The notes beneath the pieces are model-generated. The model was not told the DNA's origin and searched no databases. It saw only the letters and a list, made by a program, of their open reading frames with translations. Below, in pieces: positions 1-64,000 of a stretch of 64,000 bases of DNA. The position numbers were made by a program, and so were the translations under genes. The stretch comes from Schizochytrium sp. TIO01 (taxonomy: Eukaryota > Protista > Bigyra: Labyrinthulomycetes), in assembly GCA_004764695.1 (NCBI GenBank), contig SMSO01000025.1:4690862-4754861 (forward strand), written 5' to 3'. The first letter of the stretch is position 1. Each line of letters begins with the position of its first letter.

Positions 1-326
1 CTATTTAGGTACCACGTACCACCTACTGGCTAGGAAGCTTGTTCTCCTTTTGTGATTTCCACTTGATCATTTTAATTTTCGCTTTTGTTAAGGAGCTCTC
101 TTCAAGAAGTTTGTTTCAAGATGACTGAAGAAACTATTAAATACATCATTCTTCGTAAGGAGGATTAACGAAGAAAATTATCAGCATGAAGTAAAACCCA
201 GCATGAACTCTAAATAAATTTACAATCAGAAATACTCAAAAAGCAGAACGCAACTAAACCAAAACATTACATTTCGACAAGAAGAAATAGAAAAAGTTTG
301 AATAAATGTACAAAATGAATATGGGT

Positions 327-2426
327 CTAATTTTGGTCAAAACTATCAGAGTGGTGGCCTAAAATGTACTCAGCTTCCTGTCGAGCAACAAGAGCCTTTG
401 CTCTGGAGCTAGGGCCCTTTCGTGATTTACGTGGAGAGCTGTGACGACTGGTTGTTGTATGTTCACTGGAAGGGTATGAGTCCATAGAGTAGGCACTATG
501 AGCATCCCAACGATGAGTATCCCTATAATTACGACTGAGCAAGCAATCAGCAGAATCTGTATCGAACTCGTCGAGGGAATCATTTCTTCGTGCAGCCTCA
601 ATTTGCACCTCCTCGTCCGTATCGTACACATCATCCATATCAGAAGTGGTGCCATCAATGATTGCTGCGCGGACCTTGGCAGAGTGTACCAAACTGTCAT
701 CAGCCATAGCCGACCATTTCATAGGTGAACTACGACGCTTCGGGTAAAGCTTGCTTTGCGGGGCTGGTAGTTTGGTTTTGCTGGATAGGTCCACTTCATC
801 AATATCAGAAAATTCTACGCCGCTGTCCCCGTCATCGACTTCCTCTACAACCAATCTTTGGACCTGAGACGAAGCAAAAGAATCCGATGCTGCACGAGAG
901 ACGGATCCATCCTCCTCATCTTCATCGCTCACAACAGAAGCAGCAACCTGTTTTTCATAGTTGCGCTGATGTTGAGCTCCTTTCCTAGAGTAGTCATCTT
1001 CTTCATCTTCGTCATCTTGCATGGACAGAGCGTCATCTTCTCTGCCTCTCCCAAGGTACGATTCCTCATCTTCCTCAACTTCATGGTCATCTTCAAAAGC
1101 AGAGTTCGTTTCTTCTGCACTCATTTCAGACTCCACCAGGTCTTCTTGGTAAACACGGCGCGCGCCACGACTACGGCCCCGAGGAGCTTCCTCAAAGTGT
1201 ACCATATCGGAGCGACTATGCTCAGACTGATCGTCCTCATCTCCTCTCAAACTGTCTTCCTCATCATCATGATCTTCTTCTTCACTGCTCTCGGCGTCCA
1301 TAGACATGGGCTTGAAAAGACCACGTCCTCGAGATATCGGCTTATTTGTAAAGCCAACGATTGACTCAGCATCGCTTTCATCTGATGACTCTTCAATTGA
1401 TGGTTTACGAAGCTTTCGCTGAGCAATCATTCGAGCTCGCGCAGAATTTAACTGTACAGTGGAATTCTCTTCATCTTGATCACTGTCACTGTCATCGTCA
1501 GAGTCTACTTTAACTGTTAATCCAGCATTATCGCCATCAGCAGAGGCCGCGTCACTAAGTTCTTCTTCAGCTAATTGTTGTTCCGCCTCACTTTCTTCTA
1601 AGTCAACCAAATCTTGCGCATGTTCATCGAGCATAGGACGTGATTCCTCTACTGCTTGAACAGGCTTCTCTTCTACGTTAGTCTCAGAAAGAGCATCCTC
1701 GCTGGCCTTTTGCTGTGATACTTGGGGCAAGCTTGGTCCTGTAGGCTTATTTGCAAATCTTAGATTCGCCGGTTTTAAGGCACTCTTTGCGTCTGTAAAG
1801 TAAGTTGGCAACTCGAACTTAAATTTCATCGATGTATCCTTTGGTTCCTTTTCAAGACCTCGAAATCTTTCAGGGAGAACATCCTTTTCCAAATCTTTTT
1901 CCTTTGCTTGAGCGTGGCAATCGATACTGTTCTCCGCTTCAAATGTTTTCTCTTGCAGCTCTGTATCTTTAACATCCTCACTGTCTGAGGTATCCTCAAT
2001 ATTCTCATTGTCTGTGCAAGTATCATCCTCTTCGTCCTCCTGCTCTTCATCACTCCCGCTCATTGGGTATTGAAGAGACGCAGGCAAGAAATACTTCTTG
2101 GTAGGTTCGACCTCGCCCTCCTCTTCCTCATTTGTCTCCTCCTCGTGATGGCGTTGCTTAGTTGCTACACCATTTCTGGTACTGATAACAGCCATAGTTT
2201 CTTCGATCTTGAAAAGGCCCTTTTCAGCAAGTAGAGGCTGATCTGGCTTGGTGGCACTTTCGACTTCGTGATTGCTTGTGGAGCGCGTGTCGACACTTGA
2301 AGAGCCAATGCTACTAATGAAAAGAGCAGAGTCGTTGGATGAGTTGAGAGCTGCCATAATCAATGAGCTACTAGCACTCTCATGTGACGTATCAGGTAAA
2401 GCTTTTGTTGACTCTTGCGTTGTTTC
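327..2426 (-). CDS. C-terminal acidic part of the same WW/SAM protein (-1 frame relative to the upstream ORF)
   Basis: The frame is open from 2426 (after TAA at 2429-2427) to the stop at 327. It overlaps the upstream ORF by 67 nt, has the same D/E/S composition, and leaves no intergenic space for a promoter. Confidence 0.75.
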   Translation of the reverse strand, partial: ETTQESTKALPDTSHESASSSLIMAALNSSNDSALFISSIGSSSVDTRSTSNHEVESATKPDQPLLAEKGLFKIEETMAVISTRNGVATKQRHHEEETNEEEEGEVEPTKKYFLPASLQYPMSGSDEEQEDEEDDTCTDNENIEDTSDSEDVKDTELQEKTFEAENSIDCHAQAKEKDLEKDVLPERFRGLEKEPKDTSMKFKFELPTYFTDAKSALKPANLRFANKPTGPSLPQVSQQKASEDALSETNVEEKPVQAVEESRPMLDEHAQDLVDLEESEAEQQLAEEELSDAASADGDNAGLTVKVDSDDDSDSDQDEENSTVQLNSARARMIAQRKLRKPSIEESSDESDAESIVGFTNKPISRGRGLFKPMSMDAESSEEEDHDDEEDSLRGDEDDQSEHSRSDMVHFEEAPRGRSRGARRVYQEDLVESEMSAEETNSAFEDDHEVEEDEESYLGRGREDDALSMQDDEDEEDDYSRKGAQHQRNYEKQVAASVVSDEDEEDGSVSRAASDSFASSQVQRLVVEEVDDGDSGVEFSDIDEVDLSSKTKLPAPQSKLYPKRRSSPMKWSAMADDSLVHSAKVRAAIIDGTTSDMDDVYDTDEEVQIEAARRNDSLDEFDTDSADCLLSRNYRDTHRWDAHSAYSMDSYPSSEHTTTSRHSSPRKSRKGPSSRAKALVARQEAEYILGHHSDSFDQN

Positions 2427-5400
2427 TTAGACTGCTCGTAAAATGCATCTTCATCATCACTCCACTCGCTTTTAACATGGCGAATGCGGCCAGCGCCGAG
2501 CAGGGGGCCTACGTATCCTTTAGAGGGGTCCCTTTTGACGTCACTATCTACAGTGTCTTCTTCGTCGTCGTCGTTCCCTTCTTCTTTCTTTGCTTTAGCG
2601 CGGGAATTCAAGACGGATGCCATTTGCTGCACTTTCGTAAGAGGCCTCTTCGGCTCTTCTGCGGTCTCCTCTCCAGAAGAATATGACAGACGGGTGGTTT
2701 TGGGCCATGGTTTTTGTTCGTCAGAAAAGAACGAGTCCATCGTAGGGGTACGGGATCGCGAAAGAAGCGGTCCTGTGTCAATGCGCGACTGTTCTTCATC
2801 TGAATCTGATTCGCTATCTTCGCCATCCGAAAGGCCGGCACTTCGATAATCAAATAGATCCCCTTCAGAGTCATGGCGTGGTCGCATAAACTCCAGACCG
2901 GCAAGACTATCGTCATCATCATCATCAATGCTTGGGCGGCGCTCCCTGATGCTAGATTTCGAGGTGGATCGCGAGGACTTTGAGCGAAAGCTCGCAATAC
3001 GATCGAACTTTTCGGCCGTGTTTGTGCCTGAGTGAAGAGGTGGTCTACCTGGACTCATGCTTCGTGTTGCACGTTCGCGTCCAAGGCCGAGTTCCTCATG
3101 GCTATTGTCAAGTTGAGCAAGACCGGCAAGAATTTCATCGTCGTCTGTATCCTCATTGAAATCTTCATCCTTAGCAGTATCCTTTTCATCATCCGCCTCA
3201 TCGCTGTTGTACTGTCCAACTTCATTGCTTTCTACGGATTCTAGGTGATCATTTTCGTCGGGGTCATCCGAACTCACAGACAGCGAGTCATCACCATCGC
3301 TACGACGCTTGGTTTCTTCCTCTTCCACAGACATAGTGACCTGTAATGTAACTCCCTTTTCAACATTTGAGACATTTTCTACATCTGAAACGTCTTCACT
3401 GAGGCGAACAAGAGCTCGACTGCTTCGTCTTGAGACTCGGCTCGTTCCATCCGTCTCAGTGCCACTTCCACCTTCGTCTTCAGAATCTAAAACAATTCGA
3501 GTGAGGCTGATGTCATTGAATTCCGAATATTCATCTTCTTCTGGTACTTCAAAGTCAGGTAATGAATCGCTACTTGCATCAGGCGAACCTTGCACCTTAC
3601 GTTCTTCCTCCTCGATGAAGAATTCAGTTGCCCAAACACGCTTAGCACCTGCATAAGCAGCAACAACATGTAACGGTGTAGGAGGTGTTGAAGGAGATGA
3701 TGGTACTTCCTCTGATTTCAAACTGGGAAGGGATCGAGGGGTTAGAGGAGGAGTAGGTCTCAACCCTTCACGAGCTTTAGAGATCATTTCCTGCGTAGCG
3801 ATTGGCCTCGACGGTCCAGTCTGTGAATTGCTGGGAGGAGGGGCAAGACCAGATTTTGCTGTGGCTAAAGATGCAGCGCTTATTTTCGAAGGAGTTGGAC
3901 GTAAGCCACTCAGAGCACCATCATCCTTGCCGCGAGCGAAAGCAGCGGCAGCCCACGCAGCAACACGGAACTTCCGCAAATTCTCAATGTCTTCTTTGCT
4001 CGTATTTGTGTCATAAAGCATCTTGTGGAAACTTGTTTGCCTCTCCCTGCCGTTCTCTTGCGTATCACTAGTAATGTTCACAACTTCCTCCTTAGGCTCT
4101 TCGAGAGTAAGTGCAGCAGTTTTAGATTGGCATGGTGTTTTAGAGAGCTGTTCTTTGGAAGAAATTTCCGGCTTGATAGTCACATCGTGTGTCGCGACGA
4201 TAGGCAAGTCTCTGGATTTTGTTTGCATATTATCTTCATTTCGCTTCTGCAACTCAGTGAGGCTCCTTTTTATCTTATCAGCATTATATTTTGAGCCATC
4301 ATCATATTCGCTATCATAAAACTCAGAATCGCCCGTTTCAGACATCTCCCCTTCATCACTGTCATAGGCAACAAGTCCATGCCGACTGCTAGAATTATTG
4401 GATCCACTGCCACCTGCCAGCACAGTTTTGAGCTTATTATCACAATCGTTGATAACACTGTCTTCATCTTCGTCCTCTTCCTCTTCCCCACTGTTATAAG
4501 CCAGCCCAGCACTACCATAGCCCCTGTCGGTAGCAAAGAGACTGTCTACTTCGGCACTCGCTAGCGACAGCATACGGGAATGGCGGCGATCTTTGGTGCC
4601 AACACTAGATGCGTCCGTTTGAGAAGCATACCCAGCAAAATTCCTTCGCCAGCGTGTAGACTTGTCGATAACAGCGTTTGGCAGCTCAATGTCCTCATCT
4701 CCTTCACTGGGCATAGAAAGCGATGCCGGATGGAGTGGTGGCATAGGTCCAGCTTGAATATGGCTCAAAGTTGAGGCTTCTCGAGGCGCTTCCGTTGAAA
4801 GCTGATGCACTTCAGCACGAGAGCTGGTAGTATAAATTGAATCCTCTTTATTCTCCTCTTCATCACTGCTTGCTCCATAGTCGTCGAGGGTGCGCCGAAT
4901 AATATCAGCATCGTCAGCGGATGAAAAAGAAAGTCGACTATCGGAGCCATGCGAGTCAGCTCGACCTATACGATGCATGCCTACGCTGGAATGTTTGTCT
5001 TCTTCAGATTCGGAGCCCAACTCCTCCTCTCCATCATCTTCCGAATCTGATGGGAAAGACAAGGACGATCTGTGCTTTGAGGACTCAGTTAGCTCAACAG
5101 CGTCAAGCTTGACATCATCAAGATCTGAGTCTTCATCCTCGTCTTCAGAATCTGACGTTTCTGAAGTGTAAGCATGAAGAGCTTGATCAGCGCCGTCAGA
5201 TTCTTCACCTTCTATGGCATTCCGTGCACTTCGAGAAAATGCTGTAGATTCTATATCGCTACCCTCTGCTTCCACTTCGTTATGATCATTGCTATTAGCT
5301 TCTTCCCCTCTGCTAGATAGGCTTGCATCAGATTCTCCAGAATCGCGTCGAAGCCTCTTTTCTTCATCTTCCTCCCCAAGGCCAGACTCTTCATCAGACT

Positions 5401-8047
5401 CTGATCCTGATGAAGATAGGGAGTCCTTGCGATCTTTGACGCTGCTACGATCCTCATCGCTATTGTGCGAATACTTTGCATTTACATTTTCATCTTCGGA
5501 GTCAACGTCTGATTCGTCTGAGGACTCGTTGTTAGCAACTTCCTGGGCATCCCCTGTCAGTATCTTTTGATTGGATTTATTTGCCAATGCAGCTTCATTG
5601 CCTGAGCTAGCTTCTACGTCGTCATTCCCGTCCTCCTCTTCGCTATCTTCTTCATCATTGTTGTCTCTTTTAGATGGCTTGCGAGACTCCTTTGCATGAT
5701 GAGGATGTTCCATATCGCTCTCTTCGTCGCTGTCATCGTTCTCCTCTTCATGCTCAGCATTTCCTTTGATAGCTGATCCATCATCGGCCTCGCCTTCCTC
5801 AGAAGATACAGCACCATCATCCTGCCCTTCACTTTGTTTGACATGTGATTTGTCTTTGCCATTCTTTATGTTATCACTGGACTCGTCATTGCTACCTTCG
5901 GACTCACTCTCTGAGCCTTCCTCTGTCTTTTCAAGGTCCTTGTTAGAAATATTGATAGGTCCGGCAATGTCATTGCTGTTTTCCTGTTCAATCGTGGCAT
6001 TGAATGCAGCTCGACGTTTGGCCCTCATTTGTGCAGGAGTCAATTTTTCATCCTCTTCATCGCTGGAAGAGCCTTCCTCTGAGTCCGCCTCAGATCCAGA
6101 TTCGTTCTCGTCTTCCGCTGACGAGGACAAAACCGATTTATGCTTTTTGTTTTCGTCAGACTGGGAGGCTTCATCTTCTGACTCTTCAACTGTGGAGACC
6201 TTCTCAACATCATTGCCATCTGCGTCCTTTTCTTTGTGAAACGTTTTGTCATGGCGTTCTTCACCCTCGTCGTTGTCACTTCCACTTTCTTCATCTTCGT
6301 CGTTGCTATTCGTTGATGATGATTTCGCGCTCGCTACGTTTGTAGAGGTGGTGTCTGAAACCTTTTTGATGCCAGGAGATTTGTCCTCTTCCTCTTCCTC
6401 GGCGTCCTCCTCCTCCTCTTCTTCTTCTTCTCCAGAGACCTCGGAAACTTCAGATTCTTCATCAGATCCTTCTTCATCAGAGTCTTCCTCCTCGCTTCCT
6501 GTAACTTCTTCGCCGGATTCCTCTTCAGATTCCTCTTCGTCGTCATCTTCATTTTTGGAGGCAGATTTAGGCTTTGCACGCTGTGCTTCTCCTTCTTCTT
6601 CTTCTTCCTCCTCCTCCTCCTCTGAGCCAGATTCCGATTCGGATTCATCGCTTGCAGAAGGATGCGCAATACGTTTCACAGTTTCATCACGAATATCCGG
6701 AATGTCATCATCTTCGTCAGTAGCAGCTTCACTATCTGTGCGAGAAGTATCAGTGTCTCTTCGTTCTCGAGATGAGGTTTTAAAGTGACGAAAGCTCACC
6801 TGATCACTAATGCGAACCTCGCGAAGCTTCTTGCCACGGCCAGAGCCCCGAATATCCTCCTCATCAATTGGAATCGCCCGCATGAGTCTAATAATATGCA
6901 TAAGTTTAACACGCTCGCCCATCTTAAAGCCCATTTCCTCTAGATGATTGTCAGTCAGAAAAAGCAGTTCTGGAAGTGTGACTTGCTCCTCTTTAAACTT
7001 CTCCGCATGCTGGCTCATATTGATCACTTTAAGGAGGTCCTCAATGTTGTGAACATCGGCCTGTGCCAGCGTATCTACGTTCAACGGACTATCTCGGAGG
7101 CCCTTGAGAGTATCGTGAATGGCAATTTTATCACTGTCCAGTAATTCCACGGAATTAGAATTATCCATTCGGGAAACAGTCTTGACAACATCACCTTTGG
7201 CATGACCTTGTGCAAGCTTAGAAACCGAAGCACCATTAAGAATTACAACACCTGGTCCTTTGGGCCTAGACCAAACCCGGTCGCCAGTGGCTTGATTTAC
7301 AAAATACCGCTCGCCTGAGCTTGTATCAATATTGGAGATCCAGACCTCCGTATTAGAGTTGCTAAGGTCATCCTTTTCCTCCTCGTCGCTCTGCTCGCCA
7401 TCAGAGTTGTCTTTCTCACGTGCAAGTGCCGCCCTTGAGAGACTCTGTCGATTAGTGTTCTTTTCAGCAGCAGATGTACCAACGCTGGATGCTCCCGTTG
7501 CACCTGCGCGAGCATTAATCCGAGACGCAGTGGTAGTTGTTGTTGGCTTTGACGCTGTGGAAGTTGAAGCTGATGTTGAGGATGCCGTAGATGCTGAGGC
7601 TGTAGACTTGGCTGCTGTGTTGGATTTAGCTCCGGCTGTGCTTGTAGTAGATGAGTTCGATGTTCCACGCAGGCCAAATCGTTTGTTGGCAGGCTGTGTT
7701 GTTGAGGTTGCAGATGTTGCTCCGCGTGTTGAGGATGATGTCGAAGAAGATGTGTTTCCGTCTTCACCTGATTTTTTCTTCTTAAACCGCTTGCTGAGAG
7801 ACTTGCCAACTTTCTTTGGTCCCTTTTTCAGGTTGCTGAAGTTACGCTTGAGGTTCCTTTTGAGCACAGCGAGCACTGAGTCCTTTTTCTCATTATGTGT
7901 TGACACAGTGGTTGTGTTGGCTCTCGCAGCGCTCCCTGAAGCTGTGCTTGAGGATGTGGCATTCCGTGTCTTCGTCGATGCGGAAGCTGATGAAGATGAT
8001 GCTGATGTGGAGTTGCCCGCACGGCCCTTCACGCCGAAACCTGGCAT
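2360..8047 (-). CDS. Giant acidic low-complexity protein with WW and SAM domains (N-terminal part; probably continues into 327-2426 across a frame break)
   Basis: 1895-codon ORF. WW motif VWISNIDTSSGERYFVNQATGDRVWSRP (~7262-7348). SAM-like IEDLLKVINMSQHAEKFKEEQVTLPELLFLTDNHLEEMGFKMGERVKLMHII (~6880-7050). The rest is S/T/A-rich and then D/E/S-rich and probably disordered. Confidence 0.85.
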   Translation of the reverse strand: MPGFGVKGRAGNSTSASSSSASASTKTRNATSSSTASGSAARANTTTVSTHNEKKDSVLAVLKRNLKRNFSNLKKGPKKVGKSLSKRFKKKKSGEDGNTSSSTSSSTRGATSATSTTQPANKRFGLRGTSNSSTTSTAGAKSNTAAKSTASASTASSTSASTSTASKPTTTTTASRINARAGATGASSVGTSAAEKNTNRQSLSRAALAREKDNSDGEQSDEEEKDDLSNSNTEVWISNIDTSSGERYFVNQATGDRVWSRPKGPGVVILNGASVSKLAQGHAKGDVVKTVSRMDNSNSVELLDSDKIAIHDTLKGLRDSPLNVDTLAQADVHNIEDLLKVINMSQHAEKFKEEQVTLPELLFLTDNHLEEMGFKMGERVKLMHIIRLMRAIPIDEEDIRGSGRGKKLREVRISDQVSFRHFKTSSRERRDTDTSRTDSEAATDEDDDIPDIRDETVKRIAHPSASDESESESGSEEEEEEEEEEGEAQRAKPKSASKNEDDDEEESEEESGEEVTGSEEEDSDEEGSDEESEVSEVSGEEEEEEEEDAEEEEEDKSPGIKKVSDTTSTNVASAKSSSTNSNDEDEESGSDNDEGEERHDKTFHKEKDADGNDVEKVSTVEESEDEASQSDENKKHKSVLSSSAEDENESGSEADSEEGSSSDEEDEKLTPAQMRAKRRAAFNATIEQENSNDIAGPINISNKDLEKTEEGSESESEGSNDESSDNIKNGKDKSHVKQSEGQDDGAVSSEEGEADDGSAIKGNAEHEEENDDSDEESDMEHPHHAKESRKPSKRDNNDEEDSEEEDGNDDVEASSGNEAALANKSNQKILTGDAQEVANNESSDESDVDSEDENVNAKYSHNSDEDRSSVKDRKDSLSSSGSESDEESGLGEEDEEKRLRRDSGESDASLSSRGEEANSNDHNEVEAEGSDIESTAFSRSARNAIEGEESDGADQALHAYTSETSDSEDEDEDSDLDDVKLDAVELTESSKHRSSLSFPSDSEDDGEEELGSESEEDKHSSVGMHRIGRADSHGSDSRLSFSSADDADIIRRTLDDYGASSDEEENKEDSIYTTSSRAEVHQLSTEAPREASTLSHIQAGPMPPLHPASLSMPSEGDEDIELPNAVIDKSTRWRRNFAGYASQTDASSVGTKDRRHSRMLSLASAEVDSLFATDRGYGSAGLAYNSGEEEEDEDEDSVINDCDNKLKTVLAGGSGSNNSSSRHGLVAYDSDEGEMSETGDSEFYDSEYDDGSKYNADKIKRSLTELQKRNEDNMQTKSRDLPIVATHDVTIKPEISSKEQLSKTPCQSKTAALTLEEPKEEVVNITSDTQENGRERQTSFHKMLYDTNTSKEDIENLRKFRVAAWAAAAFARGKDDGALSGLRPTPSKISAASLATAKSGLAPPPSNSQTGPSRPIATQEMISKAREGLRPTPPLTPRSLPSLKSEEVPSSPSTPPTPLHVVAAYAGAKRVWATEFFIEEEERKVQGSPDASSDSLPDFEVPEEDEYSEFNDISLTRIVLDSEDEGGSGTETDGTSRVSRRSSRALVRLSEDVSDVENVSNVEKGVTLQVTMSVEEEETKRRSDGDDSLSVSSDDPDENDHLESVESNEVGQYNSDEADDEKDTAKDEDFNEDTDDDEILAGLAQLDNSHEELGLGRERATRSMSPGRPPLHSGTNTAEKFDRIASFRSKSSRSTSKSSIRERRPSIDDDDDDSLAGLEFMRPRHDSEGDLFDYRSAGLSDGEDSESDSDEEQSRIDTGPLLSRSRTPTMDSFFSDEQKPWPKTTRLSYSSGEETAEEPKRPLTKVQQMASVLNSRAKAKKEEGNDDDEEDTVDSDVKRDPSKGYVGPLLGAGRIRHVKSEWSDDEDAFYEQSKKQRKSQQKLYLIRHMRVLVAH

Positions 8048-8568
8048 GATCTCCTGGCCTTTTGGTGATTAATCCTTTGTAAGGTGCACCTTTGTAGAGC
8101 CGCTCGTATGAATCCGCAAGTTTGTTATTTACGTCTTGTACGTTTCGTTATGTAAACGTGAGTTCCACCAGGACGGGCAAGGAGAAGACGATTGTGAAAG
8201 TTTTCTTTCAAGAAAGTAGTCAAGAATATACAACAAGTCGAGTGTCTTGTGCAGCAAGCTTCGCCCTGAGTTCTTTCAGAATGATTCTACGTAGCTTGCA
8301 CCAGATCACGCGTCTGATTTAGCCGCGGTTTGCCAGGTCTTTGCTTGTGTTTTTGCGTCGGGTTGAGCTCTGTCGGGGTGCAACACAGAAAAGTACAGCA
8401 GCAATTCCCCAATCGCCGATGTCTTGTTTGCGCCGCCAGAGTCCGCAAGTTCGTTGCTGTTTTTGAGTCACCAGCACACGACTGGATCAGGTCGATCTCC
8501 AAGGCCACTCGTGCCTTGAATGCGAGGCCTTGTTCTGCTCCCGATCGGTTTTGGCGCCCCCTCGCGCG
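8048..8568 (-). promoter_or_regulatory. ATG-free leader/promoter region of the WW/SAM gene
   Basis: No CAT on the + strand (no ATG on -) between the start codon and 8569. Confidence 0.45.
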
Positions 8569-10559
8569 CATGCACAAACAACCTTGAAAAGCGCACAATT
8601 GATTCACTATACATAGTAATACTAGGTACACAACAAATAGTCGGAAGATGAAAACTGCGAGTAAAACATTTATTTAACTTCTAGGTAGGAGTTCCTACCA
8701 ATTATCAGTAATAGGTGCTAGGCTATAGTAGTAGTAGTACATCCTTCATATTCTAATCAAAACCAACGAAAAACCAAATTCCTAGTTAGGAATACCTAGC
8801 CCCTCACCCATCGAGGAATGAAAGACATCCACAAGACAGGGTTTATGCCCTACTTCGTTTCACCTATACTCCATTTGCATTCCACACTCTGCAAGTCGTC
8901 TGTCGATTCGGAAATACAGAAATACTGTACTTCTACTACTTTGTGCCACGAGTCGCACGCGGTACACACTCGCTATCTTTCAAGGAATGATAGAACTCCC
9001 TTAGGTTTCATTAGGCCCATCCTGGTCCGCGGCACACACCGCGGCGAGGGCGAGGGTCCCGCAGAACTGACTACAGAGAGCCTTTGTGCGTGAAAACCAG
9101 CAAAGGCCTGAGAGGTACGGGCTCTAGCGACGGGCTCCGGGGCATGGAGGAGTTTTACGAGCATATTATCGATAATCTTGGTCTTGACGAGGCTTATCAG
9201 CTGTGTTTGACGCGGTTGCTGCGGCATATTTTGGGGTGAAAGACTGGTGGTACCGTCCGTGGTACAGTGGACTTGGTACCACAAGAGACGGTCCAATCCA
9301 GTTTTTCTGGTTGAAGTAGTAATTTCCAAGATGGGTGGAAAGGAATGCGTGGTACTACACAGGTATCTGCCTTCCTCTGTGAAAGCGATGTCTTGAGAAG
9401 TTCAAGTTGCTGGTTGGTTTGCTTGGTTCACGTGCATAGCAATGCTGGTGAAGGCTTTGAAGAATGCATCATGTATCCTGACCAGAGAAAAGCAAGCTTT
9501 GTGCTCATTATAATGAGTTGATCGTCGTTCTGAAACTGCCAAGCGCTGTGATGGTCCTGGGGAAAACGGGCAGTTTTCCAGAGATTATGACTCCGTGTGC
9601 ATGGCATGGAAGGTGTGAATGGTTGATCAGATGAGATCTGAATCAGTACGAAGTACTATAAGAATGTGAAGGATATAAAGGATGTGAAGCCGGCTAGTAA
9701 CCAACATTGGAGGCAGAAATGTGGTTGATTTTAAGAACATACCTAGCCTCCAGTATCTACTCTTGTGCGAGGTGTTCGTTGGTTTACCCCACAACAACGA
9801 AAACCTGCGTTTAGCATATCTGTTGATATATATAGATGTCAACTCGGTGTACACCATTGAGTTTTCAGAATGTTGAAAATTCATTTTTTTCCCGCGCTCT
9901 CTAATCGTATTTAGTAATGGTGCATTTCACCGACTTGAAAAAAAAACACACGGCAAATCCAAGCTCTTCGAGCGAGCCCCGAAGCTTGTTTCCTGAAGAT
10001 TGTTTCATGAATTCTCGCGGTGCTATCGAAAGGAATTGTAGCACAGACGGAAAACAGTCGAACGAGAGCGCCAAAAATTGGCCAGGCCTTTTGTTATGCC
10101 TGGGAGAAGCGAGAATCGTCGAGTTGTTGAGGCCTTCAGTAAGGAGGCTACTCAAGTGTCGAAATGTTCTACACTGACGGGTCATGCTATGCGGTCTCTC
10201 TTCAAAATGTCAAGCCGCCTGCAAGCGCCCACTCGAATTTTCTCTCTAAAGCCATACACATGCACTGAGCCTGTTCGACGATGATGATATTTCAACAAAT
10301 CGGAGGTGGCAGTGTAAGCCATGGAAAATTGATAAGCTACCAAGTTAGGGAGGGTGCCATAACATTGGCGAAATGTTACACTGTGTGAACGATATCTATC
10401 TTGGCATCTGAATCAGAGCGATTCGTGCAATACGAGTGTCTAGTATGTATATGTCGCTCTCGCTAATTAGGCATTCCTGTTGATCACTCCATCTATTTGG
10501 GTGTAACTCAAGCAACTGTCTATCATAATATTTACATGTCCAGATTATTATTCAACTAT

Positions 10560-11100
10560 ATGCCGGGCGAATATAACTCGTTGAGATCCATGTCCCAAAA
10601 CACAGACATACTACGAATGAGCCATTCACTAATGGTGCAAAGTTGGTCTGAGTTAATTAGTCTTGATATTGCAATTGCATTTGCACTGATTTAACGAGCA
10701 ACCCTCGTTGCCATTATATATTGCAAAGAACAGCAAGATTGTCAGCTGTGCGACTTTGGTGAGGCCCATGATCGTAGGCGAGCATCGTCGAGGCAGTCTC
10801 ACGGAGCGAGAGAGCACGGTCCACCAGTGTTCCAAGCATGCCATGATACTGATCCAACTATTTACATTGAGGGACTTTGCACTGCCCCAGACCGAAGGAT
10901 CCCGCGGCGTATCATTCAGAAGAAGCCTCGCAGGCTGCAGCCTCGACACCCGTTGAGGTCAAAGTATCCTACGCTTTATCGCACGCTGCCAGACGTGCAT
11001 CCTCTCCCTTCGACAGCCAATTGTGCATACGGCCAGCGCTCCGAGCTGTCTACCCCTGATCGACGCATCCATGGAATCCCAGGCCCACCAGCTCAACGGA
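10560..11100 (-). pseudogene. Degenerate TPR-like coding relic
   Basis: One minus-strand frame reads SAGRMHNWLSKGEDARLAACDKA*...YAAGSFGLGQCKVPQCK*LDQY...DRALSLRETASTMLAYDHGPHQSRTADNLAVLCNI*WQRG. This resembles kinesin-light-chain-type TPR helices with several in-frame stops. Confidence 0.4.
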
Positions 11101-12969
11101 TCCCTCAAGATTATCGAGAAATACATGCACGCGCGTTCTCCCTACGCCGCGAAGGTAGGCGTGTGGGTCTCTGTCTCAATGGTTTCTTGAAGGCACTCTG
11201 GCCGCCCGCAGAGTGGGTTTGCAACGGGGGTTCACCAACATCAACCCGGAGCGTATGCCGTTCCGCTGATAAAGTCTCTGCCAAGATGGACATTTACCCA
11301 GTTGGTCCCATTTGGTTTGCTGCGACTTCTTCTCCTTCTTCTTCGAGTAATCGTTCCTGATGGCCGTCAGGCCTTAGGCGTCTTCTGATCAAGCAGGAAG
11401 GGGCGCTCTCGCTTCTCGAGCAGTGCGAGTCGAAGGATCCGCGACATCGGAATTGTGGAAAGATAATAAAAAAACAAATAAACAAACATACAAACAAACA
11501 AATCGAACCCAATGAATGAATAAATGAATGAATAAATGAATGAATAACCAAACAAACAAACAAACAAACAAACTCAGAAAAATCTGGAGACTCTTCTGTT
11601 GATTGATACTCTCTCTCTCAGACAGAATGCTCGAGGCAAAGTAAAGTCTATCTGGGGCTACGGCCACTGGTACTGTTAGATCTCTCTGCATGAACAGTTG
11701 TTCAATCAAGTGCTCCTCAAACACCAAAGAATTAGACTTAAAAAGAAAACGCAGCAAGTTTTACTTTCGAGTAAATAGTACACTACGAAAAAAAAGAAAA
11801 AAAGAACAACAACAAGAATAAACTCAGTAAGTAAGAAGATATCATTTTAAAACATTATAATTAATTTAAAAAAAAAACGTTAAAAAAAAATTAAAAACCA
11901 ACTAACTTGGCAGGTAGTGCTAAAAGCGTTTCAACCATAAAAGAACAGTTATATTTTAATTAAAAACAAAAGGATAAAACCACGAGCGTTTCCAAAAGCT
12001 ATACATTGCTCAATCTAGAACAGCCGCGTGTCGTGAGACTTTGTGAACGAAGTTGCCGAAATCGTTGCTCAGCAGCCACAGAAGAGATAAGACCATCGAT
12101 ACGGCGGCGTTCAGAAGAAGCCTTTTCTACACAGCTTTTCGAATGAAACAACCTTTCATTCTCACTCTTTTCTTATCTCACTCAGACGTGCTTCTTGAGC
12201 GATTCTCTTTGCTGGCTCTGACTCGGATCGAGGCGCACTTCACACTTTGTGGGGCGATTGTGTGGTGTGGGTCACGGGCATTCATCCAAAAGTGTGGAGG
12301 TTCACATGTGGTGTGTCCCTCGATATTCACCCACAGCAGGTGAGAGGCTTTTATTAAAAAAAAAAAAAGAATAACAGAAAAAAAAAAAAAAAAAAAACAC
12401 AGATCAACTATTTAACCGTTCCTTTTAGTTTAGTTGAAAAAAGTTTTTCTTGTTTTGCTTTTGAAAATGCCCTAGTGCCGTTCGCTACCTAATCCGGAAT
12501 ATAATTCTGGTGCCAAATACTGTCTCTTCTTATGTTGTCTGAGGGCATATTTACATTTCATTTTAGTTTCTTCCCAGTGCTGTTTTTCTGACAAAAGCAC
12601 CAAGCTTCCTGTACAACACAACGTTCTGGGTAAAAAGCGCAGCACTCCAATTTTCTTTTCCTCTGCTAATATCTACACATATTTATTTTGCGTTCATTGA
12701 AAAAGGCTATCCTAAAGAAAAGGGAATCTCATAAAATTTTCGTTTCGTCTCTCCATGCCAGCTTCTTCTTTTTCGAGGATTCTAACATACAACCGTGACG
12801 TATGCTTTAAATTAATTTTAAAAAAAGAAAAGTTAAAAAGTCTAAAAGCAAGATGCATCTAAGCAAATAAAGAAGAAGTTGTAAGCAGAAAACAAAGTAG
12901 GAAGTAAAAGGTGTGTTTAGTTAGCACCATCAATCACGGGTCTTGATGCCATGGCCCCTGACAACGACG

Positions 12970-13115
12970 GATAAGTAACTAACTAACTAAGTAAGTAAGT
13001 ACTTACTAAGTACTTGAGTAAGTAGATAAGTGAGACAAGTAAGTAAGTCAGTCAGTCAGTGATCGAGTAAGTAGATAAGTAAGTAGATAAGTGAGAAAGT
13101 AAGCAAAGTAAGTAT
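12970..13115. repeat. Degenerate period-4 array (AAGT/AACT/CAGT/AGAT)
   Basis: Visible directly in the sequence. Confidence 0.85.
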
Positions 13116-13898
13116 CCTTCACTCCCATCAAAAGTTTTCTTCTCCAATCGTTGCCCTCTTTTCGTATTCAACTCTATTCCGTCGACGTAGAGTGCGTATC
13201 GCCTGCTACTTTAATTTTTTATTATTTATTTTTTATTTAAAAAGATTAAAAAAAATAGAAAAAGTAGAGAGATGTCATTATCGATTATGGTATATCGAGG
13301 CAAATCATAGAGGAGGCTCTCAGATCGAAGAGCAGTGGACTTTTCAAAGAGAATGCTTTAGGATGGCTCGTCGGAAGTCGAAGCACTAACTGACTGACTG
13401 CGAGTTGACGCGTGGCCTCGTGGTAGGGAGGGCCTAGGAAGGAAGTACGCAGGCGAAACAAACGAGACAATATCACGATGGGTTTTCACATCTCGAATAC
13501 CCGCGGTGTAATCATTTCCAAAGACTTATTTACTTGAGATTTGAGGTCTCCGGGATACCTACCTCCGGTGCGACTCGAGCTTTGGAAGCGTTGTGGAAAG
13601 CGATTCGCACCGCACCTGCTCTGGAATGAAGCAGCCATTGATTGGTAAGTAAGTAAGTAGGTGGAGGAGATTCATGAGGAGATTTCAATCATGGGCTGGA
13701 TTGATTGATGATCGCTGTTTCTCCGTCTGGCGTTATGAATCAGGAAACAGTGATCCCCGAGGATCAGGATTTCTAAGGATGCGCTTGACTCGCTTCGCGA
13801 GAAGCACCGACGATAGATTTGCTTTTACTCCGCTCGCGCTTGATGGTCTCCAGGTGCCATAATTAGAATCACACATCTCCAACAAGCTGTCGAGCGTA

Positions 13899-13957
13899 CA
13901 AGCCAAGCCAAGCCAAGCCAAGCCAAGCCAAGCCAAGCCAAGCCAAGCCAAGCCAAG
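13899..13957. repeat. (AGCCA)n pentanucleotide microsatellite, 11 copies
   Basis: Perfect tandem repeat. Confidence 0.97.
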
Positions 13958-14084
13958 GTTTCGTCAATTTATCTAAACTGACCTACAAGTGCAACGGCAA
14001 AGATTTTTTTTGAGAACGCTATTTCCTTCAGATTAATTAGTACAGGTCTTTCTCAGAGACTTAGATCGGTTTGGAAATCTTAAT

Positions 14085-14149
14085 TGGATTGGAAACCTCA
14101 ACGGTTTGGAGATCTGGATTGGAAACCTCAACGGTTTGGAGATCTGGAT
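14085..14149. repeat. 30-bp tandem duplication TGGATTGGAAACCTCAACGGTTTGGAGATC x2
   Basis: Exact copies at 14085-14114 and 14115-14144, plus a degenerate partial copy upstream. Confidence 0.92.
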
Positions 14150-17100
14150 CGTAGGTTTTACTCAGAAACTTGCCTTAAGTCGCGACGCAGGTTTTAGAGT
14201 TTATACGCACAATGATCCAATGTATCAACATCCTTGTTAAAGCAGTCAGTATCTTGGACCAGTATCTTTAATGGGCTCAGTGGCATCTTGGGTTTCGGAC
14301 AGCTTCAAGTCGAATTGCAGAGCTGGCCGCCGTCTTGAGATCTTTCAGCAGGGCTCCCGGCGGTTTTCAGATCTTTCAGTACGCTTCATTGTCGATCGCG
14401 GATCTCAGAGTATGAGTAAGAAACCGTCAGAGCTTCGCCAATAAGCCTCTCGATGTCCATGGTGGAGTCTAAAACCTTGGCCAACTGCAGAAAAGCAGAG
14501 AATTACAGCGAAGCAGCAGGCTTAGCCGTATTGCCAATTGAGGATTTTTGCGTCACCTTTTGGGCGCGGGTCTTCGTCGGTCAGGCGGCTGTGTCTCTTG
14601 AGTGCATTCGCACGCTTCGATCGCAAATATCGAGTTCCGTTTATCCAAATGGATTCCCCCAAACCTCATGCGTGCATGGATTGCATTGCTTCTTTCAAGA
14701 GTGGGTGAGTGTGCACTCTGCTTATTCATAGTATACAACGCCCATCATAAACGAATGCCTTTTCGACGCCTGCGCAGCGAAGAAGGTCCATCGCATGGAG
14801 CCATGGCTGCTGCAAGCAAGCTTGAAGGTGCGGTAGCTCAGGCGGAAGCACACAAGCAGCAAGCTCGCAGCCGGATCCTTTCGATTGGCGTTTTCCTGAC
14901 CCAACTCGCAGGTTCGTTTTCCAGGGCTGATCAATCGCCCAGAACTTTCGAATACACGCAAAGCTCGGGAGCCCGTCACAGGGTCTCGCTCGGCTCCTAC
15001 TCCGCCAGGCGTCGTTCGAGAGGCCTGGGACTTTGGTCTCCTTTCCACACGCAGAGTATGCTGCTGATCTCAGCAGTTCTCCGTCGTGGTCATTCAGTCA
15101 GACCATCGTTGATTGATAGAAGAAAATAGGCTGCTCGAGCTTTTTGCAGAACTAGTATCGTCCTGCAGATTCCGAACTGAGCAAGTTGGCCGTTGGCTGT
15201 AGCTAGAGCCATAGAGGCTGGAGTGGCCGTCGCTCTCTCTCGTGGATCTGCTGTCGATCTGTCGAGCTCCTCGCGGCGCGCGATCACGAGCTTTGCGGCA
15301 CTCCACATTCTGCGCTCACGAATGATAGAACTCAGCTCATAGTTAATCAATGGCTTTGTTTTTTCAATGACTTCTATTATTATTATTATTGTTGTTATTA
15401 ATTAACCATAATTAGCAATAATTAAAGAAAAACAACAGCACAAAAAGCAATCATTCCAAAGGAATTCAATGCAGAGAGTTGTTTGTAAAGACTTCTGATG
15501 TCCTTCGCATGAATCAACAGAGGCGAGCGAGCTGACCCACAAAGCGAAGAGAGCCCTGGCTTGCACTGCGATACCTCTTCACTGTCGATTGGCACTCCGG
15601 GTTCGGTACCATCGATCACAGAACTCTCCTTCTTCAAGGTCGAGCATTTCATTATCACCATCTAGATATCAACTAAAGTTAACTTTCATCGCTATCTTCT
15701 TCTCAGAAACCTCGTACATACACAATATAGTTTTAATTAATTAATCAATCAATGACTTACATAAATGAATAAATAAAAATTAGCGCCTAATGGAAAGACT
15801 TTCTTCGAGCATCGCAAAAGGATACTGAGAAAAAGGGCTTTCATTGAGGAAAGAAAGCAAAGACGCAGTTACAATATCAGCAGAAAGAACACAATACTTA
15901 ATTGCCCACTGACTTACCTACTTACTTACTGCCTTACTTAGCTAACCAATCAGCTAGCTAACTGACAAACTAATAACCGACTGAATAACTGACTAGCTAA
16001 AAGATTGAAAACTCCTCGTTTGGCGTGCGCAAGATGGCGCCACGGGTATCCATCTTGGCTCGATTTTGGAGCTCACAGCAGGAGCGTGCGCCCAAGCGCT
16101 CACTCAGGCCTCCAGTCCAAGCTCGAGCCCTCCCTCCCTCCTCGGCAGAGGCCACGGGCCTTTTGCTCGCTCGCCGCTGTTCTATATCAAGGTCACGGCT
16201 GCTGCCTTTGCTTTCAATCGCTCTTGATCTCGCACAGAATTTGATTTGAAAGCTCGTCGCTGTATATCCAATAATTAATGAATTGGTTAATAATTAGTGA
16301 ATTAGTTAATAATTAGTGAATTAGTTAATTGGTAATAATAGTAATACTGGTAGGAACAATAATACTACTCAGTTATCAAACAAAAAGAAAGAATGCATCA
16401 AAAATAACAATTATTATTAAGATTGTCATGCCTTTTCAAGGCGGTTTTTCTTTTATATATGTTTAGAGTGAAGGCAAGCTGAAGAAAATACCAGGAGGAG
16501 GAAGGCTCCTTTTTATTTACTTGCGCTAACTTCCTTAGTAACTTACAGAAGCCGCGGCACAGCCTCATCGCCCTCGCTCAAAACAGCGTCGAGGTCAGTC
16601 TGATAGTCTGATGGGTGATGAGTTAGTTCATGAGTGAATTAATTCATTCACGTCGCAGGAATTCATGAATTCATTCACTTCGCAGGAATTTATGGTACTG
16701 TAGTGACTCTGAGGCAGTGCAGAATGCGAGAAAAGTACACAATTGTACCGACGCGTCGCAGTTATTCGTTGATTTGTTGATTTGTTGATCTCTTTGCAGA
16801 AGGTTACGTATTCTGCAGGACGTACGCCAAAGCGGGTATTGGTCGATCTCGGCAGAGATAATTTGCTCGACGTTGAGAAGAATTCCGAGTGTGAGCCAAA
16901 AGCAGCAGAAGCTGCCTCGAAGGGAACCAGGCTTCACCTCAAATTCTTCTCAGCCCGATCCAAAGCAAGAAATCCTAATGGCAAAGGCAAAGAAAGGCAC
17001 AAACGAACAAACAAAGAAACAAAACAACAAAGAAACAAAGAAACAAACAAAGGCGCTTCCCAGGAAAGCAAATCTATCTCAAGATCAGCTCCAACATGAG

Positions 17101-17809
17101 ATTTGCAGCCTATTGCATGTCATGAGCTTTCTTTCACCAGGCCTCTTTATTCGCGCAGCCTTCGATGAGAATAAATAAATGAATGAATGAATGAATGAAT
17201 GAATAAACGAATGAATGAGTCAGTGAGTGAGTTTTAAGGGCGGCTTTTCAGGTGAAGCAGCGTTCTTTACAGTCTTAACATTCATTGGCGTGGCGTGATG
17301 CCATGAAACTCAGAAGAGGCCCGAAGGCACCTTGGAATGAGTGCGGAACTGTAAACAGCGAGCGCAGAATCATCCGAGGTTTCCTTCATTCAGCCTGACG
17401 TATCGTCACAGCACCATGCGTGTCAAAAGAAATCAGAGCACTTGATGCGTCTGTTTATTTATTTGCATTAATGATTAGCGGAGGCGCAACGGAAATACAG
17501 AAAAGTCGAACCTCAAGTTCGCTTGAGCTTTTTTCTGACTGACCGAATGTTTGACAAGTTTCCATGACTTCGTGCTATTATGCGACGGTAACGGTGCTCT
17601 AATGCACCCGGAAAACTAGGACCGGCCTGACTAAGGGTGGTTCTCGCAAACCGCAATCTATCGTGGACATGGAATCCTTGTTCGCCAGATTCCCTTGATT
17701 GTAGGAGCGTAAGAAGAGAGAGCTTCGTTTGTTCTGAAAAGAACGAGGTCGACCCAAGTCTAAAAGGTATGTAGCGGTGAGAAAAGAATCAAGTTTCCTA
17801 TGTTTCAAG

Positions 17810-18012
17810 TTGTTTGTTTGTTTGTTTGTTTGTTTGTTTGTTTGTTTGTTTGTTTGTTTGTTTGTTTGTTTGTTTGTTTGTTTGTTTGTTTGTTTGTTTG
17901 TTTGTTTGTTTGTTTGTTTGTTTGTTTGTTTGTTTGTTTGTTTGTTTGTTTGTTTGTTTGTTTGTTTGTTTGTTTGTTTGTTTGTTTGTTTGTTTGTTTG
18001 TTTGTTTGTTTG
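17810..18012. repeat. (TTTG)n microsatellite, ~50 copies
   Basis: Perfect tandem repeat; it is the source of the spurious FVCL/NKQT ORFs. Confidence 0.98.
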
Positions 18013-19584
18013 ATTGATTGTACAATTGATTGTACAATTGATTGATCGACTGATCGACTGATCGACTGAATGATAGATATATCATATAAATAGTTTCAAT
18101 GGAGTTAGGATACGTTCGAATAAAGCGCTCCGCTCATCTTCTATGGTCGTGTATATACTTATTTACTATCTTACATCCTCTCACAGTGACTATTTTGCGA
18201 AATTTAGTTCTAAAAATTATAGAGTTTTAGTTCCAGGACGAGTTTGAAAGAGAGAGATTCTAAAGGCGCCCATGGATACCTGGGACTGAAAAGGCTCGGA
18301 AAAGGGTCCACAGGCAAAGGCTCCGCAACTTAGATCTCTCGCATAAGCGAAAGCACCGGCGGAAGTATGGTCACTCATCCTTTTCGTTCCGCCGTTTGCG
18401 ATATTTGTTTGGCCTTCGCCACTTTGAGACAGCCGTGCGCCTCACAGTATCGATCGTCGTTGGTAGTTGTCCAAGGAGGTTAAGAATCCTTACTTACTTA
18501 CTTACATACTTAACTTGATCCAATCTTTCTTTCAATAACTTTGTATAACAAGAAAGGGCAAAGTAACTATTTTATTTTTCAATTCAATTAAAAAAAAAGT
18601 ACACAATAAGTTAAAACCTTTTCTTTTTAGCTTCAATAGTAGAATAAATAAAATTCATAACTTGTTTTGAAAATAAAATGAATCAAAAACAGAAAATTAA
18701 ACCAAATTAAACATTAAACATTTTAAAACAAAGCAAACACAACCATTCTTTCCAAAAATAAATTACTAAACGACTGTTCCTACGTGAGAAAGAACTAATT
18801 AAGGTGTGCCTATCAAAAATACTAGGCCTGGCCTGGCTCAGAGAAAAACAAAGCGGCGCAATTAAAAAAAAGACAGAAAACTTAAAAGAAAGAAAGAAAG
18901 AAAGAAAGCTTAAAAGAAAGAAAGAAAGGTCCCATCGCCTTCTTTCTGTGTGATCAGAGCGATTGGAGACAATCTTGCTTCGCCAAAAGTCCGGCCAGGC
19001 AGCGGCAGGAAACTCGAGCCACTCCACTCCACCACTCCTCGCAGCGGCTGCGACGGGCGCCAAAGCCTCGCAGGAAGCCCTGGGCCGGAGGCCGGGCAGC
19101 CCTCAGAGTGCCACCGAGCGCCAGCGACCTCTGCGGCAATTGCGGCAGACAGACTGAGAAGGAGGAGAGAGTGGCCCCTTGCTAGCTACTCAGAGATAGC
19201 TAGGTGCTAGGGCTTCTAGGACACGGCTAGACAGGCGGCTAGCGCACCCTCCTTTGGAATGTTTCTTTCTTTGATTGATGTATTTGATCGATGTGTTGAT
19301 GTACTGATTGATGTATTGATGTATTGATGTATGGGTTGATTGATTGTTTGTGTGTTAAATTGAATGATTGTTAGTTCGTTTGTTTGTTTGTTTTCGTGCG
19401 TCTTTCTTCAAAGAAGTTGGTTGATGTCGCTAACTTTGTCCCAGGGTAAATAAGTAGGCAGCTTGGAAGGGCCTAGCTACTGCTACAGGTGCCGAGACGC
19501 AGAAGACGTCAAGGCGGAATCTTCAAGACTTGGATGGTTGGTTGATTACTTCATTCATTCATTTATTCATTTATTGGATCAATC

Positions 19585-19625
19585 ACCCACCCACTCACTC
19601 ACTCACTCACTCACTCACTCATGTA

Positions 19626-19656
<31 letters not shown>
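19585..19656. repeat. Compound (CACT)n/(GCGT)n microsatellite
   Basis: Visible directly in the sequence. Confidence 0.9.
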
Positions 19657-20649
19657 TTGCTCGAGATTTCTCTGCAGGCAGGCCATCGATTTAGCTCTGT
19701 CTTTGACCACAGCGAGCGATATATTGGGGTTTCATCTTCAGCTTTGCTGGGCCTAAAAGTACCCTCAAAAAAACAAAAGAAAAAAAAGAGCGAGGGAGAA
19801 AGGAGAGGAAAAGAGGCGCCATCTTGGATCCGCCATTTTTTTACTATGCCTCTCGACCGCTAGGCTTTCTCAGTCAGCGAGGGCTTTGCTTCATTCACTC
19901 GCCGCCTCTGCGGCTGCGAGGCAGACGGAAGGAAGGCGCTCTATGAACTAACTCTCTTGTGCATGAAAGGCATGGCTTCCGTTAAGTGGGCTTGGCTACA
20001 GCACGGCTTGGCATCGTCAAAACAAGCAGAACAAGCAAACTCACGAACCGAACTGAGACTTTCTAACGATGATCGCTGCTGTTGTAGGTATCTATTTACT
20101 TACGTACTACCAAGTGCAAAGTGATGATTATTCTTAGTTGTTCTTATTTATTTGTTCAAGCATTTTTGGTTTATTTTAAGATTAATTGTAATTGAAAGAA
20201 AGAGAATTCTATTCATATTTTATATTCATGATCTTCACCACTCTTCGAGTTATTTTATCTAACTTGAAAGAAAAAATTAAAAAAAAGAAACTTCTGTCCG
20301 TGAATGAAGCGCCAAGAATTACTATAAATTCGAGTTTCCTTTCGCACAAAATTAGAAGAGATTGCCGGGCGCAAAGAAAAACAAATCAACTCGCTACTGA
20401 AGCTTTTCTACCTTTGCTACTGTTTCGAAGGTCAAGTGGCTGACCGGCCTTTCTGTTCTTCCTACGGGAGCGGTTCTCAAACCGCCGTGCGACCTCGATC
20501 GTAGGTACAGGTGCTTGATGAACCTAAATGCAGAATCAGTGTCTTTTCTCGACGGCCTTCCTGTGAACGCACTCCCTCCTGGTAGTAACTAATGCCAAAC
20601 TAATGAATGAATGACTGAATCAATCAGTCAGTCAATCGTGTTGTTTGTC

Positions 20650-21510
20650 TCCCATTGATAAACTAAATGAACGGCATGATATCTCTAAGATCCTTGAATA
20701 CCCGAAAATGCGAGTCACTTTCAAATATGGCGGAGGCGAAGAAACCAAAGCATCTGATTAACTAAAACTGGAAACCTGAAGACAGTTTGCAGTCATGCTT
20801 GCGTACAGGTCACTTAGCGGCCGGAACAGCTCTTCAGACGATAGCCTGAAGTAGTTGAAGAGGTCATTCAGCTGCCTAGATTACGTACGATGGCTCCCAG
20901 TCTATTTCAAAATGGAAAATCATTTCGAGCAATTCCATATGAGAAACAGGTTTGACCCCTATCCATGATAAGTCTCTAGGCGCGAATAAGTCAAGTCATG
21001 CCTGCGTGCCTATGCGACTGGCAGCATGGATGGCATCATTATCAATTGGCAATACATGCTTCTCTTATGACTGTCCGAAACACAGGCGAAGTCATCAGCT
21101 CTGTGTAGCTTGCGATACCTTCTAAACATGGTATCTGCCATAGCAAGGAATGTCTCTGCAAGGTCTCGCTTAACAAAAAATGCAATGTCAAGGAAATGAA
21201 ACTTTCAGAATTTGTGGGCTAAGTTAGAATGACGTTCCTAGTTTGATAATGATGATTTCAACGCAAAACTCATCGTAGTATCTAGTTGACCTTTTCTTGT
21301 GCACAATAAGTGAATTCCTTTGCTTACGTGAGTCCTTTTGCAGTCTTCCCAAGACCAAGCTCGAGATTACTTTGCAATTATTCGAAAACCATTCTACTCC
21401 CACTGATTACACACAAACAAAGACTTCTTTGAAACTAGGTTTGAGCAACAAATGTGCTTCAAGTCCTACAAATCTTGCCAAGGAAATTACGAAACAATCA
21501 CTTAAATCTA
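20650..21510 (-). mobile_element. Fossil hAT-superfamily DNA transposase fragment (pseudogenised)
   Basis: Allowing stops and frameshifts, the minus strand gives in hAT order: LARFVGLEAHLLLKPSFKEVF; RNVILT*PTNSESFISLTLHFL (SFISLTLHF at 21203-21177, like the SxTxH segment after the first catalytic Asp); IDND (TDN-like second Asp); TCF/SH (CxxH); RQLNDLFNYFRLSS; IRC (degenerate TRW). No TIRs were identified. Confidence 0.62.
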
Positions 21511-24500
21511 AATCTATCTCTGCAACAATCAATCACTCAATCACTCACTCACTCAATCAATCAATCAAACAAACAAGCAAATCCAGCCACAAGAGCCGGG
21601 GTTTATGTTATTTCTTGAATCTCTGTGACTCCCATGATGTTGTCTCAGAGGGAATAGCAAATCTTTGTTTGGGAGCCCCTCATTAGCAGCAGGACAAAAC
21701 GTGCTAGCAACGACTGTAGTTTCCTTCCTTCCAGGATTATCGTGCTGTTCGAGGCCCCGCGAATTCCTGCGGTATGAGTTTAAACTGCACATACTTCCAT
21801 CGATTGTCCATTCTTCCTGAGGCGTCATGACTCTTCGCTCTCTTGCTTCTCGCTCGGGCTTTCCGCATCACTTCCTTTCCAATCTCTCCTGTGCGTGAGA
21901 TAGCTCGCATTTTTCACTGGCTACAAACGTCGTCTTTTCTTCTTCTCCTCTGTCTTCTCCGTTGCTCGTTTTAAGGCCACCCTCTAAATACAACGCAGAG
22001 TTGCTTTTGTAATCACTCTGCAAGCTCGACTACAGCTCCAACACCCATCAATAGTATTCATCGCCAAGCTGCTCTTCGAGCTAAATTGGATACACCCAGC
22101 TATATTACACACGCGCCTGCCTGCCATGGATGCTCGCGCCTGCCAATCAATCAATACATCAATCACTCAATCACTCAATAAATAAATAAATATATCACAG
22201 CAAAGCGCCATTTTGATAAGCAAGATTTTAGCCAGGTGCAGTAGTGTGATTCACGCGCCAGCTCCACGGCCTTTCACTACTATTCTCTCCCATCGCCACA
22301 GCAGTATCCGTTGACCGGCATGTCTGCATCCCAGAGTATGCCATCAAAATCGCTACGAGCTGCTTAGTCCTGAAAGCGAACAAACTCGCGTCTGCTCAGC
22401 GGTTTGAGCTTCTGCTGCACTTGCCGCGTTGCGTAAATTCGTGCCTCAATGCTAGAGCTGTGGCCAATGTTTTGTCTTGTCTTGTCGTGTCTTGAAAAAA
22501 ATAAAAATAAAAGATAAAAAAGAGAACCATGCTTCTTTCTGTATGGGTGGTAAAATTCGCCCCCCCCCTAAAACTTAAAACAGCCCAAGAGGAAAAGAAA
22601 AGGCACCATCCATCCTTCGCAGCTGCCTGGCGTCGCCACCAATAAGGCTTACGCGCACGCCAGCTCCGCCGGGCACAAACAACTACAGCAAAGCTGTTCG
22701 AAAAGGGCTGGGCAGCCATGCTGTTCCCCGCGTTCCCCGTATTAGAACTGTGGGGATTCCGGACCGTGGACAGACTGCATCTGTCATGCACGCGCTTGCC
22801 TATGCCGTCCAAGGCTGAGTGAGGCCTTTTCAAGGGGGTTCTAACTTTGGTGGCGGGGAGACGATAGCGGGCTGTCCTTTATCCGCTTTCCTCGCAGTTT
22901 CCCACAGTGTCCCTCAGTGGGGCTATATACGTGACGTATCTCTGGCTGCTGTGGTTACGGACGGCCTACCGTCAGAGGTAGCGGGAGGGAAAGAGGAGGT
23001 CGGCTGGTGCTGGCGTAATTTTGGCTGCTCGTTGTTTTCACGGGTACTAGGAGAGCTGAAAGGAGGCTAGCTGGAGGGCGGGTATGGTTAGGACCTGCTA
23101 GTGCCTAGCTACCTCCCCCCTCCCTCCTCCTTCCCGCGGCACGTATTTTGTTTTTTCGTTCTTTTTTAAAGTTTTTTTTTGTTTTTGTTGGTTTTGTTTC
23201 TTTTGTTTCTTGTTTTCGCTTTTTCTTTGTTCTTCTTTTTTGCAGTCTGTTATTGTCGAAGAAGGGAGCCATGATGCAGCCACGGGTCGACGGCTTTGCA
23301 ATCTTGCGAGCTTGCGGTGATGGAGTTCTTCGGCACAGACAGACAGGAACGGGCCAGCCAGCGTAGCTAGAGATTCTGCCCAGAGCCGCTCGTGGGTCGA
23401 GGCTGCCGCATGAAGTTTGCACGATGAATGAAGAGTGCCGCGCATGCACGGAGTGAGCGCTAGCCGTCTGTAATTAACTGCTAGCTAGCTAGCTAGCTAG
23501 CTTGCTGGTTATCGCTACAGCGAGTCGTTGGTTTGGATGGAGAAGTTATTGGCTGACGAAGAACCAACCACGCAGGGACTCGACGATCGAGACCTGGTGA
23601 GGCTCTTGCTGAGACCCGCTGACTCGCTGGGCGGCCTGTTGGCTGGCCTGCGTTTGAGCGGGGCTCGATCGGAGCGACGAGGAGCGAGGCTTGCGGAATT
23701 ACGATTGCAATTCTTCTTCTTCTTCTCAAAAAAAGTCATCTTTTTAATCAGGACCACAGTTGTTCAATCAGCAAAGAAATAATAAGGACAAAAGAGGGGA
23801 AAGCAAAGCCAGCCTGAGAAAAAAAGAGCGCCATCTTGTTTGGAGGACACCTTCTTTTCAGTTTATGAAGAAGAGTAATGCATAGGATCGATACCTCTCG
23901 CGATAGAGATAGAGAATAACTGACTCTCAGGACGCCCTCCGTCAGATCGCGCTTATTTTATTTCGCATACTGCATGAGCGAATGAATGCATAATTGCAAT
24001 TCATTCATGCATTGTTCCCGTGCTCTCGACTGCCTGTCCGCCTTCTCGCTGTTTCTCGCTGTCTACTGGAAGGAGCGTGGCGGACGCCAACTGAAATGGA
24101 AATGCTCGAACTTGATGGCACCTCTGTATCTGTGATAGATAACGCAATCGCCAAACAGACGCTCTTCTATGAGGAATGAATGATGTGGAATGAATGACAT
24201 GGAGTGAATGAAGGAGCGAGGAGTGATGTCTTCCTTCTTCTGGCTGTGATTGATAAAGTGACTCGTATCCACTGTTGTTGTTGTTGTTGCCGCTCCATAA
24301 CTAGCAGGGACAACGGCTACGGCCATTACGAATACCTCATTTCTAGGAGTTGATTCGGTTTTATTCATTCATTCATTCATTCATTTTGAATGAAGTTGGA
24401 AAATGTGGGCTTACCTACCAGTTTCGTAAGCAGTTTTTTTTTTTTTTTTTTTTCCTATTTTAACTATTGAACAAGAAACATTAAAAGCAAATATTTTTAT

Positions 24501-26639
24501 TTTAAAATAAGGCAATGCAGAAAAGTTAGTTAATTTTACATCTCTCTGCCTGTCTTTACTTTTGTTAATGTATTAACAAAATATGTTTGTTCGTTTTAAC
24601 TAAAGAAGTTGGGGTTTCGAAGTCTTTTCAAACAACTGTTTTTAAATTGAAAATTGAGGGAAAACAACTTTCATTGAAGAAGGTTCGGAAAACTATCATA
24701 GGTACCAATATTGAAGGGCTAACCTATTCAATTAAGCAATCCAATGCAGCAAAAAGACCGCTAAGTTCTAAACACGAAAGATGATGGATGATCGGTAATA
24801 TTAAAAACTTATTTGAATATTTGTTACATGATAACTATAAACGATTTGTACTGTCGCTCCAATCATGCAGAAACGCTTCTTAAGCATTTACTTTCAAGTG
24901 TCAAAGTCGCACTGTTCCTGACTTCCATAACTCATTTCATAAGTGTTACTTTGTTTATTTTCTTGTGGTAAAGGACTCCTGAGTTTAGCAGTTAGAAGGA
25001 AAGGACACTTTTCGATACGACAGGTAGCACTGTGAACCTCAAGTTACCCCTTGAAGTTTTAAAATCTCTACTTTTATTATTGATATTATTGATATTATTA
25101 ATTTAAAGATTTTAGGAAGGAGATAAAAATGATTTTTTATTTTCTCTCTCCATCCCAAAACTACAGAACCCCTATTGATGAGCATAGCTCCAAAACTACA
25201 GCTCCAGTAAACGGGAAACACTGACTTGGTCTCTTAGATTGGGATTGAGATGGGTGTCAACCATGATAAAACATTGCATTCTTCAGCTGTAAGCATTCGA
25301 GCTTCTTTCGCGCCTTGCCCTTATTCTGCGTATCCTGTGTCGAATGAGACGCTCTGCCCGAATTTAAGACCAGCGAGAAATCCGACGCTCGAAAGCGCCT
25401 CGTTTGATTGATATATATATTTTCATGACGGTATCACATCTTTTAGGAGAAAAGAGCGGTCAGAACCACTCTGGATCCGCCGTCTCGTCCCGGAATGTCT
25501 TCTTCTTCTTTCCTTAATGCATACCTATTTTCCCGTCCTTCTACTCATGCGCACTATCGTTCTTTCCTCATTTCCTTTCTTCACTTCTTTGTTTCTTTGT
25601 TTCGATGAAAACTAAAATGTACAGCGAAAAAATAAAAAAGAAGAAAAAAGAAGAAAAAATCAATCGATCAACAAATATATGTATTTAAAGCATTTTCGGA
25701 AACTCAACCCATCCAATACTTCCAAAACAAACCAAACCAAAGTACGAATAGTTTTCGTTGTAACAGGAACCATTCACTACTACTAGTAGTAGTATTACTA
25801 TTAGTAATAGTAGTAGTAGTACTGCTGCTGGCCAGTTAAAAAAGGGCGACGGCGATGCTCTCCGCCGCCTCCTGCACCACCAGCCAGCCAGTCAGTCCTT
25901 CAGACAGCTCCTCGCTCTCTCAGCGCAGGCGTTCCCCAATCCAGCATTCCTTCACATTGTTTTCTTGTTGTTGTTGTTGTTGTTGTTTTGCTGTCTCTCA
26001 CTGTCGGTCCCAGTCTCTGTGCAAATCCATAAATGTCTGTCGGTTGCTCTGATCATCATGGCGGCGCTCTTTTGGTCTGTCCGCGTAGGACCTCCTAAGC
26101 GCCCCTTAGGCTTCGCTGGAACACTGAGCTCGAAATCTGCGACCGCACGCGCCCGCCGCATAGTATGATGAGGCTGAGCGGCGTGCTATGGTTTTCGGTA
26201 GCCGCGGGCACTACCGGGAATCCATCATCATCAGCATCAGCATCAGCATCAATGATCCAATTGGTCGTTTCTTTCTTTCTCTCTTGTGTGGTTCATCCAG
26301 CCCAAGTTTGCTTCCTCGCGTCAAGACAGCAGCTGATCTTGAAGAGGCAACCACGAACATCGCCAGGAGCTCTTTCAAGCTCGCTGGCGGCGCTTTGAAT
26401 CTATCTTTCCATCTCCTAAACTGTCAAGTTACTTAGTCAGCTAGTGAGGGAGCTAGCGAGTGAGCTAGCGAGTGAGGTGCGCTAGCTACCCAGTAAGCGA
26501 GTGGTAGCTTGGCAGAGCAGAGTGCGCCGTCGCGGTTTTCTGTCCACTCGCTTGTTCGCTGTGCTTCTTTCTTCTAACATTGAATGATGGTTCTCTGAGC
26601 TTATCAAAGCAGAGAGAACAGAACTCGTGCAAGTTCATT

Positions 26640-26896
26640 AAATGGCATGCGTTGAATGGCGGTGATGGCGTTCATTTCATTGAATGGCGGTGATGGTGTT
26701 CATTTATTCATTCATTCATTCATTCATTCATTCATTCATTCATTCATTCATTCAATCATTCAATCATTCCTTCATTCATCTCATTCATTCATTCAATCAT
26801 TCAATCATTCATTCATTCAATCATTCAATCATTCAATCATTCCTTCATTCATCTCATTCATTCATTCATTCATTCATTCATTGAATGGCGGTGGTG
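26640..26896. repeat. (TTCA)n/(ATCA)n compound satellite flanked by TTGAATGGCGGTG repeats
   Basis: Three copies of TTGAATGGCGGTG (two before the array, one after); an internally duplicated block lies within the TTCA array. Confidence 0.9.
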
Positions 26897-28067
26897 CACG
26901 AAATAGCGACGGAAGACCGCCCGCCTCGAGAGATTGGTCTTCTAGCCAAAGCTGCAGAGGCCATCTTGGCGTCCAAACTCGGCACCTAATTAAGGGAGTT
27001 CCTTTGGCTTCTTCGCTCATTTGCACCATTTGCTTTCTTGGGCTGTCTATTCTGCGTGCTGTCGTCGCTGTATTCTGATGGGAAATGAGGGTTTGGCGGC
27101 GGAGGATGCACATCTCAAACTGGCGATCTTCGTGATGAGAGAAAGGCAGCGATCATTGAGTGGCTCAGTGACAGCCCCTTCGCTTTTTCTGCGCTGCATT
27201 TGGAGAGGTCTGTGCATGCGTTGACTCGACGTTGCTACGCCCTCCGCTCTGCGATGCGATGCGATGCGATATCTTCTCCTCATTTCCCTCAACCGAATTG
27301 ACTTGATTTGCAATTTCTCCAACCTTCTGCTATCCATCATTCTTGAGAACCGACCTATTCATTTATCATTTATCTTTACGCCCTCCTTCTTTTCATATCT
27401 ACATATATATATATATATGTACTTATTATTATCATTTTTTTAAATTAAATAATTCATTATTATTTTTTAAAATAAAGATAATGAAGTTTGATGAACACAA
27501 TAGCAGAGACAGCAAACAATACCGCCATCCTTTTACTCCTCTTTTTCTTTTCTTCTTCAAAACTACGAGTTAATGAACAAATTAAAAAAAATAAAAATTA
27601 GTACGAACCCCAATCAATCAATTTCTGAACAGCCTTGAAAATAGATTATTATTAAAACTCGAAAGGAAGAAATGAAAAGGTCTGACTGAATCACCAATCT
27701 GTCAGTTCTCAGAAAAGGGCGATGGACGTTCCTTTCTTTCAAATGTTCCAAACTTATAGTTCCGCGGAGAACAACGGGCATTCATTCTTCGCTCCTTCCT
27801 CGCGCCGCCTCTGTCGTTGCCGCTCATCGCTCGCGCTCCGCGGAGACTCTTCCTGCCCATGCCTGCTCCTGCTCCAAGGAGGCGCCGCAAGCAACGGCAG
27901 GAGCGAAAACCTGCGTTCCGGAGCGAATTCCGCGGCGATCCTCGCTCGCGTGACAGGGCTCTCTCTCTCTGACGCAGCCCACTCGCTTTTCTGAGTCTTC
28001 TTTCTGCTGAGAGTGAGAACGATGACGCTAAAGAACAAAGGGAGAACTTGAAGGCACATACAATAAT

Positions 28068-28350
28068 ACAGACATGCATACATACATACACATACAAATG
28101 CATTCATAGTCATACAAATACATTCACATTCATAGATACACATCAAATGCATTCACATTCATACGTAGATACATAAAACCATACATTTACATTCATAGAT
28201 ACATACATACACATACAAATGCATTCATATTCATACAAATACATTCACATTCTCACAAATACATTCATATTCATACATGGACTCATAAAACCATACCTAA
28301 ACATTCATAGATACATACATACGTACTCAGATACATAGATACATACAAAG
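28068..28350. repeat. CATA/CATT-derived minisatellite with a ~120-bp higher-order duplication
   Basis: CATACATACACATACAAATGCATTCATA(G/T)TCATACAAATACATTCACATTC occurs at 28081 and 28202. Confidence 0.85.
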
Positions 28351-30654
28351 TAGGTACAAAGTAAGTATGTATGTATACATTCTCAGGCAGCATCGAATAC
28401 GATGGGAGCCATCTTTTGCAGTCTTGGAGACTGATTGCAGCAACGAACGATCGACTACGCGCGCGGACTCAGAGTCGAAAAGCAGAGCTCGAAGCTGCAC
28501 TCGATGTCGATCGAAGAAGAAGAAGAAGAAGAAGCGCAACGGAGCTTGAAAGCTTTCGAGGAACAAGTGCTTGCACAAACGCAGTTCTTGCATTCTTTCT
28601 CTCTTTGTTTGGATACGTACAAAGTGCGTGCTTTTCTGGTTCTGGTTCTGCGTGCGCTGTCTCCTCTCCTCGAGGCCGCCGTTCTCTGCGCTGTACTTGC
28701 TGTCTGCTCCTGCTCATGAGCTCTCGAGGACGCGGCTGCGGCTGTCTCTTCAGGGGAACTGGCGGCGATGCATCGGAAAACAACGACGATCGACCAACTT
28801 GTTGCGCCTGAGTGTCTAAGACAGTGAGTGCCCGAGTGGAGTCCATCGATCAAAGATCAGCCGGCGGTGGACGGGTAGGTCCCTAGCGCCAGAAAGGAAT
28901 TCCTTTCTGGCGCTCGCGGAGACAAGCGGCGGAAGAACCGGCGACTGCCACGATCTGGCCACTGCTCACAAGACCGTCGTTGCGCCTGCGTTCCAGTGCT
29001 TCCGTGGATTCCCCGCGGCACGGGTTTTGCTCCTGGCGCTGCTGCTGAGGAGGCGGGCGGAGACGTCGAGGTTCCTGCTCCGCACCGCACTTTGGAGGAA
29101 CAGCTTGCTGCGTAGCTCGAGCATGGGCTTTCTCGAGTTCTTGCAAGGACCCCCTCGAAGCTGTAGTTCTGCCTGCATGGGTTTGTGTGTGTGCATATCA
29201 ATGCACACCTATGCATGCATTACATACATAGATACATACATAGATACGTGCAAGCAATGTAAACATCAGTCTTTTCAAATCAACCCCAGAAAGGAAGCTG
29301 CTCTGCTCTTAGTATTGACCCGCAAACTGGAAACTCCACCTCAATCAAGAGGATGGAAAACTCATGCTCGCGGATGCTTTCTTTTCTTCTTCAACTTGTA
29401 TTGGTCCTCAATTAAAAAAGATAGGGCGTAGTGCAGACCTTTATTTGCTTAACATTTTAATTTAATTTTAAAGAAAGGAAGATGATGAATGCGGTGCCTA
29501 ATTTTATAATAAATGGAGTGTTTCCAGTTTTCGTTTTATTATTACTATTAGCAGTAGTAGTACAATATAAAAAGCGCGAGGAAAAGGACAAACTACCATC
29601 GCTGCAGGTTGGAACACTCATGCCGCTGCAAGAGCGCACTCCCTTCTGCAAAGGCGGCCCTCTCCCGCGTCGCCCGTATCATGAAAGCCACAGCCTCCAA
29701 TCGCTCCATCCAGACGCCGCACAATTTCGCGCGAATTCTGCAGTAGTTATTCCTCGCCTTCTCTCTTTTTCCTTTTTTTTTTCCCTTTCTATATATTTTA
29801 GAAGAAAATAAATTAAATTAAGTTAAAATATTTTATTATTTTTTAAAAAAAAATAAGTACTAGTAAAAGTTAACATCACAAGGAGTGCGTTTCCAAAAAC
29901 ATAGTGTAGGCCAGCAGAAGATTCACCATGGACGAAGAAAGTAAGAAACAAAGAAACAAACCAAGAAAGTCCTCGTCAAGCTTACGATGATCCAAGAATG
30001 GTACGAGCTATTGTACGGCTGCTCGAGACTTGGGCCGGCCTCCTTGTTCACGATAGGCACCTGACTATCTTCTGAGCAGAGCTGTGACTGACTGGGGACC
30101 TAACTAGTAGCTAGTAAGTTTGGGATTCCGATTTCGATTCATGCGGTAGAACAGGCAATTCATGGAGTTTGCAGGGACTTCGCAGAATAGCCAACAAGTG
30201 GCTAAAAGTAGGCTAGCTACTACGTACCACTTGGTTTCCAAAAAACAGCGAACGGTGCTTTGTTTGTTTCTTTGATTGATTGGTTGATTGATTGATTGGT
30301 TGATTGTACCTATTCTGTCTCCAATCAACTCAAATAGCAGGAGTGCTGCTGATTCTGTCTCCTTTCTCAGCCTGCGAGTTCTCGCCATTATTGCCGCCAC
30401 AGAGTTCTCGTAATGGAAATCTCCTGTCGATTGAAATCAATCAATCATTCAATCAATCGATCCATAGCTACTTAAAGCTCGGGAGCCCGAGTTTTCTTAA
30501 AGCAGCGCCGGTGTCGCTGAAGGGAGCGCCACAAGGAGTCGCAGCGACGATCGCTCAGAGGCACTCAAAGGAAGGCACGAGCGGCCTCTGTCGATTCGGC
30601 CTTTGGGCCCAAACCGACGCATCGATCGATGCCGTTTGAAGAAACGCCACGCCG

Positions 30655-30885
30655 CAAACAAACAAACAACTAAACAAACAACTTCAAATAAACAAACTTT
30701 GAACGAACTTTGAGCAAACTAACTACAAACAAACAAACTTACTACAAACAAACAAACTTTGAACAAAGAGACAAACTTTGAACAAACAAACAAACAAACA
30801 AACAAACAAACAAACAAACAAACAAACAAACAAACAAACAAACAAACAAACAAACAAACAAACAAACAAACAAACAAACAAACAA
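30655..30885. repeat. (AAAC)n microsatellite, perfect from ~30781, degenerate upstream
   Basis: Visible directly in the sequence. Confidence 0.95.
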
Positions 30886-32271
30886 TGTCATGACTGAGTG
30901 AGTGATCCGTGCCCATGATCGCAGCGCAGGTCTCATAGACGCGAGGGGGACTATCGAACTGACTGAGCGCCAGCAACTTCTGTAAGCGAGCGAGGCAGGC
31001 GGCGACGATTAATGATGAATTCATTGTTATTATTGCTTGGGCGGAGGAAGGAAATGAGCGAAGAAGAACTCCTCTCCTCCTCTCAAATGAGCGAGTTTCC
31101 ATGAAATGAGCGAACTCCTTTTTTGGCACGCGTGACAAACAAACCGTGGGAAAAGCGAGGCGGTGCCTAAATGAATGAATGAATGAATGGATGGGTGGAT
31201 GGAGTGCACGTATCTGTTCTAGTCTGCACCTTCCTCCCTCCCCTCCTTCGTTTCGTTTATTTCGAGAGTGCCTCATTCCCGCGAGGAGATACATAAATAC
31301 ATACATACATACATACATACATACATACATACAACCATCCATCCGTCTTGCTTTGCAAGGCTTGGCACGGCAAGGGCGATAAAGAGCGTCTGTCGGCGCA
31401 AACTGCGATCGATCTTCTTCAGAAGACTTGTTCTTCAAAAGCCTTCTTCTTTGAAAGCCTTCTTAGAAGAAGAAGTCAATTTCTTAAGATCCGCCTGTGC
31501 CTCGTAACCTAAAACCAAAACCACAAAACTCAAACTTAAACCTTCAAAGCAGAATCTCTCTCTCTCTCTCTCTCTCTAATGAATGAATGAATGAATGAAT
31601 AATTGAATAATGAATAAAAGAACCAATGAATGAATGAATGAATGAATGCGCCCCTCTGCCTGCGTGCGCTAGTGCGTGAGCTAGCTAGCTAGCTAGCTAG
31701 CTATCCAAGATGGAGGGCCGGTCCTAACTTCCTTCTCCGCCCTTTCCTTGCTTCCGTCAATGGCATCATGGAGCGCCATTCGGAAAGAAGCCGAGGCATA
31801 TCTATCTCTCTCCAAAGGAGAAACAAACTCACCAACCAGACACGCAGGCAGCCAAGCGGAGGTCCTCCAGAGCCCGCCTCCACAGCCCTGCAGGTTTCAA
31901 GAAAGCGGCGAGGTGGAACGCGCGTACGTGTATTATGTGCAGTATGCGTATTATTTATGTGTACGTGTCTTGTGTATTCATTCATATATTCATGTGAGTG
32001 GTGGATAGGTATAATATGGGGTGGTAGAGTATCGACTAGGAAAGCGGAGCTCGGAAAAGAGCGACGACGACGTGCGGAAAGAACGAGGTGCTTGCTACTG
32101 TTGGGTCCTCATTTCGCTCATTCTGGAGCGCTGCTGTAAGAGTGCTGCACGGCCTCTGCGGAAGGCGAGGAAGGAAGGACGCAAAGCGCCTTCCGTGCTC
32201 TCCGCTCTACGCGTCCCGAGTGCTCTTCATCTTGAAAGCCTCCGCAGCCTTTCGCCGCTTCTTCATCTTTT

Positions 32272-32314
<43 letters not shown>

Positions 32315-32887
32315 ATGTTTTGCTTCTTGTTCTTTTTCTTGTGTTCTTATTCTTTTTCTTGTTCCTGTTCTTGTTATTCTCACGCTAATTCTATATAAAT
32401 CTCTGTGTATCTGCTTTACTGTCTTCAGCAGAAACAGCGCCTGAGATCGCTGCGATCGATCATAGCGCTCATTGTAAAGTTCAACAGGGCCCTTCGCGAA
32501 GTAAGCCATCGAAACGAGAGTAGACCGGAAAGCCACTCTTACGAGCAGAGGCAATTCCGGACTGACTGAGTGCGCCAAAGCAATCTTTCTCTATCTCTCG
32601 TCACGACAAAAAGAAAGCACATGGAGGCGCGCCTCTTCTTTAACTTCTTAAGTTCTTCTTCTTCTTTATTATCATTCGTCTAATTTTGACAAAGAACAGC
32701 ATCGAAAGAAACTATTACACGCACTTATACCGTGAGGTATTTGTTGCTGCTTTGGTATCAATTGCATTCTCTTTCCTTCTGCGATAATTGAGCAGTGGAG
32801 GTTTTCATTTGAGGCGTCCAGAACGCTCGGGAGTGATGGGTAGTGAGAGAAAGAGAGAGCAATGATGGTGTTGATGATGATGATGAT

Positions 32888-33003
<116 letters not shown>

Positions 33004-33195
33004 CAGCTGCTCAAGGACCGGAAGCGACCTCCTTTCCCAGGAGGTTTGAGAGTAGTGCCATTAATGTTGTTTGTGCACATGACACTGTGTAGGTTTTCGA
33101 TGCCGTGTCAAGCAAAAGAGCACCACAGAGCAGTTGAAAGAATCAAAAACTACGAGTTCTGAAGTTACTCAGCTTTTATTGGAGGTTGCCTCAAA

Positions 33196-33241
33196 TCATT
33201 TCATTTCATTTCATTTCATTTCATTTCATTTCATCTCATTT
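33196..33241. repeat. (CATTT)n microsatellite
   Basis: Visible directly in the sequence. Confidence 0.93.
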
Positions 33242-33880
33242 CGCCTGTCTTTCTTTTTTTTCTTTTCTTTCATTTTTGTCATCTTCCTCAGCAGAAAGCT
33301 AGAAAGCTAGAATACACCGTAGCAATATGGAGCTTGATTATCCCTCGACAATAATGAGTCCTCCTTGACGAACCTACTCCTCGCTGGCTGGGCCTAATGG
33401 AGACCGCCTTTTCCACTCAGGAGCCTGTTTTCTGTTAGCCCAATGAGACCTCTTTGTTTTGGGATATCACGTTCGAGTTTTTTTAATCTTCTTCTTCTGT
33501 AATTAAATGTTTTTTTTTCCAACGTTTTATTTAATTATTTTAAAATTAAATTTAAATTAAATTAAAACATTTTAAGGGAGCTCCTTCTTGTTTCCTCTTC
33601 GAATGAAGGAGATAGTACAATGGAACTTGAGATTATCAAGTTCAAGCTCAATGTTGTTGGTGTTTCCAAAGCTCTCGTCACAGCGCCATAACAACGACGC
33701 TCAACCCCCCTTTTGGTCTCCATTTGCAGATGGATGACATGCTTGCAGGTAGAAGGTATCTACATGTCGTCTGGCTCGAGACAAGCACGGGATGGTAAGT
33801 ACGTTGTATAGTATGCACTGACAGCCAGAGGAAGAAACAAAAGAACAAGAAGAAGGAGAAGCAAACTACATGTCAAGAAG

Positions 33881-33882
33881 GA

Positions 33883-33954
<72 letters not shown>

Positions 33955-33955
33955 A
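33881..33955. repeat. (GAAA)n microsatellite
   Basis: Perfect tandem repeat. Confidence 0.96.
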
Positions 33956-36900
33956 CCGGTCAATCCTTCTTTCACAACCTCGAAGGCGCCTCGAAGTGAC
34001 CTATATGCCGCGCTGATGGATTTATTCACAGCCGCTTTTTAAAAACAGCATTCAGAAACGCGTTCATTCGAGGAAATGAGATTTGTCAGAAAAAAGCAAA
34101 TGCACAGCATTTCTCCTGTCATTCTGTTGTGCAATCAGCGCCAAACGCTCCTTTACTAATGCTACTGTGCTGTGCTGTGCATGCCTTCTTCTTATTATTA
34201 TTACATACTCAATAACATGCATATATGTGTCTCTATTCTTCACAGCTCAAAAAGGCACCACAATTGGTGGACTTTAGGTGCCTAGTTTACACACTACACG
34301 AAACAACATGCGCCGCTGACAGCCTTTTCTGATCTAACGCTCAAGACCAAATTTGGATCGAGATTGCTGGCGGAGCGAGCTCTTTCTTGGCCATTTACAT
34401 TTTTTTAAAAAGAAAAGAAAAAAAGTCGATCTTCACTTTGGCCGTTCGTTTGTTCTTTCCTCTGTAATTCAGAAAGAAATGGAAATAGAAACGATCGTTG
34501 GTTCGCTTGCTGTTATTGCCCATATTTGGGGACGCAGTTCGTTCTCCTTGAACTCGCAAAAGACGTTTCGAAAGCAGGAGCATATGGACCTCTCTTTCAA
34601 AGAAAGGTTCGAGTTTCTTGTCATGAGAAAGAGGTCGATGGTACTCTTCTTCTTCTTCTTTTTCTTCTTTTTGTTGTACATGCACGCCGCCTAAGAAATA
34701 ATGAACCATGAGTCGAAGGCTGTAGAGTTAGTTAGTTAGCTGAAGGATGCCTTAAACAGACGAAAGCACTGAGAGAATCATGATAAGCATAGATGAGCGT
34801 AGGTAGCGCTAGGCAGGCACTCGGGTAGAATATTTCTTTCGTCAGCATCATCAGCAAACGAACGGAAATCAGAGTTTTTCACGAAACTAAGGTCTCCTTC
34901 ACTGCAATTCCTGCTTTCATAAACCCTCTTGATCCTCTGAAGAGCGCCCCATCGAATTCGGGAGTCTCTGTTTTGTTGTTGTTGTAGGCCCAACTGAGCT
35001 GACTTGAATGTGACCTCTTTTGCTACACTCACTTGAAACGAAGTTGTGGAAATACCTGTTCACTGCAAAAGCAGAGTTTTAAAAATTAAATTTAAAAAAA
35101 GGGGGAAAAGGCCATGGAAAGCTGAGAAACTCTTCTCTTAGCTTTTCCAGGGACAACTTATTCCTGAAAGTGTTTCTCCTTTCTCTTCTTCCTTCTTCAT
35201 GATACGAACCTATAAAAACATATTTAGTTTTTACTCTTTTCTTAGAGGCTAAAAAACAAAAGTATAATATTAAACCTTCAGACAGATCGCATTCGCTTTG
35301 ATTGACCGCTACGCTGCTAAAAGCAGCAAAACCTATTGCCAGAAGGACAGATACACCACTTCGTTTCGTGTTTATTGAGCAAACTCTGAGCTTGTTTCCA
35401 GCTGCAAGATGTTTCTCTGATAGCCTTCCTGATGCACCATCGATCGAGTTGAAGAATTCGCCCTTTTCAAGTTGAAAGAAAGCGAGCTCTGTTTTGTAAT
35501 GATTGCGGAAGCTTGCATACATACATGTATGCACGTACGTATGTATGTATGTGTGTATGTGTGTATGTATGTATGTACGAAGATACATCATCTTTAGAGT
35601 CTTTAGAACCTGCGTTTCTTTCTTTCGAGCGTTGAAGCTTTGGGATCTGAGCCATCGGAGGAACCTTCTTCTGGCTTTGGTCCCCTTTCGCTGCGACGGA
35701 CTCGAGTTTATATGGAACGCGGAGCTTCTTTCTCTTTTTCTTTCTTTCTTTCTTTCTTTCTTTTTCTTTGTTTGGTTTGTGTCTCTCTTTCTGTCGGCTG
35801 AGCTCATGCTTATGAGAAACCAGGCCAACTGACATGCACTGCTATTCAACGAGTTTTCGCATGATGAAAAAGCGATGGTAAGTAAGGATACAGCGCTTCG
35901 ATTGTGGAGGAAAGTCCAATCTTTGAAATCCCTTGATTGATTGATTGATTGAGGTTTTTTCCATTACTCTTTGTGTTCTTCTTTCTTTCTTCTTCTTTTA
36001 AAGTGTCAAAAAACAACACAATTATTTTGTAAGCGCTTTTAAAAATCGTGGCAAAACCAGAATCGATGTTTTTTTAAATGATTGAAACTACTTGAAACGA
36101 AATTGTACAAATGATGAAAAGTGAAGAAGAAGAAAGTTGAACGTGACGAGGTGTTGCCGTCAATAAAGTGAGGAGCTGCGACTCGAAGGGCTCAGCAAGA
36201 GAGGAAAAAGTCAAGGGCACGTCGCTTTTACGATTCGCATGATGATGAGACCTTGGCCTTTTCTATTCGACTCCAGCAATATGCTTGATTTTATTAACTT
36301 TCTAACTTTCTTTCAGGTTTTGCCGAGTTCCTGGTTTTCATCACTGTTGGTCTTCCTTCTTCTTTTACTCGACACACATGAGATGAGGCATCTTTTGGTC
36401 GATTTATACTTAAGTTCTAATTCTAATTTCCATTTGAAAAGGCTCGTTCTCTCAACCATGAAAGAAGTGGCGAATTTCTGCCTTCCGTCCAATAGCATAG
36501 AGGAGAAAAAGGACCAAACGATACTTGATCAACTTGCATTTTACCCCTCAGCTGAGCGTATGCTCTAAAGCAGGGCAACGAAAAGAAGGCGTCCTGAGCA
36601 GAAAGAAGAAGCTCTTTCTTCGTGAGGCGTGAGGACACACTCGCAAAGCTCTTTCTTGTGAGGAAGACTCAGTGCGGTCAAGAGATTGCGCTGGAAAGTC
36701 CCTCCCTTCGCAGCGATAATAAAAAGTAGAAAATAAGTTCTTTTCCATCATATTTTAGCTATTTAAATCAAAATTAATGAATAGTGACTCAATTCTGAAA
36801 ACAGTAACATCAAAAACGTTGTTCTTCTTTTAATTCGACATGTCAACAAAGGCAAGCAACCTCTTTGTTAGGAAGTTAATACTTATTTAAAAACAATTTT

Positions 36901-37559
36901 AAAATTTTAAAAAATAAAACAGAGACACTTTCCGTAAAAACTCTCAACTTTGAAACCAAAGTCGAAAATTTCAACAGCATTCGATCTAACGAGGCTTTTC
37001 TTAGCTGGCCTCGTCGCCTTTATTTGCACAAAGGCAGTTCCTTATTTTCTCGCAGACGATAGATTCTATGCGCTGCATAATAGATAGGCGTTGATGGTAT
37101 TTATTTACCAACCCCTTCTTTCATCGATTCCTTTCCTTTTCCTCAGAGCGCTGTTTCATCCTCATTTGGTGAACGAGAGTTCTTTCCCTCTCTTTGAGGG
37201 CAGATACTTCTTTCCCGTTTCCAATTTAGTGCTCAACACTTTTCTATTCCAATTCCAATTTTAACCTTTTAATCTCAATTTCAATTTCGAATAAACATAA
37301 TAAATAAAAACACTTTGTTTATTTTGAAATAATAATGATCATCATCATTGTAACAGTGTGAATCAATCAATCATCCATAATGGATATATGTGTGAATTAT
37401 TGTTGGAAGCGAACAAGAAAACAATAATAATTGCGAGAATGATGAATATTTTAGAGTGGGATTGAAAAGCAATGAAGAAAATGGAAAACAGAAACAAAAA
37501 GAGAAAGAAAAGAGGAAACGAAGGAAACAAAAAGAGAGCAATTCAAACTCGCAACCTCG

Positions 37560-37640
37560 TCACCGCCGCGACAGCGGGCGCGCGACCGGGCGCGAGGCCG
37601 GCCTCCGGCCTTCGCGGTGGCCGGCCGCAGCCGTGGAATT
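37560..37640 (+). promoter_or_regulatory. GC-rich candidate core promoter of the Zn2Cys6 gene
   Basis: A sharp GC island (CCGG/CGG-rich) follows an A-rich tract and precedes a pyrimidine-rich, ATG-free leader. Confidence 0.45.
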
Positions 37641-39029
37641 ATACGCTCTCAGATACACCGATCTCCCCCCTCTCACGCCAGGCTCGCAGGAGAACCTGCG
37701 CACCAGTGCTCCATCGCGCATCAGCGTGTTGCAAGGGATTCGCTTCTTTTTCTTCTTCTTTTTCTTCTGCTTCTTCTTCTTCTTCGCTTTTTCAAGAAGT
37801 TTTCGCTTTCTTTCACATCTGTTCTTCCGGCTACTCTTTCACGCGTCACGTTCTTCTTCGTCGTCGGGACCGTGGCAGAAGCAGACGAACTGGCCTGCCA
37901 GCTGAGCTGCAGGATACGGAATAGACCCTTGCCTCTTTGATCTTTTGTTTTTTGTGGTGGTTTTTGTCAGGTTCTGTGGTTTGGGCTCTCGCTTTCTCTC
38001 CTCTCTCTTTGCTTTTTGGTTTTCCTCGAGTTCTTCAAGTTGTCCTTCTTTACGGCATCCTCTGCATTGGTGCAAGAGACGCACACCAAGTAGGAGCGCA
38101 CAAGATCCTGCTTAGGCTCTCCTTTTACAGGTGAACGGACTTTCATTGGCCTCTTTATTTTGCTTTCCTACTCCTGGAAATTAAAAGCTTCTGTGCATTT
38201 TCTGGGTCCTTCTTTTCACTGCCTCTCGTGTTGTCTTTTATTTGGGCGGCCGAGTCCGTTTTGGAAACCCTTCCTTGCTCATTGGCTTCGCTCTGTATTT
38301 TGTTCCCTCGTTGTGTGTCTGTGTCACCTTTGTGTTTTGGGTTGCTAGGAGACTGAACTGGAAGGACATTCAGTTTTCTCTTAATCGAGAGGAGTTCTAG
38401 TCTCAGTTTGCTTGTGGCTGGGTCCTTCAAATTCCATCCTTTCTTCTCCTGTATACGTCTCGTTTTCTCACCTTAAAAGTTACCTTTGGTCATTTGACAG
38501 TTTTGGGTGCCCCACTTCGGCTTCATCCCGTGCGATAATCTCAACGTTCAAGAGAGATTATATAGGATTTGAATTTGTTTTCTTCAACTCTGTCTATCAG
38601 GAGTTTGTTCCTTTGTTGGGCGCGGATCACAGATATTTGACTTGAATTAACAAATTCATTTAGTCGTTGTGCATTTTTTAAAGAAGCTAGCTACCCTCGA
38701 CTCCTTAACATTTTGTCTTCTTCGTGCTCAAGAAGCTTCTGAAGTTGATTTCCTAACCGATAGGACAAAAGAGCACAAACACGAAAGTGTACCTTTTTCT
38801 CATCATCTCGTTTCCTCATATCTCTGCATTCACCCTTAATTGCTCGCTTCTATCATTCGCCCCCCCCCCCCCCCAAAAAAAAAAGACAATAGTACGGTCC
38901 CGTACGGCTGGTGCATTTATTTCACGACTTCAGAACGCGACGTAGAGAACAGGCGAGCACCACTTTTGAATCTCAGACAAAGCCCGCGCCGCCGGGTCAC
39001 TCAGGCGCGGCGGCGCGGAATTCCCAACC
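37640..39029 (+). promoter_or_regulatory. Long ATG-free candidate 5' UTR ending in an 11-bp GC hairpin
   Basis: No ATG on + from 37484 to 39029, versus about 20 on -. Inverted repeat at 38984-38994 / 39008-39018. Confidence 0.65.
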
Positions 39030-42020
39030 ATGGATCCGCCCTCGCAGCCTATGTCTTCTACCTCCTCCACTTCTGCCTCCTCTTCATCTGCGCCGCCTTC
39101 AATACCTGCGTCTTCAGCACCAAGGATAGGACCTGCAGTACCGCAATCACATCCTCAGAGTCAGCAGCTACACAAAGCTCCCTCGAACGTACCATCAGAA
39201 GCCCAAATCTCCTCCAGACCATTTTCATCATCTCCTGTAGCAGCAGCAGGTGCTACTGCGGTTTCAGGCAAACAACAAATTGCATCACCGTTGCCACAAC
39301 CTGCGTCCTCGTCGAAACCTGGGCAGCACAACATCACTTCAACTCTAGGCGTTGCTGCCGGAACAACGCAAAACCCTTCGGCTACTACCATCTCGGAAGC
39401 CTCCACTAGCTCGCGCCGCACAGGGAAGTCGGCGTCTGGCGGAAGCACATCCCCGAAAGATCCAGGCTCTGATTCTCAAATCCAATATCGGCACGTGCAA
39501 AGTGCTTGCATGGCATGTCGGAAGTCGAGAGTCAAATGTGACAGGATGCTGCCGTGTGCAAGGTGTAGAAGGTTAAATATTCCGTGTGAACCTCAACTTC
39601 GAACACGTGGTAGGCCTCCATCGTATCGGCATGATCCACCTTCAGCTAAAGCTTCTCCAGCAGCAGCTTCTACCTCGAGTGCTACTCCCAAGCCATCAAC
39701 ACAAGGATCTATGATGTCATCTTCATCTCCTCTGTCTCCGAACTCTCCTCCACCAGCGCTCGGGTCACCTCCAACAACAGCAAGCCCCACATTGAAATCT
39801 ATGGAACAACCTACAAAACGCAAGTCAAAGAAAAAGCAACCGCAGCTTGGTGCTGCAGCTTCGCCTTCTTTACGAGCGCCCTTTGTGCCCACTCCTGTAA
39901 TCACAAGTGGAATGCGAATGCCAAGTGCCCCTTCAATATCCCAGTCGAAAAGGCATCCGCGGCCATCACCACAATCACAACAACAACCAAATCAGCCAAC
40001 CAAGCCTCTTGTTTCAAAGTTTTCTCAAGAAACTATGCAACCTGGCTCGCCATCCACTTCTTCTGCAACGTCCGGTCCGCAGTCACCCCCAGGGTCAATT
40101 GCGTCAGGCTCGCATCCTGGACAGGTTCCTTCGCCTCTTGCAAATTTGCCTCGTTCCTTTCTTATGGGTCGGCCAGAGCTAGAATGGTTTCAGTCTTTAC
40201 AAAACATTCAGCAAAAGTTCATGCTATCAAATCCATCCCCACCGGGACAACAGCAACCACAGCAGCAACCTCCGCAAGCGTCCCCGATGGCCAACTCTCC
40301 ACTTGGTGGTCTTACCATCTCCACTTCGCCTACGTCACAGACAGGGATTTCGTTGCCCATGGTAAGCGGAAACACTTCTGTTGGATCACCTCAATATCCC
40401 GCGGGATTAGGATCCTCTTCTTCTTCTTCTTCTTCATCAGTGAATGTTCATCCTTTGCAAGGAAGACAATCACCAGTTTCTGAACCTCCACAACACGCAA
40501 AGAATCCTGCACCAGAGGAGAAGGACATGGACGCGCAACCAAAGGGCCTGGTTACAACTTCTGCAACATCAAGTTCTAGCCAAGCTGTCCCTTTCCGAAT
40601 TCCTAGCTCAGCCTCTTTGGGTTCTATGGGTTCTGCGCAATCCCCAATCGGGTCTGCTGGAGGCGGAAGTTCACCACATCACTCGTCTATGACTATTCCA
40701 TGGGTACCCTCAGTAGGCGGAACAAGTCACGGGGACTCTCCCACACTTGCAGCCGAACATCATCAATTGCACTGCTCTCCGGTTGAGGCAATGGCTGAAA
40801 CCTTTGTGGATCTTTTCCATCGTAACGAAATTAACACCAATGCCGCCATCCGCTTCGTAAAACTCTGCCTTTATCTCTTTCGTGCCAAGCCCACGGACCA
40901 ACTGCGAGATTTTGTGGAAAGAGCCGCCGGGGTCTTGCAAGCGAATCCCGTCGATATATATAACAAACAGAGCGAATCTCTAAATCAACCTTCGAAAGGA
41001 AATCAATCAAAACTCCCTGACGCATCAGCACGGGCAGAAGCGCTTTCGCAACGTTTCGGCTTTCGTGAGAAATGGGCAGTTGAAGGCGCCGCCTTTGCAG
41101 AGCTCTCGGTTGCTGAAGGAGTTCTAACGGCACGCTGTAACCCTCTCTGGAATCGTCTCTTTCCTAATAACGACGTCCTTGCGCGTCTAGGTCTCTTGGA
41201 TGCCATCGCCCTTCCGTTCCCTGAACGAGACGGCGCAACCCTGTTCCATGAGATCGCAGAGATTGTACTCACAAAGACGGATGATATCACAGTGGCTCGC
41301 AAAATTTTGAGCATGTATCTGGGAGGCACACCCCACAAACTCTCGGCACTTGTGGATATGCACTTCTGCATGAGCGAAGATGGGAGCATTGCGCAATGTA
41401 CATTGCGTGCACTTCCCCTTCCTGAGAGTCCTGCATTTAGTATGCAGCAAGGGTGTATTTTCAAGTCGCAATACTTTCTTCAAATGCTCCCAGTTCCTCC
41501 TTCAAAACAACCAACTCCTGCCAACCCTTTACCTTCCCCTCCCAAAACCTCCGAAGAACGCGACTCTACTGGTAAAAGGGGGAGTGACAGAGGTGCTTCA
41601 GGTTCAAGCAGGTCATCCAAAGCTCCTCGAAGCCAGCAACATCAACCTTACCACCAGCAGCAGCAGCAGTACGCTCCTGCACCAGGAGCCTCAAGCCTTT
41701 CAATAATGGACCTTCTCCGAATGAGTCCTCCCGGGCCGGAGTTGAATACCGGCTCTGACATGGGACCGTCTCAACAGCAGCTTCACCCAGACACCACTGG
41801 AACAAAGCGAGCCCGTGCCTCGTCCGGCGCATTACCAAGTGGTGGTGAGCTTGTCGGAGCTGGAGACCTTGGTCAGTACCCTGCCTGGGCCTCCGAGAAC
41901 CCTGTGAAACAGCAACAGCAACCGGAATCCCAACCTAAACGGCAGAAGCGCACAACTTCAGAATCTACCGGCACACAATCCGACAGACCTCTTCACAAAG
42001 GTAAGCTTTCATCTGTTTGA
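39030..42020 (+). CDS. Zn(II)2Cys6 (GAL4-type) zinc-cluster transcription factor with a putative C-terminal PAS-like domain
   Basis: 996-aa ORF with accATGG start context. CMACRKSRVKCDRMLPCARCRRLNIPC = C-x2-C-x6-C-x5-C-x2-C-x6-C (39507-39587), followed by basic RTRGRPP. S/P/Q-rich disordered tracts, an NLS-like KRKSKKK, and a globular region at ~40780-41500. Confidence 0.92.
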   Translation: MDPPSQPMSSTSSTSASSSSAPPSIPASSAPRIGPAVPQSHPQSQQLHKAPSNVPSEAQISSRPFSSSPVAAAGATAVSGKQQIASPLPQPASSSKPGQHNITSTLGVAAGTTQNPSATTISEASTSSRRTGKSASGGSTSPKDPGSDSQIQYRHVQSACMACRKSRVKCDRMLPCARCRRLNIPCEPQLRTRGRPPSYRHDPPSAKASPAAASTSSATPKPSTQGSMMSSSSPLSPNSPPPALGSPPTTASPTLKSMEQPTKRKSKKKQPQLGAAASPSLRAPFVPTPVITSGMRMPSAPSISQSKRHPRPSPQSQQQPNQPTKPLVSKFSQETMQPGSPSTSSATSGPQSPPGSIASGSHPGQVPSPLANLPRSFLMGRPELEWFQSLQNIQQKFMLSNPSPPGQQQPQQQPPQASPMANSPLGGLTISTSPTSQTGISLPMVSGNTSVGSPQYPAGLGSSSSSSSSSVNVHPLQGRQSPVSEPPQHAKNPAPEEKDMDAQPKGLVTTSATSSSSQAVPFRIPSSASLGSMGSAQSPIGSAGGGSSPHHSSMTIPWVPSVGGTSHGDSPTLAAEHHQLHCSPVEAMAETFVDLFHRNEINTNAAIRFVKLCLYLFRAKPTDQLRDFVERAAGVLQANPVDIYNKQSESLNQPSKGNQSKLPDASARAEALSQRFGFREKWAVEGAAFAELSVAEGVLTARCNPLWNRLFPNNDVLARLGLLDAIALPFPERDGATLFHEIAEIVLTKTDDITVARKILSMYLGGTPHKLSALVDMHFCMSEDGSIAQCTLRALPLPESPAFSMQQGCIFKSQYFLQMLPVPPSKQPTPANPLPSPPKTSEERDSTGKRGSDRGASGSSRSSKAPRSQQHQPYHQQQQQYAPAPGASSLSIMDLLRMSPPGPELNTGSDMGPSQQQLHPDTTGTKRARASSGALPSGGELVGAGDLGQYPAWASENPVKQQQQPESQPKRQKRTTSESTGTQSDRPLHKGKLSSV

Positions 42021-42862
42021 TTAGCAGCAGACAAACTTGTTCGCTATGAGTTACAGCTTTAGATCGGGCTTCCTTTCTACGTGCATTTGCATTTTTCTTC
42101 CGTTGTTGCCAAAGCTTGGTTTAAACGATGGTTTGGAAATTGCAATTTGCACGTTCCGATTCTCTTCAAGTGCTCATCTACCCGATCGTTTTTTGGTCCT
42201 GACTTCTGTAACACTCAATGTGTGGTTTGCTTGGTTGGTTTCTTGGTCTGCTGTTTGTTGTTTTTATTTTGTTTGACTGAATGATTGACTGAATGGATAA
42301 ATGGATAAATGAATCCGATGATTACGAATATGAAGTGATGATGATAATCTCACCTTCATGCTAGCCAAGAGCCAATTCTTGGCTTCCTATGCTATATGCT
42401 ATAACAACCGATTCCTCCAACCATTATACACTCTTAACTGAATTGAAATATTCATATCAACTACTTTCAAGTATTCTATTCTTCTTACTACTGGGTTCAT
42501 ACATTCTCCCATATTCTCCTTCACGAAAAGTATGTATCAAAAAGATGAAGATGTCAAGACAGACAAAGAATGACATCAAATTCGAAACAGTTACGATAAT
42601 AGAAATTTTCATTCAAATAATTTTTCCTATAAGATTGTAAATTAGATCTGTAAGTTGATATAGAGGTAAAGTAAGATCCAATCCCCGATTTATTTGGACA
42701 TTCTGAATCTGCACCAGGACTTTAAATTCATAATTTTAGTTAGCCCTTGTATACTAAAGCAATTGTTCTTGTTCCTTGGAAGGCATTATTCCTTTATAGG
42801 TATTTGTATTTCACTTATCTCAAACGATACATAGCGTTCAAATTGATACCAAAAATGAAACC

Positions 42863-44101
42863 TCAAAGCTTTTGCTGTTGCTGTTGCTGTTGCTGTTTAG
42901 ACCACCACGCCTTGAATGCCTGGAGTCCACAAGGCAAAAATTTCAAGGTATCCTCTTCAAGAATTTCTTCAGGGCTCATGAGTTTTACCTCTGAGACTTC
43001 TGATTCCTGAAGCTTCAATTCAGACACAGGAGTATCGAGACGGGCACAAAAGATGGTTCCCCAACTACGCTCCTTCGGATCCTCATACCAAAAGGTCGTG
43101 ACATGCTCGAATGACAAGTTCTCCAAACCCATCTCCTCTGCCATTTCACGCTGTGCATTGATGAGGTAGGACTCCCCCGCACCAATGACGCCACCTGGAG
43201 CAGGATCGAGAAGACCTGGTCCTGAATCTTTCTGATCTGAGCGACGCTGGACGTAGATCTTTCCGGAGCTGTTATTCACAAGAATGATATAGGTACAACG
43301 AGAAATCAGGTTAAACGTGCGCACAACAGCGCGCTTACTCGAGCTTACAACTTGGTCGTCCTCATTCACTACGTCAACCATCTCGAAAGCGGAGAGACGA
43401 GAGTAACGCGCATGCAGCTTTTGCAACTCCTGGTGGACCTTTGCTAGCAGTGCGTTCTGTTCGCCTTCGTTGGTAAATTCTACATGCGCAACAGCACGCC
43501 GCTCCTCGTTTGTAATTTGGGAATTGATTCGCTTGATGGCATCTTCCTCACTAAGATTGTTACGAGCCATAAGCCGCTGTTTAGCTACCTCCCGGTCAGC
43601 TGTGACAACCCAAAGTTCATCGATAAGATCCATCCACTTCGCCTCAATCAAGATGGCCGCCTCAATTACAATAAGTTTAGCCTCACCGTCATTGGCTTCT
43701 TTCGTGGTGATTTCAAACATCCGCTCACGAATGAGGTCACGGATCGCTGGCCAGACAATGGAATTGAGGGCTTGCATTTCCCTCGGATCTGCAAAGACAA
43801 GGCTTCCAAGAGTCTTACGATCCACAGTTCCATCGTCCTTGTTGATAATCCTGTCCCCAAAATGGTCTACAAGCTGTTGCATGCACCTGGTGCCGGGCTT
43901 GTATGCCTCATGGCCAAAAAGGTCTGCATTGAGGATAATGGCCTTGCCTTCATCCTCGAGCAATTTACAAACAGTAGATTTTCCCGAAGCAATGCCACCA
44001 GTCAGACCGATCACGACTGCATTCGGTGGTGTTCGAAACGACTTTGCCTCCGCTTCGTTCACGAGCGGAACCTTGATAGGACTTGACGGTCCGCCACCCA
44101 T
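42863..44101 (-). CDS. coaE: Dephospho-CoA kinase fused to a YfcD-like Nudix hydrolase (412 aa)
   Basis: N-terminal VIGLTGGIASGKST P-loop, plus DRKTLGSLVF, LNSIVWP, EAAILIEA and RLMARNNLSEEDAIKRINSQ (CoaE family). C-terminal perfect Nudix box G-VIGAG-E-SYLINAQ-RE-MA-EE-MGL (~43124-43192), preceded by EMVDVVNEDD...YVQRRSDQKD. Confidence 0.9.
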   Translation of the reverse strand: MGGGPSSPIKVPLVNEAEAKSFRTPPNAVVIGLTGGIASGKSTVCKLLEDEGKAIILNADLFGHEAYKPGTRCMQQLVDHFGDRIINKDDGTVDRKTLGSLVFADPREMQALNSIVWPAIRDLIRERMFEITTKEANDGEAKLIVIEAAILIEAKWMDLIDELWVVTADREVAKQRLMARNNLSEEDAIKRINSQITNEERRAVAHVEFTNEGEQNALLAKVHQELQKLHARYSRLSAFEMVDVVNEDDQVVSSSKRAVVRTFNLISRCTYIILVNNSSGKIYVQRRSDQKDSGPGLLDPAPGGVIGAGESYLINAQREMAEEMGLENLSFEHVTTFWYEDPKERSWGTIFCARLDTPVSELKLQESEVSEVKLMSPEEILEEDTLKFLPCGLQAFKAWWSKQQQQQQQQKL

Positions 44102-44459
44102 CGTAATATTTAATACCAACCAGGATAGGCTACAGTCAAGATGTCCAACACAATCTCTTCGCAGCCCTCTTCAAGCAAGGCCTTCTCCGCAGCGTAAACT
44201 TTGTCTTTATGGAGGTGATAGAACTTCCTCCTCCCAATCCTTCACTCCCTCAAACTCTCCCGCTCCCACGAAGAAGAAGAAGAAGAAGAAGAAGCTCTCA
44301 CCGCCCAAATTCCGATTCTGCATTACCTACTTTGGCCTCATCTCCTTCCTAGCGGCAGTCCTACCCTTTCCAGTAAGCCCTCCCTCCTAGAACCTCGTTA
44401 GCCTCTCTCACGCCGATCTTCTTCTTTTCCCAAATCATCCTTTCTATTCAGGTTACCCA

Positions 44460-44655
44460 TGTGGTCCCCGAGGTGTCCCCGCTCGGCAGTCCCCCCTGCA
44501 AGCACAGCAGTCCTCAGGTACACACACCACACCAGCAGACAAACAATATGCACACCTTTCCCTCCTCCACGTGTCCTCGGGTACACACGTTGCAATTGTG
44601 CAGTCCTCGGGGTGTCCTCGGGCGCACAACTGGTGGGTTGCGCAGTCCTCCAGGC
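44460..44655. repeat. Cluster of eight co-oriented GTCC(T/C)C motifs between the divergent DPCK-Nudix and PSMB3 genes
   Basis: Cores at 44464, 44475, 44489, 44510, 44573, 44603, 44614 and 44645, with shared flanks (GCAGTCCTC, GTGTCCTCGGG, GTACACAC). Confidence 0.6.
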
Positions 44656-44943
44656 GAATCCGAGCGAAGGAGAAGCGGTTGCTGAAGGCTGTTAATATGG
44701 GGAGGAATTGCATATGGATAATATGGAGGAGGATAATGAGGGTGGGAGAACAGAGAGAACAGAGAGAACAGCAAAGAGGATAAGGAGAGAATGCGTATAG
44801 GTATAATAGAGAGGTCAGAGAAGGTGAAAGAAGCGCGGCAAACTCCGTTCGAGGTCGCCTTCTCCGCCTTTGAGTTTGACGCCGTAGACTGCTTAGCGCC
44901 GCGCAGAGGTAGAAGTCCGTCTTCGGATAACGCATTAGGGACC

Positions 44944-46327
44944 ATGTAAGTGCAAGAGGTGGAGTTTGCAAGCTCCCTCGCTTGTCGAGCTGGAGGATAC
45001 CGGATCGGGATGGGCCTGGTGCTTGCTCAGGCTTGGCGGCTTTATTTGAGGCTTCACTGTGTCCTTTGGGAGCAATATCGCTTGGTAGTGGCGAGTGAGA
45101 GCCTGTGAAGATGGCTGGGGATAGCTTTGGACATGTACAATTGACTGCATGCAAGAGGGAGTTGGCGAGGGGTGCAGAGAAACTCTGGTATCTTCTTTTT
45201 TTCATCCAAAATGCGAACAAAGTCGCAGGGCAAAACCATAGTGACAAAGTTATACTTTTCACTGTACTAATGAGGAAGACCCAAGGAAGAGATTGATTAT
45301 CAATGGCGGGCCTCAAATCCTATGCAACGTTTCGTGGTATCAATCATATTGTCTTGGCATTGTCAAAAGCTGTTATGATTGCAAAACAGTGAACTGAACC
45401 AGCGAGACAAAAGAACTTCCATGGGCAGACTCTGATGCATGGAATTGCCAATGCATGCTACGTTTAACTGATTGTAACCCCTTGCATATCAGAATCGTCA
45501 ATGCATTGGGGGGGGTGCCTAGGATGTGGTGCAACGCTGTAATACAAGGAATTCTCGTAGTGCCATGGAACTCTGAAGACTAACAATCCAAAAACAAATT
45601 ATATCAACCGACTTGCACTTTGGGTATAATAACACATGTCATTCATTATGTTTGATGTTGCCCTCCTGTGTAAAAACCCTTATTCGTATATATATGTTGT
45701 CTCAAATACAGGTCGATCATGGAGTACAACGGTAGTGCCGTCGTGGCAATGACAGGCAAAAACTGTGTCGCGATTGCCAGCGACACCCGCATGGGTGCCC
45801 AGGCACTCACTGTTGCAACAAACCAGGAGCGTGTTTTCAAAATGAATAACAAAACTCTCCTTGGCCTCTCCGGACTTATCTCCGATGTGTACACTGTCCA
45901 GCAAAAGCTTGCGATGCAGGTCAACATGTATAAGCTTCGCGAAAACCGTGACATGAAGCCCACTGTGTTCAACAACATGCTCAGCTCCTTCCTCTATGCC
46001 CGCCGCTTTGGTCCTTACTTTGTAGAGCCTGTCGTGGCTGGTCTTGAGGGCCCGGACAACAAGCCGTTCATTTCTGGTCAGGATCTCCTCGGCGCCGCCG
46101 TTTTCACTGATGACTTTGTTGTTGCTGGTACCTCAGAATCAGAGCTCTTTGGTACCTGCGAAAGCTTCTACAAACCAAACCTTGAGCCCGAGGAGCTTTT
46201 TGAGACTATCTCCCAATGTATGCTTGCTGCTGTTGACAGAGATTGTCTTGCGGGTTGGGGTGGTGTTGTCCACATTCTCACGCCAACTGAGCACATTGTA
46301 AAGCACCTCAAGGGACGCCATGACTAA
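44944..46327 (+). CDS. PSMB3: 20S proteasome subunit beta type-3 (205 aa); exons 44944-44945 and 45712-46327
   Basis: YNGSAVVAMTGKNCVAIASD, RRFGPYFVEPVVAGL, DRDCLAGWGGVVH. Splicing accAT|GTAAGT...TACAG|G restores MSIMEYNG, matching the conserved beta-3 N-terminus. The position of exon 1 is less certain than the gene identity. Confidence 0.95.
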
Positions 46328-46704
46328 GTTTTTACCATATAATGCTCATTTGTGCGACTTTACTTTGACAACAAGGACACACAAATCGAAGTTTTCCCCT
46401 GAACAATACTTTGTTCTATGGCAACTTTTAAAAACACCTTCGAACTAACTAACCACCCTGAATCGCATCCGGAGCCTCTCTGTATGCAACTTCTCATTGT
46501 TAGCTCACTTCATTCACAAATAAACTAAAAAATGATATGAAAACTTTATATTTTCTTACTGAAAAGCGCAAAAACCTAGCTATAAATAACTTAGATTTGG
46601 GATATGTAAGACGTGTTCTGTTTTGTTGTTTGTTTTTTTAAGCAATCACCTCAGTTGCAAAAAAAAAAAAAAAAGAGAAAAAATCATGTGAAAAATGAAT
46701 TTGT

Positions 46705-49700
46705 TTATTTTTGCATCCCAACCTTAGGTGGTTGCGGCGCATTGGCTTCGTATTGCTGACTACGTTCAATACTGCGATACAATTCGATAAACTTAGCTTT
46801 TGATTGAGAAGGTGTTCTCCCACTTGCAAGCCATTGTTGTATTGAGAAGGAATTCCAAGAGCGATCCTGTCCAACAATTGGAATGGATTCTGGGGGCGCT
46901 GTTTTCACTTTACAGAGGAGACCGCCAGGACCACCAGCTCGAATGAGGTCGTCAACGAAGTTTTCGTATTGAACTACATCTCCTACGTCGGCAATCCAGC
47001 CAAAATATTGCAACAAAAGGCGAATTTGTGCTGGCGAACATGGTAAATACAATTCTCGACATGCTTCTATAAAGTCTTTAAAACAAATCTCGCCTGTTTC
47101 ATCCTTGTCATATCGCATAAATACCTTGCGTGGGTCAATTCGACTCTTCACTAATGCAAGGCGAACGCTCTGTCCTACATGAGCCACTAATGACCCAACC
47201 TCGCGGTCAACACCAAGACATTGGGCACTAAACTTCACATAATCAACCATATCATGACCTGCAGGGTCTAAGTTATCAAGCAGCAGCTGTACCTGATCCT
47301 TACTAAGGGGTTCAGGGCATAGCGAGAGTTTTTGACTCAAAGTGAATTCGAAGTTTGCGCGAGATATGTGCCCCGTCCCAGAGCGGTCAAATTTGGCAAA
47401 CGCACCACGAATATCTAGCTCTCCTCCTACTATTTGCGACCGAAGGCGGAGGTGATCAGCAAGTTTTACTATGATATCATCTACTTGACGGAAGGTAGGA
47501 GCAAGCATCCTCACAAATCGCTCATAGTCAATCAAACGAGCGTCCGATGTACTTTGTACCCATCGAAGTAGCATCTGCAGTTCTTGCTCGTTAAATATAC
47601 TACAGCCGCCAAGGTCGACTTCAAGGATCTCGCGAAAGACTTCTCTAGTCAATACTCCTCTCAGCGCAGAATCACGGGCTCTGAATTCTGCAATGTAGTG
47701 CTTACGATTTGTTTTAGCGAGTCTTTGGAAATGGTATCGTAAGTCTTGAATCAATTGTAGCATCTTTGGAAGTTCGTCTTTGGGCCTAAGTTGAAGCATA
47801 CTGATCAACTGCCCATCATATTGAATTCGATTAGTGGATGTTTTAAATACATCGCAGACTCGCGAAAACGTAACCATGGGAAGGCATGGGGCAATTTTTT
47901 GCATTGCACTGCTAAACTCGCGTTGCGTCAGCAAACCTGACCCTTCAGTATCCATTGCCTTCAATATGTCTATAGGATTCTCAACAGCAACATAATCTCT
48001 TAGGCATAACTCAAGTAAAAGAAAGTCGTTTTCCCCATCCTCTTCAGAAATCAAGAACTCCCACACACAAGACAGCAAGTGCTCCCCACAGGCTGCTTTA
48101 TCTACAGCCAAGGCTTCAGCAAATGCGAGAGCGTCTTCCTTTCTATGCGCATTCTCCAGTCCCGACTTCGGCACAACTCTTTTTATGAGCTTCACAAGAT
48201 GATCTAAAGTAAAGTTCTCCGGAACTCCCGCGTCATATAAGACAATGTCTGCCAATATACGTTGTGCTCCAAGACCTTTAAGTAGGCTCTGCTGGATTTT
48301 CTTACGGGCTGCCTGAAGGAGACCGTGAGTGCGAAAATGTGGTTCTGGTGCTACATCGTGAGCTGGCCAAAAGAGCCGCAACAAGGTCTTTGAACTCAGC
48401 ATACCTTTTTCTGATTTTTTATCTTTAGCGAGCCGAATGATCTCTCGCACATTGGTTTCACTTAACTTGATCCCAGAACGAGACATAGCTTGTATTAGTT
48501 GCTTTTCAGAAATTTTCGAGCTTGATTTTAACAATGCCCGAATAGAAAACGCATCAGTTTCACATATTGCCCTCCGAATGTTTATCCAGTCTACAATATA
48601 TCCAGGACCGCTTTGTTTTTGTGTCTTACTCGCTTCATTTTCTTGATCACTTTCGTTTCCTAGCTCAGAATTAGTACTACAGCTATCTTCTACCTCACTA
48701 GATGAAGATATGGTAGAGACTGTCTCGACTTGAGAGGAGACATCTGAATTGGTGAACCCGTCAGCTAATGAACGTCTAACTAACCTACTAGCGATCACAT
48801 GGATAGCCGCAGCTCTAATAAATCCAGACTCATTAAGTTGATGTTCTTCTAGAAAACGAATTAGTTGTTCGTCACTTGCTAGTGTATGTTTTCTGACAAT
48901 CGACTTGAATCGGCCGAGGGATATCGTCATATCTGCACTAAGACGGCGCCCTGTCAACATAGAGAAGTTTTTCGTGTATTTGCTTGAGTCACTAAATTGA
49001 TTTACAATGAAATCTTGAATTGAGGTACTGTCCTGGCTTTGCAAGCCCTCATTCGACGACTTTGTAGTTGAATTTATTTGATTCAAAATAACAATGACAA
49101 TATCCCGTAATACAGAAAGATTCACTCGATTTGGCCTGTGACTGTCGGCAAAAAGCGTGGCAATATGTTCAACCTCCCATTCTTGAAACTCATATGCTGT
49201 GAATACAAGAATAGGGTAGAATATCTTTGCGAAATCCACCTTTGATCTATGAGGACGACTGCCCAAAGCATCTATCACCTTGCTTCCATGCACGCGGCAA
49301 ACCTCAACCAAAAGCTGTTGTATGCGAGCAGGGTTATATACAAAGAGCCCTTGAAATGCTTTCATTGGAATAAAGTGCTTGTTGAAATTATCTTTTCCTG
49401 CAATTGAATTAAGAAGCTCAGTCATACTTGCATCGTCTCCAAAGTCGATTCCAATTTGCTCAAAAACCTGCTGTGCTTCTTTATGTGTTATATGCCGTGG
49501 GGGTACAGAAGCGTCTGGATCATTGTCTAATATGTCTCGTGCACGTTCTACCAAAAGCTCAGTATCTGGAAGTTGTTTTACGATGCATTCTTCTGCAGAG
49601 GTTAATATATCGGTGGTACACGCATACAATTGCTGGATTAAATCAAGGCGAATTTTCTCGAGCCTTCGTAGTTGAGTCTGTTTCTCGCGTTTTTCTCTTT

Positions 49701-51078
49701 GAGCTTTTTCGTTCGTTCCCAAATTTGATGCAATTTTGGCAAATTCCAATTCTAAATCCCGCGTTGCATTTGCACCATCAGTTCGTAGTTTTCGCACAAA
49801 AACATCAAGCGTCTGGCTTCTCCCTGCTGAGCGTGTCGTGAGAAGATGAAGTCCATTTGGGTTGCTCGGGTCATCGATAGGGAAGGTGCCTGTCATGTCT
49901 TCTCCACCTGCAATAATACTTTGAAAATCCTGACATGGAACCATCTCTTGTGTGTAGCCGGCGTATATGTTACATATCGCTTTTGCGTCCTTGCTATTTC
50001 GTCTAATCCAAACGGTCGGACGTACAGCAAATGTTCGGGTGAGGTCAAGAAGACTTACTGGACGTTTAGATTGAGTCAAAGGCACCTCAACGAACCCTTG
50101 CCGAATTAATACAGAGTCCGTTTCTGGTGATCTTTTATTCCAGTAACATATAATATCTGTGACTCGAGCTCTTTGGAAGATATTGGCATCATGGTATTCT
50201 TCTCGTGTTGCACGACGCAACCAAATGCCAATATCTGCTCCCATGGCTCGCTCAAACCCTTGGTCTATTATGTCCAGTATCTGCAACTTGGTGGCACGAG
50301 CAGAAAGCAATCGAATTTCAACAACAACAGCTGGGGCCTCTCGCAGGCAAGACCCAGTCAGCCAAGCAGCATGCTCGCAGATTCGAGGAACATTGGAATA
50401 GATAAATTGGCTGAACGAAGTTTTGTCAACTTCACCACAGCCTTTGCGGTCCATATATCGAAAAATCACATGCTTTATTTCGGCATCTGTAAAAGAATCA
50501 TCCTGTCCTCTCAGAACTTGTTTCAATAAACGTCGAAAGTTTTTGTTACGAACGCTTTGGGAATTCTTACGCGAATGGTCGATCCATCGCGCAAAGGATT
50601 TGTCTGCACCACCATCTAGCTCTGCTAAAATCTTGAGCTTTTTCTGCAATAAATCTACTGCAGCCTCCAGTTCAAGGGTACTTCGCGCAAAACAGGCACT
50701 CGCGCCAGCAAATGTACGGAGTCTATCTCCATAAATCTGATTTAGAATAGCTGCTGCATCAACAACAGTATCACGTGTTGCGTCATCAATACGTCCTCTC
50801 CATCTAGCTATGATTCGCAAGAAACGCTCCGTCATTTTCTGGCGCTGTTTATGCAGACCATTGCTGGGAACCCTGGCCAATGATGCCTCGAACGCATCTG
50901 CTAGTTCACTCACATTGAAGCCTGCTCCTGGCGAACGAGTATCAGCAATGAGCTGTTCTAGCCAAGCTCGCGCCGCAATTGTACGTTTTGCAGGAACTTC
51001 CCCAGGTTTCGCAGTGGGCCCTGTGCTACTCATTGTGCAGGGACAGGGATTGTGGTTGTTCTGGGATTGCCGCTCCAT
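46705..51078 (-). CDS. Large multi-EF-hand protein with a possible MABP-like beta-prism region
   Basis: ~1457-aa ORF (alternative start at 51033). EF-hand-like loops DRKGCGEVDKTSF, DTEGSGLLTQREF, DRSGTGHISRANF, DPAGHDMVDYVKF and DKDETGEICFKDF. Repeating V(V/T)(E/D)I...GF...IWxRR segments near aa 250-430. Confidence 0.85.
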   Translation of the reverse strand: MERQSQNNHNPCPCTMSSTGPTAKPGEVPAKRTIAARAWLEQLIADTRSPGAGFNVSELADAFEASLARVPSNGLHKQRQKMTERFLRIIARWRGRIDDATRDTVVDAAAILNQIYGDRLRTFAGASACFARSTLELEAAVDLLQKKLKILAELDGGADKSFARWIDHSRKNSQSVRNKNFRRLLKQVLRGQDDSFTDAEIKHVIFRYMDRKGCGEVDKTSFSQFIYSNVPRICEHAAWLTGSCLREAPAVVVEIRLLSARATKLQILDIIDQGFERAMGADIGIWLRRATREEYHDANIFQRARVTDIICYWNKRSPETDSVLIRQGFVEVPLTQSKRPVSLLDLTRTFAVRPTVWIRRNSKDAKAICNIYAGYTQEMVPCQDFQSIIAGGEDMTGTFPIDDPSNPNGLHLLTTRSAGRSQTLDVFVRKLRTDGANATRDLELEFAKIASNLGTNEKAQREKREKQTQLRRLEKIRLDLIQQLYACTTDILTSAEECIVKQLPDTELLVERARDILDNDPDASVPPRHITHKEAQQVFEQIGIDFGDDASMTELLNSIAGKDNFNKHFIPMKAFQGLFVYNPARIQQLLVEVCRVHGSKVIDALGSRPHRSKVDFAKIFYPILVFTAYEFQEWEVEHIATLFADSHRPNRVNLSVLRDIVIVILNQINSTTKSSNEGLQSQDSTSIQDFIVNQFSDSSKYTKNFSMLTGRRLSADMTISLGRFKSIVRKHTLASDEQLIRFLEEHQLNESGFIRAAAIHVIASRLVRRSLADGFTNSDVSSQVETVSTISSSSEVEDSCSTNSELGNESDQENEASKTQKQSGPGYIVDWINIRRAICETDAFSIRALLKSSSKISEKQLIQAMSRSGIKLSETNVREIIRLAKDKKSEKGMLSSKTLLRLFWPAHDVAPEPHFRTHGLLQAARKKIQQSLLKGLGAQRILADIVLYDAGVPENFTLDHLVKLIKRVVPKSGLENAHRKEDALAFAEALAVDKAACGEHLLSCVWEFLISEEDGENDFLLLELCLRDYVAVENPIDILKAMDTEGSGLLTQREFSSAMQKIAPCLPMVTFSRVCDVFKTSTNRIQYDGQLISMLQLRPKDELPKMLQLIQDLRYHFQRLAKTNRKHYIAEFRARDSALRGVLTREVFREILEVDLGGCSIFNEQELQMLLRWVQSTSDARLIDYERFVRMLAPTFRQVDDIIVKLADHLRLRSQIVGGELDIRGAFAKFDRSGTGHISRANFEFTLSQKLSLCPEPLSKDQVQLLLDNLDPAGHDMVDYVKFSAQCLGVDREVGSLVAHVGQSVRLALVKSRIDPRKVFMRYDKDETGEICFKDFIEACRELYLPCSPAQIRLLLQYFGWIADVGDVVQYENFVDDLIRAGGPGGLLCKVKTAPPESIPIVGQDRSWNSFSIQQWLASGRTPSQSKAKFIELYRSIERSQQYEANAPQPPKVGMQK

Positions 51079-51457
51079 TGATAACACACATTAACTTCAA
51101 CTTTCATTATGGAAACCTAGTCTAGCACCTACTAACAGGAACCACTACCACTCTTGTCTATACGTTTCTAAATTCTTAGCTTCTTGCAGTCCACTTAATA
51201 AGTACTTCATAGGCCAAAGCAGTATGTTCCCTGAGTCTGGTGAAGACTGGGGCTTAATTCCTGGCAATTTTTTAGCTTTTACTACCTCCAAATATTCCTT
51301 CACAGTCATCAATTGACTCTTTTTGTAAAAAAAATTAAATAAAAGGAACCTTTGTTGTCATGTTATCGTAACGGTCACTTCTTAAATAGGGACAGTGAAA
51401 ACATGTCCCAACGAAGAACAACAACCAATTATTAGCAAAAACATATCATCGCTGACA

Positions 51458-52561
51458 ATGGAAACTGAGCTTTGTGAGCTGGAGTCTGCGCGAGAGCTCT
51501 TGAGCGACCTGCGAAGTCTCCTTCCAGAGCTCCTGAGCCGCTGTCAGCAGGTAGGAAAATGTCGTTCGAAGTTACTAAAGGGGGTCGAGGGGGACGAAGC
51601 AAAACGAATTAAATCCCGATTGGAAAAGGCGGAACTTGAGAGGGATGCACTTCGACAGCACATTCTCTCTCGAGTGGAGATGTCTGGAGATACCGTTGCT
51701 GAGGTTCGACGCATCATTTCTGCTTGCATTTCTCTTGACAATATTGCATTAGAAATGCCCCTGGCAGCTGCGATCCCAGAGTTCTGCAAATCTGTTCCTG
51801 CGAGACGAAAAGATTTACTGGATCGCGTGAAAAAGCTTCGTAATACTCTTAAAATCATGCGCGACACTGAAAGGGGTACACAGGCAGTAGAAGAGAAGCA
51901 TAAAGATGACATGAGCTTTGATTCCCAGGAGGACATGTTGAAGCAGCACCTAACGCGCTTGCACAAACTTCTAGGCAAACTCGAACAGTGTACAACACAC
52001 TTGAGCAGAGTGAAAGGCGAAAAGTACATTGCAAAATATGAAAGCGAACGTGCAACTTTGAAGAATGAACAGAAATTCGTCCGGGAACTTTTGCAAAATT
52101 GGCTCGAGCGTAATGAGCAGCACGGTAGTCAAGTCTGGGAGCGACATGGAGAGCTTGCAGGGGCCATGGTTGCAGCTCTTTCCGAAAATATCGAGGATGT
52201 GGATTTAACGCGGGCAATGCGTGAGGACCTCGCTCCATTTGTTGTCATTTCGACACCTCGCTCTACACACGTTGTAACTCGCAGGCCTCGTCCATCCAGT
52301 AGTATTTCATACCCGAATTCTAAAAACAAAATACCCATCTCAAACTCCGAAGATATATCCCGCCTCGAGGAAAGGCAATCTGGGCTTCAATTTTGCCTTC
52401 CCTCATCCTCAATTTCAAAAGGAATAGTCACACAGAAGAGAGAGCCACACATTGCAAAGCTGCACTCACGCAGAACATCTACACGCTCTACCCAATTACA
52501 AGTCAAGCATGGAGAACCATCGCTGGATCTCTCTTTATCAATCAATGGTCTTAGCCTTTAA
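51458..52561 (+). CDS. Hypothetical coiled-coil protein (367 aa)
   Basis: Long ORF with L/E/K/R heptad-rich helices; first ATG in acaATGG context; divergent from the EF-hand gene. Confidence 0.75.
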   Translation: METELCELESARELLSDLRSLLPELLSRCQQVGKCRSKLLKGVEGDEAKRIKSRLEKAELERDALRQHILSRVEMSGDTVAEVRRIISACISLDNIALEMPLAAAIPEFCKSVPARRKDLLDRVKKLRNTLKIMRDTERGTQAVEEKHKDDMSFDSQEDMLKQHLTRLHKLLGKLEQCTTHLSRVKGEKYIAKYESERATLKNEQKFVRELLQNWLERNEQHGSQVWERHGELAGAMVAALSENIEDVDLTRAMREDLAPFVVISTPRSTHVVTRRPRPSSSISYPNSKNKIPISNSEDISRLEERQSGLQFCLPSSSISKGIVTQKREPHIAKLHSRRTSTRSTQLQVKHGEPSLDLSLSINGLSL

Positions 52562-53093
52562 TAGACGCAAGGATTTTTCTATATGTGTACTAGCTTTTGT
52601 TTTTCTAGTTCCAGATATTTGAGAATATTGAGGTTGAAGAATCTCGCAGCTTCACCTTGTTACAATCAATCTGGTCCATCCAAGACTACATTTTAAAATA
52701 TTTAAAAAAAAAAAAAAAAAAAAGACTAAACCAGGAAATAAATAACTTCCTAATAATAACAATTCCTTCCTTTCATGTCCTGTCACTCCAAGCATTCTTT
52801 TATGTCTGTTCTGCTACGTTTGGGAAAGACACATATCATTCCCAAACTGAGCTTAGTCCAAAGCGACTTTGTTGCACTCTTGTCTACACCAAACCTAGTG
52901 TCCTTGATGCAAAAGCAAGACGCTTTTTGCTTGAGAAAAGCGCAGTCGGACTTGACCTTGTTCCGGTCCTACTTTGAGGGTACAAAGAACTATCTTTTAA
53001 GTCTTTGGGCGGCTTGAGATATTAAAACCAGAGACTTAGAGGGAGAAGCAAAGCAGCAGAACCGCGAGATCTCAGTCCCCTTGGGCATGGACA

Positions 53094-54206
53094 ATGTCAG
53101 CTCATTCGACTCTTTCTTTTGATCATGTGTGCGCTCAAGTCGAGGCGTGGGCGAAATCCCAAGAGGCGAAGAACTTGGGGATGGAACTGATTGCTGAAGT
53201 CAAAACTCCTCAACACTCTTACTGCTGGGATGACGCGAGGCTACAGCTTTCACCAACGTGGGTGTTCGATTCTCGCCACAAGCGTGTTTTTGGTGTCGTG
53301 CAATTCACAGATGCTTCCCAGGGTGGCCCAAAGACTACCCATGGTGGAGCAGTGCAGCTGGTCATGGATGTAGCGTCCCATATCGTAAGACAAATTCTTG
53401 TAGAACCCCCTCTTTTCCGGTCAAACATCACCGTCCGCTACCTCAATCTGACACCAATTGGGCATCCACTTTTGATAGAAGCATTTAAAGACCGTGCACG
53501 AATTTTGACACCTGAAATGAAATCAATTCTAAGGTCATCAAAGAACGCAAATGCACGTGTGTTTGCAGAGTCAACTTATTCTTTTCAGACTGCCACAGCA
53601 GCAGCACCAAAGAATCTTGTACATGCTGCGTCTCAATCAAAGATCTATTCAAGTTTCGCATGGCCAGAAAGTAGCCTAGTGCAATCTGCATGTGATTTCG
53701 CGTCACGAAATGGTAGGCTTAAACCTGATGAACTTTTGCCTCGAATCGGAGAATACGAAAAGTTTGAGTTCCCACCGGATGCTTCAGGAGGAGCTAAAAT
53801 TATGGTAAGGTGTTTTTGCCAGGATAACCCTGTTAGGTCGCATGCTGTATTTCTTTTCGGGCCTGGATGTGGACCTGATTGGGCTAATTCTCATGAATAT
53901 CTAAATGGAAGTGCAATTTATGTTGCTCTCGACCAGCTTGCCGGACGGGCAACACGCCTGAGCTTTGGCAATGGATTAGGTCGCCCAGTTACTGCTGAAA
54001 TGCACGTAGGTCTTGAGAATCCTGAGCACGTAGCATTACCTGCGGTGTGCACCGCAGAGGTTGAAGTTGAGACAAAAACGAGCTCAAGTGGCAAGCTCGT
54101 AATTCTGGCCAAGTACATTCTTCATACATGGCCAGCGAGGATTAAGATTGCTGCTGGTCATGCGCGGTTTGCAAAGGTAGAGTGGGAGAGCGAACCTCAG
54201 GTGTGA
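53094..54206 (+). CDS. Double hotdog-fold thioesterase (PaaI/THEM4-like)
   Basis: QGGPKTTHGGAVQLVMD hotdog motif and ITVRYLNLTPIG strand; a second, degenerate repeat YLNGSAIYVALDQLAG...VTAEMHV. Confidence 0.8.
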   Translation: MSAHSTLSFDHVCAQVEAWAKSQEAKNLGMELIAEVKTPQHSYCWDDARLQLSPTWVFDSRHKRVFGVVQFTDASQGGPKTTHGGAVQLVMDVASHIVRQILVEPPLFRSNITVRYLNLTPIGHPLLIEAFKDRARILTPEMKSILRSSKNANARVFAESTYSFQTATAAAPKNLVHAASQSKIYSSFAWPESSLVQSACDFASRNGRLKPDELLPRIGEYEKFEFPPDASGGAKIMVRCFCQDNPVRSHAVFLFGPGCGPDWANSHEYLNGSAIYVALDQLAGRATRLSFGNGLGRPVTAEMHVGLENPEHVALPAVCTAEVEVETKTSSSGKLVILAKYILHTWPARIKIAAGHARFAKVEWESEPQV

Positions 54207-54606
54207 CACGGTCTATCAATAAATAACTTTACATATATATGGTATGTTGTCAACAACAATTTCGTATCTTCAACTTGGATGATACATGTTACTAAAAAAT
54301 GTAAGGTAAACATGAATTGCAGTATGCTATCTCTGAGGAAACTTGTTGGACCTCTTCAGGAGCATGCAATTTGAAGCTGGACTAACTAGCAAGATTTCTG
54401 AATTAATACCACACTTTGACATTTTTTAGTATTTTCCTAGTGTGTGTGTGGGGGGGGGGGGGGGGCGTACTTGTTAGGCATATATTCAAGAAGGCTTAGA
54501 AGTTTGGAGAAGAATGGTATAATAGTTGGAATGATATTCAGTGAACTTTTATGCATTTGAGTGCGCATGGTATTAGGCAAGGTTATTTTATATGTATAAG
54601 AAAAAT

Positions 54607-56613
54607 CTATCTTCCCTCTCGCTTGTATCGTTCAAGGGCCTGCTCGGCGATAGGGCGCCAAATCTTCGTCATAGACAGGTCAATACCGAATGCATTGCTC
54701 ATACCACGGAGAAGTACGGAAACGCGACCAGGCATGATAAGGTGATCGTTAAGCGAGACAACAGGGTCCTCGCCTTCACAGTATTCCATAAACTCCTGCA
54801 AGTTCATGTTTCCAAATACCTCGCTGCTGTTGGAGTCATGCCAAAACTTTGCTAGACGATACTGAATGTCTACATTTCCGTACTTGGAGATGTTTCCAAC
54901 AGATTGGAGCAATTTGACAACCTCTTCTTTATCTTGATTGTCAAGAGCGATGAGGATCTTTGCGTAGGCGAGGCGCTCGCGCTGAGGAAGACGCTTACAC
55001 TGGCCCAGGTCAATCAAACCAAGACGGCCATCCTCAAGAAGCATGATGTTGCCAGGGTGCGGATCGCAGTTAAACTACATATGCAAAATCAGGAACCATT
55101 ATCAAGTCAAAGTTAGTTGATCCATACAGATTGAAAATCCCAGACGCCCCCTCACTTCAGCTCAATCGATGTAATTATATCATTTCAATATCATAAAATC
55201 TCTCTTTCGCTTGATCAAGTGAACCACGTGAAATGCAATAACTGTGGTTCCCCTATTCACCCGATATTCCTGTTATTAACTTACCACGCCGTCAAGAAGA
55301 ATTTCGTGACCGTGAACCTTGGCTACTGTACGAATAATCTCTGCAAGATTAAGTAGGTGTGTCTCCTCCTCGTACTTGATAGACCCAAAGAGCCATCCCA
55401 AAGTGCCGTTGTAGATTGCAGTGCCAAAGTTAACAAGGCTACGGCGGAGGTCGAGAATGTGCTGGTACTTTTTGATCTTGCGCTGTTCGTCATCAATGTC
55501 CTGGAATTTGTGCAAACGAATCTTCTCAAGGTGTTCCTTCTCTAAGTCCTCATAAGAACGTCCCTGCTTTTCGGCGACAGCACGCATAGATTCCTTAATA
55601 CCTTCAACGAGAGGCTTTCCTCGAAGGAATTCCATTACTAGAACGTCATGGCTGCACAGATTCAGGAAAGGCTTAGGAATGACGACCTTTTCATGGAACA
55701 GAGGAATGACGTTGTCATGCACTTCAATAAGGTTATGAGCTTCGCCCATGTAGTCGAACTCCGTCTTAAACTGCTCCTCAATCTCCTTCATGGCTGGCAC
55801 GTGCTGAGGCATCGCAAACGAGCAGAAGTCCTTGATAGTCTTGATATCTGCTCGAAACTTGCGCTCAATGTTCGGTGCCTGGACCTTCACTGCGACCTCC
55901 TCGCCAGTGTCCCTAAGCTTGGCGCGGTGAACCTGCCCAATCGATGCACTTCCACATGGCACGGGGTCGAACTCCGAGAATACCTGTCGAAGCGGCTTGC
56001 CCAAGCTTTTCTCAACAATTGCCTCGGCCTCTCCTGGGGCAAGCTGAGTGGGGGCCTGGTCCTGCATCTGTTTGCACCACTTAAGATACTGAGGTGGCAG
56101 AAAGTAGTCTGCAGTGCTAACAATCTGGCTCACCTTGAGATAAAATCCACGCTGCTCCAGAACCGCATCCCGAACCACAGGTGCGTACTTGTCGTGCAGC
56201 TTGTTGTACGCTTCGTTCTGCGCTTCATCGTCCAAGCCTTTCACTTTGTATTGGACGAGCAAGTAATGCGCATAAATCGGCAGCACCACACGCCAAAACA
56301 CAAGCTGTCGACGCGTTCCCTCATCACGCTCTGCCTGTACTGCAAGTGCCACTCCACCAACTACGCCGGCGACTCCAAGGCCTCGCAAAACGCGAAAGAG
56401 CACTCCTCGAGGCTTCGCGACCGAAGCTCCTGCGGCAGAGCTCGAGCTCGTAGCGGTAGTAGCAGCAGCGGAGTTCGACAGTGATCTCGACGTGCAGAAT
56501 GCAACGCCGTTCAGGTTCACAGCCCGAGACGAGAGGAACGGAGTTGTGCGCCCCACAGACAACTCGATGGCGCAAGCAATATGGTGCCTCGAGCGAGCCG
56601 CGACTGCCTGCAT
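54607..56613 (-). CDS. ABC1/UbiB/ADCK atypical kinase (598 aa); exons 56613-55285 and 55074-54607
   Basis: GFYLKVSQ (KxGQ-like), QDQAP, GSASIGQVHRA, VAVKVQ, EFDYMGEA, LVMEF. A phase-0 intron at 55284-55075 (GTAAGT...ATGTAG) gives DGVFNCDPHPGN...IDLGQ. The R/S/A-rich N-terminus suggests organellar targeting. Confidence 0.93.
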
Positions 56614-57113
56614 CTTGTCCACAACTTGTCTATACACTTGTTCGAGCTGGCCCCTCTGCTTTTAGAGGCTGGCAGCGAGGCTTTCTGTGCCTCGACGCTC
56701 CTGTGGGATGTTTGGTTGCAGGTTTGCTCGAGGCCTGCAGTGCTGCATGTTCTCCTGCGCTTCTGTCAGGACGATGGCGTAATATGTCGTAAACTTGTAG
56801 CACTTGTAAAAACGCAAATTGCAATAGTTTCACAATTCCAGGTACTACGCAATGCGAAGCTTTCTCTGGTCTCAAGCTCGACCCTAATCGAAACATCCCC
56901 AGGGGCGCTTAGCCAGCCACATCCTGAACGATGGACCGTCTCAAGGCCCAGGCCTTGGCCCTGAACCAGCCCAAAGCTCCAAGTTCCGAAAAATGCCGTA
57001 CTCCCTATTAGGTATCATCGCTAAAAGTGGGTGTGCAGAAACTGCAACTTCTGTAAACCACAAAACGTAGAACTTCATTCGTTTACAAGAAGATCAGTCT
57101 GGTGCAAGACGTT

Positions 57114-58510
57114 GATGGCTGCGGTTGGTGGGAACGTAAACTTGAAGCACTACGCAGGCTACCACTGGGTGGCTAGAGACTTGGTCTTGTGGACTTCCGT
57201 GATCCTTCTCGGAATGAAGTTCCACGCTTGAGTTCAAGAGAAGCACGGAGGAAGTGTCTATCAATGAGCTTACCAATTTGTCTCAGCGTTTCTTCTGCCA
57301 TGCTATACAAAGAGAAAGTTGTCCTTGGTGAGAAAGAGTATCGATCTTTCCGTACATTGAATCAACAAATTTTTTGACTTGAGCGATCGAACTTTTGTCA
57401 CTCCGAGTCTCCGCGTTAAGTTGTTGAATGCCTTTGTGAGTACTGGTATGAGATTGTGCTTCTTTGATAACTTGATGCACTTTCCGAAACCATGGGCGTC
57501 ACAGGTCTATGAAACGGAGGAACAAGTGAGCACCTTTACGATCTTTTTCTCCGATCATTACCAACGACTCGAGTGAGGGTGTTTGTATTAACTAAGGCCA
57601 TTTGGCGATTTCCGCTTTGCTTCACTTTTGTTATTATATGAGTTGATCAATTGAGCCTTTCATGTTTATTCGGATATTTGTTTACCACTATTTTATGCAT
57701 ATTCAAGTACCTACCAAAGGCAAGTAAATAAATAAATAGATGTTTCATTCAATAATTCTCCTTGTTCAAGTTGCTTTCCAATGTCGAAGTTTGATTGTTG
57801 TTTGCGACGATTGTGATTTACGAGCTGATCTGATTAACAAGTTTCCACTACTGCTGTAGTTGATATGTGTTTTGTTTGTGGAATGTGTGCTATATGATGA
57901 AACGAAGAATAAAAGAGAAGAGGCTTGGCCAAAACGAGCAAAGGCAGTTGCGTTCTGCGCAAGGACCTTGCTGGTGTGGAGAACAACCTGCTTATCTCGA
58001 GCATATTCTCTTCTTAAGGTCCTCCAAGATCTCAGGCAATTCGGCAATGCTAACGAGGACATCAGTGAGGAGGCAAGTACTGAGGCACCCGCACATTCCA
58101 ATCAGATTATACGCTGATCACTCTCTTTTGCCCACGCCCATGACTCAGTCTGGTATCATGCCTGTGCCTAATGTTCACTAGTTGATAGAGATTTAGAACT
58201 CAGCATTTGCATCAAAGCGGATTTTTGTCAAACTGATTTCTGATGCAATATACTACGCTATGGATCGTACTTGCAAAGCGGCAAACTGACAACACATTCA
58301 TTTGACAACCAAAGTATCACAAGAATCATTTAACTGGCCTTTAACATGCAGGATTCTTGACGATTCGAGGCATATCGAGCTTTGCTGCGTTTTGGGGCTC
58401 GCGATGACAGCTTAGACAACGTTGGAGATGGCAATATCGAAACCACTGTGGAAAAGGACACAAATGATAAAAGTCTTACCTATCTGAACTGCTATAGTAT
58501 TCGTTAGGAT
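57114..58510 (+). pseudogene. Decayed coding relic with an ankyrin-like segment
   Basis: Protein-like fragments broken by stops and frameshifts. Near 58330-58430: WPL/HAG...RFEAYRALLRFGARDDSLDNVG, resembling the ankyrin pattern TPLHxA...LLxxGAxxDxxDxxG. Confidence 0.35.
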
Positions 58511-58738
58511 GGTACGTTGTTGACCAGCCAGAGAAAATAAAAATGAAAATGAAAATGTTTTAGCTGTTCATATATCATTGATAGATAGATGGATACCTTG
58601 AGTGAATAAGGAGAAGAGTGGTGGAGAGGAAAGAGGAGCGAGCAGCAAGAAGACAGAAACCATCGAAGCTTGCTGCGGAGCGGAGCGTGTAGGGAGGCTG
58701 CCCTCGATTGGGGGTTTACGGCAGTCTGAATAACAACA

Positions 58739-59999
58739 ATGTTTGTGGCTCAAGAGCTCCGTGACACGCTTCGCGTGGACCCTTCTCAGTTTGGCCGCGA
58801 GAAGATGGCCGTGCTCACGCGTCTCGTGGACGCCAAGTACGCCAACAAAGTGGTGCCCAACGTCGGCCTTTGCGTGTGCCTTAAGGAGTTCGTGTCCATA
58901 GGAGACCCGTACATCTTCCCCGGAGACGGTGCATGCCACACTGATGTGGTCTTCCTGATGGTGGTGTTTCGCCCGCACAAGGGTCAAGTCCTTGAAGGCA
59001 CAGTTGACCTTTGCTGCAAGGAGTTCTTGCGCATCTCTGTCAATTTTTTTCATGTAAGTTATGAGATCAAAGAAGCTCAGATAGTGAATGTGGGATGCTT
59101 CAATCAATGATGAGGTGATTGATAACTATCAACATCGTGCGCCCACTGGCAGCTGCATTGGCTCCTAAGAACTGTCGAGTTTGATGGAGGCTCCTGAAAA
59201 ACCATTTCATTTAAGTTTTCTAGTTTTGCAGTAACTAGAAACACCCCAGGAGGTCTCGTGCAAGCGCAATGCGGGGGATCTGAGTATATATCTCGGGGAG
59301 CTGCTGAGGACGTTCTGGATGATGTAGACGTATGACTAACTGATTGATGACTTGCATATGATGTATCTTGGTGGCATGCTCTGGCATTATCAACGTGGGC
59401 ACTTGGTATTTAATAAACTTCTTTGTTGGCGATTATAGGATATTTTTATTGAGCCGCAACATTTGCCGGTGCCATCGCGCTGGAATGATATTGATCGACT
59501 TTGGGAGTGGGAATACGGTGATGAGGAAGGCGAGGGCAACGAAGGCGAGGGCAACGAAGGCGGTGCAGGATTTTACTTGCAGAAGGGATCACGTATTCGG
59601 TTCAAGATTGAGAGCGTGCGTTTCCGCCCTGTGCACATGGACGAGTCATCGGAAAGGCTTTTGTCTTCCCGTGAGCGTGTGCAAAGCATCAGCTTGCCAA
59701 TGGGAGCCAACATTTCAGACAGCTTGTCTCAGCTACCTCAGCAGCCCGTGCAAGGCCGTCAACGATCCATGTCTACATCCTCAGCAATTATGACTCCTCT
59801 TGAGGATAACATTTTGCTCCCAGGCTCCAAACAAAAGGGCCCTATGCTTGTCATGGCCTCGTGTAGCGAGGCTGGTCTCGGTGCTTGCGAATGGTGGGAA
59901 GACGGTGAGGAAGGCGAAGAGGGCGAGGAAGGCGAAGAGTATGCCGAGGATGGTGAAGATGGTGAAGATTATGGCGAGATGGAGGAAGACGAAGCATAG
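58739..59999 (+). CDS. POLR3H: RNA polymerase III subunit RPC25/RPC8 (291 aa); exons 58739-59053 and 59439-59999
   Basis: KYANKVVPNVGLCV, IFPGDGA, VVFRP. Intron 59054-59438 (GTAAGT...TATAG) joins SVNFFH|DIFIEP...LWEWEY. C-terminal SCSEAGLGACEWW. Confidence 0.95.
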
Positions 60000-61306
60000 A
60001 CTTTTGCCTCCATCTTTGTCTCTAGCATTCTCTTTGAAGATCGCCATTTCCTACATTAACGACCCAACAAGAATACGTGTCTATTATTGTGGAGATCTGA
60101 ATGAGAGCTCATAGAATTATTGCCTCGACCACACAGGTGCATTGCGTTGTGCTGGCTTATCAACTCTCATTTCATTTATGCTCAACTTTTCGCCAATGAA
60201 GTCTCTCCACACAAAACTCTCTTATGAACGTAAAAACCAGCCGTGACGACTGCATTTTCCCCAATGTAGGTCTTCACGCCATGCAAAATGTCCCTGGTTT
60301 GTTCGCGTGGCACTATAAAGGTTCGTTGTTGAGAAATCATTTCACAATCACTTGCATTTAACCTCAGAATGGTCACTCGTCGCTGGATACTGTGTTCAGG
60401 CTGAGCTAGGAGATTTATTGCAGCTACGCTCGCTCGCCCTTACTGATCTGACACAGTGAACTGACGAGAAGAATGATTATAAAAGCAAGAATTATCATGC
60501 TACAAGAAACCTGTCATATTCCCTAACAGGGATCAAAACCGGGTTTTGCGTGGATTAAACTTTCAGCGGTTCGCACCAGAAAACACTTTTGCAACTTCTT
60601 CCACCTCGACACAGAAAATGTCAAATAATTTAAAAAAAGAAAAAGGAAAAAAAAAGGGAGCCTTGAATATCACGAAGAACTGAATGAAGAGCTCATTCAC
60701 GACTCGGCTTGAACTACTGCTCCTTTCTCGAAGTCAAAAACTCTAGAAAAACAAAATAACTAAACTTAGCAACGTAGATAAACGCATCTCACCTACGAAT
60801 TTCATATTCATAAAACGTACTTAGCTCTTGAGCAACATGGCGATTCACCCATAAATTATGATGCTTGGAGAATAGCATGAAACAATACGACGTGTTAGAA
60901 CCTAAAACTTTTTTATTTCACCGTAAAAATTCCTTATGCAAGTTCTGAATAATATGGAGGACTTAGGGGACAACGAGAGAGATAGAGATAAATAAATGTC
61001 CAATCCTGACATTTACATTCATGAAACTAGAAAGAGATTGAACGGCAATATCAATTCACAACATTATATTTTATTTTAATTCACATGCATGATCAGTTTT
61101 ATCGTAATTTGATGTTCTTGTGGAGCTTGGGCCTGGTCACTAAGGGAGAGCCAGGCGAATTCAAATAGAATGGCATTTGGAAAATAGATGCAATTGCCTT
61201 GCGTAAGTAAGCAGGCAAATAAGAATAATGAGAGGTAAAATGAGCGACGCGGACTGTTTGGAAATTCTATATTACAGACACATACCAAGCAAAGAGTCTC
61301 GCAAGT

Positions 61307-63172
61307 TTAAACGCTGGCAGATGAAATAACCCCAGAACCGTGTGTTTGTTGGACCTGTGATTGAAGGCGCTGAGCACCAGAATCGGAAGGTTGTTGGTGT
61401 ACAATAGAAGCTGTTGATATTGAGGGATTTTCAGGGTCATCGTTCACTTGACCCATTTCAACAACTGTGGCAGAAGGATGGGCAGATCGACCACGAGCAT
61501 TATTAAGTCCATGTCGGGATCGTCTTCTTGAGGACGACGACGAAGCAGAGCGAGCCTGCACACGTCTGCGCTCTGACCAGGTGATGAGAGCATACATTAT
61601 AAGGAAGGCACCGACAGCAACACCAACAGACGCACCTGGACCTACAGTTGCCTCGCTGGGACCTGTGTTTTGTGCTTCGGCAAGCATATCACGAATGTCC
61701 TCATCCGAAATGCTGTCAGGGTCAAAGTTCGATGTTTCGAGAAGAAGCTCCCAGATAGCCTCTTGATTAGAGCGGTTGAGAGTCATACCCCCGAGCAAGA
61801 TAACTTTGTTATCTCCAATATTGGTGCACGCGTAGCCAAGGGCGGGCATGGGCTCGAAGTCACTCGGATCTTCATAAAGGCAAATAGGGTCATTAGCACC
61901 ACAAATGAGTGGCGCCTGAGGTTTCATTTCAACATAGGTAACACCACGACGAGGAAACCGAACATTTTGTCCATTGACGTAGCTGACCTGTGTGAGGCCA
62001 CCAAAGATTGCGAAACCACTCAAGACGGGTGCCGCACAACCGTAGGCCTGATTTAGGCTCGGGAATCCAGAGACAATCATCGACCAGCGACTATTGACAA
62101 AGTCAAACTCCCAGAGGTCTGAGTAAATCTCATATTTGCCAGGAGCGCTTGTTGAAATTGGTGCTGAGCGCCCACCTGCGATGGTAAGCTTAGAAACCGT
62201 TGTTGGGGAAGAAGATGACATCATCTTGTAGTAGCTCATGGCAAAACGTGGTGATGGCGAACCACCAAGAGGGTTGATCTTGAATGCAGAACTAACGGAG
62301 GCACTGTACAAGGAGTCATTACGACCGAGAGAAGTGTATGCAAAGTCCACATCAATATTCACCAGTTCATTCAAAGCCTTGGTTGGAACGGTTTGATCGT
62401 TTTCATATAAAGCCCCACCGAAAAGACAGACTTTAATCGACTTGGCACCGGCTGAAGTCATGGAAGATGCGGAAACATCTTGATTGCCAAAGTGGGAGGC
62501 CACAAGTGCCGCTGCTTTACTTGAGGCAGTGACGGAGCGCACAATACCAACGCTGCCAACTCTACTCAAATAGTCTGTATCTACTTGAGAGGTAGAAGTT
62601 GAGACCTCGACCCATTGAACATGTGCTGATTTATGCCCTGTTCTGGAAATACGACCGATCCACATGTCTGCCAAGACCTCTGAATCGTAGGTCAGATCAG
62701 TTGGATCAAAATCATTGGGCCCGTTGCCCACTAGGCGCCGTGTAGATGACGTTGCATGGAAAACACCGTTACCACCACCTATGATTACCCAGCAGGCGTC
62801 CTTATCAAGGTTGTTGAGATCATCTAGTAACTCCATGTAGTGACCTGTGCGAGCAGTAGGTTGATCATCTGATGTCGTAGTGATGTTATCCAGCTGAAAG
62901 TAATTTTTAGAATCAAGGATGCCGATGTTAAAGAAGTATTTCCGCACGTCATCCCGCATATCGCGGAACCCGCCGAAGACGGCAAGCACATCAATATTCT
63001 GACAATAGACCATTTTCGCACCGCTGCGGTCATCCAGACCTCTGTTTTCACCACGCTCGATCATTCTCCACTCTGCACGTGATGTTGGCACTAGTGCCAG
63101 TAACAACACTAATGCTGCACATGTTAAGATTCGCGTCCACGAAGGCCTTGAGCGAACTCTGCCAAGTGCCAT
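61307..63172 (-). CDS. Type I membrane protein with an extracellular Kelch/galactose-oxidase-like beta-propeller
   Basis: Signal peptide (ILTCAALVLLLALVPTSRA). Repeated hydrophobic-GG motifs with downstream W (VFGG, IGGG, LFGG, IAGG, IFGG, LLGG; PTARTGH, PSPRFA, DLWEFDF). TM helix ASVGVAVGAFLIMYALITW followed by basic residues. Confidence 0.85.
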   Translation of the reverse strand: MALGRVRSRPSWTRILTCAALVLLLALVPTSRAEWRMIERGENRGLDDRSGAKMVYCQNIDVLAVFGGFRDMRDDVRKYFFNIGILDSKNYFQLDNITTTSDDQPTARTGHYMELLDDLNNLDKDACWVIIGGGNGVFHATSSTRRLVGNGPNDFDPTDLTYDSEVLADMWIGRISRTGHKSAHVQWVEVSTSTSQVDTDYLSRVGSVGIVRSVTASSKAAALVASHFGNQDVSASSMTSAGAKSIKVCLFGGALYENDQTVPTKALNELVNIDVDFAYTSLGRNDSLYSASVSSAFKINPLGGSPSPRFAMSYYKMMSSSSPTTVSKLTIAGGRSAPISTSAPGKYEIYSDLWEFDFVNSRWSMIVSGFPSLNQAYGCAAPVLSGFAIFGGLTQVSYVNGQNVRFPRRGVTYVEMKPQAPLICGANDPICLYEDPSDFEPMPALGYACTNIGDNKVILLGGMTLNRSNQEAIWELLLETSNFDPDSISDEDIRDMLAEAQNTGPSEATVGPGASVGVAVGAFLIMYALITWSERRRVQARSASSSSSRRRSRHGLNNARGRSAHPSATVVEMGQVNDDPENPSISTASIVHQQPSDSGAQRLQSQVQQTHGSGVISSASV

Positions 63173-64000
63173 GATTGGCCAGCAGGGAGCCTCGCCCTAA
63201 TAGATGTGCGTATAGCTTCGAGCCTTCTCTCCAGGGTGCTTTCACCACCCACGGTATAATAAGCAGAAACCAGGGTCAAAAGTACCCTAGCAAAGCTACG
63301 AAAAGCTACGAAGCGTCAGCAATGAAGATAAGAGATTCCCTTTTAAAGATATCGATGGGCCAGAGAACTAATCCAAAGCAAAATAAAGCAGGTCAACCAA
63401 ATCTATCAAGCCTGCGAATGTCCCTAAAATAGAACCACCACAACCAGCAACACAGCACTGGGCAATTGACGAGTTCGGTCGGGGATCTGTTTGCTTCTTT
63501 GGAAATATTCGCCCGAGGGTATGTGCGCTGGAGAGGGAGAGGAAGAGAGAGAGAGGCCCAAGCGACCGAACAATACGCCACCCACCTGCTTTTCTGGTCT
63601 CTTAGCCAAGAGCGGTTGTTGCGGCGGAAATAGCTCCACGGCCTCCGCGACGTCTATACGCGATCCAGCTTGTCTTGGCCCAGCCGTCTACGCGTGCAAG
63701 ATGGCGCTTTGCGAGGGAGCGAGGCAGCGAGAGAGCGAGTGAGGAAGTCGAGTCAGAGGATGAGAGACTGAGTACGCCAAAGAAACTAAGAAAGTCAGAA
63801 GAAGGAGGCGAGATCAACACAAAACAACTGAGCGATCCGAAGGAGGAGGAGGAGGAGGACTGTAGCCAGTAGCGAACAGCGAGACCGTTTCCTGCTCTGC
63901 TCGTCCCGCCGCGCTGACTATGCTCCTTGGCTGCGCAGTCTGAGCAGCGAGCACGCGAAGCTCGAGCTGCAGTCCAGGCCGGGCCAAACTAGTTTGATTC
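63173..64000 (-). promoter_or_regulatory. ATG-free leader of the Kelch gene (runs off the window)
   Basis: No ATG on - over 828 nt, versus about 8 on +; the sense strand is pyrimidine-rich. Confidence 0.5.

What the first reader, a model, noticed from the sequence alone, without database searches (positions are those of the whole stretch)
37484..39029. 1.5 kb without a sense-strand ATG before the Zn2Cys6 start: a purged ultra-long leader
Seen: a line-by-line scan finds no ATG on + from 37484 to 39029 (1,546 nt), while the opposite strand has about 20, which serves as an internal control. The segment is pyrimidine-rich and starts near a GC island at 37560-37635. Inference: a largely unspliced ~1.4-kb 5' UTR under selection against upstream AUGs, since introns would not need purging. 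That implies long-range scanning and likely translational control of this regulator.
Basis: partly seen in the sequence, partly recalled or inferred. Interest (0 to 1): 0.75.

Follow-up and report, generated by a model that had tools for sequence, protein, structure and literature searches.

The report
Giant AUG-free leader of protist regulator
A 1.5-kb stretch with no ATG runs up to the start of a zinc-cluster regulator gene in a marine protist and likely forms one very long, unspliced messenger leader kept free of false start codons, a kind of feature already described for fungal regulator genes.

Summary
Observation confirmed: 0 ATG on + in 37484-39029 (1,546 nt), against 21 on the other strand and 10.5 expected from dinucleotide shuffles (0 of 5,000 reach zero). 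The gene is a thraustochytrid (Aurantiochytrium-like) Zn2Cys6 factor with a predicted PAS-fold domain. Contigs of three probable RNA runs from three studies begin at 37506, 37508 and 37556, 22-72 nt after the last ATG, while a probable DNA run continues upstream. Two of them are exactly long enough to run unspliced to the C15A10 run at 38860-38884. So the leader is likely about 1.52 kb and starts upstream of the GC island, not at it. Not shown: strand, cap site, continuity across the last 150 nt into the CDS, or any translational control. Two other genes in the window also have long ATG-free runs upstream (521 and at least 828 nt). Precedent: the Candida albicans WOR1 leader (1,997 nt, no AUG uORF, lowers translation). 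The scan noted similar leaders before in two other (fungal) genomes. New member of a known kind.

The parts
37484..39029 (+). ATG-free interval (0 ATG, 21 CAT)
37506..39029 (+). inferred 5' leader, about 1,524 nt, likely unspliced
   Evidence: 5' ends of probable-RNA contigs at 37506/37508/37556; colinear projection to 38875/38879; word shares. Strand and cap site not shown.
37541..37660 (+). GC island near the 5' end of the leader (inside the RNA contigs)
   Evidence: folding no better than its composition, z -0.46
38860..38884 (+). C15-A10 homopolymer run where the two long RNA-like contigs project to end
38984..39018 (+). perfect 11-bp all-GC inverted repeat (13-nt loop), predicted hairpin -33.2 kcal/mol, ending 11 nt before the AUG
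39030..42020 (+). 996-aa Zn2Cys6 transcription factor, start context CCAACC-ATG-G; Zn cluster residues 159-189; predicted PAS-like fold at about residues 674-804
   Evidence: complete CDS in a named MMETSP transcript, 8 of 996 residues different

Best explanation
The interval is likely the ~1.5-kb, unspliced 5' leader of the Zn2Cys6(-PAS) factor's mRNA, starting near 37500 and kept free of AUG by ordinary purifying selection, because the 40S subunit would scan it from the cap to the well-placed AUG at 39030. The leader's length and the predicted -33 kcal/mol hairpin just before the AUG would slow scanning and damp output of this regulator, as the long AUG-free WOR1 leader does in Candida. Shown: the ATG void, the hairpin sequence, the gene's domains, and where probable-RNA contigs begin. 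Inferred: strand, one continuous molecule, scanning. Untested: any damping or regulation.
For: Zero ATG against 10.5 expected, strand-specific. Upstream of the RNA boundary ATG is plentiful (7 in 37300-37505). Contigs of probable-RNA runs X1, X13 and X2 (3 studies) begin at 37508, 37506 and 37556 with no loose ends or joints, while probable-DNA run X19 spans the whole laid stretch; the tool rates this a weak hint. Contig lengths 1,368 and 1,374 project to 38875 and 38879, inside the C15A10 run, as expected with no intron in between. All 18 RNA-like runs (8 studies) hold 0.75-0.81 of the words of 37300-42300, against 0.83-0.86 for 6 DNA-like runs. Expected shares are 0.80-0.82 if only the first 206 nt were missing and 0.57-0.59 if the leader to 38875 were missing too. 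No strong donor motif. Start context has A at -3 and G at +4. uAUG depletion is general (PMC7889888, passages), and WOR1 is a direct precedent (PMC4552353).
Against: The runs are guessed, not recorded, to be RNA, and contigs give no strand, start or level. Only 398 nt were laid, for 3 of 18 RNA-like runs; the rest is projected from contig length. Continuity over 38875-39029 into the CDS is not shown. The named MMETSP transcript with the complete CDS is 3,739 nt, leaving at most 748 nt for both UTRs together, so no single assembled record shows the full leader. Two GTACG donor-like sites at 38892 and 38902 lie in the untested part. No orthologous leader could be fetched.
Confidence: 0.78

Rival explanations
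1. Two start sites: most mRNA would begin near 38890-38980 with a short leader, and the 1.5-kb form would be a minor or conditional isoform (as with the two EFG1 transcripts in Candida).
For: Assembled records with the complete CDS are short: 3,739 and 3,436 nt. A second GC-rich element lies at 38984-39018. EFG1 has a long and a short transcript (PMC6034079, passages).
Against: The distal 1,354 nt are fully purged (0 ATG against 9.9 expected), which needs the long form to be translated often enough to be selected. The distal contigs are deep (mean word depth 174 and 87, a poor measure of level). Assembly breaks at the homopolymer or the hairpin would explain the short records equally well.
Confidence: 0.12
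2. The 37506-38875 RNA would be a separate non-coding transcript (sense, ending at the A10 run, or antisense from a bidirectional promoter), unrelated to translation of the factor.
For: Both long contigs project to end at the C15A10 run. Strand is unknown.
Against: A non-coding or antisense RNA gives no reason for loss of ATG on the + strand alone (0 against 21 CAT). The void runs without break to the very AUG. No Rfam family reaches its gathering score.
Confidence: 0.05
3. The hairpin would act as a gate for near-cognate starts: stalled ribosomes would initiate at UUG 38966 (out of frame, 147 codons overlapping the CDS) or AUC 38970 (in frame, 20 extra residues), so that start-codon stringency sets protein level or isoform.
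For: UUG ends 15 nt and AUC 11 nt before the stem. A hairpin 14 nt downstream boosts weak starts (PMC5666671, passages).
Against: Both codons have a pyrimidine at -3. About one near-cognate codon is expected by chance in any 8-nt span (own estimate). No conservation data. This is an add-on to the best reading, not an alternative to the leader.
Confidence: 0.08
4. Chance, composition, or an intron.
For: AT dinucleotides are scarce in the segment (0.61 of expected). One good acceptor-like site ends at 38130.
Against: 0 of 5,000, 0 of 3,000 and 0 of 300 shuffles reproduce it. No strong donor. Contig lengths fit unspliced RNA.
Confidence: 0.02

Closest known systems
Candida albicans WOR1 5' UTR (PMC4552353; passages and Discussion read)
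   Same: Kilobase leader on a transcription factor mRNA (1,997 nt), stated to contain no AUG-initiated uORF. The paper also lists EFG1 (1,139) and CZF1 (1,662) as long regulator leaders.
   Different: WOR1's translational damping was measured; nothing is measured here. Different lineage (fungus versus thraustochytrid stramenopile) and unrelated protein. The paper describes no AUG-proximal perfect hairpin.
Candida albicans EFG1 5' UTR (PMC6034079; passages)
   Same: About 1.1-kb regulator leader, a predicted hairpin, two start sites, AUG uORF absent in strain SC5314.
   Different: There the leader promotes translation, so the sign of the effect cannot be read from length alone.
General uAUG depletion in eukaryotic 5' UTRs (PMC7889888; passages)
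   Same: Purifying selection lowers the observed/expected ratio of uAUGs in all fungi, plants and animals examined and in 15 of 20 protists.
   Different: Here depletion is complete over 1.5 kb. Whether thraustochytrids were sampled was not checked (supplement not read).
Fungal AcuK/AcuM/Rds2 Zn2Cys6-PAS factors (PMC12719309; passages)
   Same: N-terminal Zn2Cys6 plus a C-terminal PAS-type domain (here predicted: Z 8.7, rmsd 3.5 over 115 residues to LOV/PAS structures).
   Different: No sequence hit to the ERT1/AcuK PAS family in Pfam. The Atlas feature score to that cluster was 0.87, a lead only. Orthology not shown.

Membership tests
Long AUG-free regulator 5' leader (WOR1-like) | No sense-strand AUG over more than 1 kb upstream of the start | tested here: met
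Long AUG-free regulator 5' leader (WOR1-like) | Downstream gene is a transcription factor | tested here: met
   PF00172
Long AUG-free regulator 5' leader (WOR1-like) | Interval is transcribed, with a 5' end near the start of the void | tested here: inconclusive
   Contigs of 3 probable-RNA runs begin at 37506-37556; runs not on record as RNA; no strand or cap data
Long AUG-free regulator 5' leader (WOR1-like) | Unspliced and continuous with the CDS | tested here: inconclusive
   Lengths fit unspliced RNA to 38875-38879; the last ~150 nt are not bridged
Long AUG-free regulator 5' leader (WOR1-like) | Leader changes translational efficiency | not testable with these tools
   needs reporters or polysome profiles
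uORF-controlled leader (GCN4-like) | AUG-initiated uORFs in the leader | tested here: not met
   0 ATG in 37506-39029
Described structured RNA family (Rfam) | Match at gathering score | tested here: not met
   only DUF3577, 25.9 bits against 42.6, E 0.065
AcuK/AcuM/Rds2-type Zn2Cys6-PAS factors | Zn2Cys6 domain | tested here: met
AcuK/AcuM/Rds2-type Zn2Cys6-PAS factors | C-terminal PAS domain | tested here: inconclusive
   PAS/LOV fold on a predicted model, best Z 8.7; all 50 listed rows are PAS/LOV-type or PAS-bearing proteins by their titles; Foldseek best E 2.9e-3; no Pfam PAS hit
AcuK/AcuM/Rds2-type Zn2Cys6-PAS factors | Common descent with the fungal subfamily | not tested
   no tree built; the profile search returned only 6 proteins

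The most novel reading that the evidence does not exclude
Thraustochytrid signalling and regulatory genes routinely carry 0.5-1.5-kb leaders purged so completely that the last upstream ATG marks the start site to within tens of bases. In this gene a terminal perfect GC hairpin turns the leader into a translational gate, switching between the main AUG and near-cognate starts 11-15 nt before the stem.
Probability: 0.12. Interest if true: 0.6.

Novelty: new member of a known kind. Interest (0 to 1): 0.32.

Why it matters
It extends the pattern of kilobase AUG-free regulator leaders, known from Candida, to a stramenopile. It shows that an ATG void read from raw DNA can point to a transcript's likely 5' end within about 25 nt. 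Practically, anyone cloning this promoter or tuning this factor would have to include about 1.5 kb plus the DNA upstream of 37500. It opens no new mechanism unless the hairpin proves to be a regulated gate.

Tried and rejected
No whole genome is held for this window, so no genome-wide distribution of leader lengths could be made. Sequencing-run search: no RNA holder listed on record; 18 of 24 rows are guessed RNA, 6 untyped. Orthologous leaders: one metagenome scan gave 5 loci at 46-60% identity over the Zn cluster only, none a thraustochytrid orthologue by inspection; not used. Rfam: one sub-threshold DUF3577 match, rejected. The 5' GC island folds no better than shuffles (58 of 200 as good). 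Frames overlapping the leader (37396-37905, 37466-37924, 37476-37940, 38155-38472) have no Pfam match; the 150-aa ORF from ATG 37472 starts upstream of the RNA boundary. The in-frame open stretch before the AUG is only 20 codons, so there is no long non-AUG extension. The three single-base differences seen in the laid runs are too few to test selection. Foldseek found no match at E <= 0.001. Two rows had mis-entered gene starts; they were dropped and redone. Literature: a search for thraustochytrid + Zn2Cys6 + transcription factor + Schizochytrium found 0 papers. Searches listed no paper on thraustochytrid leader length or on this gene among the rows shown; the library lacks most subscription papers. 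The taxon number printed in the MMETSP record resolves to an unrelated fungus; A. limacinum is 87102, so transposed digits are my inference.

Full report
Observation. The last ATG before the gene is at 37481-37483 and the next at 39030. The 1,546 nt between have 0 ATG and 21 CAT. This is the longest gap of any trinucleotide on the + strand of the window; the next ATG gap on + is 581 nt. Mononucleotide shuffles give 21.2 ATG and dinucleotide shuffles 10.5, with 0 of 5,000 reaching zero; 100-nt block shuffles give 9.7, with 0 of 3,000. Shuffling the whole window in 250-nt blocks gives a longest gap on either strand of at most 1,046 in 300 trials.

The gene and the organism. 39030-42020 encodes 996 aa with a Zn2Cys6 domain at residues 159-189. 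A named MMETSP transcript encodes the same protein, marked complete, with 8 of 996 residues different. The nearest named relative is from Hondaea fermentalgiana (83% over the conserved C-terminal region). The organism is therefore a thraustochytrid, likely Aurantiochytrium limacinum or close kin (inference; earlier notes on this genome point the same way). A model of residues 575-830 (mean pLDDT 79.7, 7 sequences) matches PAS/LOV domains over model residues 100-230 (best Z 8.7, rmsd 3.5, 115 aligned), while Foldseek reached only E 2.9e-3. The layout resembles fungal AcuK/AcuM/Rds2 (PMC12719309, passages); membership was not shown. The start codon sits in CCAACC-ATG-G.

Is the interval RNA? The run search listed 24 holders of 37300-42300, none on record as RNA. 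Eighteen runs from 8 studies (20-51 million letters of contigs) are guessed RNA and hold 0.75-0.81 of the words; six untyped runs from 3 studies (63-68 million letters, read here as DNA) hold 0.83-0.86. If only the first 206 nt were absent from RNA the expected share is 0.80-0.82; if the leader to 38875 were absent too, 0.57-0.59. I laid 3 of the 18 RNA-like runs and 1 of the 6 DNA-like runs on 37345-37742. The DNA-like contig spans all of it. The RNA-like contigs begin at 37508 (X1), 37506 (X13) and 37556 (X2, depth 8), with no loose ends or joints. The tool rates such a shared stop as a weak hint, and contigs show neither strand nor cap site. Still, two of the three ends fall 22-25 nt after the last ATG, and the 206 nt upstream hold 7 ATG. 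The X1 and X13 contigs are 1,368 and 1,374 nt long; read colinearly they end at 38875 and 38879, inside the C15A10 run at 38860-38884, a natural break for assemblies. That fit argues against an intron in 37506-38875. There is no GTRAG or GTRMGT donor in 37301-39100; two GTACG sites (38892, 38902) lie in the unbridged last 150 nt, so a small intron there is not excluded. Against the reading: the assembled records with the complete CDS are 3,739 and 3,436 nt, leaving at most 748 nt of UTR. They fit either an assembly break at the homopolymer or hairpin, or a second, proximal start.

Anatomy. The likely 5' end lies in an A-rich tract about 35 nt before the GC island (37541-37660), so the island is inside the RNA. 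It folds no better than its composition (z -0.46). It is the only all-GC one among 6 perfect inverted repeats of at least 10 bp (loop up to 30) in the window, and the most stable of the + strand 40-nt windows with at least 60% GC that were folded. Predicted energy is -33.2 kcal/mol, z -4.55 in a 58-nt window and -2.13 in a 91-nt window, both chosen after seeing it. A UUG (out of frame, 147 codons) and an AUC (in frame, 20 extra codons) end 15 and 11 nt before the stem, near the 14-nt spacing that favours weak starts (PMC5666671, passages). Both have poor context and such a coincidence is common, so this is a lead only. As DNA the repeat is rich in CGG/CCG triplets, the kind zinc clusters bind (PMC10954478, passages); autoregulation is untested.

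Is it special in this genome? Of 9 gene starts examined (longest-ORF ATGs), the ATG-free runs upstream are 1,546, at least 828, 521, 219, 132, 52, 22, 10 and 4 nt. The 828-nt run (kelch-repeat gene, cut by the window end) and the 521-nt run (SAM-domain gene) each have 0 of 2,000 shuffles at zero. Long purged leaders thus recur here, and this is the longest in the window. Upstream, 8.6-37.5 kb looks gene-poor: 26 of the longer frames there (20 of the 62, 6) gave no Pfam match at cut-off, though short exons could be missed.

Mechanism. Most likely, cap-dependent scanning over about 1.5 kb makes every upstream AUG costly, so selection removed them all; length and the terminal hairpin would lower initiation. 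Shown: void, hairpin sequence, domains, contig ends. Inferred: one continuous + strand RNA and scanning. Untested: regulation. The purge argues for scanning rather than internal entry, and against GCN4-type uORF control, but it does not by itself show translational control.

Known parallels. uAUG depletion is general (PMC7889888, passages). The C. albicans WOR1 leader is 1,997 nt, has no AUG uORF and lowers translation (PMC4552353, passages and Discussion). The EFG1 leader of about 1.1 kb raises it (PMC6034079, passages). No supplements were read. The scan's earlier notes describe two similar fungal cases; they are unchecked and are not support. No paper on this gene or on thraustochytrid leader lengths appeared.

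Verdict. A real feature with better support than sequence alone gave, and a new member of a known kind. Interest 0.32; confidence in the long unspliced leader 0.78.

Noticed in passing
window 38984-39018: Perfect 11-bp all-GC inverted repeat ending 11 nt before the AUG; predicted RNA hairpin, or as DNA a CGG/CCG-rich possible zinc-cluster site.
   Followed up: partly
window 63173-64000 (-) and 8048-8568 (-): ATG-free runs of at least 828 and 521 nt upstream of a kelch-repeat gene and a SAM-domain gene; the 521-nt one begins at a GC-rich step after AT-rich DNA, as in the finding.
   Followed up: partly
window 8569-37500: About 29 kb with no recognisable gene (26 frames scanned, none at Pfam cut-off), rich in microsatellites, with GC islands at 16081-16160, 18981-19140 and 28981-29060, lying between two divergent genes.
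   Followed up: partly
window 40752-41519: Conserved C-terminal region predicted to be a helical bundle plus a PAS-like fold; a small family of Zn2Cys6 proteins shares it (P0003, P0010-P0014) and Pfam does not name it.
   Followed up: partly
P0003 (Hondaea fermentalgiana GBG29767.1): The annotated orthologue is 586 aa and lacks the Zn-cluster half; likely a truncated gene model. It shares the C-terminal GKLSSV.
   Followed up: no
window 42863-44101 (-): Dephospho-CoA kinase (CoaE) fused to a NUDIX domain, convergent with the regulator gene.
   Followed up: no
window 327-8047 (-): Two consecutive in-line ORFs (1,895 and 676 aa) separated only by a stop and 2 nt; one acidic low-complexity SAM-domain gene with a short intron, or a read-through, is possible.
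   Followed up: no
window 35876-36277: Canonical donor (GTAAGT), branch-like CTAAC and acceptor on + in the gene-poor region, with only a very short spliced frame by eye.
   Followed up: no
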